The notes under the pieces: generated by a model
What the model was told of the DNA's origin: nothing
Seen by the model: only the letters and a program-made list of their open reading frames with translations
Database searches by the model: none
Program-made: the position numbers and the translations under genes
Shown: piece after piece, positions 1 through 64,000 of the stretch
Layout of the letters: the number at the start of each line of letters is the position of its first letter
How positions within the stretch are numbered: position 1 is the stretch's first letter
NCBI GenBank assembly: GCA_963774265.1
Contig: CAVZDU010000001.1
Coordinates: forward strand, 992,001-1,056,000
DNA: 64,000 bases
Direction of reading: 5' to 3'
DNA from: an uncultured Chloroflexia bacterium
GTDB lineage: Bacteria > Chloroflexota > Anaerolineae > CG2-30-64-16

Positions 1-1015
1 CGTCATCGGCCTGGTCGCGCTGATCGCGGCTTGGGTGAGCGCTGAGCTGATGATCGTGCGCCGGACACAACGCGTGGTGGACGCGGCCCGTAGGATGGCC
101 GCGGGAGACCTTTCCACGCGCGCGGGGCTTCCCGGGGATGCCAGCGAGGTGGGCCAGCTCGCGCAGGCCTTCGATTCGATGGCCGGAACCTTGCAGGAAC
201 GCGATGCCGAGAACGCGCGGCTTATCGCCCAGATGCAGCAATTGAACGCGGGGCTGGAGGCTCGGATCGTCAAGCGCACCGAGCAGTTGGTCGTCAGCAA
301 CACCAGGCTGGTGACCTCGCAAGCCGAGCTGCGCCGCCTCTCCGAGGAGCTCATGCGCATCACCGAGCTGGAACGCACGCGCATCTCGCGCGAGATCCAC
401 GACCAGCTCGGCCAGCTGCTCACTGCCATCAAGATGGAATTGCGCGCGATCGAGCGGGCTCTGGGGCGTGATCCCCGGCGCGCGGGCGAGCACATCACCG
501 AGACGGTCGGCCTGGTCGACGAGACCATCAAGACCGTGCGCCGCATCGCGGCCGACCTGCGCCCCGGCATCCTGGACGACTTCGGCCTGGCCGCGGCGAT
601 CGAGTGGCAGATCCAGCAGTTCCGCGCCCGGACGGGCGTGGAGGCGGAGCTCGATGCGGAGCTCGATGAGGAGAGCCTGTCCAAAGAAATGGCGACTGCG
701 GCTTTCCGCATTCTACAGGAGACCCTGACCAACGTGATCCGGCATGCGGAGGCCACGCGGGTCCAGGTGGTCGTTCGGACCACCGACGCGGATCTCATCC
801 TGACCGTGCGGGATAACGGCAAGGGCCTGCACCCGGACCCAAGCCACAAGTCCTTCGGGGTGGTTGGCATGAAGGAACGCGCGCGGCAGTTCGGCGGGTC
901 GGTGACGATCTCGGACAACCCAGGCGGGGGCGCCGTGGTCCAGCTCAGAATGCCTCTGCACCTCTACGACGTGGCGCCCGCACCGCAGACCACCGTCTTG
1001 TCAGACAAAACCTGA
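1..1015 (+). CDS. HAMP-domain sensor histidine kinase (NarX/HisKA_3 type), 5' truncated by the window
   Basis: HAMP segment (SEVGQLAQAFDSM), H-box ERTRISREIHDQLGQ, N-box ETLTNVIRHA, DNGKG and GxG boxes. Confidence 0.92.
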   Translation, partial: VIGLVALIAAWVSAELMIVRRTQRVVDAARRMAAGDLSTRAGLPGDASEVGQLAQAFDSMAGTLQERDAENARLIAQMQQLNAGLEARIVKRTEQLVVSNTRLVTSQAELRRLSEELMRITELERTRISREIHDQLGQLLTAIKMELRAIERALGRDPRRAGEHITETVGLVDETIKTVRRIAADLRPGILDDFGLAAAIEWQIQQFRARTGVEAELDAELDEESLSKEMATAAFRILQETLTNVIRHAEATRVQVVVRTTDADLILTVRDNGKGLHPDPSHKSFGVVGMKERARQFGGSVTISDNPGGGAVVQLRMPLHLYDVAPAPQTTVLSDKT

Positions 1016-1132
1016 CATGCGCATGGGGCGGGGGCCGATTGTGGAGCCAGTGTTCATCTGCTAGTCTATAGGTCGCAGTTATTGCGTCAGCAGTTATTGC
1101 GACATAGGTACAAGATAGACTATAGGATCGAG

Positions 1133-1519
1133 ATGGACAAAGGATTTACGGTGCTCGTGATGGACGATGCAGCCGTGGTGCGCAGCCTGCTGGTGGCGAT
1201 GTTAGCGGAGATCGACTCCGTGGAGCGTGTCATCCAGGCTGGGGACGCGGCGTCTGCTTTGCATCTGGTCGCTGAACACAAGCCGGATATCGCTATTCTG
1301 GATATCAAGGTTCCCGGCGCTGGCGCGGTCCAGAACGGCATCGACGTGCTGCGCCAGGTGAAGCGGACGCACCCCGCCACCAAGGTGATCATGCTGACCA
1401 ACCACGCCACCGAGCGGTATCGGATGGAATGCCAGAGGGCGGGTGCGGATTACTTCTTCGATAAGTCCAGTGAGTTCGAGCAGTTATTGGACAGAGTGGC
1501 CGCGTATGGGGATCAGTAA
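1133..1519 (+). CDS. Stand-alone response regulator receiver domain protein
   Basis: VLVMDD, PDIAILDI, IMLT and FFDK receiver motifs; no output domain; follows the kinase. Confidence 0.88.
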   Translation: MDKGFTVLVMDDAAVVRSLLVAMLAEIDSVERVIQAGDAASALHLVAEHKPDIAILDIKVPGAGAVQNGIDVLRQVKRTHPATKVIMLTNHATERYRMECQRAGADYFFDKSSEFEQLLDRVAAYGDQ

Positions 1520-1662
1520 GCATGTCAGATATTTCTTACAGGCTCGTAGGCGGAATCCTGAGGCGATCTTGCGGCATCGGCTGATACACAAGGTCAAAAG
1601 CACGGCGTATACTGGGGCCATAAGTTTGATTGAGTCGAGCGAAAACAGAAGGAGAGTTGAGA

Positions 1663-1935
1663 ATGTTGAACTTCATCGTCTGGATCGTCGTCGGTGGTTT
1701 GTTGGGCTGGATTGCCAGCATGATCATGCGGACCGATGCGCAGCAGGGTCCCCTGCTCAACATCATCGTCGGTATCGTCGGTTCTTTCGTGGCCGGACTG
1801 GTCCTGACCCCGCTCTTGGGCGGCGGCACAATCAACCAGGGCGACTTCAGCCTTACGGGCCTGTTGATCTCCCTGCTGGGTGCAGTTGTTTTGCTGGCGA
1901 TCGTCAACCTGTTCCGCCGGGGTTCGGTGCGGTAA
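1663..1935 (+). CDS. GlsB/YeaQ/YmgE (transglycosylase-associated) stress-response membrane protein
   Basis: WIVVGGLLGWIAS...NIIVGIVGS...SLLGAVVLL pattern; GGAG RBS upstream. Confidence 0.9.
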   Translation: MLNFIVWIVVGGLLGWIASMIMRTDAQQGPLLNIIVGIVGSFVAGLVLTPLLGGGTINQGDFSLTGLLISLLGAVVLLAIVNLFRRGSVR

Positions 1936-1951
1936 GCAGCACTTTGTGCCT

Positions 1952-1992
1952 GGGTCGCTCCCCACACCATCATCTTGTATGGGGAGCGACCC
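1952..1992. terminator. Stem-loop between convergent genes, probable terminator
   Basis: Perfect 13-bp inverted repeat GGGTCGCTCCCCA / TGGGGAGCGACCC. Confidence 0.55.
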
Positions 1993-2276
1993 GTAAGAAG
2001 TTATTATTCAAGCGTTTATCCTTTGTAATGGGTTTTGTAACGGGCGTGTGATTAAGTGGGTTGTGAGTGGATTGACAGTATTGATGTGGGCGTTGGCGGG
2101 TTGAGTCGGGTGAGTGGGGTGAAACAGGTTGAGTGTGAATCGCTAGACTGAAGCGGTGGGAATTTGGGAATGAGATAGGGCGGGTCAGGGCCGGTGGCGA
2201 CGCTGGGGGGCGTTGTTGCCGGCCCTGACTCATTTAAAAGGGTTCCTTTTTTGCATTGAGGCTGCCGTCTCGGCGC

Positions 2277-3185
2277 TCATGGCGCCGGTGCATTTGAGGC
2301 CGCACAGCGGAACCCGATATAGTGGCCCTGGGTGGACGGAGGGGCGAGGTAACGGGTCGCCGTGCGCAAGCCGGTGCTGCCGACGTACCAGGCGCCGCCG
2401 CGCAGCACTTTATTGGTCCCCGCCGCCGGACCGGGCGGGTTGCTGCCCTGTGACGTGACATAGTAGTCCTCATCATACCAGTCGTTGACCCAATCCCACA
2501 CGTTGCCAGCCATGTCCACCGCGCCGTACGGACTGGTTCCTGCCGCATAGCTGCCCACCGCGCTGGTGTCGCCGACACAGAAGCCGTCCACAAAACCATT
2601 TGCCAGCGCACAGGTCGGAGCAGCGTCTCCCCATGGGTAGGCGCGCGTGTTGTTGGCGCCACGGGCCGCCATCTCCCATTCCGCCTCCGTGGGCAGCCGC
2701 TTGCCAAGCCACCGGCAGTAGGCGTCGGCCTGGTGCCAGCTCACGTAGATGACCGGGAAACTGGCGTAGGCCGCATTGCCGTAATAGGACGCACGAGTGT
2801 AGGATGAGCCTGAAGACGGCGGCGTGCACCCTTCGGCCGCCACGCAAAGGGCATACTGCGCGTTCGTCACTTCCGTCCGGTCGATTGTGTAAGCATCCAG
2901 GGAGACCGGATGTAGCGGGAGCTCATCCTCGAAGCATTGAGAATCGCCGTTGTGCGCCGGATCGCAGCCCATCCGGACGGTTCCGGCTGGCACCAGGATC
3001 ATGACGCTTGGGAGAACGCTCGACATAGTCTTTCCGATCAGCGGCAGATAGACCCGGGAACCATCGCCGTTGGCATCGCCCTGCGCCGGCCTTATCGGAC
3101 CGTGACTTGCCGCCAGGCTGCCCGCGGGCAGTAGCAGCACGATCAGCACGGTCATGGTGATCGTTCGATAGACGCTACGCTTCAT
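2277..3185 (-). CDS. Secreted FGE/sulfatase-modifying-factor domain protein
   Basis: Signal peptide, TEVTNAQY, RLPTEAEWE, DMAGNVWDW, RGGAW and GFRCA motifs; VYLPLI motif after the signal. Confidence 0.9.
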   Translation of the reverse strand: MKRSVYRTITMTVLIVLLLPAGSLAASHGPIRPAQGDANGDGSRVYLPLIGKTMSSVLPSVMILVPAGTVRMGCDPAHNGDSQCFEDELPLHPVSLDAYTIDRTEVTNAQYALCVAAEGCTPPSSGSSYTRASYYGNAAYASFPVIYVSWHQADAYCRWLGKRLPTEAEWEMAARGANNTRAYPWGDAAPTCALANGFVDGFCVGDTSAVGSYAAGTSPYGAVDMAGNVWDWVNDWYDEDYYVTSQGSNPPGPAAGTNKVLRGGAWYVGSTGLRTATRYLAPPSTQGHYIGFRCAASNAPAP

Positions 3186-3322
3186 GGAAGCACCTCTCAA
3201 TGCACGGAATTCTTACGGGATGAAGCGGCAATGACCCATGCGAACTCGACGCCATTCCACGGGCATTATCTATCAGCAGGAAGAATGGTGCAAGGAAGCT
3301 TACCACTGATTCCCCGAGGCCC

Positions 3323-5047
3323 CTACGAGGCGCTTCTGTAACCTGCCGGGCCTTCTGCTTGGATGTGGGGAACGAACAGCAGGAAATCCGCATCGCCCGG
3401 CGCCACCTCTATGAAGATCGCGCTGAACGCGCCCACGCGCCGGTGACGTCCTGGCCGCGCACGAAGAGGATATGCTTGCCCGCGGCCAGCCCCGCCGTGC
3501 TGACGGTGGCAGTGACTTTTTCCGCGGCGCCGTCGAAGCTGCCGTCGACCGCCGTCATGGCATGGGCAGCCGCGCCGGCCTCCCAGGGCGGGACGTCGAT
3601 GGTGAACTCGGCTGCCGCGATCGCCTGCGACGGTTCCACGCCGTTGGTGTTGCGGTAGCGAGTGTCGTCGATCGTGGCCGTCAGCGTGGTCGGGTCACCG
3701 ATCTCGACGCGGGCGGGCGCCAGGGCCAGGCCGAGCGCATCCGGGCCCGCGGGCGTGAGGTAGGGCGTGCGCGCCACCTTGGCCGCGTAGATCAGGCCGG
3801 GCAGGTTCCCTGGCAGGTCGACGCCGGTGAAAGCCGCGCATGGCTGGAAGAACTGCCCGCTCAGCTCGAAAAGGAAGCTGGCCACGCCCAGCTCGCCGTA
3901 CGCGAAGTCAGCGGTCGAGCCATCGGTGGGGTACAGCCCGATGGACTGTTCGGGCGTGTAGCCATTGAAATACGCCATCTTGCGGCCCAGCGTCTGCAAT
4001 GCCGCGCCGTTGGGTGCAACGGTGTCGTTGAAGCCCCACGGCCAGAGCACCAGGGACCCGGCGCTGTGGATGTCGAGGTACACGCCCTCCGCGTCCACGG
4101 GCGCGGCCGAGGTGAGGCTGTCCCCGCGCTGGTCGGGGAAGATCGCGGCCATATAGTCCTGGATCGCCTGCGTCTCGGGCTCGGACGCCGGGCTCGGGCC
4201 GCGATAGGTTTCGGCGCACTGGGCGCCACTGGAGCCGCTCCACTGGCCCCACTGGAAAGCGAAGTTGCGGTTCAGGTCGGCCCCGCGGGAGTCGCTGGCC
4301 ACGCCGCAGTAGTTCTCGTTCGTGTTTTTGCGCCACAGCGCACCGGCCTCGGCCTCCTTGCGGCCATCGGGGTTGGCCTGTAGCATCAGGTGGATCTCGT
4401 GGTGGTCCAGCAGCCAGTGGGCATCAGCATCGGTTGCGTAGTTGTCCACCAGGTATTCGCCGAAGCGGGTGACCAGCTCGGCCGGCGCGTACTCGCGGCC
4501 GTGGATGGAGGCGGTGATGAAGAGCTTCGGCTTCGGGCCGGGGATGGCCTGGTTGGTCAGCACCAGCACCATCAGGTCGTAGCCGTCCGCCTGGCCCGCG
4601 CGCTTCTCCCACGAGTCGCCCACGTCGATCCACGCCGCCAGGTCAGGGTGCGCCGCGGCCAGGGCTGCGGCGGCCGGCGTAGATCTCCTCGACCGTGCGA
4701 TAGCAGGCGAAGCCGGGGATCGCGTCCGCCTGGTCGGGATCGACCGCCCGCGGCTCCGTGAGGCTGGCCGTCTGGGCCGAGTCCACCGCCACATGAAAGC
4801 CCAGGGCCGCCAGGCTGACCAGGTCCGCGGCATCCAGGATGGCCAGGACATACTTATTTTCATGGTTGTTATACTCGAGAAGGTCGTAGGAGGACAGAAG
4901 CCGGAGATCCTCGGCCGTGGCGTAATACACCCGGGCGATGAAGACGCCTTCGAGATCCTGCCCGGACGGCTGGGACGCGGCCATGGGTGACAGGGCCAGG
5001 CTCAGGAGGACCAGCGCGAGAACCAGGGACGACAGACGATGATTCAT
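3323..5047 (-). CDS. Secreted M14 zinc carboxypeptidase (frameshifts near 4680 and 3435, probably sequencing errors)
   Basis: Signal MNHRLSS...; IHGRE, NPDG, WRKN, GADLNRNF, SEPET and DIHS motifs; reconstructed C-terminus ...FLLFVPHIQAEGPAGYRSAS*. Confidence 0.85.
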
Positions 5048-5307
5048 GATGCCAACTTGCCGCGGCCAAGAAACGCAAGTGCTATCCGTTCTGAAGTATA
5101 GCGGATCGTTCTCACGGTCACAAGTCGTCATGCATGGGTGCAGGCGCCACAGTGCAGCACACGTACGGACCAGGCGCTGATCAGGCGTTTGGCCCGTCTT
5201 GAGGAGGATAGATGAAACGTGTTGGAACGTTTCACGTGAATTCACGCAGCATATGTCAAAAAGATTCGCATGTTGAGATGCAAGTATGAAAAGACGTACA
5301 CAAAACT

Positions 5308-5333
5308 TCTGGGCCACCGATCGGTGGCCCAGA
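5308..5333. repeat. Perfect 26-bp palindrome (terminator or operator)
   Basis: TCTGGGCCACCGA|TCGGTGGCCCAGA, downstream of the 1545-aa gene. Confidence 0.6.
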
Positions 5334-5380
5334 CTCATTGGCGACAAATCCGGCGGACGGGCAGCCTCCCGCCGTGCGTT

Positions 5381-8300
5381 CTACTGCACGATGCTGAGCG
5401 AGTCGGTGTCCTCGCCCGCAAAGCCCTGGACCGAGCCGTCCCAGTACATGGCCCAGGAGCAGGTCGTCGTGCTGCCCAGCGAGCCGGGAGTGCAGGTGAA
5501 GATATCCGAGCCGTCACCGCTGGCGCCGGTCACGCTGAAGGCGCCCAGCGTGGTCAGGTAGATCTTGCCCGCCGCATCGACCCAGACGCCGTTCACATTC
5601 TCGTTCGATGTGCTGGACAGCCCAACGTCCGAGCCGTCGAAATACATCGCCCAGGTTCCGGTGGTTGTCGCGCCCAGCGCTGTTGGGGTGAAGACCAGCA
5701 GGTCCTCATCCGCACCGGATGCGCCGGTGACCGAAACGTTGCCGAGCGTGCTGATCAGAAGCCTGCCATCGGGCAGGATCGCGAAGGCATCGATGTCCTC
5801 GTCGCTGGTCGAAAGACCCACGTCCGAGCCGTCGAAATACCAGGACCAGGTTCCTGCGGTGGTCGCGCCCGTGGAGTCGGGCCTGAAGCGTAGGATGTCT
5901 GAGTCATCCACCGCGGCGAATCCGCTCAGGGAGAACGCGGTGTCGAAGCTCATCAGAAGCGAGCCATCCGCCTGCAGCTCGAACGCGTCGACGTCCGTGT
6001 TGGTCAGGCCGATGTCCGAGCCGTCGATATACAGCGACCACGCGCCTGTGCTCATGTCCTTGATCAGGATGTCCTCATCTTCAAACGCCACGCCGCCCGC
6101 TGTGCCGGAGGTGCTGGAACCCAGGTACAGCTTTGGTCCGGTGACCGCCGGAGTGATCGTGATGCTGACCGTAGCAGGTGCTGAGTCCACCACGCCATCG
6201 TTCACCTTGAAGGTAAAGCTGTCCGCTCCGCTGTAGCCAGAGGCCGGCGTATAGGTCAGGCTGGGGGCGGTCCCGCTCAAAGTTCCGTGGCTCGGCCCGC
6301 CGGTCACGCTGAAGATCAGCGGGTTGCCGTCCCCATCGACTCCGGTCAGCACGATCGGGAGGGCCGTGTCCTCGGCAGTGGAAACCGACTGCGGATCGGC
6401 TGTCGGAGTCTGGTTAGGGCTGCCGCCGGTGGCGATGATCAGCACATCGTCGACCGCAGCCTCCACCAGGCTGGCCGTCGATGCGTCGGCCGCTTCGATC
6501 AACAGGTAGATCGTCTGGCCGGCAAACGCGTTCAGGCTGCCGCTGAAGGTGTCCCAGGCTGCGTCATCATCGTCGGCGGCTCCCAGCTCTTCGAAGACGG
6601 TCTGGGTGGTGGCGCCCACGACCTTGACGCGCAGGTAGTCGGCCGTCGAAGAATTGGTGTAGTTCGCCAGGTAATAGCTGAAGGACAGCGCCAGTTCGCT
6701 GCCCGCCGGCAGCGCGATGTCGGCCGAGCGGATGGAGGTCACGCCGCCGTCGAGGTCGTAGCTGCCCGCGCCGGCGCCGGCCAGTGGGCCGGTGACCAGG
6801 TCATAGCTGCCGCTCACGGTCGTCCCCAGCTGCTTGTAGCCGTAGTAGTCGACCGCTTCCGGGTCCACGCGTTCCCACACGCCCAGGGTGGCGGCATCCG
6901 TGCCGTTCGGGTTGCGGGACCAGCCGAGGTCGGACTCAAAGTCGTCGAAGAAGACGGTCACTGGCCCGGCGGGGTTGACAGTGATGCTGACCGTGGCCGG
7001 GTCCGACGTGGCCATCCCATCGCTCACAGCGAATATGAAGCCATCCAGGCCGGTGTAGCCGGCTGCAGGAGTGTACGTCAGGTCCGGCGCAACACCGGTC
7101 AGCGTGCCATTGGCGGGGCCTGTGACCACGTTGTAGGTGACGATGTCGCCGTCGACGTCGGAAGCGCCCAGCATAACGGCCACGGCGGCGCCCTGCTCGG
7201 TCGTGACGGCCTGCGCGATAGCGACCGGTGCGTCGTTGACGGCCGAGACATCGATGCTGACGGTCGCCGGCGCAGAGTTGACCGTGCCGTCGCTGGCCGT
7301 GAAGGTGAAGCTGTCCGGGCCGTTATAGTTGGCGGCCGGCGTGTAGGTGAGGACGGGTGCGGTTCCGCTGAGCGAGCCGTGGCTCGGCTGGGTTTGGGCT
7401 GCGAAGGAAAGCGCGTTGCCGTCGACGTCAGAACCGGTCAGGGTGATAACAAACGCGGTGTCCTCCGCTGCCGTCACTGCCAGCGCATCTGCCATCGGCG
7501 CATCGTTGACCGGCGTGACCGTGATGCTCACCACCGCCTCTGCCGGGGCGGCCTGCCCATCGTCCACGCTGAAAGTGAAGCCGTCCGAACCGCTGTAGTT
7601 CGCGGCCGGCGTGTAGGTCAGGGCCGGCGCGGTCCCACCGAGCGTCCCGTGGCTCGGGCCGTTGACGACGGCGTAGGTCAGCGCGTCGCCGTCCACGTCA
7701 GAGCCGCTGAGGGCGATTGCCACCGCGGCGTCCTCGGCAGTCGTCACCGCCTGCGCATCTGCCAGGGGCGCGTCATTCACCGCCGTGACGGAGATGCTGA
7801 CGGTTGCGGGGGTGGAATCGACCTGCCCGTCATTCGTGACAAAGGCAAAGCTGTCGATGCCGTTGTAGTCAGCCGCCGGCGTGTAGGTCAGGCCAGGCGC
7901 GGTCCCGCTGAGCGTCCCGTGCTGGGGTGCGGCGGTAACCGCGAAAGCGATCGGGTCGGCGTCAGGGTCCGAGCCGGTCAGGAGGATGGCAAGCGCCGTG
8001 TCCTCATCGGTCGTCACAGACTGCGCGTCCGCTGTTGGCTGGTCGTTGGTTTCCGTCACGGTGATATCCACCGTGGCCAGAGCCGAGTCGACGATCCCAT
8101 CGTTGGCGACGAAGGTAAAGCTGTCTCCGCCGGTGTAGCCCGCACCCGGCGTATAGGTCAGGTCAGGTGCGTCGCCGCTCAGCACACCCTGGACGGGCCA
8201 GGTGACGACGCGGTAGGTCAGCGCACCGCCGTCCACGTCAGCGCCGAGCAGAGTGATGTCGACCGGCGTTTCCTGCTGCGTCACAACAGACTGGGGCGTC

Positions 8301-10018
8301 GCAACGGGCACATCGTTCACCGCGGTCACGTCGATGTTGACGGTCGACAGCGCTGAGTTGACGCTTCCATCATTGACCGCGAAGGTGAAGCTGTCCGACC
8401 CGTGGTAGTTGGCCGCCGGCGTGTAGACGATATTCGGAGCGACGCCGCCCAGGGCGCCGTGGCTTGGCTGGGTCAGGAGAATGTAGGTCAGCGCATCGCC
8501 GTCCACGTCGGAGCCGATCAGGGCGATGGTCTTGGCGGTATCCTCAGCCGTTGTCACAGACTGTGCGTTAGCGACCGGCGCATCGTTCACCGCCGCGACC
8601 GTGATGCTCACCGTCGCCGGCGCAGAGTTGGCCGTCCCATCGTTGACGACGAACGTGAAGCTGTCCGGCCCGTGGTAGTTGGCCGCCGGCGCATACGTCA
8701 GGTTCGGCGCGGTCCCGCTCAGCGTCCCGTGGCTGGGCCCGGTCTGCACGCTGTAGGTCAGCGGACTGTTCTCCGCGTCTGAACCGCTCAGGGTCATCCC
8801 CGCCGCAACGTCTTCATCGGTGGTCACCGCCTGCGCGTTCGCCACCGGCGCCGTGTTCGACGGCGGCGGCGTCGGCGTCGGCGTCGGCCCGCCCGTCACC
8901 GTCCAGGTGAACGACCTCGACGTGCTGTTGCCCGCATAGTCGTACACCGTCACATTCACCGTGTGCGCCCCGTTCGTCACCGGGAACACCCGCTGCCCCC
9001 CCGTCGTGAACCCCAGGTCGACGTAGAACTCGCGGCAGCTGTAGTTGCCGCAGGTCGGCGGCGCAACATAGTAGTCGTTCACATACGCCGTGTCCGATGC
9101 GCCCCCGGGCAGGTTGGCAAACTCCCACACCGTCGTCACCGGCCCTCCATCCACCGTGAAGTCCACCTGGTGCGGCGGCAGATAGTAGACGTCGTCCAGC
9201 ACCAGGTCCTTCGCCCGCACGTACAGCCCGTAGACGCCCGTGATCGTGGTCACCGTCTGCACCGTGTTGTTCTTCAGCAGCCCGATCGTCTGCAGCAGCG
9301 GCGCAGCCGTGTCGTTAAGCGGCGTGTGGAACTCGAAGCCGTTTACATAGGCCCCGCCCGCGGCCAGGATGTTCAGGTGGATGTGGTTGAAGCGCTTGCC
9401 GAACGACGTCACCGTCCAGTACACGATGTCGCCGATATACGTGTTCGGCGCAATGTAGCCGCCGCTGGTCGGGTTCGCCTGGTACTCCGCGAACTTGTCC
9501 TTGATCGCCTGCGGAATCGTGTTCTTGTCGATGTGGTGGTACTGCCAGATGTAGCCCTCCGGATCTTTCACCGCTACTTCCCAGTACAGGTCGTTCCCCG
9601 GCTGGTAGTTCTCCACATTGACCACCTGGCCGCCCGAACGGTTGAAGACGTCCGTCCCGTTGGGCGCCATGATGTCGATCCCGTGGTGGAAGTACGCCGC
9701 GCTCGTCCCGCTGCTGTAGTTCTGGTACGACTGGATCGCATGCCCCAGCGTGAATGACACATTGAACGGCCAGGCATACGTTGCGTGCGCCGCCTGCGCG
9801 TCGCCCGTGGCCAGGTGCAGATAGTCGGCCTGGTACGCGGCCTCGACGTCCTCCAACACTCGCGCTTCCTCCGGACTGGCATCAGGCGGGAAAGGCGCAG
9901 CGCGGGCATTGTCGGTGACACGGGGGAGGCCCGCCGCGCCCGCCAGGCCGGGTGACAAGATGAGGCTCAGCAAGATCAGCGCCTGCACCAGGAGCGATAA
10001 ACGACGTTTCACGAGCAC
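5381..10018 (-). CDS. Large secreted surface protein: M23-like metallopeptidase domain, 8 cadherin/Big_9-like repeats, MAM-like domain and C-terminal WxxYFDGSDVGL repeats
   Basis: Signal peptide; HHGID and HIH Zn motifs; eight ~90-aa NDAP...TYTP...DSFTF repeats; FFDDFE...AVDDV domain. Confidence 0.85.
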   Translation of the reverse strand: MLVKRRLSLLVQALILLSLILSPGLAGAAGLPRVTDNARAAPFPPDASPEEARVLEDVEAAYQADYLHLATGDAQAAHATYAWPFNVSFTLGHAIQSYQNYSSGTSAAYFHHGIDIMAPNGTDVFNRSGGQVVNVENYQPGNDLYWEVAVKDPEGYIWQYHHIDKNTIPQAIKDKFAEYQANPTSGGYIAPNTYIGDIVYWTVTSFGKRFNHIHLNILAAGGAYVNGFEFHTPLNDTAAPLLQTIGLLKNNTVQTVTTITGVYGLYVRAKDLVLDDVYYLPPHQVDFTVDGGPVTTVWEFANLPGGASDTAYVNDYYVAPPTCGNYSCREFYVDLGFTTGGQRVFPVTNGAHTVNVTVYDYAGNSTSRSFTWTVTGGPTPTPTPPPSNTAPVANAQAVTTDEDVAAGMTLSGSDAENSPLTYSVQTGPSHGTLSGTAPNLTYAPAANYHGPDSFTFVVNDGTANSAPATVSITVAAVNDAPVANAQSVTTAEDTAKTIALIGSDVDGDALTYILLTQPSHGALGGVAPNIVYTPAANYHGSDSFTFAVNDGSVNSALSTVNIDVTAVNDVPVATPQSVVTQQETPVDITLLGADVDGGALTYRVVTWPVQGVLSGDAPDLTYTPGAGYTGGDSFTFVANDGIVDSALATVDITVTETNDQPTADAQSVTTDEDTALAILLTGSDPDADPIAFAVTAAPQHGTLSGTAPGLTYTPAADYNGIDSFAFVTNDGQVDSTPATVSISVTAVNDAPLADAQAVTTAEDAAVAIALSGSDVDGDALTYAVVNGPSHGTLGGTAPALTYTPAANYSGSDGFTFSVDDGQAAPAEAVVSITVTPVNDAPMADALAVTAAEDTAFVITLTGSDVDGNALSFAAQTQPSHGSLSGTAPVLTYTPAANYNGPDSFTFTASDGTVNSAPATVSIDVSAVNDAPVAIAQAVTTEQGAAVAVMLGASDVDGDIVTYNVVTGPANGTLTGVAPDLTYTPAAGYTGLDGFIFAVSDGMATSDPATVSITVNPAGPVTVFFDDFESDLGWSRNPNGTDAATLGVWERVDPEAVDYYGYKQLGTTVSGSYDLVTGPLAGAGAGSYDLDGGVTSIRSADIALPAGSELALSFSYYLANYTNSSTADYLRVKVVGATTQTVFEELGAADDDDAAWDTFSGSLNAFAGQTIYLLIEAADASTASLVEAAVDDVLIIATGGSPNQTPTADPQSVSTAEDTALPIVLTGVDGDGNPLIFSVTGGPSHGTLSGTAPSLTYTPASGYSGADSFTFKVNDGVVDSAPATVSITITPAVTGPKLYLGSSTSGTAGGVAFEDEDILIKDMSTGAWSLYIDGSDIGLTNTDVDAFELQADGSLLMSFDTAFSLSGFAAVDDSDILRFRPDSTGATTAGTWSWYFDGSDVGLSTSDEDIDAFAILPDGRLLISTLGNVSVTGASGADEDLLVFTPTALGATTTGTWAMYFDGSDVGLSSTSNENVNGVWVDAAGKIYLTTLGAFSVTGASGDGSDIFTCTPGSLGSTTTCSWAMYWDGSVQGFAGEDTDSLSIVQ
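8891..9889. repeat. ~1-kb direct repeat copy A (M23-like module), near-identical to 11097-12148
   Basis: Long identical DNA stretches; the translation HAIQSYQNYSSGTSAAYFHHGIDIMAPNG...FTWTVTG is shared. Confidence 0.9.
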
Positions 10019-10709
10019 ACTCTCCTTCTATACTAACCAGACGATCTCGATTGAGTAGTTCAATCAGAAACCGGCTCATGAATGGCCTGCAGGCTGAACG
10101 CATCGAACTGCATGACGATCATCGCCGATTGGAAATAATAGCACTATTTATTTGACGTCACAAGAAGGAATCTCGCGAGCACTGACCGCGTGATTTCCTT
10201 AAGATAGACGGATTGGGGGGGCGCATCGTTGACGGCAGGGACGGTCGTACCGCCCTCCGTGAGGGGAAACAACAGGGCGAATGCGAACGCCAATAATGGC
10301 AGTCTCAGGATGGGGTGCAAGTCGCGCAACCTGACAATAGATGCATGAACCTGGTCTGTTGCTGAGCTGGAAACCGGCTAAATCTGGTTACCCAGCACGA
10401 AGCTTAATTCATAGTACCATCGGTCACAAAAGAGTGCAAACAAGACTGAGGCGTGCGTAGAACTGACGACTTTGCTAAGAATAGACCCCATCGCTCACTT
10501 ACGTATTTCTACCGATACCCAGCCACACTCCACCAACAAGACCCAATGCGTCTTCGCGCATCACGCGCACGGACTGATCCCCTTGCCGCGCCGTGGCTCT
10601 CGGCTGCGAACGTCAAGGGCGAACCGATCGCTGCGACGCGTACTGCGACGGCGTCCGTCAGGCGGAACGCCTCATCATGCGAAGATGGTCGCCCGCCACA
10701 CCTACTCTA

Positions 10710-12332
10710 TCACCGGACGAGGGCATAGTCGAACTCGCCCACCCGGTTTGAGTTTGCAGAGACATCATCATCGTAGCGGCCGCGCACGACCCAGAAGTAG
10801 TTGATGGCGGTGTCGCCGAAGATCTTCACGGTGGGCAGTTGTAGGTCACCCGGATCGGTGTAGTGGCGATCCACACCGTCGTCCGTGTAGGGCACTTCGC
10901 CCGATCCGTAGGGCTCGCCCCAGACATCGGCAACCTGGTTGCCCTCGCCCGCGGCAGGGTCGAAATACGGGTCGGACGCGCGCCACACTTCGTAGTAGGG
11001 GTTCTCCTGCCTGCCCGGCCAGGTCAGCGTGACATATGCGGCGTCGGGCGCGGGCTCGACGGCAACATCAGGCGCCACGGGTGTGAATACCGGTGCGCCC
11101 GTCACCGTCCAGGTGAACGACCCCGACGTGCTGTTGCCCGCATAGTCGTACACCGTGACATTGACGGCATGAGATCCGTTCGCCGCAGGGAAGGCCCGCT
11201 GCCCCGCCGTCGTGAAGCCGAGATCGATGTAGAACTCCCGGCAGCTGTAGTTGCCGCAGGTCGGCGGCGCAACATAGTAGTCGTTCACATACGCCGTGTC
11301 CGACGCACCCCCGGGCAGGTTGGCAAACTCCCACGCGGTGGTCACCGGGCCGCCGAAGATCGAAAAGTCCACCTGGTACGGCGGCAGGTAGTACACGTCG
11401 TCCAGCACCAGGTCCTTCGCCCGCACGTACAGCCCGTATACGCCCGTGATCGTGGTCACCGTCTGCACCGTGTTGTTCTTCAGCAGCCCGATCGTCTGCA
11501 GCAGCGGCGCAGCGGTGTCGTTCAGCGGCGTGTGGAACTCGAAGGGATTGACGTACGCGCTGCCCGCGGCCAGGATGTTCAGGTGGATGTGGTTGAAGCG
11601 CTTACCGAACGACGTCACCGTCCAGTACACGATGTCGCCGATGTACGTGTTGGGTGAGATAAAACCACCGTTCACCGGGTCAGCCTGGTACTCCGCGAAC
11701 TTGTCCTTGATCGCCTGCGGAATCGTGTTCTTGTCGATGTGGTGGTACTGCCAGATGTAGCCCTCCGGATCCAGCACTGCCACCTCCCAGTACAGGTCGT
11801 TCCCCGGCTGGTAGTTCTCCACGTTGACCACCTGGCCGCCCGAACGGTTGAAGACGTCGGTGCCGTTGGGCGCCATGATGTCGATCCCGTGATGGAAGTA
11901 CGCCGCGCTCGTCCCGCTGCTGTAGTTCTGGTACGACTGGATCGCATGCCCCAGCGTGAAGGAGACGTTGAACGGCCAGGCATACGCCGCATGCGTCGCC
12001 TGCACACCTTCCAGGGCCTGCAGCGTTTCCTGGGCCTTCCAGTCCGGCACGGCCAGCGGATTGCCCGTGGCCAGGTGAGCGTAGCTCGCCACGTACCGAT
12101 GCTCGACGTCCTCCAACACTCGCGCTTCCTCCGGACTGGCATCAGGCGGTAGTGGTGGGATGCCCGGTTCAGTCGGGGCAGGAGAGGCCATCGCGCCGGC
12201 TGTTGCCAGCGTGAGCAGGATGATGCATACGAGCGAGAGCCACGGCATGGTACGGCGTGACAGCCCCCGGGCATTGATTTTTATGAAGCGAGAATTGCGG
12301 TCCATCTGCTCCCTCCTGTCAGGATCTTTCAT
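10710..12332 (-). CDS. Secreted M23-like peptidase-domain protein with FN3-like C-terminal domain ending SNRVGEFDYALVR
   Basis: Signal peptide; same HHGID/HIH module as the 5381-10018 protein; LTW...YEVWR...YFWVVR domain. Confidence 0.85.
   Translation of the reverse strand: MKDPDRREQMDRNSRFIKINARGLSRRTMPWLSLVCIILLTLATAGAMASPAPTEPGIPPLPPDASPEEARVLEDVEHRYVASYAHLATGNPLAVPDWKAQETLQALEGVQATHAAYAWPFNVSFTLGHAIQSYQNYSSGTSAAYFHHGIDIMAPNGTDVFNRSGGQVVNVENYQPGNDLYWEVAVLDPEGYIWQYHHIDKNTIPQAIKDKFAEYQADPVNGGFISPNTYIGDIVYWTVTSFGKRFNHIHLNILAAGSAYVNPFEFHTPLNDTAAPLLQTIGLLKNNTVQTVTTITGVYGLYVRAKDLVLDDVYYLPPYQVDFSIFGGPVTTAWEFANLPGGASDTAYVNDYYVAPPTCGNYSCREFYIDLGFTTAGQRAFPAANGSHAVNVTVYDYAGNSTSGSFTWTVTGAPVFTPVAPDVAVEPAPDAAYVTLTWPGRQENPYYEVWRASDPYFDPAAGEGNQVADVWGEPYGSGEVPYTDDGVDRHYTDPGDLQLPTVKIFGDTAINYFWVVRGRYDDDVSANSNRVGEFDYALVR
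11097..12148. repeat. ~1-kb direct repeat copy B (M23-like module)
   Basis: Near-identical to 8891-9889 apart from a short insertion (NPLAVPDWKAQETLQALEG). Confidence 0.9.
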
Positions 12333-12515
12333 GCAAGAAACGCATACCGGCCCAAGCGCCTACGGGGATGACAATCGCGAGCAGTACTCGGCGACATCCT
12401 GGGCGCGGCCGTGCCGGGCGCCCACCAAGTGCCGGGCACGGTGAATTGATCAGTGCGAGTCCCTTTCAAGCCAGGGTAGTCCGCACGCGGCGGGTGACCG
12501 TGAGCCTGCGGCAGT

Positions 12516-15500
12516 TTAGCCCTCATCCCCCGGGACCAGCGCGAAGTCGAAATCCCCGGTCCGATTCGACGGCGCGGTTTGCACCGCACCGCACGCGGAG
12601 GCCGGCAACACGAGGTAGCTGTTGTTGACCGCCGTATTGCCCAGTCCGCCCGCGTGTGCAAAAGTCGTGTCTGATTTCCAGGTGCAGCCGTTGGCCTCCG
12701 TGCATGCGGCGCCGGGTGCAAAGTAGGGATCGTCTGCATTTCGCCATACCTGGTAGTTGAACGCGCCTGGAACCGCGCTCCAATCCAGCTGCACCTGCGG
12801 GCCGTAAACCAGGGCGATCCACACATGGCTGACCGCCGGCGGGGTGGCACACTCGGTGGGCATCCGCGTCGCCGGGTCGCCGAAGAGGAGGAAGGTGTCC
12901 AGCAGATCGAGGCTCGACCCGGTCGCAAAAAGGTCGAGCTTGCCGGCGGCGGTGCCTGCACCCACCGTACCCAGGTTGTCCTTGAAAATCGCGTCGAAAA
13001 AGCCGCGGTCCAGGTAATCGTGGCCCGAGGCAACCCCCAGGCCGGTCGGCGACCAGCTCGCCACTGCGCCGCGGCCGCTCGGCCCGGGTGATCACCTCGG
13101 CCAGGGCCTCTTGCCCATCGGCGATGGGATCCGGATAGTGGTAGTAGCCCTCCCTGCAGTCCATCCCCAGCACCACGGGCAGCCTGCCGTCGTTCTGGAG
13201 CAGCGGCACGTCGGTGGTCGCTGAGCAGTCCTTCCGAGGCCCAGCCGAGGCGTAGCCGTGGCCGATGTAGTTGACGATCAGTGCGCCGGCGTTGATGCCG
13301 GCCTGGATGGCCGTCCTGGCCTCGGCCGTGGTCGTGTGGGTGACGCCGTAGTACACCTTTTGGGCCTGGTACGGCGCGGGCAGGTGGCTCGCCAGCAGGT
13401 CATCCGACATCAGGGCAAAGTCGCCTCCGCTGTCGACGTTGTCGGCCACCGCCAGCACCTGCTGCTGCCAGTCGGCGGTCGGGCTGGCCTCGTAGGCGAT
13501 GATCTTGTCCACGAAGGCGCCGGCTTCGGCGGCGCTGTTGACCGCCAGGCGGCCGAGCATCAGGTCGGGGAGGGTGTCTGCGCCGGCCACCGTCACGTAG
13601 CGGTTGTCGGCGGCGGTCTCGCCCATCCAGGGATCGACCGGGCGCCAGGTAGGGCGGGATGTAGCTGGTGCGGCCGTAGCCGAGGTAGTTCTTGGGATCG
13701 TAGTGGCCGTCCCCCAGCAACACGACGTAGGAGGGCGCGGGCGCCTGCCAACTGGCGTAGGCGTAGGCCAGGAAGTCGCGGATCGCGATAGGACTCACGA
13801 GTCCGTACCCAAACTCATCGTAGACGTCCTGCACATCGACCGCCATCGCGCGCAGGCCTTGCGCCGCCCGGTGGTCGCGCAGCGCCGCAGCCTGGGTCAG
13901 GAAGTCCTCGTGGGTGATGATGATATGATCCGCTGCGTTGGCTGTTGCCCGCAGGTTTGACGCCGTATCTGCTTCGATGTCGGTCTCCGCCTCCACCGTG
14001 TGATAGGCTGTATCTGTGCCGGTGTCTTGGAGAACCCAGTAGTCGATTGACTTGCCTTGCGCGACCGCGTCCTGGAACTGTGCTGCGTATCCCGATCCGG
14101 ACGTGACTACGGCGACGCCTGTGATCCGCTTGACCGCGGCCGGGTCGGTCACGTCGTAGACGGCATAGTCGCTCGCCTTGCTGCCGGTGAACCCCGCCAC
14201 CTGATACTTCCACGTGCCGGCAGTGACGTAACTGAACGCCAGCTCGCCGCCTTCCGCGGTGAAGGTGTTGGCAAATTCGAGCTGCGCCCAGTCGATGTAG
14301 AGGATGTCGTACGCGTACCCGGTGTCCGCGACCGCTGTGACCACGAGGGTGTTGGTCCCCGCGACCAACACGCCCGCGGGGACCGCCATCTCCAGGACCT
14401 GCCACGCGACCCCGTCCCACGTCACGTCGCCCACCTGCGTGCCGTTCAGGGTGATCCTGGCGTGATGGTCGGGGTTGACCGCGTTTTGCAGATAGCCCAG
14501 CATGGCCAGGGTCAGCGTCGCCGGCCCTGCGTCCGGCGCAGCCAGCGTGAAGGTGTGGGTCCAGCTGGGCCGGCTCGGCCGGTAGATGTAGTCCCACAGC
14601 CAGCGCTCCAGGTCTTCGTCGCCGGGCGCGAAGGAGAGGTAGTACGCGTTGACCTCCATATGGCGCTCCGCGGTGTGGGTGCCAGGCATCTCTGCTGCGC
14701 CGGGCGCCCCGTCGCGCGCCGCCATGCGCAGGCCGGCCGCTGCCGCCGAGGGGTCGTAGGTCAGCCAGTAGACGTTGCCGGCCGTGTACTTGCTGTCGAC
14801 CGCCTGCCCGTAGAAGACCAGGGCTTCGCCTGATTCGAAGTAGCTGTCGCCATCCCCTTCCTCGTGGATCGCGACCTCGCTGCCCAGGTTGTAGAGCTTG
14901 AACGTGCTGGGGACCAGGGTGTCCACCGGCAGGCCGGCCTTCTGCAATTCGGTGTAGGTGAGCTTGTAGAAGCCGTCCGCCTGCACCTTCACCCGCCAGC
15001 CGGGCGCGGGCGGCGTCCAGGGGGTGGCGTCGATCCCGGCTGCCACAGCCTCGACAGAGGGTGGCGCAGAGGCCCGCCAGCTGCGGCCGGCTTCGTAGTT
15101 CAGCAGCTTCCCGCGCAGGAATTCCTCATACGCGGCGGAGTCTCGTGCCGGCGCTTGGCGAAGGGTCTCTGCGGAGGTCGCGCCTTCGAACCCAATCTCG
15201 ACCCGCAGCGATTCATAGATTGTGAGTGCCTGGGCCGCCGGATCGTACTGCACCGGGTAGGCCGCGATGCCCAGCCACGCGCTGCTGGCGCATCACCCCG
15301 TCGCTTGCCAACTCGGCCAGACGCGTCGGGATAGGCTGCCTGCGCCCGCGTAGATCGCCGGATCCTCTTCGATCACCATGGTTGGCTCAGGCAGGGCCGG
15401 CGCGGCGTTCCCTGCCGGCGGCTCCCATTCGACCACTTGGGTTGGCGCGGGGAGGGGTGGGGCAGGCAGGCGTCACTGTGTGGGCCTTGCCCGGCGTCAC

Positions 15501-15857
15501 GCGCACGGTGACGTCGACGCCGGGGGGCGCGGCGATCGTCTCGGTCCAGAAGGGCAGGCGGGTGCGCCGGCCTGGCGAGGAGTGTCCAGCCGGGCAGCGA
15601 GACCTGCACGTACGGTCTGGCCGCCGGCGGTGGTCGGCTCCAGCGGCGAGCTCGCTCCCAGGGCACGGCCACCTCGAAAGCGACCCCTGAGGCGTGGAGG
15701 ACAGCACACGTACGGGTTGGAGCTTGGAGGTTGAAGGTTCAAGGTTGGTGGTCGGTGGGATCAGAGAACAGGGCTGTGTTCGCACCGGCCCCGGTGCAAG
15801 CATCCCGCTCAGCAGGACCAGCAGCAAAGCAATGGTCAGATTCTTGCCTCGTAACAT
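12516..15857 (-). CDS. C25 family (gingipain/PorU-like) cysteine peptidase, several frameshifts
   Basis: Signal MLRGKNLTIALL; GFYKLTY, VDVQDVYDEF, YVVLLGDG, LMLGRL, VNYIGHG (catalytic His), GMDC (catalytic Cys), LLFGDPA; ends SNRTGDFDFALVPGDEG. Confidence 0.85.
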
Positions 15858-15915
15858 CTCAATTCTCCACAGGTCGATAACATCTCCCGATCGCACGCAC
15901 CGCTCATAAGCACAC

Positions 15916-15961
15916 GTGCCGGGCACTCGGCGATCCTTCGGATCGTCGGAGTGCCCGGCAC
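15916..15961. repeat. GTGCCGGGCAC-type hairpin repeat (related copy at 12409-12441)
   Basis: GTGCCGGGCACTC...GAGTGCCCGGCAC inverted repeat between the kinase-like and C25 genes. Confidence 0.6.
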
Positions 15962-15982
15962 TTGCAGATATTCCAGGTCTCT

Positions 15983-16910
15983 TCACGCCTCCCGGATCAG
16001 CGCCATCGGGTCGTCTCCCAGCCGGTAGCTGAGCGTGTAGAACGGCACGCGCTCGGCCAGGAGCGCCAGGCGGTCCAGGATGGCGGACACCGCGGCCGGC
16101 CGGTAGTAGGGGATGAACGCGGTCTGCAGCAGGCGGGTGACCCCGTCGAAGGGCGCTACCGCCGCAAGGGGCTGTGCGGCGTCTCTATCCAGGAAGAACA
16201 ACTTTTCCAGCGGCACGCCCAGCGGCGCGCACAGGTCCGGATTAACATGCCAGGGCGTGCCGAAGATCCAGAAGCGTCCATCGAGGTAGCGCAGGATGAC
16301 CTGGTCCTCCCCCAAGACCGTGGCCGAGGGATTCGACGCGAGGGACGCGGTCAGCGTCGACTTGCCGGCCCCTGAGGAGCCCGTGAAGCAGTATCCCTTG
16401 CCATCGACCGCCACGCCTGCGGCATGGAGGATGGCGTCGCCGCAGCCCGCCAGCCAGTTGGCAAAGAGCCTGATGCCTAGGCCCTGGAGAGGATAGGCGC
16501 CCTCCCCATTGCTCGTGGAGAATTCGCCGCACACCTCTCCGTCAACAAAGCCGGGGTCGACGATGGCCAGCCGGGGCGGCGATTGACGCGGGGCGACGAA
16601 GACGTAGCGTCCGGCCTCGTCCAGCCACAGCTCCCATGTCTCCGTCACACAGAGGGGGATGCGTGTTGCCGCAGCCTCGGGCAGCGGCCCGTCCCGGACG
16701 CGGAGGAACCAGGTCACCGGAGATCTCCGGCGACTCGTGCCAACCACAGTTTGGCTTGTCCTCGGAGGTCTCTGGTTGAAGGAACCTGGCGTGGCTCGCG
16801 GGCGCCACCAGGTGCAAACCGGACCCTTGCGCATCCAGCCAGAGTCGAAGGTTAGCCACGCGCACGCCCATCCGAGTCCGCGCGGCACGCTCCCAACCAC
16901 TTCCCCACAC
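15983..16910 (-). CDS. HPr-kinase-related P-loop protein (ScmC / RiPP-kinase-like), frameshift near 16705
   Basis: LHAAGV, GSSGAGKST Walker A, LGEDQVILR and FGTPWH; N-terminus lies in ORF 16542-16910 (MGVRVANLRLWL). Confidence 0.78.
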
Positions 16911-16913
16911 TCA

Positions 16914-17071
16914 TCACACGGGGGGCGCATAGCAGCCCTGCTCCAAACTGCACCCAAGAACCCCCTCGGGGTCCAGATTGGGGCTGCTGTGGCACACCGC
17001 CAGGACCGAGTTCCTGGATCTACCAGGCGTACCTTTTTCAACTTGGGCGCTTCGTATCGTTTCTTGTTCAT
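16914..17071 (-). CDS. Putative RiPP precursor peptide (~52 aa), split by an indel near 17015
   Basis: GGAG RBS; leader MNKKRYEAPKLKKVRL (YxxPxL), then in the next frame RNSVLAVCHSSPNLDPEGVLGCSLEQGCYAPPV*. Confidence 0.72.
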
Positions 17072-17079
17072 GAAGCTCC

Positions 17080-18182
17080 TCATCTCCATATGCCTGCAAG
17101 AACGGGGCGCTGGAACTCAGCAGCTCGCAGTCGCCCCAGCTCGCATACATAAGTCCACCGGCGTCTCGTCGTCGCCGTGGACGGCCTGCGACCAGCCGGG
17201 ACACTGGGTGCAAAGACCCCCGGCCGTGCAGGTGCGGCACGCGGTGTCCAGGCGCCGCTGCTGCTGCCGCAGAGTGCCCAGCGCCTCCCACGCTTCCTCG
17301 AAGCGCATCTGCCGCAGGTCGTAGCTGGGACGGCGGGACATGGTGCAGATGCTCATCCTGCCCGCGCTGTCGACATGAAAGGTTTGGAGCCCGGCGCCGC
17401 AGCTGTAGACATATTCTGCGCGCACCAGCTGGCCGCCGAACAACGCGGCCGTCTCCTCCCACTGCCGCCGCCGCTCCGGGTCCTCGCGGTCGAGCGCAAG
17501 CATCTCCTCCAGCGAGAGCCGGTGGTCGTAGGGCTGCTCCCCCCCGTCCAGGCGGGGCCACAGCGTGCCGTCGTAGCGAAACTTGACGCCGACCTCCTCG
17601 GCCAACGTCTGCATTTCCGCCAGCTCGTGGCGGTTGGTCGTCAGCAGGACGGATTTCAGGGTCAGCGGGAGGCCCCGCTCCAGGAGGAGCTCGATGCCCC
17701 GCCGGCAGCGGGCGTACGATCCCGGGACCTGCGTCACCGCTTCGTAGGTCTGCTGCGTGGCGCCGTACAGCGTGATTTCGATCGACTGCGGCCTCGAGTA
17801 GGCCAGCAGGTCCGCGATGGCCGGGGTCAGCAGCGTCGCGTTGGTGAAGAGCGAGACGAGCATCCCCCGCCCCCTGGCATGGCGGTAGATCTCCGCGAAA
17901 TCGGGCCGGAGCAGCACCTCGCCCCCGGTCAGGAGCAGGAACAGGCAGCCCGCGTCCGCCATCTGGTCCAGGAGCCCTCTCGCCTGCGCGGTCGTCAGTT
18001 CCTGGGAGCGCAGCCGCCCGGCTGCCCGCGGGCTGGTTGATGTAGCAGTGGACGCACGCCAGGTTGCAGCGCTCGGTGAGCTCGAGCGTGCCGCCGAGAG
18101 GATAGCGCCGCCCTTCCAGCGGCGCCAGCAGCTCATCGCCCCACTCGCCGAGGTCCAGCTCCGGGCATGAAGTAGAATCCAC
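17080..18182 (-). CDS. Radical SAM/SPASM domain peptide maturase, frameshifts near 18020 and 17150
   Basis: ELTERCNLACVHC (CxxxCxxC), LTGGEV, FTNA; SPASM cysteines CGAG...SIC...CRTCTAGGLCTQC...YVC. Confidence 0.88.
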
Positions 18183-18185
18183 GTC

Positions 18186-18478
18186 CTAGACCCTTCGCAC
18201 CGCGCCGACTGCCGTCATCTCGACCAGAAAGCTGTCCAGGTCGGCAGCGAGCGACCTCCGGGTCCGCGTCGTACTCCTCCAGCAGGCCGGACCGGAGCTC
18301 GGCCAGCGTCGCCGGCCGGTCGAGCTTGCTCCCAGATCGAGGCGCCCACGCTGTTCAGCGTGTAGATGCAGTCCATGTCGGCCACATCCTGGTGGATCGG
18401 CACCAGCACCATCTCGTCCACGATCTTGCGGAAGATGAAGTCGGGATTCCGCTCGTACCGCGCCTCTTGTTGCGTCAA
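18186..18478 (-). CDS. PqqD family RiPP recognition element (frameshifted)
   Basis: FRKIVDEMVLVPI...IYTLNSVGASIWEQL...LLEEYDA...DLDSFLVEM. Confidence 0.88.
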
Positions 18479-18488
18479 ACCAGGTCTC

Positions 18489-19008
18489 CTACGCCAGGTG
18501 TCTTGAGAATGCCGGCAGCCTTCTCGTTAATCCCGCAGCCAGCCGGTAGGGGCGGCTGCCGCCGTGACCGCGGCGGAGATGCCCGAGCGCGACCGCAGCG
18601 CCGCGGCCCAGCCCAACACGCGCAGGCCGGCCCGACTCATGTCGATGGGTGCGCCCGCACGCTCGATCGCGGTCACCCGGCCGTAGACCTGCGCTGCAGG
18701 GAGCACGCCATCGGGCAGGGAGACCTGGTCCCCCTGCACCGTGAAGCGGATCCCATCCCGGCCGATCATCCTGCGGATGACCCGGTGGACCAGCGGGCGG
18801 CCGTGCTCGCGGTCACGAGCACGAGGTCGCCCAGCCGGATCGAGCCCGGATCGGCCGGGTGCACCGTCAGGACATCGCCATCGCGCACCAGCGGCGCCAT
18901 GCTGGCGCCGTGTGCCTCGAACGCGCACGGCTGCGCCGGCCTTCAGGACCTCGGCGCTGAGCCGTGCAAAAGGCGAGGTCGACGGGACGAAATGCTGTCC
19001 ACCGTCAC
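18489..19008 (-). CDS. S24/S26 signal-peptidase-like protein (frameshifted, ends approximate)
   Basis: FEAHGASMAPLVRDGDV (catalytic Ser), LGDLV, LVHRV and QGD motifs across frames. Confidence 0.75.
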
Positions 19009-19048
19009 TGCGGGTCCATCCTGTGCGCCCGCCAAGCGAGCGCCCTTC

Positions 19049-21145
19049 TTACTCGGTCGACCCCTGGGCTCCGCGGCCTGAAGCTTTCCGGTCAGGCTTG
19101 CCTCAACCGGTCCCGACAGGGATACCCCACCGTTGATGTCCACGCTCTCCAGCCAGTAGTAGTAGGCCGGCCTCTTATCCCTTCCCACGATGGTATCTGT
19201 GTAGGTGTAGGCCGCGCCACCCAGGACTGCCAATAGCCTGCGCCGGGATCAGCTCGATGTTGATCAAGGTCTCGCTCGCCGTCGGGCGCTGTGGCGCGGT
19301 ACAGGTTGAAGCCCAGGTTGTCGACCTCGCTGGCCGTCTCCCAGGACAGTACTGTGGCCCCGGCTCGCCTGTCTGCATCGGCCGTGAACGAGAGCAGGTC
19401 GACCGCCGTTGGCTGCAGGTGTCCTTGCCGTGTTGTTGGCCGTGTTCGGGTCGGTCGTCGTCGTGGTCACGGTGACGGTGTTGCTGTATCTGCCCCGGAC
19501 CCAACGTCACGTTGATGCGTACGTCCACTTGGCTGTGGCGTAACAGTGACGGGGGCAATGGCGTCAGGAGCTGGCAGCTGAGCATCTGGGTAGCGCTTGC
19601 TGTAGGTGCAGCTGCCCCTGGTTGTCGTGCCGCTGCTGGGACCAGTTGCGAGGTGTAGCTGGTGTAGTGACACGTGGCGGGCAAGGTGTCACGAACGTGA
19701 GCTGTGCCGGAACCCGGTCCCCGTTGACGGTGACGATCCGGTAGTAAGGGGTCCGCGTGACAAAGCCGCGGCACGTCTTGCTCGCCCGTATGTCAGCCGT
19801 CGGCGCAGTGATCTCTGCCCACAGGCAGGCCACGTTGTCCGTGTCTTCCTGGGTGATGAATTCCGTGGCGATCGCGCCAGTATAAGCACTTGAGCAGTCC
19901 GGATCAGCAGTCGTCTGTGGCTGGAAGCCCAGGATGTTGATGGTGTAGTCCCATCGGGGCAGGTGAAGGTCGCCGTGGCGCTGCCCTGGTTGACCGTGAC
20001 CTTGTCGGGGCAGGACGCTGGTGCCCGGATAGACACATGTCCCCGCCTCGTTGGGGTTTCATCCAGAATGAAATTCGGGGTGAAGCTAAGGCTAGCTGGA
20101 GTCGGGGTCGACCCGTCGTTGCAGGTGAGGGGCACGGTTATCGTCAGGTCCACGTTGGTGAAGGCGTTCGCGCTGCCCCCGCCGTCAGCAGTCGCGTAGA
20201 TCTGGTTGTTGTAGTGGGTGAACTTGCCCAGGTAGAAGGGGGTATTCGACGCCGGGGTAACCGGGCCGTCGTTGCCGTCGAAGCCAAAGCCGCTCTGTTC
20301 CGCGAAGTTGGTGAGGTCGCAGCTCAGGCTTTGCCAATTAGACGGGTAGTACGCATCTCGTCCATAGCGCACCTGGTTCTCGTCGTTGGTCGGGCCGGTC
20401 TGCACCCGCTTCGTCTCCCGCCGCTCATGGCGGTGGGCGTATTCCCGTTCCCCGTCGCCCAGCGATTGCACCGGGCGCCCGCCGTCTCGTTCTCGTGGTT
20501 CGGTGCGATGCCACGGTACCGCCGGCCGTGGCTGCTGTCGGCCAAGATTTGATTCTCCGTGAGCCGTTGCACCGCACCTGTAGTGTTGACACAGGACGCA
20601 TACATACGCCGTTGTTGGCCAGGGACGACGGTGGTCAGAGCGACTTCCGTGTAGTTGCTCCAGACCACCGCTCGAACAGAATCGCCATGCGCTGTAGTCG
20701 GACAGGGCCACTGCCGCCCGGTTTTGTTGTAGATCTCGAATGACAGAGGGGTTATTAGTGGACTGTTCGTGACCTGGTCATAGACGGTACTCCGAGATGA
20801 TCAGGCCGGTCGTCGAGGTAGCAGCGTGCCGTGTAGGAGCCCAGACCGGTCCAGACAGGCGAACCAGTAGTCCTGTCCATCGGTGAAGGTGGTGGACCCA
20901 TCGGCATCGCCCCGGCATGCTGCCGCGAAGCGGACCATTGTACGATCGCACGCGGCGGGTAGAGCGCGGCGCTGCGTGACCTGGCGGTGGCCCGCCGATC
21001 ACGCCGAGAGTGCTCGGGCCGGCGGCGACGCTGAAACCGCCCCAACCCCGTCCACATTGCCCATGGTAAACGCGACCACGACGCCGGCCAGCACCAGCAG
21101 CACGACGACCGCCACCACTGTCGACAAATATTTGCGCTTCTTCAT
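19049..21145 (-). CDS. Secreted protein: choice-of-anchor-K/THxN-like domain, DUF11-like domain and C-terminal PTAVxLxSF domain (heavily frameshifted)
   Basis: Signal MKKRKYLSTVVAVVVLL; FYLGKFTHYNN...DETP; TTTDPNTANN; PTAVDLLSFTA...WETASEVDNLGFNLYRA...YYWLESVDING. Confidence 0.65.
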
Positions 21146-21378
21146 CGGTTCTTCCTCCCTTTGCTAACCGTAACGGCGGCGTGCGATCGCCGCGGCCATG
21201 ATTCCACGTGTTGCGATCATCGTCTCGGAGCGGATCGATTCATAGGCAGCCCTCCCTGGTGGGACACCATCCTCATCCGGACGCGGGGCGCTTCGACGGT
21301 GGTGGACACGCAGCCCGCGCGCCGGCCGATAGGCCAAGGGTATCATAACGCATGCGGGTTGCAACGAACATTACCACA
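21119..21378 (-). promoter_or_regulatory. Conserved promoter/5' leader, copy 1
   Basis: Block-wise match to 23093-23352; TGGTAATGT extended -10-like element and GGGAGG RBS. Confidence 0.65.
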
Positions 21379-21634
21379 TGAGCCCCAGCTTTGCAAATGG
21401 AAAGTTGCGGTCACGGGCTTTCACGCGGCGCCCGGAACATCTTCCCGCCAGCCGTCAGGGGGAAGGCAGCATATACATTATGGGGAGAGAAGATCAACGC
21501 AAGTATCAAAAGATGGAGAGGCGCTTAACAGTTTTTTCATAATTGGCCCCGGCTGGCAGCTCCCCAGGGGCTGGCCCCCTCTTCTGCCTGGCAGAGGAAG
21601 GAGCCAGCCCCTCGAAGGGGGCCGTCGCGGCGCG

Positions 21635-23120
21635 CTACTTTACTTCCGTCATGCTTGGGGGCTCCTTGAGATCGAGTCCCCGGGCGGCCCTTGCCTCGAT
21701 GGGACCGTACAGGTCACTCAGACCATTGATGTTGACGGCCTCCAGCCAGTAGTAGAAGGTCCAGTTTCGGGGGAAGCTGGTGTCCTGGTATTCATAGGTC
21801 GGCGCCCGGAGGAACTGCCGGGTAGACTTGCTAAGGATCAGATCCGGTCGTTGATCCTGGTCCGCTCACCGTCGACTTTCTTGGCGCGATACAGGTTGAA
21901 GCCCAGGTTGCTGATCTCGCTGGTCGTCTCCCAGGCCAGCACGATGGCTTTCCGCTCGGCCGTCGCCGTGAATGACCCCAACTCGACCGCCGTCGGTACG
22001 GCAGTCGAACAGGAGTTGTTCCCTGAGATCGGGTCGACCTCGAATCCTGCTACGCTCGCCATGTTCGCCAGGTTGTCCGGCGTGGCCGCTGCGTTGTACC
22101 GCGGATCGTCCGAGCCGACTGCAGGTGTGCCTTTCCAGATCACCACATTCAGGGTGATGGCTGAGGCCGTAGCCGGGCAGGCCAGGTTGGCGCCGATGTT
22201 GCACGTCACGATATCCCCGTATCCCTGGCAGCCGCCAATGTCGTCGGAGCACTTTTCTGTGGGGTCCCGGCGCGGACGTGCAGCCGGTGGCCAGCGTCCC
22301 ATTGACCTTGAGCCAGACGGGCAGGTCGTCCGTGATTTTGTACCCGGAGGACTGGAAGCAGGGGGTTGTGTACTGCACATTGGACACGGCGATCTGGTAG
22401 TTGAACTCGCCGCTCGCCGGGATTGTGGTCACGGAGGACGACTTCGTGCACGTCAGGTCTACCTGGTTGAGAGTGACCTCAAACGGGACCGACTGACACT
22501 TACATTTGGATCCAACATCCGGGCAGCCATTATTTCCTGGGCAGTTATTGCCTACATTATTGTCGTACGCCGAGCAGGTGTTAATTACGCCGGTCGTATT
22601 GGTCGCAGTGCACTGGATCGTGACCGGACCAACTTCCTTCGTGACCGGGGAAGCTGAACTCATGTCACCACACATGTCTCCGTTCTTTTCGTTATCCCAG
22701 TAGGGTGGAAAAGGTGGAGTGTTGGTCGGTTGCAGGGTGCCGTCCAGATAGGTCGAGTAGCAAGCCCCGGTGCGGAGCATCGCCGCCGTCGGTCGCGATC
22801 CAGGCTGTGGGGTCGTAACGGGTTGTTGCAGTAGACTGGAACTCAGCCAGGAATATGTACGTTCCTGTGTCGCCTACAAACATGCAGGGTTCAATTACCT
22901 TGAGGGTGCTAACGGATGAAACCGCCGTGTCCCCTGCCGAGCATGGGGTCGTCTTTGAACATGTATCCGCAAAGCATGAGCCCTGCCCCCAGTCTATCTG
23001 CTGAGGAAATTGCGACTCCGCCGCTGCCGGCTGCCCTCCATTGACAAGGCCGGCGACCAGGGCCAGCGCCAACAACAGGACGGCGGCTGTCGCTGTCGAC
23101 AAATATCTGCGCTTTTTCAT
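21635..23120 (-). CDS. Secreted Cys-rich protein with DUF11-like domain and C-terminal PTAVxLxSF domain (frameshifted)
   Basis: Signal MKKRRYLSTATAAVLLL; about 20 Cys; DLTCTKS...ITDDLP...DPISGNN; PTAVELGSFTA...WETTSEISNLGFNLYRA...YYWLEAVNING. Confidence 0.72.
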
Positions 23121-23352
23121 TTGTTCTTCCTCCCTAAGTTAACCGCAACGGCGGCGTGCGATCGCCGCGGCCATGATTCCATATGTTGCGATCATCGTCT
23201 CGGAGTCGATCGATCCATAGGCGCTTCCCCTTCCACGACATCATGCCGAATCCGGACGCGGAGCGCTTCGACGGTGGTGGACACGCAGCAGCACGCCTGC
23301 CGGTAAGCCAAAAGTGTCATAGTGCTTGTAGATTGAAGCCAATATTACCACA
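23093..23352 (-). promoter_or_regulatory. Conserved promoter/5' leader, copy 2
   Basis: Homologous to 21119-21378; TGGTAATAT extended -10-like element. Confidence 0.65.
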
Positions 23353-23631
23353 CAATCGTTTGCTACGCGAACATAGAGATGCAATCATAGAATCAAGCGA
23401 TATTGTGATCGCACGATCGTGCGATCGCCGCCCTCGGAACGCCATCCCTCCCCGGCCGCCAGGAGGGCGCCAGCCTGCAGCATGCGCGCGCACGGCATAC
23501 ACCTAGCGTAGCCATTATGGAGGAGGAAGATTAACAGTGCTATGAAGGAATCGTCCGCGACGTGACACATTTTTCATCTTCGGTGTTCCGCAAACGGCCT
23601 GTCCGCGATCGTCCGCTGCACCGCCGCGCGC

Positions 23632-23660
23632 TTGCCGCCCACACGGCCGGCAGCTATAAT
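23632..23660 (+). promoter_or_regulatory. Sigma70-type promoter
   Basis: TTGCCG-17 bp-TATAAT, with a GTG 7 nt downstream. Confidence 0.7.
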
Positions 23661-23667
23661 GCTTCCC

Positions 23668-24840
23668 GTGACTGAACCGCTGGAGACGCCCGAAGCCGCC
23701 TACCGCCTGCTCGCCGCGACCTGGGACCCCGCCCGGCGCCCCGCCTCGGATGCGATCCCGTGGGCCGAGGTGCTGAGCCTGGTTGAAGGCAGCAACGTTG
23801 CGCCCGCGGTCTACGCGGCCGCGCGGGATATGGCAATGCCCGCCGGGGTGCACGACGCGCTGGAGCAGGCCTTCTACCGCTCTGCCGCGGCGAACACGCG
23901 CTGCCTGCACCAGCTGGCCGGGGTGGCGGACGCGCTGGCTCGCACCGGCGCGCCGCTCCTGCTGCTCAAGGGCGCGGCCCTGGCCGAGACGCTGTACGGC
24001 GATCCCGGCCTGCGCACGATCGGCGACATCGACCTCCTGATCCCCCGCGAGGCCGTAGGGCCGTGCCGGGACGCGCTGCTCGGCCTCGGGTACCGGCCTA
24101 CGCAGCTCGAGGAGCAGCCAGGCAGCCTGCTTGCCACGAGCAACCAGGAGGCCTTCGAGCCGCCGCCGCCCCACCGGACCCTGGTCGAGCTGCACTGGCA
24201 CATCCTGGACGTCCCCTACTACCTGCACCACATCCCGGTGGCGTGGTTCTGGGAGAACTCCGAGGCGGCCGAGATCGCGGGCCGGACCTTCCGCGTGCTC
24301 ACCCCCGAGGCCAATCTCATCTACCTGCCCGCCCACCTGGCGTTCCACCACCGGTTCCAGCGGCTGCACTCGCTGTTCGACCTGGCCCTGCTGATCGCAA
24401 GGAACCGGGAGAGGATCGACTGGGCCAGGGTCGCCGCGGCCGCACACTCCTTCGAGCTCCTCACCGCGCTGGCGGAGACCCTCGACCGGTTGGCCCGGTG
24501 CTGGCCCACGCTGCCGCTCGACGAAGCCCGCCGGCAGGTCGCCGCGGGCGCGCCGTTGGCCATGGACGCCCGGATCTACCGGCACCTCATCGCGGCGCCG
24601 CGCAGCACCCCCCTGCGCTTTTACACGACCCTCGTCACTCTGCCCGATCTCGCGGCCCGCGTGCGGTATGCCCGGCTCGTCGTCTTCCCCCAGCCCGGCT
24701 ACATGCGGAGCCGGTACCGCGTGGGGGCGGATTGGCAGCTGCCGTACTGGTATCTCCACCGCCTGGCGAGCGGGCTGGCCCGGTTCGCGGCCGCGCTGCC
24801 GCCGCGCGACGGATCGACCGGATTGAAGATTGAAGATTGA
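23668..24840 (+). CDS. Nucleotidyltransferase family protein (NTP_transf_5-like)
   Basis: LLLKGAALA, RTIGDIDLL, VELHW and LFDLALL motifs. Confidence 0.85.
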   Translation: MTEPLETPEAAYRLLAATWDPARRPASDAIPWAEVLSLVEGSNVAPAVYAAARDMAMPAGVHDALEQAFYRSAAANTRCLHQLAGVADALARTGAPLLLLKGAALAETLYGDPGLRTIGDIDLLIPREAVGPCRDALLGLGYRPTQLEEQPGSLLATSNQEAFEPPPPHRTLVELHWHILDVPYYLHHIPVAWFWENSEAAEIAGRTFRVLTPEANLIYLPAHLAFHHRFQRLHSLFDLALLIARNRERIDWARVAAAAHSFELLTALAETLDRLARCWPTLPLDEARRQVAAGAPLAMDARIYRHLIAAPRSTPLRFYTTLVTLPDLAARVRYARLVVFPQPGYMRSRYRVGADWQLPYWYLHRLASGLARFAAALPPRDGSTGLKIED

Positions 24841-24855
24841 AGATAGGAGTCCTGC

Positions 24856-27385
24856 ATGACCTCACCTGTTGAGCTGACTGCTGCGCAGCTGCGCCGGCGG
24901 TTTGATCCCGCCCGCTTTGACTTTGCCTCGACCGCGGACGCGCCGGACCTGGAAGGCATTATCGGCCAGGACCGCGCGGCGGCCGCGATCGAGTTCGGGC
25001 TGGAGATCCCCTACCCCGGGTTCAATGTCTTCGCCACCGGGCCCACCGGCGCAGGCAAGACGAGCATCATCACCCGCTACCTGGAGGATAAGGCCGCGGC
25101 TAGGCCGGTGCCCCCCGACTGGGGTTACGCGCACAACTTCGCTGAGCCGGACCGGCCGATCGCGCTCCGCCTGCCGCCCGGCGGCGGCAACCTGCTGCGG
25201 GATCAGGTCAACACGCTCCTGACGCAGGTCGCGGAGACGCTGGACAAGGTCTTCGTCAGCGATCAGTACGTGCAGAACCGCAACACGCTGGGCCGCCAAT
25301 TGGACCAGGTGCGCGCGGAGCGGTTCCGGGCATTGGATGTGACGGTGAAGGAGCGCGGCTTCACCCTCACGCGCGGCGAGGCCGGGTTCATGTTGACCCC
25401 GGTCAAGGACGGCCAGGCGCTGACGCCCGAACAGTATGAGGCGCTGCCCGAGGCCGAGCGCGATGCCATCAACGAGCAGGGCCAGGGCGTGCAGGAGCTG
25501 CTGGAGCGGACGGTCCACCAGGTGCAAGAGCTGGAAGAAGGCGCGCGCGAGCGGTTGGCAACCATGGACCGCGAGGTCGCGGGTGCGGCGATCCAGCCGT
25601 TGTTCGAGCGGCTGTTAGAAGAGTACGCGGACTGGGAGACGGTGACGGCCTACCTCCTGGGGGTTCACAGCCATATCGCCGCGAACAATACGGATTTTCG
25701 CGGCCAGGCGCAGCCGGCGCCGGCTGAGGCAAGCGATGAAACCCCGCCCTGGCTGCGCACGCGGCCGGGCTCGCCCCTCGATCGCTACCGGCTGAACGTG
25801 ATCGTCGACAACAGCGGCCTGCACGGCGCGCCGGTGATCGTGGAGACCAACCCGACCTACGCCAACCTGGTCGGCCGGGTGGAGATGCGCGCACAGTTCG
25901 GCACCCTGGTGACCGACTACCGTTACATCAAGCCGGGCGCGCTGCACCGCGCCAACGGCGGCTATCTGCTGCTGGATGCGCGCACGCTGCTGCGCCAGCC
26001 CATGGCCTGGGAGGCGCTCAAGCAGGCGCTGCGCAACCGCCGCATCCGCATGGAGGACATGCTGCAACCGGTCAGCGTGCTGGCCACCACCACCCTCACC
26101 CCGGAGCCGATTCCGCTGGACGTCAAGGTCGTGCTGATCGGCGACCTGCAGACCTACTATGCCCTCTACGCGCTGGACGAGCAGTTCGAGAAGCTGTTCA
26201 AGGTGCGCGCCGACTTCGCCGTCGAGATGGCCTGGACGACCGAAAACGAGCAGAAGATCGTCCAGTTCATCCGCAACCGCTGCGACGAGTAGGGCCTGCC
26301 CCACTTCGACATGAGCGCGGTGGCCAAGGTCGTCGAGTACAGCGCGCGGCTGGTGGAGGACCAGGACAAGCTCAGCACACGCTTTGCGCTGATCACCGAC
26401 CTCATCCAGGAGGCGGCTTTCTGGTCCAGCCGGGCGGGCCATGCGTTGGTCACCGGCGAGGATGTGCGCAAGGCCATGGACGCGCAGAAGAACCGCTCCA
26501 ACCAGTACGAGGAGCGGATGCGCGAGATGATCACGGACGGCACGATCATGGTGGACACGACGGGCGCGGTGGTGGGCCAGGTCAACGGCCTGGCCGTGCT
26601 CGAGCTGGGCGACTACACGTTCGGCCGGCCCAACCGGATCACCGCGGTCACCTACCAGGGCCGCGCCGGGGTGATCAACATCGAGCGCGAGGCGCGGATG
26701 AGCGGCCGCACCCACGACAAGGGCATGTTGATCCTCGCCGGTTTCCTCGGCGGCCGCTACGCGCAGGACAAGCCGCTCAGCCTGTCGGCCAGCATCGCCT
26801 TCGAGCAATCCTACGACGGGATCGACGGCGACAGCGCCTCCTCGACCGAGCTGTACGCGCTCCTGTCCAGCCTGGCCGAGCTGCCGATCAAGCAGGGGAT
26901 TGCGGTCACCGGCTCGGTGAATCAGCGCGGCGAGATCCAGGCGATCGGCGGGGTGATCTATAAGATCGAGGGCTTCTTCGATGTGTGCAAGCCGCGGCCG
27001 CGGGCCTGACCGGCGAGCAGGGCGTGATCATGCCCGCGTCGAACGTGGCCAACCTGATGCTGCGCGACGATGTGGTGGACGCGGTGGCCCAGGGCAAGTT
27101 CCACATCTGGCCGGTGCGACCGTGGACGAGGGGATCGCGCTGCTGACCGGCGTGCCGGCGGGCGAGCGCGATGCGGACGGCCGCTATCCCCCCGACAGCG
27201 TCAACGGCCGCGTGGACCACAAGCTGTTCGACCTGGCGGATCGCCTGAGCAAGTTCGGCCAGCGCGACAAAGACAACGGCCGCAACAAGGAGCACAAGGA
27301 CGAAGAGGGCGAGCCTGGGGAGGAGCCGGACGAGCCGCCGGCGCCCCCTGAGCCGGGTCTGCCGGGGGAAGCGCAATCCGTGTAG
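24856..27385 (+). CDS. Lon-like ATP-dependent protease (AAA_32 plus Lon_C); in-frame TAG at 26290 and frameshifts near 26995 and 27115
   Basis: [37 protein letters not shown]...DGDSAS (Ser), TGSVNQ, KIEGFF (Lys). Confidence 0.85.
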
Positions 27386-27410
27386 AGACGTTGCATGCAA
27401 CGTCTCTACA
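27381..27410. repeat. REP-like palindrome
   Basis: Perfect TGTAGAGACGTTGCA|TGCAACGTCTCTACA. Confidence 0.9.
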
Positions 27411-27440
27411 ACATCATCCCATGAGAAGCGCTGCACATCG

Positions 27441-27998
27441 ATGACGCAGTTCCGGAGTCAGCACCGCATCGAAACCACACGGCTGCCCGGTTGGGACTAC
27501 CGGAATGGCGGCTGGTACTTCATCACGATTTGCACCAAGGACGGGTGGACCTTTTTCGGTGATGTCGTGGATGATTTTGTGCGATTATCTGCCCTGGGTG
27601 GGGCAGCACAGCAATTCTGGCTGGAGATCCCGGAGCACATTCCCACAGTGGCGATCGACGTTTTCGTCGTCATGCCAAATCATATCCACGGAATCTTGGC
27701 GATTGAGCCGCGTTCCGCACCCGTTGTAGAGACGTTGCATGCAACGTCTCTACAAGCTCAGGCAATGTCCGCCATGGCGCCAAAGGCTGGCTCATTGGGG
27801 GCAATAGTCCGATCCTATAAGTCGGCCGTGACAAACTGGGCGAAGCAGAACGGGTTCGTCGATTTTGCCTGGCAACCACGCTACTGGGATCACGTTATCC
27901 GCGACGAACGCTCTTTGCACGCTATCCGGCAGTACATCAGTGATAACCCACTACGATGGGCGTTGGATCGCGAGAATCCGACCGGCCCGAAGATGTAG
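27441..27998 (+). mobile_element. REP-associated tyrosine (Y1/HUH) transposase, RAYT
   Basis: RLPGWDY, YFITIC, VMPNHIHG (HUH), WQPRYWDHVIR and YISDNP (catalytic Tyr); flanked by GTAG palindromes. Confidence 0.9.
27724..27755. repeat. REP-like palindrome inside the RAYT ORF
   Basis: Perfect 32-bp palindrome translated in frame as [11 protein letters not shown]. Confidence 0.9.
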
Positions 27999-28112
27999 AG
28001 ACGCAACCAGTTGCAGAGACGTAGCCTTTTGTAGAGACGTAGCCTTTTGCAGAGACGTAGCCTTTTGCAGAGACGTAGCCTTTTGTAGAGACGTAGCATG
28101 CTACGTCTCTAC
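27995..28112. repeat. Tandem array of five 18-bp REP half-sites ending in a full palindrome
   Basis: G(T/C)AGAGACGTAGCCTTTT units (first one degenerate), then GTAGAGACGTAGCATGCTACGTCTCTAC. Confidence 0.9.
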
Positions 28113-28125
28113 AAAAACATAACAT

Positions 28126-29550
28126 CTACAACTCAGCGCGTGCTTCGCGCAATACCCCATAGTCCTCGCGCAGCGCGGCCAGCTCCCCGCCCTGCACCGG
28201 ATGATCGCCGTAGTGGACGCGCATGTACGCGGTCGTGATGCGGCGCAGGCGCTCCTCTTCGCCCGGGAAGACCTGCGCCAGCACGGGCAGGTAATCGTCG
28301 GGCGGCTGGCTGGGGAGGCGCGGCTTGCCCCGCTGCCGCGCGAGCCGGCACAGGTTGGCGTAGATGTTCTGCACCGAGATCGCGGCCAGCAGCTCGCGGC
28401 CCACGCCGAACCGGCGGATCAGCCCTGCCGCGCTGCGCAGCGAGTTGAGCGTCCGGCCAAGGATGCCCCCGCCGAAGGTGGCCCGGTCCAGCCCCTCATC
28501 CTCGGCCTCCCCGGACAGGCTCGATTTGCGCACCCGCTCCAGGTAGAGCAGCAGGAAGATGACCAGGCCGAGCAGGGCGAGCACCGCGCCGGCGACGAGG
28601 ATAACATCCCGCACCAGCTCGAAGGGCCAGGCGGGCAGGCGCTCGAAGAGATTCGGTCCCGTTTCCGCGCCGGTCGCCGGCGGGCCGATCTCCGCCAGCT
28701 CCGGGTTGAAGCGGCCCAGCATGCGGACGATCGCCCCCTCGAGCCAGAGCAGCACGGGATTGAGCAGTCGCGCCACCACGACCAGGAGGGCCAGCAGGAG
28801 AGGGCGCATGAGCTGCCACAGCGGGTCGAACAGGAGGAAGAAGCCGCGGATGTCCGCGTTCGTGTAGACCAGTGAGACCAGCCAGCTCACGCCGATCGCG
28901 CCGCCGACGGCCGCCAGGACCTGCAACAGGCGCTGGGGCGGGAGCAACCTGCCGATGCTCTGCGCATCGGCTGCTTTTTCCGAGATGCGGCTGATCGCGA
29001 CCGCGGAGAGGCCCAGGGCCAGGTACAGCCACAACAGCCCCAGCGGCGCCACGCCGCGAATCCCGCCGAACAGCGCTCCGCCCACCAGCAGCAGAAGCAA
29101 GCCGCTGCGGAATGTCACGCCTACGCCGAAGAAGTTCAGATCACGCGAGGTAGCCGACGACGCGCGCTGCCAGAGGAGGAGGTTCGCGGCCAGGAGGACG
29201 ATGACCGGCGGCAGTCCGCCCGTCCAGTTCGCCGTATCAGCCAGACTGCGGCCGATCCACGACAGGTCCCACGGCCGGCCGCCCCCGTACAGCACCAGCC
29301 GCACGAGCAGCAGGCCGACCGCGACCAGCAGGCCGAGGGCGAGCGTGTCGTAGAGGGGTGATTCGGCCGCGCGACTGAGCAGCTCGATCGCCAGCATCCA
29401 CGCCAGCAGCCCGCCGAGCGCGATCGCGTAGGCCCCCCAGGGCGAGGGCGCGGCCGTCCATGTCAGGCTGAGGAACGGCGCGATCCACGCGGCCTGCATG
29501 GCTGCCAGTAGGAGATGGAGGAATGCGACGCGGCGGTTAGCTAACAGCAT
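28126..29550 (-). CDS. Multi-pass membrane protein with C-terminal DUF4129-like domain
   Basis: Many TM segments; IYANLC...RLPSQPPDDY...ITTAYMRVHYG; in an operon with DUF58 and MoxR. Confidence 0.75.
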   Translation of the reverse strand: MLLANRRVAFLHLLLAAMQAAWIAPFLSLTWTAAPSPWGAYAIALGGLLAWMLAIELLSRAAESPLYDTLALGLLVAVGLLLVRLVLYGGGRPWDLSWIGRSLADTANWTGGLPPVIVLLAANLLLWQRASSATSRDLNFFGVGVTFRSGLLLLLVGGALFGGIRGVAPLGLLWLYLALGLSAVAISRISEKAADAQSIGRLLPPQRLLQVLAAVGGAIGVSWLVSLVYTNADIRGFFLLFDPLWQLMRPLLLALLVVVARLLNPVLLWLEGAIVRMLGRFNPELAEIGPPATGAETGPNLFERLPAWPFELVRDVILVAGAVLALLGLVIFLLLYLERVRKSSLSGEAEDEGLDRATFGGGILGRTLNSLRSAAGLIRRFGVGRELLAAISVQNIYANLCRLARQRGKPRLPSQPPDDYLPVLAQVFPGEEERLRRITTAYMRVHYGDHPVQGGELAALREDYGVLREARAEL

Positions 29551-30799
29551 GGGGTGCGATCACATCTTCCACCAGGTGCGGCAGGTGGTACACCGGGATT
29601 CCCCGCAGCAGGCGCGCCGGCGGTTCCTCGGCCAGGGTGAACAGCACCACCCTGCGCCCCGCCGCGATGCAGATCCAGCAAGGTCGCAAGCAGTCCGTCG
29701 TGCGCGATGGCCGTCACCACGAGCAGGGTCGCGCCCCAGGGCAGGCGGGGCGATTCGCGCAGCAGCAGGTGCTTCGATTGGCGTGGATGCGAACGGGGTC
29801 ACCGCGGCCAGCAGCTCCAGGATGCGCACGAGCTGGTCCGGGCTGCGGCCCGGCAGCAGCCGCAACGGCTGGTCACTGCCCGGCAGGACGCCGTTGGCGA
29901 TCAGCCCGACGGGCAGCCGCGCACCGGCGCACACCTGGGCCAGGCTGCCCGCCACGCTGACCGCGCGCTCCATCAATTCGGGGATGTGTCCCAGCCAGTG
30001 CCGCTCCAGGGTCGCGACGTTCAGGAAGATCAGCACCTGCGGCTCCTGCGTCGGCTCGTAGAGGCGGGAGAGCAGCGCCTGGTGCCGCGCGGTCGCCTTC
30101 CAGTGGACGCGTTTCATCCCGTCTTCGGGCTGCCAATCGCGGATGCCCGCGTAGCGCAGGGGGTCTTCGACCAGGTGGGCGTCCGCCGCGCGCTCGCCGA
30201 ACGGGTTCTTGGCCGGCAGGCGCAGCTCCTCCGCGGGATAGAGCTTCGGGTAGACGATCAGCCGCTGCTGGCCGGGGAGGATGCCCTTGGCCGAAAACAT
30301 CCCGAAGCCGTCGCCGCTGCTCAGGGTGGCGGGGCCGTAGGTGTAGTAGCCGCGCTTGTTGCACTCGACCGCGAAGCGTCGCGTCAGGCAGCCGAAGACG
30401 CCGGGGTTCCAGAAGGAGACGAATTCGCCCTGGTTGCTCACCGTGTTCAGCCGCACTTCGTGGCCCTGCACGGGCAGGTTCGCGGGGAAGTTGTCGGTCA
30501 CGTGCAGCCAGGTGACAGGCAGAAACTTGCGGTTGCGCACCTCCAGCGTGAGCTCGACCGTCTCGCCGAGGAATGCACGTGTCTCGGACAGCGTGCGAGT
30601 ATAATCCACACCGAAGAGCGCGAGCCCGTTCCACAGTCGGCCCAACAGCGGGATGATCAGCAGCGTGCCTGCGCCGGCCAGGAGGAACGCGTTGCGTGTG
30701 ATCAGCCCGGCAACGGTCAGGATTAGTCCTAGACACGATCCAGGCGTCGGTGAACTGCGTGTCCTTCTGAAGGTCGATGAAGCGCTTGCTGCTGCGCAT
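29537..30799 (-). CDS. DUF58 domain protein (frameshifted)
   Basis: KRGYYTYGP, VYPK, GIRDWQPED...VHWKATAR motifs. Confidence 0.8.
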
Positions 30800-30833
30800 G
30801 GGTTTCCCTTGCCCGCCACTATATTGTATATAC

Positions 30834-30893
30834 TGTAGAGACGTAGCATGCTACGTCTCTACAATACAATGGCGGGCATGCTACATCTCTACA
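30834..30893. repeat. REP-like palindrome plus degenerate half copy
   Basis: TGTAGAGACGTAGCATGCTACGTCTCTACA followed by GCATGCTACATCTCTACA. Confidence 0.85.
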
Positions 30894-30902
30894 CTAAAGA
30901 AG

Positions 30903-31837
<935 letters not shown>

Positions 31838-31841
<4 letters not shown>

Positions 31842-33970
31842 GGCTCCTTCTCAGGCGATTGTAATCGTGTGGTGAAGAATCGCGCAATCTCGCTATAGCA
31901 CCGCACTTTGTTCTCCAGCTTCGTCACGTCGTGGCCTTCGTTCTCGAACAGCAGCAGCGAGACGTCCTTGCCCTGCGCCTGGAGCGTCCGGGCCAGGTCC
32001 TCCGACTCGGCGGCGACCACGCGCGGGTCGTTGCGCCCCTGGATGACGAGCATGGGGCACGCCAGTTGGTGCAGGTGGGTGCTGGGCGAGCGTTCGAGCA
32101 GAAACTCCCGGTCGCGCTCGGGGTTGCCCAGCGCAATGTCGTAGTAAGGCTTCCAGGTGGCCGGGATGCGTTCGTAGAAGGTGATCAGGTTGTAGGGGCC
32201 GAACATATCGACCGCAGCCGACCACAGGTCGGGGTGCATCCCCACCTGCATCAGCGTCATGTAGCCGCCGTAGGAGCGGCCGACCACGCCGGCGCGGCGG
32301 GTGTCGACCCGCGGGTGATCGGCCAGGCTCTTCAGCCCGGCCACGTGATCCAGCCGGTCTGCGCCGCCCCAGTCCCGATCGACGCGTTTAGCGTAGTCCA
32401 GGCCGTAGCCGGTGCTGCCCCGCACGTTGGGCACGAAGACGGCCAGCCCGTTGAGGATCAGGAACTGGATGAGCGGGATCGAAAACCAGGTGAAATCGGG
32501 CCGCTCCTGCCCCTGGGGTCCGCCGTGAATGTATACCACAAGTGGGCATTTGCCCATATACCCCAGCTCCGGTGCGGGCAGATAGAGCCGCGCGGGGATG
32601 TGCAGCCCATCGTACGAGGTGTAGCCGGCGTCCTCGCCCCCGGCCAGCAGTTCCGGGGGGATGCCGAGCACGCGGTTGCGGGTGAGGAAGGTGACGTTCT
32701 TGCTCGTCCTGCCCTCCGCCGCCGCAAGCAGCGGGCTGACGTCCGTCACGAGCACGATCTGCGATGGGGAGGTGGCGGTCGAAAAGCTGATCGCATAGGC
32801 CGCGGCCGGCTCATCGTAGCGGATCGATTCGGTTACGCCGTTGGCAAGCTGCCCGTCTCCGCAGATCACGGTGCCGAGGGTCATGCGCCGGGCGGCCTCC
32901 TGGAAGGTCCCCTCGTAGGCCCATGACGTGCCGTCGATGTTGTAACGCACGAGGTAGCGGTTGGCCGCCAGGTGCTCCACTGACTCCAGCTCGCCGTCGC
33001 CTGAATGGACTGTGCCGGCGATCTCGACCGGCTGCACGCCCTCAGGCTGGCCGATCGTGAACCAGGCCAGGCCACCGCGATCGTCGAACAGCGTGCAGTG
33101 CATGAGAATGCCGTCAGTCCCCACCGGGTGGGCGCTGTGAATGCCGTTGAGCGGGACGCGCTGCCCCGCCGCGCGCTGCGACATGGGTACGCCGAAGATC
33201 GGCCGCAGCGCGCCCACAGCCGGAGAGCCCACCTGCGCCGCGCCGGAGAGTGCAGCCGAAGAGCCCCCCTGAGCATCCTGAGCGGAGGGCGTCAGCCCGG
33301 AGTCGAAGGATGCGGCCTGGCGCGCGGAACTCCCCGCCTCCGCCGACTGCGCAGCGCGAACCGATGTGCTGCTCCGCTCAGGATGCTCGGATTGTTTCGC
33401 AGGACGCTCCCACAGGAATAGCGCGACGTCGCCTTCTTCGTAGCCCTCGCCCAGCACCACGCGTGTCAGATCCTCGTTCGCGCCGCCCACGCGGAACCCG
33501 TACGGGCTGGAGCCCAGCAGCGTCAGCTCACCCGAATTCAGGTCGGCCCGGTACGTGTCGACGATGGGTTCGCTGCGGTGATCCACGCCGAGGATGATCA
33601 GGTTGCGCTCCGCGTCCGCGTGGTCGAGAATGCATTGCATCCCGGCGAACTGGGGGAACAACGGCTCAGGGATGCCGCCGGCCAGGGGCACGACCATCGG
33701 CTGATAGTTCTCGTCGCCGTTTTGGTCGATCATCACGATCACCTTGCCGAGCTTCGGGAATGCGTAGAACGGCAGCGCCTCCAGCAGGATGGGCGTCATC
33801 AGCGCCACATCGGGCGGCAGCAGCGGCTCGGGCACGCTCCCCACCCGGTCCATCGCGTAAAGGCTCAGGCGGCCGGAGAGGTCGCTGATGAAATAGATGC
33901 GGCCTGCAGCCAGCTGCGGCTGGAGGAACAGCCGTGCGGCCAACAATGATTCAACTTTGAAGCGAGACAT
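31838..33970 (-). CDS. S9 family (prolyl oligopeptidase / acylaminoacyl) peptidase
   Basis: HGGP, PNVRGSTGYG, GRSYGG (Ser), NDPRV (Asp) and EGH (His). Confidence 0.9.
33271..33388. repeat. Palindromic element lying within the S9 peptidase reading frame
   Basis: 17-bp terminal IR GAGCATCCTGAGCGGAG / CTCCGCTCAGGATGCTC with internal AGTCGAAGGA. Confidence 0.75.
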
Positions 33971-33994
33971 TCTTTGACTCCTGCATCGTTAAGA

Positions 33995-34683
33995 TTACCA
34001 CCGATAGGATTTGCGGCGCCGTGCCTTGCTGATCCACGGCAGGCACAACACCAGCCCTGCCACAAACCCGCCGATGTGCGCGAACCAGGCGGTGCCCCCC
34101 ATTTGGCTCACCCCAAACGACATCACGCCGTTGAGGAGCTGCAGCACGAACCACAGCCCGAGCACGAGGACTGCAGGCAGGGCTGCGATGCGCGCGAACA
34201 GGCCCAGGAAGATCAGGGTGTCGACCCGTGCGGCGGGGAAGAAGAGCAGATAGGCGGCCAGCACGCCCGCGATCGCGCCGCTCGCGCCGATGCCTGGCAC
34301 GTCGATCCCCACGACGAGAAGACCTGGGCAGCACTGGCCGCAAAGCCGCAGGCGAAGTAGAAGATCGTGAACCAGACCCTGCCCAGCACATCCTCGACAT
34401 TGTTGCCGAAGATCCACAGGTAGAGCATATTGCCCAGGATATGCATGAAGCCGCCGTGCATGAACATCGACGTCACGAAGGTCAGCAACGTCATCGGGCC
34501 GGGGTCGGACGCGACGCGTGCGGGCACGACGCCCCACGTGTACACGGCCTGCTGCAGCGCCTCTTCGCCGCCGCCGCCCAGGAGGAGCATTTGCAGCGCG
34601 AAGACGACGATGTTGATGGCGATGAGCACGATCGTGACGACCGGGAAGCGGGTGGTTGGGAGGCGGTCTCGGATGGGAAACAT
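33995..34683 (-). CDS. Rhomboid intramembrane serine protease (frameshift near 34310)
   Basis: SMFMHGGFMHILGNMLYLWIFG, GASGAIAG and AHIGGF. Confidence 0.9.
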
Positions 34684-34686
34684 GGT

Positions 34687-36162
34687 CTACCTCGTCAACT
34701 GCGGGATGATTGCCCCGAATAGTGCGTAGAGGGATGCCAGGGGCAAGGAGGCGAACGGCGCGGCATAGGCCCAGCGCCGCCACCGTTCTCCCAGCAGGCT
34801 CGCCGCGACCAGGCCCACCGCTACAGCGACCGTGAGCGCAAGGGGCCATTTGGGCGCCCCGGCCGCCGGCAGTGATGCAAACCATAGACCCCACGCGGCC
34901 AACGCCACGGCCCAGGTCAGCAGCACCCCCGCCACGATGGCCGCGGTGCGCGGCGCCAATGCCTGTTCCCAACCCGCGGCCAGGAAGATGGCGATGGGGA
35001 TGAGCGCGGTGAACAGGTAGCGGCCCTGGTGCTGGAGAAAGGTGATGTTGTAGTAGACATAGGTGAGCAGGGTGAGGAATGCGGCCAGGGCAAGCAGAAT
35101 TGCAGCGGATGGACCTGCGGGCGTTCGTTGCCGCAAGCCCATCCGTTTGTCCGTTCTCGTCCGTTGCGCCGCGTTCACCACCCACGCCACGATGGGCACG
35201 CTCATCCACAATCCCAACCCATAGTAGGCGCGGCTGTCCAGCCACACGCCCATCCAGCCGAAAACGCCGGCGAAACTCTTGAACGTCCACTCGGCCGCGC
35301 GCCGCCAATAGGCGCCCCAGCCATTCTCAGCGATGTACTGGGCGGTCCGCATCTGGCCAACGACGACCTGGTCGTGGCGTATCAGGCCGAGGAAGTCCGG
35401 CCATCCGTAGATGGTGATGTTGCGCGCGTACCAGGGCAGGGCGATCAAGGCGGCGGGGAGCAGCACGGCCAACCCTTCGAGCAGGATCCGGCGCACGGAC
35501 GCGCGATCCCGGAACCACCGCCACACCAGGACGCCCAAGGCCAGAGGCGCCGCGATATACGCCGTCGTCTTCGTGATCAGGATCAGCCCGAGCAGCACCC
35601 CGAGCAGCAGCGGTGTCATCCGTTCTTCGGCGTTCGGCACCAACACAAACAGCACCGCGGCCAACAGTAGCTCTGCCAACACATCATTGCCCACCTGCGA
35701 CACGGTCCCCAGGTGCTGAGGCAGGAACGCGACGAACGCGGCTGCGCCCAGCGCCACGGCGGGCCGGCCGGGGAGCACGCGGCGTGCCACCCCATAGGCC
35801 AGCGCGACGATGCCCGCGCCCAGCAGCACGGACAGCAGCCGCAGCGCGGTGAGGCTCCCGCGTGTCAGGCGGTAGATCGGTGCGGCAAGCACGTAATAGA
35901 GCGGCGGCTGATGTGATTCGTAGCGAATTGGGGTGACCGGCATGTCCGGCGGGAACTTCGCCTCTTTGATCTGCTCCAGGTAGGCGTGCGGGTAGTCGCC
36001 GAAGTGAAGGACGGGGAAATTGCCGTTCTCGGCCAGGTAAGCGACGTAGTTGTAGTGCGCGGGCTCATCGGGCGCCTGCCACGCCGGGGTGTTGACGGCG
36101 AACAATGCGCCAAGGACGAAATACCCGGCAAGGATGAGAATCAGGATCAGGCGACGCGTCAT
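34687..36162 (-). CDS. GT-C fold membrane glycosyltransferase (PMT_2/DUF2142-like)
   Basis: APDEPAHY, HQPPLYY, LRLLS, ND, TK and QGRYL motifs; many TM segments. Confidence 0.78.
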   Translation of the reverse strand: MTRRLILILILAGYFVLGALFAVNTPAWQAPDEPAHYNYVAYLAENGNFPVLHFGDYPHAYLEQIKEAKFPPDMPVTPIRYESHQPPLYYVLAAPIYRLTRGSLTALRLLSVLLGAGIVALAYGVARRVLPGRPAVALGAAAFVAFLPQHLGTVSQVGNDVLAELLLAAVLFVLVPNAEERMTPLLLGVLLGLILITKTTAYIAAPLALGVLVWRWFRDRASVRRILLEGLAVLLPAALIALPWYARNITIYGWPDFLGLIRHDQVVVGQMRTAQYIAENGWGAYWRRAAEWTFKSFAGVFGWMGVWLDSRAYYGLGLWMSVPIVAWVVNAAQRTRTDKRMGLRQRTPAGPSAAILLALAAFLTLLTYVYYNITFLQHQGRYLFTALIPIAIFLAAGWEQALAPRTAAIVAGVLLTWAVALAAWGLWFASLPAAGAPKWPLALTVAVAVGLVAASLLGERWRRWAYAAPFASLPLASLYALFGAIIPQLTR

Positions 36163-36177
36163 GCAGGTGTCTTTGTG

Positions 36178-38676
36178 TCAGCCGTTACCAGTGGGCAGCA
36201 CATCGCGGCCGCGGGTGCCGCCCTGTTCGGGGCCGATGATGCCATCAGCTTCCATCTGATCGATCAAGCGCGCCGCGCGCGAGTAACCAATGCGCAGACG
36301 GCGCTGGAGCAGGGAGATGCTCGCCTTGCCGGACTTGCGCACCTCCTCGACGGCGTGGCGGTACATGTCGTCCCGGCCTTCAGCGGCGCTCTCGGCGGCT
36401 GCCACATCATCCCACAACGGCTGTTGAAGCGTCTCTTGACCCGGCAGCCACGGCGGCGTCTGCTCCTCTCCGGGTGGGCGACCGAAGGGCCATGGCACGG
36501 CCTCAGGCTCGTCACCACGAGCAGCGTCGTCCGGTGTTGGGGCTGCAGCGGCTGCACCACCGCGCATGAGATCCGCGGGCTCGGTGAACGTGCGCATCCC
36601 GCGCCAGAAGTTGACGAGCCGCGTCGTCTCGCGGTCAGACACGAAGCAGCCCTGGAGGCGCTGGAGCTTGGACTGGTCAGGCGCCATGAAGAGCATGTCG
36701 CCGCGTCCCAACAGTTGTTCTGCGCCGGGGGAGTCGAGGATGACCCTGCTGTCGATTTGCGAGGTGACGGCGAAGGCGATGCGCGCAGGGAAGTTGGCCT
36801 TGATCAGGCCGGTCACCACATCGACCGAGGGGCGCTGGGTGGCCAGCAGCAGGTGCATGCCTGTCGCGCGCGCCATCTGTGCGATGCGGCAGATGTGACG
36901 CTCGACCTCATCCGGCGCGGAAAGCATCAGGTCGGCCAATTCGTCGATGATGATGACGATGAACGGCAGGATGGGTTCCCCGCGCGCGGCGAGCTTGTCG
37001 TTGTAGGCTTCGATATTGCGCGCGCCGGCCTTGGCGAACAGCTTGTAGCGGCGCTCCATCTCCTTAGTCGCCCATTGCAGCACCGGCACCGCGCGCTCGA
37101 CGTCGACGACCACAGGCGCGATCAGGTGGGGGATGCCGTTGTAAACCGTCAGCTCGACGCGCTTCGGATCAATCATCAGAAGGCGCAGTGTGTCGGGTGT
37201 GTGCGTCAGTAAGAGGGAGGTGATGATCGCGTTGATGCAGACCGATTTGCCCGAACCCGTGGCGCCGGCAATGAGCATATGGGGCATGCGCGTCAGGTCC
37301 GCGACGGACGCCTGCCCGGAGACATCGCGGCCCAATCCAAACTGCAACGCGCCCTTCGTGGCGGCCCACTCCTCGGACTCCATGACGCCGCGCAGCGACA
37401 CCAGGGAAATCTGCACGTTCGGCACCTCGACGCCGACGAAGTCGCGGCCGGGCACGGGCGCTTCGATGCGGATGGGGGATGCGGCGAGCGCCAGCGACAG
37501 GTCGTTGGACAGCGCCTGAATCTGCGAGACGCGCACCTTGATGTGCTTTTCCTCGCCCTTGCGGTCCTTGCGCACGATCACGCCGGGGCGCAGGCCGAAC
37601 TGGGTGACCGCGGGACCCTGGTTGACCTCCACGACGCTGACAGGCACGCCGAACCCGGCGAGGGTTTGCTCGATGATCTGCACTCGACGGCGCAGGTCTT
37701 CTTGCTGGATGTCGTTTTCGCTGACGTCATCCAGGATGTCGCTCAGGACGGGTGTGCGCCAGGTCTGTCCACCCCCGCCGATGATGCGCGGCTCCCGCTG
37801 GGCGGGACCCGCAGGGGCGGACGGCGTGGGGGTCATCCCGCGATTGGCCGGCTCCGCGGCGGTTTTGCCGTTGGAGGGCGCGGACAGCGCGGCTTTGCCC
37901 GCGGCCGCGCCCCGGCCGGACTGCCCCTGTCCGTTGATGACGGGCCGGCCGACGCTCGTTGACTCCCAGGGTGGCAGGACTGCGGCTTCGCGCTCGGGGA
38001 CGATCTTGCGCCACAACCGCAGGAAGGGATTGGGCTCGCGCGGCTCGCCCAGGGGCAGCGGTGGGTTGATGCGTGCACCGGCAGGGCCCTTGGAGAGCCC
38101 GGGCTTCTGAGCGGAATCGGGCTTGTTGAGTAACCGCGTCCACGTGGCCGCTAGCGTCCCGATGACATCGGCCAGTGAACGTCCGGAGATCGCCACAAAA
38201 GATGAAGTCAGGATGATGAGCAGCAGGACCGCGGCCACGACGACGCCCAAGCCGCCGACGAGGGCGCCGCTCAGAAGCCATCCGATGAAGCCGCCGCCTT
38301 GCCCATCCAGCGCAGGCTGCGTAACGTCGGGCAGGCCGGCGATCAGGTGCGCAAACCCCTCGAACGCCATGAACAGGCCGAGCGCGCCGGCTATCCGCCA
38401 GGCCGACCAGCGCTCACCTTCGGTTACATCTCTCAGGGCAAGCCACACCCCGAATCCGCCGATCAGGAACGGCGTGAGCCACATCCCCACCCCGAAGAAG
38501 CTTCGGAGTCCGTCGACCGCAGCTTGCGTCAGCTCACCTCGGCTGGGCGAGAGCAGGCTGAGCAAAGTCAGAATCGCCAGGAGCACAAGGATGCTGCCGG
38601 CGATCTCACCTCTCAGCAATTGGCCCAGGGAAGGGCCGGAATTGGGCTTGCTACGAGTACGTTTCTTGGTTGGCAT
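36178..38676 (-). CDS. ftsK: DNA translocase FtsK/SpoIIIE
   Basis: N-terminal TMs; PHMLIAGATGSGKS, IDELADLM, ATQRPS and gamma domain LQRRLRIGYSRAARL. Confidence 0.95.
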   Translation of the reverse strand: MPTKKRTRSKPNSGPSLGQLLRGEIAGSILVLLAILTLLSLLSPSRGELTQAAVDGLRSFFGVGMWLTPFLIGGFGVWLALRDVTEGERWSAWRIAGALGLFMAFEGFAHLIAGLPDVTQPALDGQGGGFIGWLLSGALVGGLGVVVAAVLLLIILTSSFVAISGRSLADVIGTLAATWTRLLNKPDSAQKPGLSKGPAGARINPPLPLGEPREPNPFLRLWRKIVPEREAAVLPPWESTSVGRPVINGQGQSGRGAAAGKAALSAPSNGKTAAEPANRGMTPTPSAPAGPAQREPRIIGGGGQTWRTPVLSDILDDVSENDIQQEDLRRRVQIIEQTLAGFGVPVSVVEVNQGPAVTQFGLRPGVIVRKDRKGEEKHIKVRVSQIQALSNDLSLALAASPIRIEAPVPGRDFVGVEVPNVQISLVSLRGVMESEEWAATKGALQFGLGRDVSGQASVADLTRMPHMLIAGATGSGKSVCINAIITSLLLTHTPDTLRLLMIDPKRVELTVYNGIPHLIAPVVVDVERAVPVLQWATKEMERRYKLFAKAGARNIEAYNDKLAARGEPILPFIVIIIDELADLMLSAPDEVERHICRIAQMARATGMHLLLATQRPSVDVVTGLIKANFPARIAFAVTSQIDSRVILDSPGAEQLLGRGDMLFMAPDQSKLQRLQGCFVSDRETTRLVNFWRGMRTFTEPADLMRGGAAAAAPTPDDAARGDEPEAVPWPFGRPPGEEQTPPWLPGQETLQQPLWDDVAAAESAAEGRDDMYRHAVEEVRKSGKASISLLQRRLRIGYSRAARLIDQMEADGIIGPEQGGTRGRDVLPTGNG

Positions 38677-38716
38677 AATAACCAGTGCAAATGTTCGTAA
38701 TGACTAAAGTATACCA

Positions 38717-39893
38717 CTAATTCCCGTTACTGTCATCCTGAGGGGGGTGCTCAACTGCAGAGGCAATGATCGCCGCGTAACACCGTTGGGCCGAGATCAG
38801 GTCCGCCGCCGCCACCCATTCGTCAGCGATGTGCGCTTCGGCCAGTGTGCCGGGGCCGAGGATGAAGGAAGGGATGGCGCGCCGTCCGGCGCTTTCGGAG
38901 GCGTTGGTTCCGCAGGGCGCGGCGAAGATCTCTGGCGGCAGGCCGGCGGAGGACAGCGCGGAGAGGATGCGAAGCCGCCAGGGATCATCCGGCGGGCAGC
39001 GCCAGGGAGGGAGGAAATCGACCGCTTCGAGTTGCGCCCCGGTATAGCACGTTTGGCGTAATGTCTCGATGGCCACGGTCACCCCAGGCAGATCGGACAA
39101 GGCGGCGCGGCAAGCCTGCGATGAAGCTCTCTGGCGTCTCGCCGGGCAGGGTGCGCGCCACAAAGCGGGCGTGACAACCGGCAGGGACGAGGGCCTGGTT
39201 GGGTAGCGGCTCGGACGCGAGCTCGACCAGCTCCAGGACACCTGACCCGAGCTCCGCGTCGAGGGCTTGTGGCAGGCTGCGCAGTCGCCCGATTGCCTCG
39301 ATCATCTTGTATGCGGCATTGTCGCCCAAATCGGGGCGCGAGGTGTGGGCACTGCGGCCGCTGGCGTGGAGGCGGATGGTTGCCCGGCCCTTCTGCGCCA
39401 CACCCAATCGCAGCCCCGTGGGCTCGCCCGTGATGACGACATCGGGTCGGGTGCGGTCAAGCACGTGACCCAGCGCGACCCCGGTCAGGTTCTCCTCGCA
39501 GACGGTGGCGGCAATGATGACATCCCCCTGCAGCCGTTCAGCACTGCTTGCAGCGCAGAGCATGGCGGCGAGCGATCCCTTTGTGTCTGCTGCGCCCCGG
39601 CCGTAGAGCCGGCCGCCGGTGATCTCGCCACCATACGGATCGTGCTGCCAAGGCTCGGGACCCGGGTCCACCACGTCCATGTGGCCGTCGAAGAGGATCG
39701 CGGGACTAGGCCCCCCGCCGTGACGGCAGCCGACGACACTGCCCCAGGCATCGACCTCCACACGGTCGAAGCCGAGAGCGGTCATGACGTCTGCGACGCA
39801 GGCCGCGAGCGCGGCCTCACCCCCGGAGGCGCTTGGGATACGGATGAGGGTGCGAGCCAGGGAGATGACGTCCAAGTCGGCGGAGCGCGTCAT
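38717..39893 (-). CDS. M20 family metallo-hydrolase (ArgE/DapE/YgeY-like), frameshift near 39120
   Basis: DGHMDVV, GRGAADTKG, CEE, GEPT, GRSAH and AHIADE. Confidence 0.85.
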
Positions 39894-39896
39894 TCG

Positions 39897-40781
39897 CTAC
39901 TGCAGGTTCTTCATTCGGGGATCCAGCACGTCACGGAGGCCATCGCCGAGCAGGTTGAAGCCCAGCACCGTGAGTGAGATGGCGATGCCGGGAAACAAGA
40001 CGGTGTGCGGCGCGCTCTCCATGAATTTGCGACCATCGTTGAGCATGGTCCCCCAGCTTGCGGCTGGAGGCGGGATGCCCAGGCCAAGAAAGCTGAGTGA
40101 CGCCTCGACGACGATTGCCGTCGCGAAGTAGGTGGTCGTGACGACGATCAGCGGTGCGAGGATGTTCGGCAGGATGTGCCGGGCCATGATGATCACATGG
40201 CGCTGGCCGACGCAGCGCGCGGCTTCAATGTATTCTTTCTCCCGCTCGGCCAGCACCGACGCGCGCACCGTGCGCGCGAAAATGGGGATGCGCACGATGG
40301 CTATTGCTGTCATCACTGTAAACAGGCCTGGCGCGAACACTGCCACCAGGACGAGCGCCAGGAGGATGGCCGGGAACGCATAGATCGCGTCCATCGCGGC
40401 CATGATGACGGTGTCGGTGCGGCCGCCGACATAGCCGGCAAGCGCACCCAGGATCAGCCCGACCAGTGTGCCCAGCGCCACCGACACAACACCGACCTGC
40501 AAGGAGATGCGCGTGCCGTAGAGCACGCGCGTGAAGATGTCGCGACCAAGGTGGTCGGCGCCCATGAGATGCTCGGCACTCGGCGGTTGGAGGCGATCGG
40601 CCAGGTTGAGGGCCACCGGACTATACGGGGCCAGCATGGGGCCGAAGATGGCTGCCAGCACGACGAGTGCCGAGATAATCAAACCGATACGCGCCAGCGT
40701 ATTGCGCCATAGCCGCGCCGCGAGGCTCCGGCCCTTTTTGGGGGGCCGGATGACGTCGATCGGCGCGGAGATGGCGGTCAT
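39897..40781 (-). CDS. Peptide/nickel ABC transporter permease (DppC-like)
   Basis: GADHLGRD, EYIEAARCVG, HILPN and SFLGLG. Confidence 0.92.
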   Translation of the reverse strand: MTAISAPIDVIRPPKKGRSLAARLWRNTLARIGLIISALVVLAAIFGPMLAPYSPVALNLADRLQPPSAEHLMGADHLGRDIFTRVLYGTRISLQVGVVSVALGTLVGLILGALAGYVGGRTDTVIMAAMDAIYAFPAILLALVLVAVFAPGLFTVMTAIAIVRIPIFARTVRASVLAEREKEYIEAARCVGQRHVIIMARHILPNILAPLIVVTTTYFATAIVVEASLSFLGLGIPPPAASWGTMLNDGRKFMESAPHTVLFPGIAISLTVLGFNLLGDGLRDVLDPRMKNLQ

Positions 40782-40795
40782 AGCATCAATCCCGT

Positions 40796-40825
40796 TGTAG
40801 AGACGTTGCATGCAACGTCTCTACA
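40796..40825. repeat. REP-like palindrome, intergenic
   Basis: Identical to the 27381-27410 palindrome. Confidence 0.9.
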
Positions 40826-40836
40826 CGCGCCCTTCA

Positions 40837-42504
40837 CTACTTGTCCAACCAGGTGACGTTCAGACCGTCCGATGCATCCATCATCATCAGGGCCGGCGAC
40901 GTGCCCGGCTGGTAGCCCTTGACGGTGTTGAGCCATGCTTCGTTCCACGGCAGGCCCAGCACGTAGATGGTCGCCGCGTCGTCCTGAACGAGCTGCACGA
41001 CCTGCTTGTAGATCGCCTGGCGCTTGGCGACGTCGACTTCGGCCTTGCCCGCAGCGAGCAGTTCGTTCATCTTTGGCGAGTCGTAACCGCCGACGAGCCA
41101 GCTGCCGCCGCTCGCCTTGGTCAGGTAGCCATACGGGCGGTCGGGATCGAAGATGCCCGTCATGGTGCCCAGGAGTAGGTCATAGTCATAGGCCTGGCCC
41201 TTGCTGTTCCAGGCGGCCGAGTCGACCACGTCAAACTCCACGGCGAAGCCTATCTGTCCGAGCATGGCCTGGATGACCTCGCCCTTGTCCTTTTGGTTGG
41301 CCATCAGCAGGAACTTGACGGGCGTGCCCTCGGCCAAACCGCTGGCCTTGAAGTACTCTTTGGCCTTCGCCAGATCAGGCATGATCGTGGGCACATCAAG
41401 CCGCCACACGTTGTCAGGCGTGAAGGGCTGATTGTGCACCTGGCCCAGGCCAAAGAAGATGGCCTCGTTGTATTGGTCCCGGTCAAAGACCGCCTGCAGG
41501 GCAAGGCGTGCGTCCTTGTTATTGAACGGTGCGCGGGTGTGGTTCATCACCAGGCGCTCGCCCGAGTTGATATAGTAAACCTGGACGGTGAAGTTCGGGT
41601 CGGGTGCGTCCACCAGCTTCTTCACGTCCGCGATGGGCAGTTCCTCGGCCATGTCGATCTCGCCGGTGCGCAGCGCAGTCAGGCGCACGACCGGATCCGT
41701 GATCACCCTGAGCACCACGCCGTCGAGCAACGGTTCACCGGGCTTCCAGTAGTTCGGGTTCTTCTTGAGAGTGTACGACTCGCCCGGCTTGGATTCATCC
41801 ATCATGAACGGGCCGGTGCCGATGATCTTGGCGACTTTGCCCTCGGCGTCGTAGCTGTCTTTGTGGATGATGGCCGAGCGGTTGAGCAGCGCCAGGTACG
41901 AGGGGAACGGGCCCATGCCGCTTTCGATGGTGAACTTGATTGTGCCCTTATCAACGACCTCCGATTGGAGCTTGATGCCCGCGTAGGCGCTGCGCTGGGC
42001 TGCGCCGGCCTTCTCATCCAGGATGCGGTCGAAGATCCACTTGACATCGTCGGCCGTCAGCTCCTGGCCGTTGTGGAACTTGACGCCGGGGCGCAGCTTG
42101 AATGTCCACGTCTTGCCATCGGCTGAGGTCTCCCAGCTTTCAGCCAACACGCCAACGAACTTGCCCGTGCGGTCCGGCGCGACAAGCTGCTGGGCCACCA
42201 GGATATTCAGGCGGATGTCGCCGTACTGGATGGCCTTCAGCGGGTCCATCGAAGTAACGTCTTCCTTCATGGCGAAGGTCAGCACGCCACCGGTCTTGGG
42301 CTGGCCGGCAGGCGGTTCTGTTGCAGCAGGCGCCTTCGTGGCCTCGGGCTGCGCGGCAGGTGCGGTCGTGGCTGCAGGCTGCGCCGCGGGCGCGGTCGTC
42401 GCCGCTGGTTGCACGGGCTGCGCCGGGGGCGCAGTGCACGCGCCCAGCACCATCGCCAGGGCTGCCAGCAGGGCGAACAGGATGAATAATTTAGATTTTC
42501 TCAC
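40837..42504 (-). CDS. ABC transporter family 5 substrate-binding lipoprotein (DppA-like)
   Basis: Lipobox LGAC, Pro/Ala linker, LAESWE, VKFHNG and GTGPF. Confidence 0.92.
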   Translation of the reverse strand: MRKSKLFILFALLAALAMVLGACTAPPAQPVQPAATTAPAAQPAATTAPAAQPEATKAPAATEPPAGQPKTGGVLTFAMKEDVTSMDPLKAIQYGDIRLNILVAQQLVAPDRTGKFVGVLAESWETSADGKTWTFKLRPGVKFHNGQELTADDVKWIFDRILDEKAGAAQRSAYAGIKLQSEVVDKGTIKFTIESGMGPFPSYLALLNRSAIIHKDSYDAEGKVAKIIGTGPFMMDESKPGESYTLKKNPNYWKPGEPLLDGVVLRVITDPVVRLTALRTGEIDMAEELPIADVKKLVDAPDPNFTVQVYYINSGERLVMNHTRAPFNNKDARLALQAVFDRDQYNEAIFFGLGQVHNQPFTPDNVWRLDVPTIMPDLAKAKEYFKASGLAEGTPVKFLLMANQKDKGEVIQAMLGQIGFAVEFDVVDSAAWNSKGQAYDYDLLLGTMTGIFDPDRPYGYLTKASGGSWLVGGYDSPKMNELLAAGKAEVDVAKRQAIYKQVVQLVQDDAATIYVLGLPWNEAWLNTVKGYQPGTSPALMMMDASDGLNVTWLDK

Positions 42505-42541
42505 ACGGTCCTCCTTAGATTTCACTCATTACGCATCCGGC

Positions 42542-43489
42542 TCAGCTGAACCGGATGCGCGGATCGAGCACGGTATAGATCACATCGACGAACAGGTTGA
42601 CAGCGACGACGAGCACGGCGATCACGAGCACGACGCCTTGCACGACGGGGTAATCCCGGGCGAAAATGCTGTCGACGACCAGCAATCCCACGCCCGGCCA
42701 GGCAAACACCGTCTCCACCACCACGGTGCCGCCGATGAGAAAGCCGAGTTGCAGGCCGACCATGGTGACGGTGGGGATGAGTGCGTTGCGCAGCGCATGG
42801 GTCAGCAGCACGGTGCGCTCCCGCAGGCCCTTACCGCGGGCCGTACGCACATAGTCCTTGCCGAGTTCCTCCAGCAGGCTGGAACGGGCCAGGCGCGTCG
42901 TGGTTCCGGCCAGCGACCAGCCTAGCGTGATGGCCGGCAAGATCAAATGACGGAGGGAACCTAGGAAGTCTTCCGCAGGCGAGATATAGCCGATCGACGG
43001 CAGCCAGCCGAGCCACACGGCGAAGACGAGCACGAAAAGGATGCCGGACCAGAAAGCGGGAAGCGAGATGCCAACAATCGCGAAGACCATGGCGCTGACG
43101 TCGGCCCATGAGTTGCGGCGGACGGCAGCGACGATGCCGAGCGGAATGGCGATCAGCAAGGAAAGAATGAGCGCCGCGAACGAAAGGAAGAGAGTGGCCG
43201 GAAGACGCTGACCTATGAGCTGGAGAACGGGGATGCCGGCGCGATAGGAGTTGCCCAGGTCTCCGCGCACTGCCCGCCACAGCCACTTGCCGTACTGGAC
43301 CACGATGGGTTGGTCGAGCCCGAGTTCTTGACTCAAAGCGGCACGCCGAATCTCGTCCATCCCCTCGCTCCCATACATCACGTCGATGGGATCGCCCGGA
43401 ACCATCCGGATCAGCCCGAAGACAATCACGGACATCAGGAGAAGGATGGGCAGGAGTGTGAAGGCCCGGCGAGCCAGATAGGCGAACAT
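42542..43489 (-). CDS. Peptide/nickel ABC transporter permease (DppB-like)
   Basis: PGDP, LGLDQP, DYVRTARGKG, HALRNAL and RDYPVVQG. Confidence 0.92.
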   Translation of the reverse strand: MFAYLARRAFTLLPILLLMSVIVFGLIRMVPGDPIDVMYGSEGMDEIRRAALSQELGLDQPIVVQYGKWLWRAVRGDLGNSYRAGIPVLQLIGQRLPATLFLSFAALILSLLIAIPLGIVAAVRRNSWADVSAMVFAIVGISLPAFWSGILFVLVFAVWLGWLPSIGYISPAEDFLGSLRHLILPAITLGWSLAGTTTRLARSSLLEELGKDYVRTARGKGLRERTVLLTHALRNALIPTVTMVGLQLGFLIGGTVVVETVFAWPGVGLLVVDSIFARDYPVVQGVVLVIAVLVVAVNLFVDVIYTVLDPRIRFS

Positions 43490-43609
43490 GGCAGTGTCTC
43501 TCACGTCGCAGGATGGAGATATTGCAGGCCAGTCGTCAGTCGAATGGTGTTATTATAGCCCCTTTGGGCGTCGAAACGCAAAGACGATGCAGGGGCCAAC
43601 CCGTGTGAG

Positions 43610-44360
43610 CTATGAGCTGACCCTGATGGTCGGATAGGGAAGGGTTAGCTCGGCCAAACGGTCAGGGCCCAGATCGAGCGCGGCATCGTGAATGTCGCGT
43701 GCGGCCGTAGCCAGTTCAAGCACGTGCACCCCCTGGCACACCTCAGGCAGGCCGCGTAAGCGCGGCAGGCCGCGGCGGAACAACTTGATCGCGCCAGGGT
43801 AGTTGTTGTTCTTCAGATGGCGGAACGCCACGCCTACCTGGAGGATGCCCTGGTAGAGGTCGCGCACCTCGCGCGTCTCGGCCATCCACAGCGCCTCCAA
43901 GGTTTCGTGACACTCCCAATACTCGCCCCGGTTGAACTGCTCGATTCCGTGCAGCAGCCCTGGGGATAGCGGCTCATTCCACCCCGGCACGAAGCGCGTC
44001 GGTGGATTCAACGTGTCCTTGAGCAGGCGCGGGAGCTCGTCCACGAAGCGCGAACGCGCCCGAAACGTGATCGCAGCCGGCCTTACGCGCCGCAGTCAGC
44101 GTCGCGGTGTCCACGTGCGGACCATAGGCGACGATCGGGATGGTGCGCGTCTGGGGGAGGGCTTTGGCCCGCCGGACGGGTTCTTCCCAGCCGGGTGCGG
44201 TAAGATCGATGAGGACCAGCTCTGGCCAGCGTTCGAAGGCATCCCACAACGCGGAGCCTGAATCAACGAGGTGAGGACGTGCCCCGGCCGCGCTGATCGC
44301 TGACTCGATGCGCGTGGCGAAAGGGAGATCGACGACTAACGCCGCGACCGTTGGCGTCAT
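43610..44360 (-). CDS. Receiver-like domain fused to DUF309 domain (frameshift near 44065)
   Basis: PELVLIDL...VAYGPHVD, then FNRGEYWECHETLEALW...YQGILQ (DUF309). Confidence 0.7.
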
Positions 44361-45019
44361 TCGCCCGTCTTCCGGCGAATCCGATACGCGCACATGCGAT
44401 CTCCCCCCAGCATGTGGTGTTCGCGCGTCACCTCGGCATCGGCCAGCACAGCTTGAAGGAAAGTGAGCTCGGACCCGCAGGCGGCGCGGAACTCCTGCGC
44501 CACATCCTGCACGGCGCAGTTGTGTTCGCTCAACTCGAAGGTGTTCGCGTCGATCTGCTCCCACTCTGCCAGGTATCCCTCTTCGTGCAGGATATCGGCA
44601 AGGCCTGCCACGCGGTCGGCTAACTCCTTGCCGTCCAACCGAGTTCGCGCCTGGCGGATGCGACGTTGCGCGCGCAGATCGAAAAGCTGGATCACCTGTT
44701 GGTCGTCTTCGGCTGCCAGATAGCCCAGCAATTCGTTTGCCAGGGCCGCGTAGTTCTTTGGGAAGAGGTTTTTTGCCTCGTCGCTGAGCCGGTAGACGTA
44801 CGATGGCCGGCCCTTGCCGCGTTGAACCAGCTCATAACGGACCAGGCGGTCGCGTTCGAGCATGGTCAAGTGGCGGCGCACGCCCATGCTGGTGATCTCC
44901 AGCATATCGGCCAGCTCGGATGCAGTCAGCCCTCCGCGCTGTTTCAACGCCAGTATGATTTTTCGCCGGGTAGGCTGGAGCTGATCGCTTACGGTCTGGT
45001 TCAGCTCGTTTTCGGCCAT
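44357..45019 (-). CDS. SufR-like winged-HTH transcriptional regulator
   Basis: TRRKII...VRRHLTMLE...GRPSYVY; EHNC, C..EL and C-terminal C (three Fe-S-type cysteines). Confidence 0.8.
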   Translation of the reverse strand: MAENELNQTVSDQLQPTRRKIILALKQRGGLTASELADMLEITSMGVRRHLTMLERDRLVRYELVQRGKGRPSYVYRLSDEAKNLFPKNYAALANELLGYLAAEDDQQVIQLFDLRAQRRIRQARTRLDGKELADRVAGLADILHEEGYLAEWEQIDANTFELSEHNCAVQDVAQEFRAACGSELTFLQAVLADAEVTREHHMLGGDRMCAYRIRRKTGE

Positions 45020-45193
45020 GTGCATCTCCAAGTGAATACTCAGCTAAGCGTCATCGTACCAGAAAGGCGCCTTGAATGCAACTTGTGCGCCTTTATAAGT
45101 TATATTGTTGATAATAAACGGTTTGACGGACTACCCGTCGCGGGGTACACTTAGAGGCCCATCGGTCTTCTGTTCACAGTTCAAGGAAGGCGC

Positions 45194-45883
45194 ATGAGCA
45201 CCAGCAATGGCGAAATAATCGCCTTGATCCCGGCCTATAATGAAGCGCGCTATATCAGCGATGTGGTCGCACGGACTCTGAAGCACATCCCTGCGGTGGT
45301 TGTGGATGATGGTTCATCCGACGGCACGGGCGCCGCGGCCGCGCTTGCAGGCGCTAAGGTCCTTGCTCACGGAAAGAATCAAGGCAAGGGCAAGGCGCTG
45401 CTCACCGGTTTCGACTACGCGGTCAACCGCGGCGTCGATGCTGCGATCACCCTAGACGCAGACGGCCAGCACGACCCGGATGAGATCCCCCTCTTCATCG
45501 AGGCGTTTCAGGCGGGCAAGGGCGACATCATCATCGGGCAGCGGCAATACAGCCAGATGCCCACCAAGAGCCGCTTCGGCAACCGGTTCGGCTCGTTCCT
45601 GCTCAGGTTCGCCATGGGGCGGCCGATTCCCGACAATCAGAGCGGGTATCGGCTGTTTAGCCGGAGGGCAATGCAGGAGGTTAGGCCGACGAGCACGCGT
45701 TTCGAGGCAGAGGTGGAGATGCTGCTGCGCGCAGACTTCGCAGGCCTCACGGTAGGCTGGGTCCCGATCCAGACCATCTACAACGACAAGAAGAGCCATT
45801 TCCGGCCGTTGCAGGATAGCGCCTTGTTTATCAAGATGGCATGGCGGATCTGGCGTGCGCGGGTGCGGGGGAGCTTCTACTGA
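45194..45883 (+). CDS. Glycosyltransferase family 2
   Basis: IPAYNE, VDDGSSD, DADGQH and DNQSGYR. Confidence 0.9.
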   Translation: MSTSNGEIIALIPAYNEARYISDVVARTLKHIPAVVVDDGSSDGTGAAAALAGAKVLAHGKNQGKGKALLTGFDYAVNRGVDAAITLDADGQHDPDEIPLFIEAFQAGKGDIIIGQRQYSQMPTKSRFGNRFGSFLLRFAMGRPIPDNQSGYRLFSRRAMQEVRPTSTRFEAEVEMLLRADFAGLTVGWVPIQTIYNDKKSHFRPLQDSALFIKMAWRIWRARVRGSFY

Positions 45884-46179
45884 TGACCAGGCTGCTCGGG
45901 ATCCTCATCCTGACCGCCGGCGTGGTCTTGCCGATGGCAATGGTCGGTTGGCTGGCGTTTCGCATGAACAGGAAGCCGCCTCTGGCATCGGGCAAGGCGG
46001 GTTTGATCCTTGCTTTCAACGGGGTCCTGCCCGTTGGCCTGGTGCTGCTGGGCCTGGGGCTGATGGCGCCGGCCTTCTGGACACTGACCTGGGTGCGCGC
46101 GGCCGCTTACGCTGCGCTGGGAGCCGCGGGGTTGATCCTGCTCGTGTTGATCTTCCCTGTGGGGAAGCGGAGCTCCTGA
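45883..46179 (+). CDS. Small hypothetical membrane protein
   Basis: Three hydrophobic segments; TGATG translational coupling with the upstream gene. Confidence 0.6.
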   Translation: MTRLLGILILTAGVVLPMAMVGWLAFRMNRKPPLASGKAGLILAFNGVLPVGLVLLGLGLMAPAFWTLTWVRAAAYAALGAAGLILLVLIFPVGKRSS

Positions 46180-46713
46180 ATGGGTGAGGAATTAGCTGGT
46201 TGCGTGTTTGAAGTCGTGGGCTGGGGATGGGTCAGCCTGGTGGCATCGGAGCGCGGGGTGCGCTGCCTGATCCTGCCGCGTAAGACGCGAGAAGAGGCAT
46301 TGGCGGCGCTTCGCGAGCACTCCCCGGAAACACCCCTGGTCGAGCATCATCCTCTGTTGGACGAAGCGCAACGGCAGGTGATGGCCTACCTCGCAGGGGA
46401 GCTGCGCGAGTTCACCGTACCGGTTGACCTGCGGGGTCACACGTCGTTTGCGCTCTCGGTCTGGTCCGTTTCGACGAAGATCGGGTATGGCGAAACGCGC
46501 GCCTATCGCTGGATCGCTGAACAGATAAGGGGAGGCGGCGCGGGCATTTACCAGGCTGTCGGCTCCGCGCTGGGGGCCAACCCCGTGCCGCTCATCATCC
46601 CATGCCACCGGGTGGTTGGGTCAGACGGGTCGCTCCACGGCTACGCGGGCGGGCTGGACATGAAGGCGCGGCTGTTGGCGCTGGAGAGCGGGCAGGGGTT
46701 CCTGGCGATCTGA
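46180..46713 (+). CDS. ogt: Methylated-DNA--protein-cysteine methyltransferase
   Basis: NPVPLIIPCHRVV and GYAGG. Confidence 0.92.
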   Translation: MGEELAGCVFEVVGWGWVSLVASERGVRCLILPRKTREEALAALREHSPETPLVEHHPLLDEAQRQVMAYLAGELREFTVPVDLRGHTSFALSVWSVSTKIGYGETRAYRWIAEQIRGGGAGIYQAVGSALGANPVPLIIPCHRVVGSDGSLHGYAGGLDMKARLLALESGQGFLAI

Positions 46714-46714
46714 C

Positions 46715-47620
46715 ATGCGGATTGCAGTCCTCGGCGATATTCACGGGAATCTTTACGGACTCCAGGCGGTGCTCGCCGACCTGCGCGGTGAGCGACCTGA
46801 CGCGCTGATCGTCTCCGGTGATCTGATCTACAAGTTTCCCTGGAGTGCGGAGGTTGTCGATCTGCTGGCCGGCCTGCCGTGCCAGTGTATCCTGGGCAAT
46901 GCCGAGCTCTACGTACTGCTGTGGGACACCGAGTTGTGGCCGGTGCACTGGCAGGAGCCCCTGATGATCGAACTGGTGCGATGGGAACGCGAGCGGCTGG
47001 GGGCGGCGCGCCTGCGCTGGCTGTCCGCACTGCCAGAATACGTCGCACTGAGCGCGGGCCGGGTGGAGGACGTGATGATCGTCCATGGTGTGCCCGGCAA
47101 CCCGTTCCTGCCGTTCCTGGCGCGGCCCGGCGACGACCGGTCACCGTGGGTGCAGACCGACGAACGCGTGCGGGGTTTGCTCGGCAGCACGGATGCCGAC
47201 ATCATTGTGTGTGGACACACGCACTCGGTGATGCAGCGGCGGGTCCGGCGTGCTGACGGCGGCGAGACCCTGATTGTCAGCCCGGGCACGGTCAGCTATG
47301 GCAGGGGCCGCGAGAAAGAGACCGGCCGCGCGGACTATGCCTTGCTCGACTGGGGCCAGGCCCCCGGGTGGCAGGTGACCGTCCGCTCAGTCTACTACGA
47401 CATACCGCCCCTCCATCAGGGCCTGCTCTCCCTGCTTGGCGATTTCCCGGTGGCCGGGGCCATGGCGAACCGGCTGCGCCCGCAGGGCGTCGATCCCACA
47501 CCTGACCGCAGCCCCGATTTCATACGCTGGCGCTGGGGCGACGCACCCGACTGGTGGGAGCGTCGCGACGAGCTGCCGGCATGGCATGCATTGCGCGGGG
47601 AACATGACTCGCAAGAATGA
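46715..47620 (+). CDS. Calcineurin-like metallophosphoesterase
   Basis: GDIHGN, GDL, GNAE, VHG and GHTH. Confidence 0.85.
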   Translation: MRIAVLGDIHGNLYGLQAVLADLRGERPDALIVSGDLIYKFPWSAEVVDLLAGLPCQCILGNAELYVLLWDTELWPVHWQEPLMIELVRWERERLGAARLRWLSALPEYVALSAGRVEDVMIVHGVPGNPFLPFLARPGDDRSPWVQTDERVRGLLGSTDADIIVCGHTHSVMQRRVRRADGGETLIVSPGTVSYGRGREKETGRADYALLDWGQAPGWQVTVRSVYYDIPPLHQGLLSLLGDFPVAGAMANRLRPQGVDPTPDRSPDFIRWRWGDAPDWWERRDELPAWHALRGEHDSQE

Positions 47621-47740
47621 ACCGGTATATCCTGCGCCGGCTGGTGGCCATTCCCGCAGGAAGGCTGACTATATGCGATTGGAGAGTGGTAGAATCCACT
47701 CCTGATTCGTTCAGTTGGGTGCAAAAGCGGAGGGAAAACC

Positions 47741-48256
47741 ATGAGCGATTTGCGGATTGTGGCGGAACTGATGGCTGTGGCGGCGCGGACCGCGCCCAAG
47801 ACGAAGGGCGAGGATTGCGTGGTCATCAAGATCATCGATGGTGCGGATCTGCAGACCCTGGCCCAGCAGATGCTCCTTTTCGGCCAGCGCACCGGCAAGA
47901 GGAACTTCGACCGGGACGGCAAGAATGTCGCGGCCTCGGACTCGGTGCTACTGGTGGGCATCAAGGATGGGCCGGTGGCCGGGCTAAATTGCGGCGCATG
48001 TGGCGTCGAAATTTGCGAGCTGTTGCCCGTTAATTCAGTAGAGGGCGAGTTCAGGGGGCCAAATTGCGCGTATCGGCTGCTGGACATGGGCATCGCCCTC
48101 GGCTCGGCAGCGAAGACGGCCGGGCTGCTCAACGCGGACAGCCGCATCATGTACCGGGTCGGAGCGGTGGCGCGCGAGATAGGATTCATCGATGCGGACT
48201 TCGTGATGGGCATCCCAATCTCGGCCACCGGCAAGAGTATCTATTTCGACCGGTAG
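47741..48256 (+). CDS. DUF2148 ferredoxin-domain protein
   Basis: AARTAPK, NCGACGxxxC, DMGIALGSA and DSRIMY. Confidence 0.8.
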   Translation: MSDLRIVAELMAVAARTAPKTKGEDCVVIKIIDGADLQTLAQQMLLFGQRTGKRNFDRDGKNVAASDSVLLVGIKDGPVAGLNCGACGVEICELLPVNSVEGEFRGPNCAYRLLDMGIALGSAAKTAGLLNADSRIMYRVGAVAREIGFIDADFVMGIPISATGKSIYFDR

Positions 48257-48282
48257 GCCGTTTGTACCTTATGCAAAGTGTG

Positions 48283-48291
48283 TGCTAGAAT
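48283..48291 (+). promoter_or_regulatory. Extended -10 promoter for xerD
   Basis: TGCTAGAAT with TTGTAC upstream. Confidence 0.5.
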
Positions 48292-48353
48292 GCCCGCCGC
48301 AACCGATTCACGCGATCGCCCGCCATCATGTGTCGTAGGGGAGACCTCGTCTT

Positions 48354-49260
48354 ATGGATGCCAACATCCAGGAATTCCTCAACCATCTCGAGACCGAGAA
48401 GGGCAGCTCAAACAACACGGTAGCCGCCTATCGGAATGACTTGACGCAGTTCTTTGACTTCGTGTCGGAGGACGGACGTCTGCACGACGGCGCCTGGGAA
48501 GAGCTGCGCCGCGACGACCTCATCAATTACATCCTGTGGCTCAAGGAGCGCGAATACGCTTCCGCCACGGTTGCGCGCAAGGTTGCAGCCATGAAGTCGT
48601 TCTGCGGCTTTCTGGTCCGCTCGGGTGCGGTCGAGGATAACCCTGCGGAGGAGCTGGACTCGCCCAAGGTGAAGAAGCAACTGCCGACGACGCTTACTCC
48701 CAACGAGGTGGAGAAACTCCTGGCCATGCCGGCGCAGGGGGCGAATACACCTAAGGCCCTGCGCGACACTGCGCTTCTGGAGATGCTTTACGCCACCGGG
48801 ATGCGGGTGAGCGAGGTGGCCGGGCTGACTCTGGATGACCTGGATTTGCGTGCTGGCACGGTGCGCTGCGTGGGCAAGGGCGACAAGGAGCGGGTGATGC
48901 CCCTCTACGCTGAGGCCTGCCGTGCAGTTGGCGAATACCTGGAAAAGGGGCGGCCCGCGCTGGCCGGACACGGCACCGATGATGCGGACCCTGTTCCTCA
49001 ATCCGCGGGGTGAGAAGTTGACGCGGCAGGGGCTGTGGTTGATCATCAAGGCGTATGCGCGGCAGCTTGGGCTGGAAGATCGGGTGACTCCCCACACCCT
49101 GCGTCACTCTTTCGCCACGCACATGCTGAACGGTGGCGCCGGGCTGCGCGAAGTGCAAAGACTGCTGGGCCACGCAAACATCTCCACCACCCAGGTTTAC
49201 ACCCACGTCACGCGTGAGCGGCTGCGCGAGGTGTATGACGGCGCACACCCGCGTGCATAA
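48354..49260 (+). CDS. xerD: Site-specific tyrosine recombinase XerD (frameshift near 48975)
   Basis: [35 protein letters not shown] and [13 protein letters not shown]. Confidence 0.88.
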
Positions 49261-49263
49261 TAA

Positions 49264-49288
49264 ACCAGGTTTCCCGCGGAAACCTGGT
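49264..49288. repeat. ACCAGGTTTCC hairpin (REP-like or terminator)
   Basis: 11-bp perfect stem with 3-nt loop, just after the xerD stop. Confidence 0.55.
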
Positions 49289-49312
49289 CTGTGTCCAATG
49301 GATGGGGAGCTT

Positions 49313-50165
49313 ATGGATCACGAAGTCTTCACCGCGCGAGCAGTACCTGCAGATTGCTGATTACCTGCGCACACAAACGGCGCACAGGCCCACTGTCGGG
49401 TTGATCCTGGGCTCAGGGCTTAACGCGCTGGCCGACGAGATGGCCGAAGCGGATCGCATCCCTTATGCCGATATCCCTGGCTTCGTCGCGACCACCGTAC
49501 AGGGCCACTCGGGCCGGCTCGTTTTCGGGAACCTTGCGGGGCACGAAGTAGTCATGATGCAGGGGCGCGTGCACGCATACGAGGGGCTCTCGATGCAGCG
49601 CGTCACGCTGCCAGTACGCGTCATGGCCCAGCTCGGGGTGCGCACGCTGATCGTCACCAACGCAGCCGGCGGGGTGAATCCGGCGTTCAAAGCGGGTGAT
49701 CTGATGCTCATCACCGATCATATTGGCCTGATGATCATGGTCGGCGGGAATCCGCTTTGGGGGCCGAACGACGACTCGCTCGGGCCGCGCTTTTTGGCCA
49801 TGAACAACGCGTATGACAGGCAATTGCGCAAGCTGGCGCTGGCCGTCGCGGCCGAACACGGTATTGCCCTCCAGCAAGGCGTATACGCCGGATTAGGCGG
49901 GCCGACATTCGAGACGCCTGCGGAGATCCGTTTCTTAGGGATGATCGGCGCTGACGCGTGCGGCATGTCGACCGTGCCGGAGGTGATCGTCGCGCGGCAT
50001 ATGGGTTTGAAGGTGTTGGGCTTCAGCGGAATCAGCAACGCGACGATTTCGGATTCTGATTCCGAAGAAGAGGCCAATCACGAAGAGGTCCTTGCGGCAG
50101 GCCGGGAAATGACGCCGAAGCTGATGACCCTGATCCGCGGAGTATTGGAGAGGTTGCCGAATTAG
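49313..50165 (+). CDS. punA: Purine-nucleoside phosphorylase (trimeric type); 5' frameshift likely
   Basis: ILGSGL, GHSG, QGRVHAYEG, TNAAGG, GPTFETPAE and GMSTVPE. Confidence 0.9.
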
Positions 50166-50173
50166 CGGCAGAC

Positions 50174-50917
50174 ATGGCCGTTGTCATTGATCTGATACGG
50201 GAGTTTTCCCCCTGGATTTACGGTGCGTGCGCGGTCGCTGCGCTATGGTATCTGCGCGTGGTGCTTCTGGCGCGCAGCGAACGGCGATATGCCGTCTTCG
50301 CTCTGGAGCGCGAGCAGGCATTTAACCGGGTGTACGGCGCGTGGGGCGCGGCCATCACCATCGCCATCATCATGGGTGCGATCTATCTGCTCAGCACGGT
50401 CGTGTTCAAGGCCGTTGAGCCGCAACTGATTGCGGATCAATCGACTCCTACACCGGTTATCGTGATGGCGGCCATTGGTACGCTCTCGGCGACGCCTACT
50501 CTGCCCGTACCTGATGTCACCCCGACGTTCACGGCCACCAAACGTCCCTTGCCGACCGCTCGTCCTTCGCCCACGCCCGGCACGGCCGCGCCTACGGAGC
50601 CGGCGGTACGGAGACCGCAGTGCCCAGCGGCCGGGGCCGTGATCACCCAGCCCGGCATCGGGCAGGCTTTCTCCGGTCCGGTGGCGATCATCGGCACAGC
50701 GACGCACGAAAACTTCGCTTACTATAAGCTGGAATACGGCGCAGGAGCCAACCCTGCGGTATGGTCATACTTTGACGGCGGCGAGGCGCCGGTGGTGAAT
50801 GGCCGGTTGGGTACGCTCAACGTCCTGCCACCGGGCACATACAGTATTCGGATCGTTGTGGTGGACGCAAGCGGTAACTTCCCGACGCCGTGTCAAACGA
50901 CGATCGATTTCCGATAA
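50174..50917 (+). CDS. Membrane protein with Pro/Thr linker and C-terminal Ig-like domain
   Basis: Two TMs, PT-rich linker, GTA...YYKLEY...PGTYSIRIVVVD. Confidence 0.65.
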   Translation: MAVVIDLIREFSPWIYGACAVAALWYLRVVLLARSERRYAVFALEREQAFNRVYGAWGAAITIAIIMGAIYLLSTVVFKAVEPQLIADQSTPTPVIVMAAIGTLSATPTLPVPDVTPTFTATKRPLPTARPSPTPGTAAPTEPAVRRPQCPAAGAVITQPGIGQAFSGPVAIIGTATHENFAYYKLEYGAGANPAVWSYFDGGEAPVVNGRLGTLNVLPPGTYSIRIVVVDASGNFPTPCQTTIDFR

Positions 50918-50927
50918 AGACAGGCTG

Positions 50928-51833
50928 ATGACACCTGATTTGAACCTGATGGAAACGGCCCGCCGCCTGGCGGGTCGTGCGCGTGATGGTTGGTTGCGCT
51001 TGACGGCGCCGGTAGTGGCGTGGCGCGAGCAGGCGGAAGGTGGTCGCGAAGAAGTCCATGTGGCCGACCTCCATGCGGTGGAGCCGGTGCGCCGATGGCG
51101 GGCTGCGGAGGCTCTGCGCCGCAATCCCCTGGGCAACCCGGAGGCGGTTGCCGCACTGGTGCAGGCCTTGACAGACGACGAGGAATTCGTCCGCTGGCAA
51201 GCTGTCGAAGCGCTGGCGGCTCAAGAGCCGGGACGGGTATTTGTTGCGCTGGAAAAAGCGCTGGCAGACGCGAATCCCCTCTGCCGCGCTGGGGCTGCTG
51301 ACGCGCTGGGCACGCTGGGCGGTGAGTCCGCGGTGGCTGCGCTGAAGAAGCGGATCAATGACCCGGCGCCTGCGGTGCGTGTGGCTGTTGCTGGGGCGCT
51401 CAGCCAGATTGCCGACCCGACGACGGCAGAGACGTTGCTGCCCTTGCTGGGTGACCCTCAACCTGAAGTGGTGCGCGCTGCCGCGCGTGCGTTGGGGCAA
51501 GTTGGCAACACCATCGCCGCCTGCCCGATGGCTGCCCTTCTGGTGCAGCCAGGACAGGATCTCCTGGTGCGCCGCGCGCTGGCCGCAGGGCTGGCGCACA
51601 TCCCGCACCCCGACGCGCAGGCGCCCCTGCTGCTGGCGCTGAGCGACGGTGATCCGCAGGTGCGCGCATACGCTGCCAAGGCGCTGGGCCAGGTTGGGAA
51701 CGAAGAGTCGCAGGGCGCGCTGCAGGCGCTGCTGGCGGACAAAAGCCGGCTGATCCGCGGGACGGTGAGTGACCGCGCGAAGCAGGCGCTCGAGCTGCTG
51801 GAGCGCCGTGGACGCCGGCAAAACCCATCGTGA
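50928..51833 (+). CDS. HEAT repeat protein
   Basis: Repeated LxDxxxxVRxxAAxALG. Confidence 0.85.
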   Translation: MTPDLNLMETARRLAGRARDGWLRLTAPVVAWREQAEGGREEVHVADLHAVEPVRRWRAAEALRRNPLGNPEAVAALVQALTDDEEFVRWQAVEALAAQEPGRVFVALEKALADANPLCRAGAADALGTLGGESAVAALKKRINDPAPAVRVAVAGALSQIADPTTAETLLPLLGDPQPEVVRAAARALGQVGNTIAACPMAALLVQPGQDLLVRRALAAGLAHIPHPDAQAPLLLALSDGDPQVRAYAAKALGQVGNEESQGALQALLADKSRLIRGTVSDRAKQALELLERRGRRQNPS

Positions 51834-51866
51834 AGATTTAAGTCGTCACATGTGTATGGAGCCAAC

Positions 51867-52815
51867 ATGACCACACCATCGCATTCCCCGACATTGTCTG
51901 TCGTGGCGCCGGTCTTCAATGAAGAAGCGATCCTGCATGAGTTGTACCGCCGCCTGCAGGCAGTGCTCGACGGCGCTGGCCTGTCATGGGAGCTGGTGCT
52001 GGTCAACGACGGCAGCCGCGACCGCTCGCCGGCAGATCATGCGCGAGCTGCACGACCAGGACCCGCGCGTGAAGGTGGTGGACTTCGCGCGCAACTTCGG
52101 GCATCAGATCGCCATCACCGCCGGCGCCGGATTACGCCCAGGGCGACGCCGTGGTCATCATCGACGCCGACCTGCAGGACCCGCCGGAGGTGATCCTCGA
52201 CCTGCTGGCCAAGTGGCGTGAGGGCTACGAGGTGGTCTATGCCGTGCGCGCCGAGCGCAAGGGCGAGACCTGGTTCAAGGAGTTCACGGCCAAGGCGTTC
52301 TACCGGATCATCTACCAGATCACCGACATCAACATCCCGATGGACACCGGCGATTTCCGGCTGATGGATCGCAAGGTGGTGGACGCGCTGAAGACGATGC
52401 GCGAGAAGCACCGCTTCATGCGCGGGATGTCGGTGTGGGTGGGTTTCCGGCAGACCGGGCGTCCAGTACGTGCGGGCCGAGCGCTATGCGGGCGAGACGA
52501 AGTATCCGCTGAAGAAGATGCTCAAGTTCGCCCTGGACGGCATCACTTCGTTCTCGTATTTGCCGCTGCAACTGGCGACCTACATCGGCTTCATTGCCGC
52601 CGGCCTGGCGGTCGCTGGGCATCATCGTCACGATCATCCTGCGCCTCTCCGGCAGCCAGGCGTTCTACGGCCAGGCCACGACCCTGGTCAGCGTGCTCTT
52701 CCTGGGCGGGGTGCAGTTGATCTGCCTGGGCATCATCGGCGAGTATCTGGGACGCATCTACGACGAGGTGAAGGGCCGGCCGCTCTACATCGTGCGCGAG
52801 GCGCTTGGGGTTTGA
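51867..52815 (+). CDS. Polyprenol-phosphate glycosyltransferase (GtrB/CsbB-like GT2), multiple frameshifts
   Basis: [34 protein letters not shown] and [15 protein letters not shown]. Confidence 0.85.
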
Positions 52816-52859
52816 CGAGAAGCGTGAGCGAGAGCGGTGGCGGTGCGATAGAGGCGTCG

Positions 52860-53982
52860 TAGTTCTCCGTTTGCTTCGTTTGTACGATCGTCCTCAGCCG
52901 TCGTTCCGGCGTCCGTCGCGATACTTCCCCACGGGCTGCCTGCTCGGCCCACAGCCAGCACCGCCAGCACGGCTGCCGCGCCAGCACGAGCAGGGCCACC
53001 AGCTTGAACAGCCGGTTCTCCAGCCCCAGACGCCAGCACCGCCGAACAGTCGCGCAGAAGGCGTAGTAGCCCAGCACGATCTGCCGCTGGGTGAAGCCGA
53101 TGTCGAGCAGGCGGTAGTGCAGGTGGTCGCGGCCGCCGACTCCGGGCTGGCCGCCGCGCCGCCAGCGGTTGTAGATCAGCCAGGCCACGTCCAGGATCGG
53201 CAGGCCCATCACCAGCAGCACGGTGGCGACCTTCGCGCCGCCGATGATCCCCAGGGCGGCCAGCGCCCACCCCAGGAAGTACGATCCGCTGCTGCCCATG
53301 AAGACGCGCGCCGGGTTGAAGTTGAAGGGCAGGAAGCCCAGCGTCGCGCCCAGCAGCGCCACCGGCAGCAGGGCCACGCTGAATTGCCCCTCGCGGATCA
53401 TGTGGATGGCCAGGAAGGCGGCCACGATCGCCGAGACCCCCGCGGCCAGCCCATCCAGCCCGTCCAGCCAGTTGACGGTGTTGATCATGCCCATGAACCA
53501 GAAGATCGTCAGCACGCCAGACGACCGGCCAGGGGAAGACGATCTGTCCGGTAGCCGAAGCGGGTTGTTGACCCGCTCGATGAAGATGATGAAGGCAATG
53601 GCGATCAGCGGCGGAGCAGGAACTGGGCGATGTACTGCGGCCGGCTGGGGAACTGGAACTGGTCGTCCAGCAGGCCGAACAGGAAGACGGCCGTCGTGCC
53701 GATCAGCAGCCCGGTCAGGCGGAGTCAGCTCTTTGGGATCGAGCCGGGGCGGAAACCAGCGCCTGCGGCAGCAGCAGCGTGGCCAGCACCGCCGACGGTG
53801 AAGCCCGGCGTACATCGCCATGCCGCCCAGCCGGGGATGACCCCTCGATGCTGGCGGCGCCCGCCCGGCCGGTCAGCCCAGTCCAACCGGCTCGCCGAGC
53901 CGCCGCGCCACCGGCGTCATCGCGGCAGCGTGACAGCAGCGACGGCGAAGACGAGCAGGAACACGGGCAGATAGGCGGCCAT
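52860..53982 (-). CDS. WecA/TagO (MraY-like, GT4) undecaprenyl-phosphate GlcNAc-1-P transferase, frameshifted, 3' end approximate
   Basis: IPRLGG, NTVNWLDGLDGLA, NFNPARVFMG and DHLHYRL. Confidence 0.82.
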
Positions 53983-54030
53983 GCGTCACTGAGCGGATTG
54001 CCACAGAGGACACAGAATCGTAGAGCTAAC

Positions 54031-54058
54031 TGTAGAGCGTAGCATGCTACGTCTGTCA
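54031..54058. repeat. Degenerate REP-like palindrome
   Basis: TGTAGAG-CGTAGCATGCTACGTCTG, related to the 28085 and 30834 copies. Confidence 0.65.
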
Positions 54059-54077
54059 CGTATCACTCGTCACGTCA

Positions 54078-55430
54078 TCACGGATTCAGCCGGTCCAGCA
54101 TGCGCGGGAACGCGATCGTCTCCCGGATGTGGTCCAGCCCGCAGATCCACGACACGGTGCGCTCGACGCCCAGGCCGAAGCCGCTGTGCGGCACCGAGCC
54201 GTAGCGGCGCAGGTCGATGTACCACTGGTACGCCTCGTGCGGCAGGCCGTGCCGGTCGATGGCCGCCAGCAGCACGTCCGGGTCGCTCATGCGCTCGGAG
54301 CCGCCGATGATCTCGCCGTAGCCTTCGGGCGCCAGCAGGTCGGACGAGCGGCACACCTCGGGCCGGCCCGGCTCCGGCTCCATGTAGAACGCCTTGACCG
54401 CGCTCGGGTAGTGGTGGACGAAGACCGGCTTGTCGAACTGGCTGGCGATGATAGGTCTCGTGCGGCGCGCCGAAATCGTCGCCCCACTCGATGCGGCGGC
54501 AGCGGCTCGTCGTTCGGCGGCACCGTGACGCCCTCGGCCGCGGCCTCGTTGATCATCGCCACCGCTTCGTCGTAGCTGATGCGCGGGAAGGGCGGCGTCA
54601 CCTTCTCCAGGTGCGACGTGTCGCGCTCCAGCAGCTTCAGCTCGGCGGCGCGCTCGCGCAAGCGTCGTCTGCACGATGTAGCTGACGTACTGCTCTTCGA
54701 TCTCCAGCAACTCTTCCAGCTTGCAGAAGGCGATCTCCGGCTCCACCATCCAGAACTCCTGGAGGTGGCGGCGGGTCTTGCTCTTCTCGGCGCGGAAGGT
54801 GGGGCCGAAGCAGTAGACCTTGCCGAACGGCGAAGATGTTCGCCTCGTTGTAGAGCTGGCCGGTCTGCGCCAGGAAGGCCGGCCTCGCCGTGGAAATCGG
54901 TCTGGAAGAGCGTGGTCGTGCCCTCGGCGGCCGCCGGGGTCAGGATGGGCGTGTCCACCAGGATGAAAGCCGTTGTCGTCCAGCCAGTCGCGCATGGCCT
55001 TGACGATGGTCGCGCGGACGCGCAGGATGGCCCACTGGCGGTTGGAGCGCAGCCACAGGTGGCGGTTGTCCATCAGGAACTCGACGCCGTGCTCCTTGGG
55101 CGCGATGGGGTACTCGGCCGCTTCCTGGACGACTTCGCAGGCCGCGTCACGTCCAGCTCGAAGCCGCCGGGGATGCCCGGCGCGCGCTGCGTCGGCGCGG
55201 ACCATGCCGGTGACGATCAGCGACGACTCCAGGGGCATGCGCTTGGCCGCCTCGAAGGCCTCCTCCGAGACGTTGCCCCGGAAGACCACGGCCTGGATGA
55301 CGCCCGTGCCGTCGCGCACGCGCAGGAACTGCAGCTTGCCCTTGCCGGTCTTGAGTTGCAGCCACCCCTGGAGGGTGACCTCCTGCCCGACGTAGCTGGC
55401 GATGTCTTCGATGCGAATGATAGGTGTCAT
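54078..55430 (-). CDS. asnS: Asparagine--tRNA ligase (frameshifts, probably sequencing errors)
   Basis: [41 protein letters not shown] and [15 protein letters not shown]. Confidence 0.93.
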
Positions 55431-55461
55431 GAGTGCTCCCTAGCGGAGGGTGATGGCGGCG

Positions 55462-55470
55462 ATTATAACA
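55462..55470 (-). promoter_or_regulatory. Extended -10 promoter for asnS
   Basis: TGTTATAAT on the minus strand, about 30 nt upstream of the ATG. Confidence 0.6.
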
Positions 55471-55486
55471 TACGCGGGGAGCCGTG

Positions 55487-56833
55487 TCATACACGCTCCA
55501 CGCGCACGCGCTCGATCTTCGGGCCCGTCATCTTGGTCACCGTGAATCTGAAGGTGCGATCGTGGCCCGGCGCGGCGAAGTTGAGAGATTCGCCTTGCTT
55601 CGGGATGTGCCGCCACTGGAACAGCAGGAACCCGGCAACTGTCTCATACTCGTCTGCGGTGGGCAGGTCCAACTTCAGCGCTTCGTTGAGCTCATCCACG
55701 CGCGTCTGCGCGTCGATGTCGTACACGTCCTCCCTCAGCGTCTCCACCGTCGGCCGTTCGTCCACCCATTCGTCCGTCAGCCGGCCGACTACTTCTTCGG
55801 CCAACTCCTCGGTGGTGACCAGCCCCGCCGTGCCGCCGTATTCATCGATCACGATGGCCATGTGCTGGCGGTCACGGCGCATCTCGTTGAATAGATCGCC
55901 GATGCGCCGGCTCTCAGGGATGACGAGCGCGGGATGAACGACATTGAGCTCAGCCAGCGAGCGATTCACAGTCGCGGGATCGTCGATCAGGAGAGCGAGC
56001 ACCTCCTTCATGGCCAGCACGCCGACGATGTGGTCCAGGTCATCGTCGTACACAGGGAAGCGCGAATGGCGCGAGTGGCGGAATGTGCTCAACAGCTCAC
56101 CCAGCGTGCCGTCCTTCTCGACAGCCACGATGTCTGGCCGTGGGATCATGGCTTCGCGCACGAAGCGGTCGCCGAAGTCCAGCGCGCGGACGAGCATCTG
56201 CTGTTCGCCCGGCTCGATGACGCCGCCTTGCGTGCTTTCCATCACGACATCTTTGAGCTCCTGCACGGTGTGGATGCCGTGGGCGGTCTGTCCACCGATG
56301 CCGAGCAACTTGAGCACGAGGGCGGTCGACTTATCAACGAGCCAGACCAGAGGCGTCGCAATCCGGGCGAAAATGGTCATCGGGCCGGCGATGAACAAGG
56401 CGGCCCGCACCGGAAAGCGCAGCGCAATTGTCTTGGGTGTCTGTTCGCCGATAACCATATGTAGGAAGGAGAGCAGCAGCAGCACGAGGACCGCGCCCAG
56501 CCCGGTGGCAACGGCTGGCGGAAGATTGACCACCGCAAAGATCGATCCCAACACGGGCGACAGAAGTTCACTCAGCGGTTCCTCGGCCACAATGCCGAGC
56601 AGGATGGAGGCCACCGTGATGCCGAGCTGCGAGCCGGCGATGGCCCAGTCCGGGTCTCGCAACAGGCGGCTCACCTGCCTGGCGGAAGCATTGCCCTCCT
56701 CAGCCAGGCGCTCAATTTGCCCTCGCCGCACAGTGACGATGGCAAATTCGACCGTCACGAAGAACGCGTTCGTCAGGATGATGAACAGACCCCCCAGGAT
56801 GGGCCACAAGATTTCCCCTTGTTGGGTTGGCAT
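55487..56833 (-). CDS. Hemolysin/CNNM family protein (DUF21, CBS pair and CorC domains)
   Basis: NAFFVTVEFA, QLGIT, GEQTPK, HSRFPV, IDEYGGTAG and ETVAG. Confidence 0.9.
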   Translation of the reverse strand: MPTQQGEILWPILGGLFIILTNAFFVTVEFAIVTVRRGQIERLAEEGNASARQVSRLLRDPDWAIAGSQLGITVASILLGIVAEEPLSELLSPVLGSIFAVVNLPPAVATGLGAVLVLLLLSFLHMVIGEQTPKTIALRFPVRAALFIAGPMTIFARIATPLVWLVDKSTALVLKLLGIGGQTAHGIHTVQELKDVVMESTQGGVIEPGEQQMLVRALDFGDRFVREAMIPRPDIVAVEKDGTLGELLSTFRHSRHSRFPVYDDDLDHIVGVLAMKEVLALLIDDPATVNRSLAELNVVHPALVIPESRRIGDLFNEMRRDRQHMAIVIDEYGGTAGLVTTEELAEEVVGRLTDEWVDERPTVETLREDVYDIDAQTRVDELNEALKLDLPTADEYETVAGFLLFQWRHIPKQGESLNFAAPGHDRTFRFTVTKMTGPKIERVRVERV

Positions 56834-56910
56834 GGTCGGCGCTCCTCCCTCCAGGCAGTCCAGATTATAGCAGACTCACGCACAAATACTGATTATGTTA
56901 TACTCTGGCT

Positions 56911-57837
56911 ATGCAGCTTGGCTTGGGTACAGCCTCCGGCAAGGTCATTCTTTTCGGCGAGCATGCGGTCGTGTATGGCCGGCCAGCCCTTGCCGTGCCG
57001 GTGACGCAGGTGTGCGCCACGGCGACGGTTGAGACAGGCGCGGACGGGGCCGGAACGGTAATTGATGCGTTGGACCTGCGCCGCCGCGTGACGCTGGACC
57101 AGTCTGGCCACCCCCTGGCCGAAGTAGCGTTGTTGGCGTTGAAACGACTTGGCCTTGCATGTCCCGACTGGCGCGTCTCGCTCCACTCGACTATCCCCAT
57201 CGCCAGTGGGCTGGGCAGCGGCGCCGCGGTGTCGGCGGCAGTGGTCCGCGCGCTGGCCAGCGCCGCGGGGCGCGAGCTGGACCCGGCGGAGGTGTCAGAT
57301 ATCGTCTTTCAGGTCGAGCGGCTGCACCACGGCACGCCCAGCGGGGTGGACAACACCGTCATTGCCTACGGCCAACCGGTGTATTTCGTGCGCGGGCATC
57401 CTCCACAGCCGTTCGCCATCGGGCGGCCTTTCACCCTGGTCATCGGCGATACCGGCATCCCCAGTCCGACGAAGGTCGCAGTGGGTGATGTGCGCGCCGG
57501 GTGGCTGCAGGACCCTGTCCGCTATGACGGGTGGTTCGACCAGGTGGCCGTCATCGTTGAGGCCGCCCGAGAGGCGATCGCCGGCGGCGCGCCAGAGAAG
57601 CTGGGGCCGTTGATGGACGAGAACCAAGCCTTGTTGGGTGAGATGGGCGTCTCCAGCCCCGAGCTGGAGCGCCTGGTCCAGGCGGCGCGGGCCGCGGGCG
57701 CGGGCGGTGCCAAGCTCTCGGGCGGCGGCCGCGGGGGCAACATGATCGCGCTTGTGACGCGCGAGAGGGCGGACGCAGTGGTCGGTGGCCTGCGCGCCGC
57801 GGGCGCGGTGCGTGTCATCGTGACGGAGATCGGTTAG
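56911..57837 (+). CDS. mvk: Mevalonate kinase
   Basis: GKVILFGEHAVVYG, PIASGLGSGAA, HGTPSGVD and AKLSGGGRGG. Confidence 0.92.
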   Translation: MQLGLGTASGKVILFGEHAVVYGRPALAVPVTQVCATATVETGADGAGTVIDALDLRRRVTLDQSGHPLAEVALLALKRLGLACPDWRVSLHSTIPIASGLGSGAAVSAAVVRALASAAGRELDPAEVSDIVFQVERLHHGTPSGVDNTVIAYGQPVYFVRGHPPQPFAIGRPFTLVIGDTGIPSPTKVAVGDVRAGWLQDPVRYDGWFDQVAVIVEAAREAIAGGAPEKLGPLMDENQALLGEMGVSSPELERLVQAARAAGAGGAKLSGGGRGGNMIALVTRERADAVVGGLRAAGAVRVIVTEIG

Positions 57838-57872
57838 CCACAGAGAACACAGAGTCCACAAAGGCAAAACGT

Positions 57873-59162
57873 ATGGATTTGCGTGAGTTTCTAGCTGCCG
57901 CTGACGAGGCCGGTTATCTCCTCCGCTACAAGTCGGAGGCCGACCCGTACCTGGAGATCGCGCGGCTGGCCCTGGCGCGCGATGGTCGGCCCATGGTGTT
58001 CGAGCGCGTGAAGGGCAGCCCGTACCAGGTGGTCGCGGGCGTGTGCTCGGATCGCCGTTATTTTGGCCTGGCGCTCGGTGTGCCCGCAGAGCAGGTGCTC
58101 TTCCGGCTGACGGAGGCGCTGGCGAATCCGCAGGAGCCGTCCCTGGTCCCGGCCGGTCCGTGCGGGGAAGTCGTTCTGCCCCAGGTCGACCTGGAACAGC
58201 TTCCCTTCCTGACACACTACCCCGAGGACGGCGGCCCGTACGCGTCGTCCGCGGTCGTGTTCATCAATGATCCGGCGTCTGGGCGCAATGCGTCCTACCA
58301 CCGGCTGCTGCGGCTCGACAAGACACGCGTGGCTGCCCGGCTCGTCGAGCGCCGCGGCACGGAGACTGCGTGGCGCAACTCGACGGACGGCATCCCCGTC
58401 GGCATCTGCATCGGCCTGCCGCTCCACGTGCTCCTGGCCGCGTCCATGGCCCCGCCGCCCGGCATCGATGAAATGAGCATCGCCCAGGCCCTCGCGCCCA
58501 CACCGATGGTTGAGCTGGCGAACGGTGTGCGCGTGCCGGCCGACGCCGAATTCGTGCTTGAGGGGTGGATCACCAAGACGCTGACCGACGAGGGACCGTT
58601 CGTGGACCTCACCGGCACCTACGACTTCATCCGCCAGCAGCCGGTCATCGAGATTCAACGGGTGACACACCGCCGCGGCGCGATCTATCATGCCCTGCTT
58701 CCCGGACGGCTGGAGCACAAGCTGCTCATGGGCATGCCCCGGGAGCCGACCATCTTCGCCGAGGTCAACAAGGTGACGCGTTGCCTCAACGTCAACATCA
58801 CCCCCGGCGGCGCGTCGTGGCTGCATGCGGTCGTGCAGATCGCCAAACAAGGCCCCAACGACGGACGGAAGGCCATCGCGGCCGCGTTCAGGGGGCACAC
58901 CAGCCTGAAGCACGTGTGGGTGGTGGATGAAGACATCAACCCGTTCGACCCGGGCGAGGTGGAGTGGGCCGTGGCGACCCGCTTCCAGGCCGATCGTGGT
59001 CTCGTGGTGCTCGGGGGACAGCCCTCCAGCTCGTTGGATCCATCGGCGCAACACACGCCCGGCCAGAAAAGCCGCACCGCGAAGATGGGCATGGACGTAA
59101 CGATGCACTGGGATACGCCGGCTGGCCCGCGCGATCGCGAGGCGTATCGCCGTGTCGGTTAG
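57873..59162 (+). CDS. UbiD family prFMN-dependent decarboxylase (candidate anhydromevalonate-phosphate decarboxylase)
   Basis: EGPFVD, EHKLLMGMPREP, KHVWVVDEDI, WAVATRFQAD and SLDPS; directly downstream of mvk. Confidence 0.85.
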   Translation: MDLREFLAAADEAGYLLRYKSEADPYLEIARLALARDGRPMVFERVKGSPYQVVAGVCSDRRYFGLALGVPAEQVLFRLTEALANPQEPSLVPAGPCGEVVLPQVDLEQLPFLTHYPEDGGPYASSAVVFINDPASGRNASYHRLLRLDKTRVAARLVERRGTETAWRNSTDGIPVGICIGLPLHVLLAASMAPPPGIDEMSIAQALAPTPMVELANGVRVPADAEFVLEGWITKTLTDEGPFVDLTGTYDFIRQQPVIEIQRVTHRRGAIYHALLPGRLEHKLLMGMPREPTIFAEVNKVTRCLNVNITPGGASWLHAVVQIAKQGPNDGRKAIAAAFRGHTSLKHVWVVDEDINPFDPGEVEWAVATRFQADRGLVVLGGQPSSSLDPSAQHTPGQKSRTAKMGMDVTMHWDTPAGPRDREAYRRVG

Positions 59163-59245
59163 ACAATTGACGCGCTTGATGAATCCTTTTGGCCTGTTCA
59201 TACGTAATAACAGGTATTAGCCATAAACTCGGATTGAGGTCTCGG

Positions 59246-60415
59246 ATGGGTCACCGCAATAAGCGGCGGGATGAGGACTGGGCGCCCCTGGTGTTGATGG
59301 GGCTCGCCGCGCTGGCAAACTTGTTTCGCGGATCCAGGGGCAGAGGTCGCGGGTCGATATTCGACACGCGTCGGCCCGCGTCGTCGCCATTTAAGCCGAT
59401 TGTCACCCTGGTCATGCTCGTCGGAGCGTTCATCGCCTTGGGCGGGCTGCTGACCGTACTTTCCCTGATCGCTGCGCTCGGCAATGGCGGCGCGCTGTTC
59501 GTCGTTTGCGGCGTGCCCGTGCTGCTCGTGGCGTTCATGGCCTGGATGTTCAGCCAACGGTCCAAGCAGGCGTCGAGCGCTGCGTCTGAGTCGCAGCCAG
59601 GGACAATCGATGCGGCGCCCGGCGAAGTGCGCGCGGCCGGCCCGGAAGCGGCTCAGCCGCAGGCGGCCACCCCGCAAAGGACGGAGGCTGCGCCTGCGCT
59701 CCCTGCGACCCGCCTGCCTCAGATATTCGGCCGCGCTGAGCCGGGAGCCCGCCGCACCGCGAAAGCCGGCGCCGTCCCGGAGAAGCCCCCGTGCACGCCG
59801 GCGCAGTACCGGCAGCGGGCGGTCTCTTATCGGCGCAAGATGCAAAGCCTGGTCAAGACCCGCCGGCCCGGCCCGATTGCCGAGCGGATGAACGGGGTGT
59901 TCCAGAAACTCAAGAGCTGGGAAGAGCGTGTCGGGGAGCTTGCCGACCGCCTGGCCTTGTACGAGAACGATGAGTTGATCCAGCGGGACGTGCGGGAGAC
60001 GCCGGGACATATCGCGCGGCTTCAACGCCAGCTCACCCAGGAGGTCGAGCCGGAGATGCAGCAGCAGGTGCAGCGCACCCTGGCTGCATACGAGGAGCAG
60101 CAACGCCAGCTCGCGCTGCTTGCGCGCGTGATGAAGCGCACGCGGCTGAACCTGGATGATACGCTGGCCGCCATGGGCACGGTTTATTCGCAGTTGCAGG
60201 TGCTCAATGCGATGGACATCGACGGGCCGACAGCCGCGCGCATCGCGGGGGATGTGGATCGCGAGGTGGAGCGGTTGAACGACCTGCTCGCGGCCATGTC
60301 GGATGTTTACGCACAAAGCGGCGAGACCCCTGCGCAACCTGCCGCGGACCTGGACGACGAAAGCGCCGGGTTGGCCGGGCGGAAGGCGCGGTTGAGCGGG
60401 GACGCATCAGGCTGA
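59246..60415 (+). CDS. Hypothetical membrane-anchored coiled-coil protein
   Basis: Hydrophobic N-terminal segments, Pro/Ala linker and helical C-terminal half; no family recognised. Confidence 0.65.
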   Translation: MGHRNKRRDEDWAPLVLMGLAALANLFRGSRGRGRGSIFDTRRPASSPFKPIVTLVMLVGAFIALGGLLTVLSLIAALGNGGALFVVCGVPVLLVAFMAWMFSQRSKQASSAASESQPGTIDAAPGEVRAAGPEAAQPQAATPQRTEAAPALPATRLPQIFGRAEPGARRTAKAGAVPEKPPCTPAQYRQRAVSYRRKMQSLVKTRRPGPIAERMNGVFQKLKSWEERVGELADRLALYENDELIQRDVRETPGHIARLQRQLTQEVEPEMQQQVQRTLAAYEEQQRQLALLARVMKRTRLNLDDTLAAMGTVYSQLQVLNAMDIDGPTAARIAGDVDREVERLNDLLAAMSDVYAQSGETPAQPAADLDDESAGLAGRKARLSGDASG

Positions 60416-60422
60416 GGATAGC

Positions 60423-61016
60423 ATGCCAGAACTTATGCTGCGGACTTTCATCGCGATCGAGCTGGACGAGACGGTGCGCGAGGGGTTAGGCCGCGTCCAG
60501 GGCAAATTCCAGCGACAGGCGCCACAAGGCAGCGTCAGATGGGTCGCGCCCGACGCCATTCACCTGACGCTTAAGTTCCTGGGCGACACGCCCGTGAACC
60601 GGGTGAGTAAGGTTGCGGATGCGCTCGCCGCGGCGTGCGCAGAGTTTGCACCTTTCGACATTTCCGTCGAGGGCCGGGGCTGTTTCCCAAACCTGCGCCG
60701 GCCGCGAGTGATCTGGGTTGCGGTGCGCGATGTGGCGGGAAAGCGCCTCGTCCCCCTGCAGGCTGCCATCGAGAAACACGTTGCCCCGCTCGGCTTTCCG
60801 ACCGAGGAGCGCGGTTTTTCACCCCACCTGACCCTGGGCCGGGTGGCGCGCAGCGCAGGCGCGGCGGAAGAAGCCGCTGTCGGTCAGATGGTGGAGAGAT
60901 CGGTCGTAGAGCAAATCGCCGTGCAACGCGTGCACGCCGTTCACCTCATCAAGAGTGATCTGCGACCGGCGGGGCCGGTGTATACTGTGCTGGCGACGGT
61001 GGAACTGGGGGGCTAG
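60423..61016 (+). CDS. thpR: RNA 2',3'-cyclic phosphodiesterase
   Basis: RTFIA, two HxT motifs (HLTLKF and PHLTLGR) and GPVY. Confidence 0.92.
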   Translation: MPELMLRTFIAIELDETVREGLGRVQGKFQRQAPQGSVRWVAPDAIHLTLKFLGDTPVNRVSKVADALAAACAEFAPFDISVEGRGCFPNLRRPRVIWVAVRDVAGKRLVPLQAAIEKHVAPLGFPTEERGFSPHLTLGRVARSAGAAEEAAVGQMVERSVVEQIAVQRVHAVHLIKSDLRPAGPVYTVLATVELGG

Positions 61017-62295
61017 GGTCCGTTTCCGGTGTCTTTTCGTCGGACCGAGCAGGTGAAGCGGCTTCCTGCATCCATAGTGCGTGCGTCGCGGTCGCCAGCG
61101 GCGTGAGGAATAGCCACGCGGCAAAGAAACTGAACAGGCCGATCGCTGCTGCGCCGGTGAGTTGGGCCTGCAACTGCAATGGGAAATCCGGACCAGCGGC
61201 GACGCCCGCCGACCCATCCGCCAGCAGGCCCACGGCAGCCAGCCCCAACAGGCCGCCCAGGCCGTGGATAGTCAGGCCGGCTGTGGGGTCATCCCAGCGC
61301 AGGATCCGATCGACGGTGAAAATTGCAATGGGCGTGAGCACCCCGATCAGGGCGCCGAGGAGCAGGGCCCCCCAAGCCGGAATGAACGCTGCAGCCGCCA
61401 GGCTGGCGGCCACGGCCATGCCGACCGCGCGCGATCCCATCAGCGGATCGTAACGGCCGGCGACGAGTCCTGTGTACCCGAGCGAGAAGAGCGCTGCGCT
61501 GGCCGCGGCCAACACGGTGTGCAACAACACGCGCTGAAGCTCAATGTCCTTGGGCAACAGCGGATTGGCTGTCAACCAGGCTGCCAGGCCTACAAACAGC
61601 AGACCAACGCCCATCAGGCTGAGCAGGGGGAAGGTGGCCGCCGGCAGCGCCACTGTTTCGTTGTCCACGACCCGCCGGGCGCGCCGCGGCAGGAAGACGA
61701 GCAGCCCGGCCAGCGCGACGGCTGCACCCAGAAGATGGACCAGGCCCGCGCCGCCGGGATCGACCAGGCCCTGGGCCAGCCCAAGGTTGCTGCCCAGGTT
61801 CGCCAGCCAGCCGCCGCCCCAGGTCCAGTTGCCGGCCAGGGGATAGAGCAGGGCGCCGACCAGGAAGCCCAGGAGCGCGACCGCCCAGCTTGGGATACGG
61901 CCTCGCAGGCTGGATATGGGGATCAGAGCGGCGGTGAGCACCCAGGGCAGGTTGGCGAGGGCAAGCATACGGGCTTCCGGCGTGTCCGCTGCGCCTGACA
62001 AGGCCCAGCCTGCAAGACCGGCCATGCCCCAACCCGATCCCCAGGTGACGCCGAGGGCCGACCACTCCCAGATCAACCCGTCGTAGCCGGGGAGCTCGTG
62101 TGCAAGGCCCACGCCGCCGAACTGAAGCGCGAAACCTGTGATAACATATCCGACAACGGCCAAACCGAGCGCGGCCAGGACGCTCACAAGCCCGTGGCGT
62201 GCGCGCTCCGCAGGAAGTCCGCCGGAGCCGATCAACGCGTATCCGATGGGCACCAGGAAGGCAAGACCGAGGGTCAACAGGGGTTGCTCGAGCAT
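60949..62295 (-). CDS. Divergent ammonium transporter (Amt)-like membrane protein
   Basis: YPLAGNWTWGGGWL, DPGGAGLVH and WDDP...HG; about 11 TM segments. Confidence 0.75.
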   Translation of the reverse strand: MLEQPLLTLGLAFLVPIGYALIGSGGLPAERARHGLVSVLAALGLAVVGYVITGFALQFGGVGLAHELPGYDGLIWEWSALGVTWGSGWGMAGLAGWALSGAADTPEARMLALANLPWVLTAALIPISSLRGRIPSWAVALLGFLVGALLYPLAGNWTWGGGWLANLGSNLGLAQGLVDPGGAGLVHLLGAAVALAGLLVFLPRRARRVVDNETVALPAATFPLLSLMGVGLLFVGLAAWLTANPLLPKDIELQRVLLHTVLAAASAALFSLGYTGLVAGRYDPLMGSRAVGMAVAASLAAAAFIPAWGALLLGALIGVLTPIAIFTVDRILRWDDPTAGLTIHGLGGLLGLAAVGLLADGSAGVAAGPDFPLQLQAQLTGAAAIGLFSFFAAWLFLTPLATATHALWMQEAASPARSDEKTPETDPSPPVPPSPAQYTPAPPVADHS

Positions 62296-62302
62296 ACATC
62301 CT

Positions 62303-62803
62303 ATGGTATCACAGGAATCCATCCACTCGCAAAGTGTGCCGCCCGCCCTGCTGGTAGATGCCATGCTGGGCAAGCTGGCGCGCTGGCTGCGCTTGGCGGG
62401 TTACGATGCGGCGTTCTGGCGTGAGGGCAGCGACGAGCAACTGATCGTCGCTGCGCGGGGTGAGCGCCGGCTGATCGTCACGAAGGATCACGGATTGGCT
62501 GGCCGGCGGGGCGTGGATGCATTGTTGATCGAGATGGATGATCTCGACGGGCAAATTGCTGAGGCGCGCGCCGCACTGGCTTTCCGCGGTCCGGTCCCCG
62601 AGCCCTTCACTCGTTGTGCTGAGTGCAATGGGCTGTTGGTCGAGCTATCTCACGCGGACGCGCAGGGTCTCGTGCCGCCCTACGTCTGGCACACCCAAAT
62701 GGTCTTCCGGCGGTGTGACCGCTGCGGTCGAGCTTATTGGAAGGGGACGCATTGGCCCGACATGGAACAGCGGCTGAACGCCCGGGGTGAGGAAGCATCG
62801 TGA
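62303..62803 (+). CDS. Mut7-C RNase domain protein
   Basis: DAMLGKLARWLRLAGYD, RCAECN and CDRCGRAYWKGTH; start uncertain. Confidence 0.88.
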   Translation: MVSQESIHSQSVPPALLVDAMLGKLARWLRLAGYDAAFWREGSDEQLIVAARGERRLIVTKDHGLAGRRGVDALLIEMDDLDGQIAEARAALAFRGPVPEPFTRCAECNGLLVELSHADAQGLVPPYVWHTQMVFRRCDRCGRAYWKGTHWPDMEQRLNARGEEAS

Positions 62804-64000
62804 GACGGTTCAAGGGTGACGCGGCTTTCGCTCTGATTGGGGGCCTGCTGGCGTTACTCCTGTACGCGGTCACCGCCGCGCGGTCAGTGGCGACCCTGTT
62901 CGATGACAGCCTCGAATTCCACGTCGTGCTGCCCACGCTCGGCATCGCGCACCCCAGCGGCTATCCGCTCTATACGTTGCTCGGCAAAATCGCCAGCACC
63001 GTGCTGCCGGTTTGGGACGCAGCGGGGCGGATCAACCTCCTTTCGGCCTTCTTTGGGGGGGTCGCGGTCGCGATGCTCTACCTCGTTGCGCGGCGCTTCG
63101 CAGGCAGCCGGCCCGCCGCGGCCGTTGCGACGGCCATCTTTGCGCTGTCGCCGACGTGGTGGTCTCAGGCTACGATCGCGGAGGTCTACGCGCTCCACGG
63201 GCTGCTGGTGACCCTCTTCCTCTATTGTCTGCTGCGGTGGGAAGAGAGCCGCATGTTGGGGCGCTCTGATGGATGGCTGTGGGCCGCGGCGTTGACGTGT
63301 GGGCTGGGGTTGGCGCACCACCGGATGATCGCGCTGCTCTTGCCTGCCGCGCTCGTCTTCATATTCTGGACCGATCCACCCCTGCTGCGACGGCCCCGGC
63401 GATGGCTCGCGCCGATCGTGCTCGGGCTGGCACCCTTGTGGCTTTATCTGTATCTCCCCATCCGCGGCCAGGTCGTCAGCTCGCTCGACGGCACTTACCA
63501 GCCGACGTTGGCCGGGACCCTGGACTGGATCCTCGCGCGCGGCTACAGCATCTTTCTCACGGGCAACCCCTTCAATATCGACCGGCGCTGGAACGACTAC
63601 CTGGCGTTGATCCTGCACGAGCTCGGCGCGTTGACGATGCTTGCGGCGCTTCTCGGCCTGGGCTCGGCATTCAGGTTCCAGCGACGCCGTGCGGCCTTCC
63701 TTCTGCTGGCCACGCTCAGCCAGATTGCGTTTGCGGTCGCCTACAAGGTGGAGGACGTAGCGGTGTTCTTCATCCCGGCGTTCATGCTCCTCTGCATCTG
63801 GGCCGCGTGGGGCCTGACGCCATTCTTCGACCAGATGGCGCAGCGGGGAGGACACGCCGGAACCGCGGTGCGCGTGCCGAAACGTTGGATGCCTGCCCTG
63901 CTGGCCGTCTGGCTGCTGCCCGTCGCCGTCGTGATGTTGTTCGAGCCCGTGCGGGACGCGGTGCGCAACTGGCCGGAGCGTGATCGGAGCGACGATCGGC
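62800..64000 (+). CDS. DUF2723 / TMEM260-like membrane glycosyltransferase, 3' truncated (absent from the ORF track because it has no stop in the window)
   Basis: DSLEF...LGIAHPSGYPLY...WSQATIAEVY...LAHH. Confidence 0.85.
   Translation, partial: MRRFKGDAAFALIGGLLALLLYAVTAARSVATLFDDSLEFHVVLPTLGIAHPSGYPLYTLLGKIASTVLPVWDAAGRINLLSAFFGGVAVAMLYLVARRFAGSRPAAAVATAIFALSPTWWSQATIAEVYALHGLLVTLFLYCLLRWEESRMLGRSDGWLWAAALTCGLGLAHHRMIALLLPAALVFIFWTDPPLLRRPRRWLAPIVLGLAPLWLYLYLPIRGQVVSSLDGTYQPTLAGTLDWILARGYSIFLTGNPFNIDRRWNDYLALILHELGALTMLAALLGLGSAFRFQRRRAAFLLLATLSQIAFAVAYKVEDVAVFFIPAFMLLCIWAAWGLTPFFDQMAQRGGHAGTAVRVPKRWMPALLAVWLLPVAVVMLFEPVRDAVRNWPERDRSDDR

Follow-up and report, generated by a model that had tools for sequence, protein, structure and literature searches.

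The window, that is the whole stretch of 64,000 nucleotides analysed here, carries between positions 12516 and 23120 a run of reverse-strand genes in which a peptide maturation cassette lies between two genes for secreted proteins and a gene for a secreted peptidase. All of the genes named in the first-pass annotation could be located with Pfam, tblastn and HMMs: those for an S26-like peptidase, a PqqD-type RiPP recognition element (RRE), a radical SAM/SPASM enzyme, a precursor, an HPrK-like protein, a C25 peptidase, two proteins with a C-terminal FN3-like 'PTAV' domain and a divergent NTP_transf_5 nucleotidyltransferase. None of the genes from 12516 to 23120 has an uninterrupted reading frame; the frame changes are counted below as minima. 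All NCBIfam matches are far under the curated cut-offs.

The secreted, PorU-like C25 peptidase, a gingipain-like cysteine protease (12516–15857, seven frame changes), is recognized by PF01364 on three ORF pieces (13400–15253, 12523–13626 and 12516–13064; E values 6e-8 to 6e-32) and also matches, under cut-off, the PorU-like models NF033707 and NF052324. Its extent was set by tblastn of the intact orthologues from the loci L003 and L023 and by three-frame reading of 15200–15860. The layout consists of a signal peptide, a C25 propeptide-like region, a CBM-like region, the catalytic domain and a second type of FN3-like C-terminal domain. The His/Cys dyad is invariant in 31 orthologues and both motifs are visible in the ORF 12523–13626. 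At the other end of the run, two secreted proteins end in the PTAV domain. One of them (18943–21145, four frame changes), found by tblastn with the upstream protein of L023 as query and matching NF038131/NF038125, has a signal peptide and a choice-of-anchor-K/THxN-like domain in front of it, while the other (21635–23120, three frame changes) is Cys-rich and also has a signal peptide. The C-terminal domain (CTD) HMM matches the two genes at 18946–19466 and 21638–22428, respectively.

Between these lie the small genes. The precursor gene (16914–17071, one internal frame change) was recognized by three-frame reading, tblastn (the precursor of L002 matches it with an E value of 1e-7) and family alignment, and encodes a YxxPxL leader followed by a core with three Cys residues and a C-H-S-S-P motif. 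In the alignment of 36 precursors, 52–55 residues long, Y, P, V, L and two Cys are invariant and the third Cys and one Ser are near-invariant, while the tails after the last Cys are variable. The radical SAM/SPASM peptide maturase (17080–18182, two frame changes, at about 18020 and 17150) matches Pfam Radical_SAM and SPASM, contains the CxxxCxxC motif within its N-terminal piece and is 61–71% identical to its orthologues. The RRE (18186–18478, two frame changes) was assigned by comparison with orthologues, of which an intact one (L010:8337–8624) matches Pfam PqqD (E value 8e-15). A small S26/S24 peptidase of the archaeal SpI-like type, presumed to be the leader peptidase, occupies approximately 18527–19010 (start approximate, two frame changes); an intact orthologue matches TIGR02228 sigpep_I_arch (E value 5e-10) and Peptidase_S24, and S26 HMM matches occur in 55 of the 70 related loci.

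The HPrK-like P-loop protein (15983–16871, one frame change, within 16705–16761), presumed to be a peptide Ser kinase, gives weak HprK_rel_A/B matches in the window. Most of its homologues carry PF27840, named ScmC in Pfam, and the model of a homologue with 84% identity matches the PEPCK and HPr kinase folds (E values 5e-7 to 4e-5). The divergent PF14907 (NTP_transf_5) nucleotidyltransferase (23632–24840, forward strand; Pfam E value 1.4e-50) is intact and 56% identical, in a single frame over 380 residues, to a neighbour gene in L023. Fusions of the type S24-(GNAT)-PF14907 in L040, L041 and L063 tie this transferase to the system. M14 carboxypeptidase genes recur nearby (window, L010, L022). 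As the first-pass annotation had remarked for a lasso cyclase, a RiPP ABC exporter and immunity genes, neither an Asn-synthase-type cyclase nor an ABC exporter could be found among the 57 window ORFs scanned; exporter and immunity genes were equally absent from these and from 73 flanking ORFs of eight related loci.

Synteny was counted in 40 close-clade loci, with the loci reaching far enough as denominators. The C25 gene lies downstream of the HPrK-like gene in 33/33 loci, the radical SAM gene is present in 34/34 and the PqqD gene in 32/32, a PTAV-domain gene is found upstream of the cassette in 29/29, and NTP_transf_5 in 13 of the 19 loci of at least 15 kb. The genes for the CTD protein, S26, PqqD, radical SAM, precursor, HPrK and C25 are thus one conserved unit in Anaerolineae, and the linkage to C25 and PTAV genes on which the first-pass interpretation depended holds throughout the close clade. 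In a quick tree this clade (SH-aLRT 97) comprises 35 rows linked to C25 and five truncated at a contig end, but no row that lacks C25. Outside it, C25 is present in only 7 of 24 loci; the linkage recurs in separate branches, in Acidobacteriota and other Chloroflexota. Flanks of the eight related loci contain polysaccharide genes, namely sugar nucleotidyltransferase (6/8), Wzc-like kinase (4/8), DegT aminotransferase (4/8) and Bac_transf (3/8). This conserved gene set is previously uncharacterised, and no paper on a combination of radical SAM and C25 was found in the literature.

The small genes represent, in a radical-SAM variant, the toolkit of linear polyphosphorylated peptide (LPP) clusters, LppA/K/B/S/D/N. 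These were described from Bacillota, together with the functions of the kinase, the SpI peptidase and the RRE (Popov et al., Nat Commun 2026, PMC13381572). Both systems have a discrete YxxP-binding RRE (LppB, 9x8z, is the closest solved relative of the RRE of the window type, E value 8.7e-6), an HPrK-like (ScmC) kinase, an archaeal-type SpI-like small peptidase, a PF14907 transferase (the counterpart of LppN), a Ser near the presumed start of the core and a polysaccharide-locus setting, seen here in the related genomes. In contrast to LPP clusters, the locus has an added radical SAM/SPASM enzyme with a three-Cys core, lacks the MsbA-like exporter, has no more of the LPP leader motif than YxxPx[LV] and is constantly linked to genes for C25 and PTAV-domain proteins. 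Moreover, LPPs are called restricted to Bacillota there (PMC13381572), whereas the present cassette occurs in Chloroflexota and other phyla; the same paper makes no mention of rSAM, SPASM, C25, gingipain or Chloroflexi.

The likeness to SynChlorMet and to the tailoring of lasso peptides by HPrK-like and nucleotidyltransferase enzymes, pointed out in the first-pass annotation, proved apt. With SynChlorMet (NCBIfam/TIGRFAMs ScmC, ScmD, ScmE and ScmF) the locus shares the HPrK-like protein of the ScmC family as well as a PqqD-like protein and a radical SAM/SPASM enzyme beside a small peptide, and a Methanosarcina record (L050) is among the distant loci. However, the equivalog scores are far under the cut-offs (ScmC 16–17 bits vs 125, ScmD 17.9 vs 100, ScmE 85.5 and ScmF 88.8 vs 400), there is a single radical SAM gene instead of two, and genes for an S26 peptidase, C25 and PTAV-domain proteins come in addition. 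No publication using the name SynChlorMet was found in the literature. Ranthipeptide and sactipeptide maturases (PapB, StsB, AlbA) likewise combine a radical SAM/SPASM enzyme and an RRE partner with a Cys-containing core, but the present enzyme matches these models only partially, with scores far under the cut-offs (StsB 105 vs 625, PapB 62 vs 340), and those families are without the kinase, SpI-like peptidase and C25 linkage found here. Lasso peptides of the paeninodin and pseudomycoidin types are tailored by an HPrK-like kinase and a nucleotidyltransferase, and HPrK-like kinases of lasso peptides act on a C-terminal Ser. A lasso-type RRE and a YxxP leader are common to these and the present system, and a terminal Ser is found in 22 of 26 distant-clade precursors but in only 2 of 36 from the Anaerolineae clade; a radical SAM enzyme is present here and neither the lasso cyclase nor the B2 protease was seen among the window ORFs scanned. 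The pair of kinase and PF14907 transferase is shared as well; tailoring of this kind is also summarised in the LPP paper (PMC13381572).

We therefore favour, with some reserve, the reading that the locus is an LPP/ScmC-type ribosomal-peptide maturation operon to which a radical SAM enzyme has been added and which is firmly linked, at the genetic level, to surface proteins and a secreted PorU-like C25 peptidase. Judging from homology to LppB and the lasso B1 proteins, the PqqD-type RRE would bind the YxxPxL leader, after which the radical SAM/SPASM enzyme may cross-link the core via the three conserved Cys residues. By analogy with LppK, the ScmC-family protein might phosphorylate the near-invariant Ser at position +3 from the first Cys; the leader would then be removed by the SpI-like S26 peptidase, as presumed for an LppS analogue, and the PF14907 transferase could further decorate the product. 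The kinase role, radical SAM chemistry, cleavage site and transferase role are thus candidate assignments, drawn from analogy. The conserved unit and the polysaccharide-synthesis flanks of the eight loci suggest that the product and C25 work together at the cell surface or in the matrix, where the product would be a substrate, regulator or partner of the enzyme; it is probably not a free antibiotic. Since no exporter was found in the ORFs scanned, the product may even stay in the cell.

An ordinary exported RiPP, serving as signal or antimicrobial, is an unlikely but serious alternative, in which C25 would be a co-regulated neighbour in an envelope or biofilm island or an extracellular protease for a second trimming step, in the way that NisP trims exported nisin outside the cell. 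The 17 of 24 loci outside the close clade which have the same toolkit without C25 are consistent with this, as are the variable precursor tails, which could be trimmed, and the M14 carboxypeptidase genes nearby; heterologous expression of LPP clusters also yields a processed peptide in free form (PMC13381572). Against it stand the missing exporter and immunity genes, the dedicated leader peptidase already present, and a C25 link that is invariant in the close clade, recurrent beyond it and in excess of what co-location in an island would lead one to expect. Synteny alone shows no contact, and the peptide and C25 could merely share a co-regulated envelope island.

The favoured reading takes the frame changes in the window as probable sequencing or consensus indel errors of the assembly. 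At least 20 of them are packed into 10.6 kb, while the adjoining 6.2 kb and 1.2 kb have none and the flanking ORFs 5381–10018, 10710–12332 and 23632–24840 (4.6, 1.6 and 1.2 kb) are intact. Because of this uneven spread, decay of this copy is possible, and two more HPrK-like loci elsewhere in the same genome could compensate for it. A decaying pseudogene array with real frame changes is nevertheless quite improbable, as the damage is of indels only, with no genuine in-frame stop: the five stops in 2282 homology-supported codons all lie at points at which the reading leaves its frame and returns to it, which favours consensus errors. The genes of the block also keep 50–86% identity to their orthologues, a Lon-like gene outside the block is likewise broken, about 8% of the 10-kb bins of the genome are as fragmented as those of this block, and the completeness of the 10-contig assembly is 84%.

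PorU, the sortase of type IX secretion (T9SS), joins cargo to an A-LPS linker. By analogy, the matured peptide, its N-terminus freed by S26, might accept surface proteins from the PorU-like C25 after removal of the PTAV domain. Besides the strict conservation of the PTAV-protein, cassette and C25 unit and the polysaccharide genes in its flanks, the likeness of the C25 protein to PorU along some 700 residues would fit this, as would the several C25 proteins which bear the PTAV domain in the way that T9SS components bear their CTD. The C25 catalytic domain with its invariant dyad is also common to both systems, as are beta-sandwich C-terminal domains, here on the neighbouring secreted proteins and on some C25 proteins. 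In a survey of 251 Anaerolineae genomes, the PTAV domain was found in 144, of which 140 are among the 177 C25-positive and 4 among the 74 C25-negative genomes, and the 30 families listed divide into 18 with both, one with PTAV only, four with C25 only and seven with neither. This co-occurrence is, however, partly trivial, since the C25 proteins themselves bear some of the PTAV domains. The fold of this domain is a generic FN3-like sandwich without specific likeness to the T9SS CTD, only about five PTAV-domain proteins are present in the genome itself, no peptide exporter was found in the ORFs scanned, the hosts are Chloroflexota, and the scores are 213–271 bits against the PorU cut-off of 420. 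Any transpeptidase activity of C25 of this type is putative. The HPrK-like gene occurs in only 64 of the 251 genomes (at least 20 of these 64 have a C25 match no more than about 10 kb away on that contig, among the 150 of 452 C25 matches listed) and is without a match in 116 of the 177 C25-positive genomes; C25 and the PTAV domain therefore mostly work without such a peptide, which cannot be a general anchor for C25. At cassette-bearing loci an anchor role is putative and, in our estimate, very unlikely. Thus, while the linkage and the comparisons made in the first-pass annotation stand, its suggestion of an anchor, cofactor or signal for C25 is weakened as a general rule by this count and by the generic fold of the PTAV domain.

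Least probable of all is a role for the cross-linked phosphopeptide as cognate inhibitor or latency factor of C25, holding it inactive until needed, for although protease inhibitors are known among constrained RiPPs (microviridins, some lasso peptides) and cassette and C25 are adjacent one-to-one (33/33), C25 has its own propeptide domain (PF08126) and is secreted, whereas the peptide is made in the cytoplasm with no exporter seen.

The two intact reverse-strand genes downstream of C25 provide further context. The secreted M23-like protein (10710–12332), identified by ORF reading and domain comparison, shares its N-terminal M23-like part with the 1545-residue secreted protein (5381–10018), which continues into eight Big_9/cadherin-like repeats. 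The former ends in the same second type of C-terminal domain as the C25 peptidase of the window, and M23-like relatives are found close to C25 in nine related loci.

ORF listing, three-frame reading and Pfam and NCBIfam scans of the window located every gene of the first-pass annotation at its reported position. Reading along the reverse strand, these are two secreted-protein genes (21635-23120 and 18943-21145), a small S26/S24-like peptidase gene (approximately 18527-19010), a PqqD gene (18186-18478) providing the RRE, a radical SAM/SPASM gene (17080-18182), the precursor gene (16914-17071), a gene for an HPrK-like P-loop protein (15983-16871) and, recognised from Pfam/NCBIfam matches and frame reading, the C25 peptidase gene (12516-15857). 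A PF14907 nucleotidyltransferase gene (Pfam E 1.4e-50) is divergent, on the forward strand at 23632-24840. The lasso cyclase and ABC exporter that had been reported as missing are indeed found nowhere among the 57 window ORFs scanned.

In Anaerolineae, the cassette belongs to one fixed unit together with the genes for a surface protein and for a secreted peptidase resembling gingipains and PorU. Homologues of the HPrK-like protein at 55-84% identity number in the hundreds. Aligning 17 of them led us to 70 related loci from species-representative genomes, 40 of which, mostly from Anaerolineae MAGs, form a close clade in a quick maximum-likelihood tree of this protein (SH-aLRT 97). Counting only the loci which extend far enough, C25 is encoded no more than 6 kb downstream in 33/33 close-clade loci, and upstream lie the radical SAM gene in 34/34, PqqD in 32/32 and a gene with a C-terminal PTAV domain (the FN3-like domain ending secreted neighbour proteins) in 29/29. 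PF14907 is found in 13 of the 19 loci that span 15 kb or more. The linkage of the cassette to C25 and PTAV genes, central to the first-pass annotation, therefore holds throughout the close clade by gene-neighbourhood analysis. On the tree, 35 rows of this clade are C25-linked, 5 are ended by contig edges and none is without C25; two rows labelled Syntrophorhabdus and Bacillota may be mis-binned contigs.

The 30 loci outside the close clade come from many phyla, including one Methanosarcina record, and contain the radical SAM gene in 25/26, PqqD in 19/23 and C25 in only 7/24 cases. C25 linkage also appears on the tree in two other groups, one from Acidobacteriota and one from Chloroflexota; in this quick tree, the placement of four loci on long branches (L023, L068, L069 and L070) is unreliable. 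The S26-like HMM matches 55 of all 70 loci.

A survey of 251 genomes of the class identified C25 in 177. The PTAV domain occurs in 144 genomes, 140 with C25 and just 4 from among the 74 without it. Among the 30 families listed, both are present in 18, PTAV only in 1, C25 only in 4 and neither in 7. These counts come from related genomes, which are non-independent samples, and from MAGs, in which absence is no proof of absence; the association is moreover partly trivial, since some of the PTAV domains counted belong to C25 proteins. An HPrK-like gene is present in 64 of the 251 genomes, 61 of them with C25, including all 14 in which the HPrK-like match scores strongly. In at least 20 of the 64, a C25 match is no more than about 10 kb away from the HPrK-like gene on one contig (150 of 452 C25 matches listed), some of these genomes carrying a more divergent HPrK-like type. 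As 116 of the 177 C25-positive genomes are without an HPrK-like match, the peptide system is an accessory to certain C25 genes rather than something that C25 generally requires.

The window copy of the S26-like peptidase is present but frameshifted. Its orthologue at L010:7817-8323, which adjoins an RRE, matches the archaeal-type SpI model TIGR02228 (E 5e-10) and also Peptidase_S24. For the cassette RRE, the top PDB sequence match is chain B of 9x8z (LppB; E 8.7e-6), ahead of TbiB1, the low similarity indicating relatedness and not orthology. The HPrK-like protein matches HprK_rel_A/B at E 1e-5 to 1e-6 and its P-loop is invariant in the 17-homologue alignment. Its structure model (pLDDT 76) matches PEP carboxykinases and HPr kinase, two enzymes with one common P-loop kinase fold, and a PDB sequence search with the profile gave P-loop matches only. 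By family and predicted fold, the protein is a putative HprK-like kinase. Most of the 120 homologues listed, the window product P0002 among them, carry a precomputed match to PF27840, a family named ScmC. The PF14907 transferase is tied to the peptide system by its fusion to an S24-like peptidase in three WOR-3 and Omnitrophota records (L040:2990-4621, L041:3889-5970 and L063:415-2493), in two of which a GNAT acetyltransferase domain lies between the two parts.

Small ORFs are present between the radical SAM and HPrK-like genes in 58 loci. In an alignment of 36 close-clade precursors, the leader residues Y, P, V and L (YxxPx[LV]xx[VI]) and two Cys are invariant, and a third Cys, as well as a Ser three residues past the first Cys, is kept in at least 90%. 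The window precursor matches this family pattern if one frame change is allowed. A terminal Ser is found in 22/26 precursors outside the close clade as compared to 2/36 inside, so that there are two precursor subtypes. The L-x-x-C junction of the precursor was considered as a lipoprotein lipobox and rejected, the leader being charged and without a hydrophobic core and position -1 being mostly V, T or F. An M14 zinc carboxypeptidase gene is located near the cassette in three loci (window 3409-4863, L010:3380-4387 and L022:735-1742); the enzyme may shorten the C-terminal tail of the peptide, which is variable, or may have no connection with it.

The linear polyphosphorylated peptide (LPP)/paeninodin toolkit of RRE, HPrK-like kinase, SpI-like peptidase and PF14907 transferase was first described in 2026 (Popov et al. 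2026, PMC13381572). In that paper, LPP clusters are located in capsular polysaccharide loci and encode a YxxP-leader precursor, a discrete RRE, an archaeal-type SpI-like leader peptidase, an MsbA-like pump, a PF14907 transferase and an HprK-like kinase which polyphosphorylates core Ser3. LPPs are termed restricted to Bacillota there, and radical SAM, SPASM, C25, gingipain and Chloroflexi go unmentioned. In comparison to this description, the cassette likewise has an SpI-like leader peptidase beside a discrete RRE, the RRE being of LppB type, together with the HprK-like kinase and the PF14907 NTP transferase. It differs in having no MsbA-like pump among the 57 window ORFs and 73 ORFs from the flanks of 8 related loci, and in its leader, which shares only YxxPx[LV] with the LPP motif YxxPxVLxHQxIxFETxxS. 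Furthermore, the LPP product is linear, whereas the cassette adds a radical SAM/SPASM gene in 34/34 close-clade loci that extend far enough. As regards gene content and likely biochemistry, the small genes very probably represent a radical SAM-containing variant of the LPP/ScmC peptide-maturation toolkit. This radical SAM version is widespread outside Bacillota.

SynChlorMet NCBIfam models score 16-17 bits for ScmC (cut-off 125), 17.9 for ScmD (100) and 85-89 for ScmE/F (400), and the ranthipeptide/sactipeptide maturase models reach 62 bits for PapB (cut-off 340) and 105 for StsB (625) with the cassette radical SAM protein. As in these cases, every NCBIfam match of the cassette proteins is far under its curated cut-off, which indicates that the cassette is a relative of known systems and a member of none. 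It differs from lasso clusters in that an Asn-synthase-like cyclase and a B2 protease are absent among the window ORFs scanned. A search of the full-text literature gave no paper on the combination of a radical SAM cassette with C25, although the supplements of PMC13381572 may list related clusters.

The C25 orthologues are 1000-1400 residues in length and consist of a signal peptide, a C25 propeptide domain, a CBM-like region and a catalytic domain, with the catalytic dyad H874 and C907 invariant in 31 orthologues. [quoted passage not shown] Its predicted structure (pLDDT 94) is an FN3-like sandwich, for which Foldseek gave generic FN3 matches only, none below E 1e-3. A second FN3-like C-terminal domain, distinct from PTAV and closing with the short conserved motif G-[ED]-F-D-[FY]-A-L-V, ends the window C25 (12516-12860) and the downstream M23-like protein (10710-11120). 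No copy of it was found among the 70 related loci, and it ends at least five other proteins of the genome under study (G000), namely those at C1:178913-179926, C7:509230-510450, C6:362679-363449, C3:189322-191589 and C6:18834-19328. One apparent fusion, a 2411-codon open frame in L064 (10593-17825) in which an S24-like peptidase leads directly into a giant DUF11/CARDB/C25 protein, was rejected as evidence because a new in-frame signal peptide starts past the peptidase; probably these are two genes without an intervening stop, or an assembly error.

In the related loci examined, the cassette-C25 unit is situated in polysaccharide loci. Among 73 flanking ORFs from 8 close-clade loci, a sugar-1-phosphate nucleotidyltransferase is present in 6/8 loci, PF14907 in 5/8, a DegT aminotransferase and a dehydratase/epimerase in 4/8 each, a Wzc-like kinase, accompanied each time by a low-molecular-weight phosphatase, in 4/8, and Bac_transf and cadherin/Big_9 adhesins in 3/8 each; an ABC or MsbA-like exporter is present in 0/8. 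A Wzc-like gene is also found in L010 and L023. In the window, polysaccharide genes are not directly adjacent to the cassette, and the genes downstream encode secreted M23-like and cadherin-repeat proteins and the M14 carboxypeptidase. Two further HPrK-like loci are present in G000. One of them (L071, C5:33001-53000), in which no radical SAM gene was found, contains a PTAV-domain gene, HPrK-like and PqqD genes, an IS200-like transposase, a metallophosphoesterase and two C25 genes. The other (L072, C7:446001-464000) contains HPrK-like, S26-like peptidase, PF14907 and Wzc-like kinase genes beside an alpha-2-macroglobulin gene. This locus looks LPP-like and is without radical SAM and C25 genes.

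On the basis of the tight, recurrent gene linkage and the envelope context, we lean towards a peptide product that cooperates with the C25 enzyme on the surface of the cell. The peptide could be a substrate, a regulator or a transpeptidation acceptor of this enzyme, or the two could be merely co-regulated. The C25 proteins resemble PorU in keeping the His/Cys dyad and in aligning with the NF033707 model over about 700 residues, but intact orthologues reach only 213-271 bits where the cut-off is 420, and the model of the first-pass annotation, with the peptide as acceptor for transpeptidation by C25, seems improbable to us. Very improbable as a whole is a more elaborate scheme in which the cassette would make a ribosomal 'sortase anchor', that is, a polysaccharide-tied, cross-linked peptide to which a PorU-like C25 joins surface proteins. 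Here the phospho-Ser of the peptide would be linked to surface polysaccharide via the PF14907 transferase, and C25 would remove the PTAV domain and then couple the protein to the free N-terminus of the peptide. If this were true, a gene-encoded peptide would fill the part of the A-LPS linker in type IX secretion; these Chloroflexota are not known to have an outer membrane or LPS. For a peptide working with C25 at the surface, the association with C25 and polysaccharide genes gives a testable hypothesis, namely that such peptides serve cell-envelope or matrix assembly and not antibiosis, and suggests a possible function for many unexplained C25 peptidases outside the type IX secretion phyla.

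All genes within 12516-23120 shift frame in comparison to their intact orthologues. These 10.6 kb contain no fewer than 20 such changes, the minimum counts being seven in the C25 gene, four in the secreted-protein gene next to the cassette and three in the other, two each in the radical SAM, PqqD and S26-like genes and one each in the precursor and HPrK-like genes. All 5 stops in 2282 homology-supported codons occur at points where the reading exits and re-enters frame, which indicates indels and no true nonsense codons. The neighbouring 4.6-kb, 1.6-kb and 1.2-kb ORFs show no interruption. Breakage nevertheless extends beyond the cassette, since a Lon-like (LonB/LonC-type) protease gene at 24856-27385 on the forward strand has an in-frame stop at about 26292 and frame changes near 27000. 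G000 (5.5 Mb, approximately 63% G+C) is only 84% complete despite its just 10 contigs, and about 8% of its 10-kb bins are equally poor in long coding ORFs. Patchy consensus error is very probably the cause of the frame changes and real decay of the locus is unlikely, a GC3 phase plot and homopolymer counts giving no discrimination between the two. Past the Lon-like gene lies a 185-residue ORF (27441-27998) with no Pfam match at E <= 1e-4, directly followed by an 18-bp tandem repeat of 4.8 copies with 95% matches at 27994-28097.
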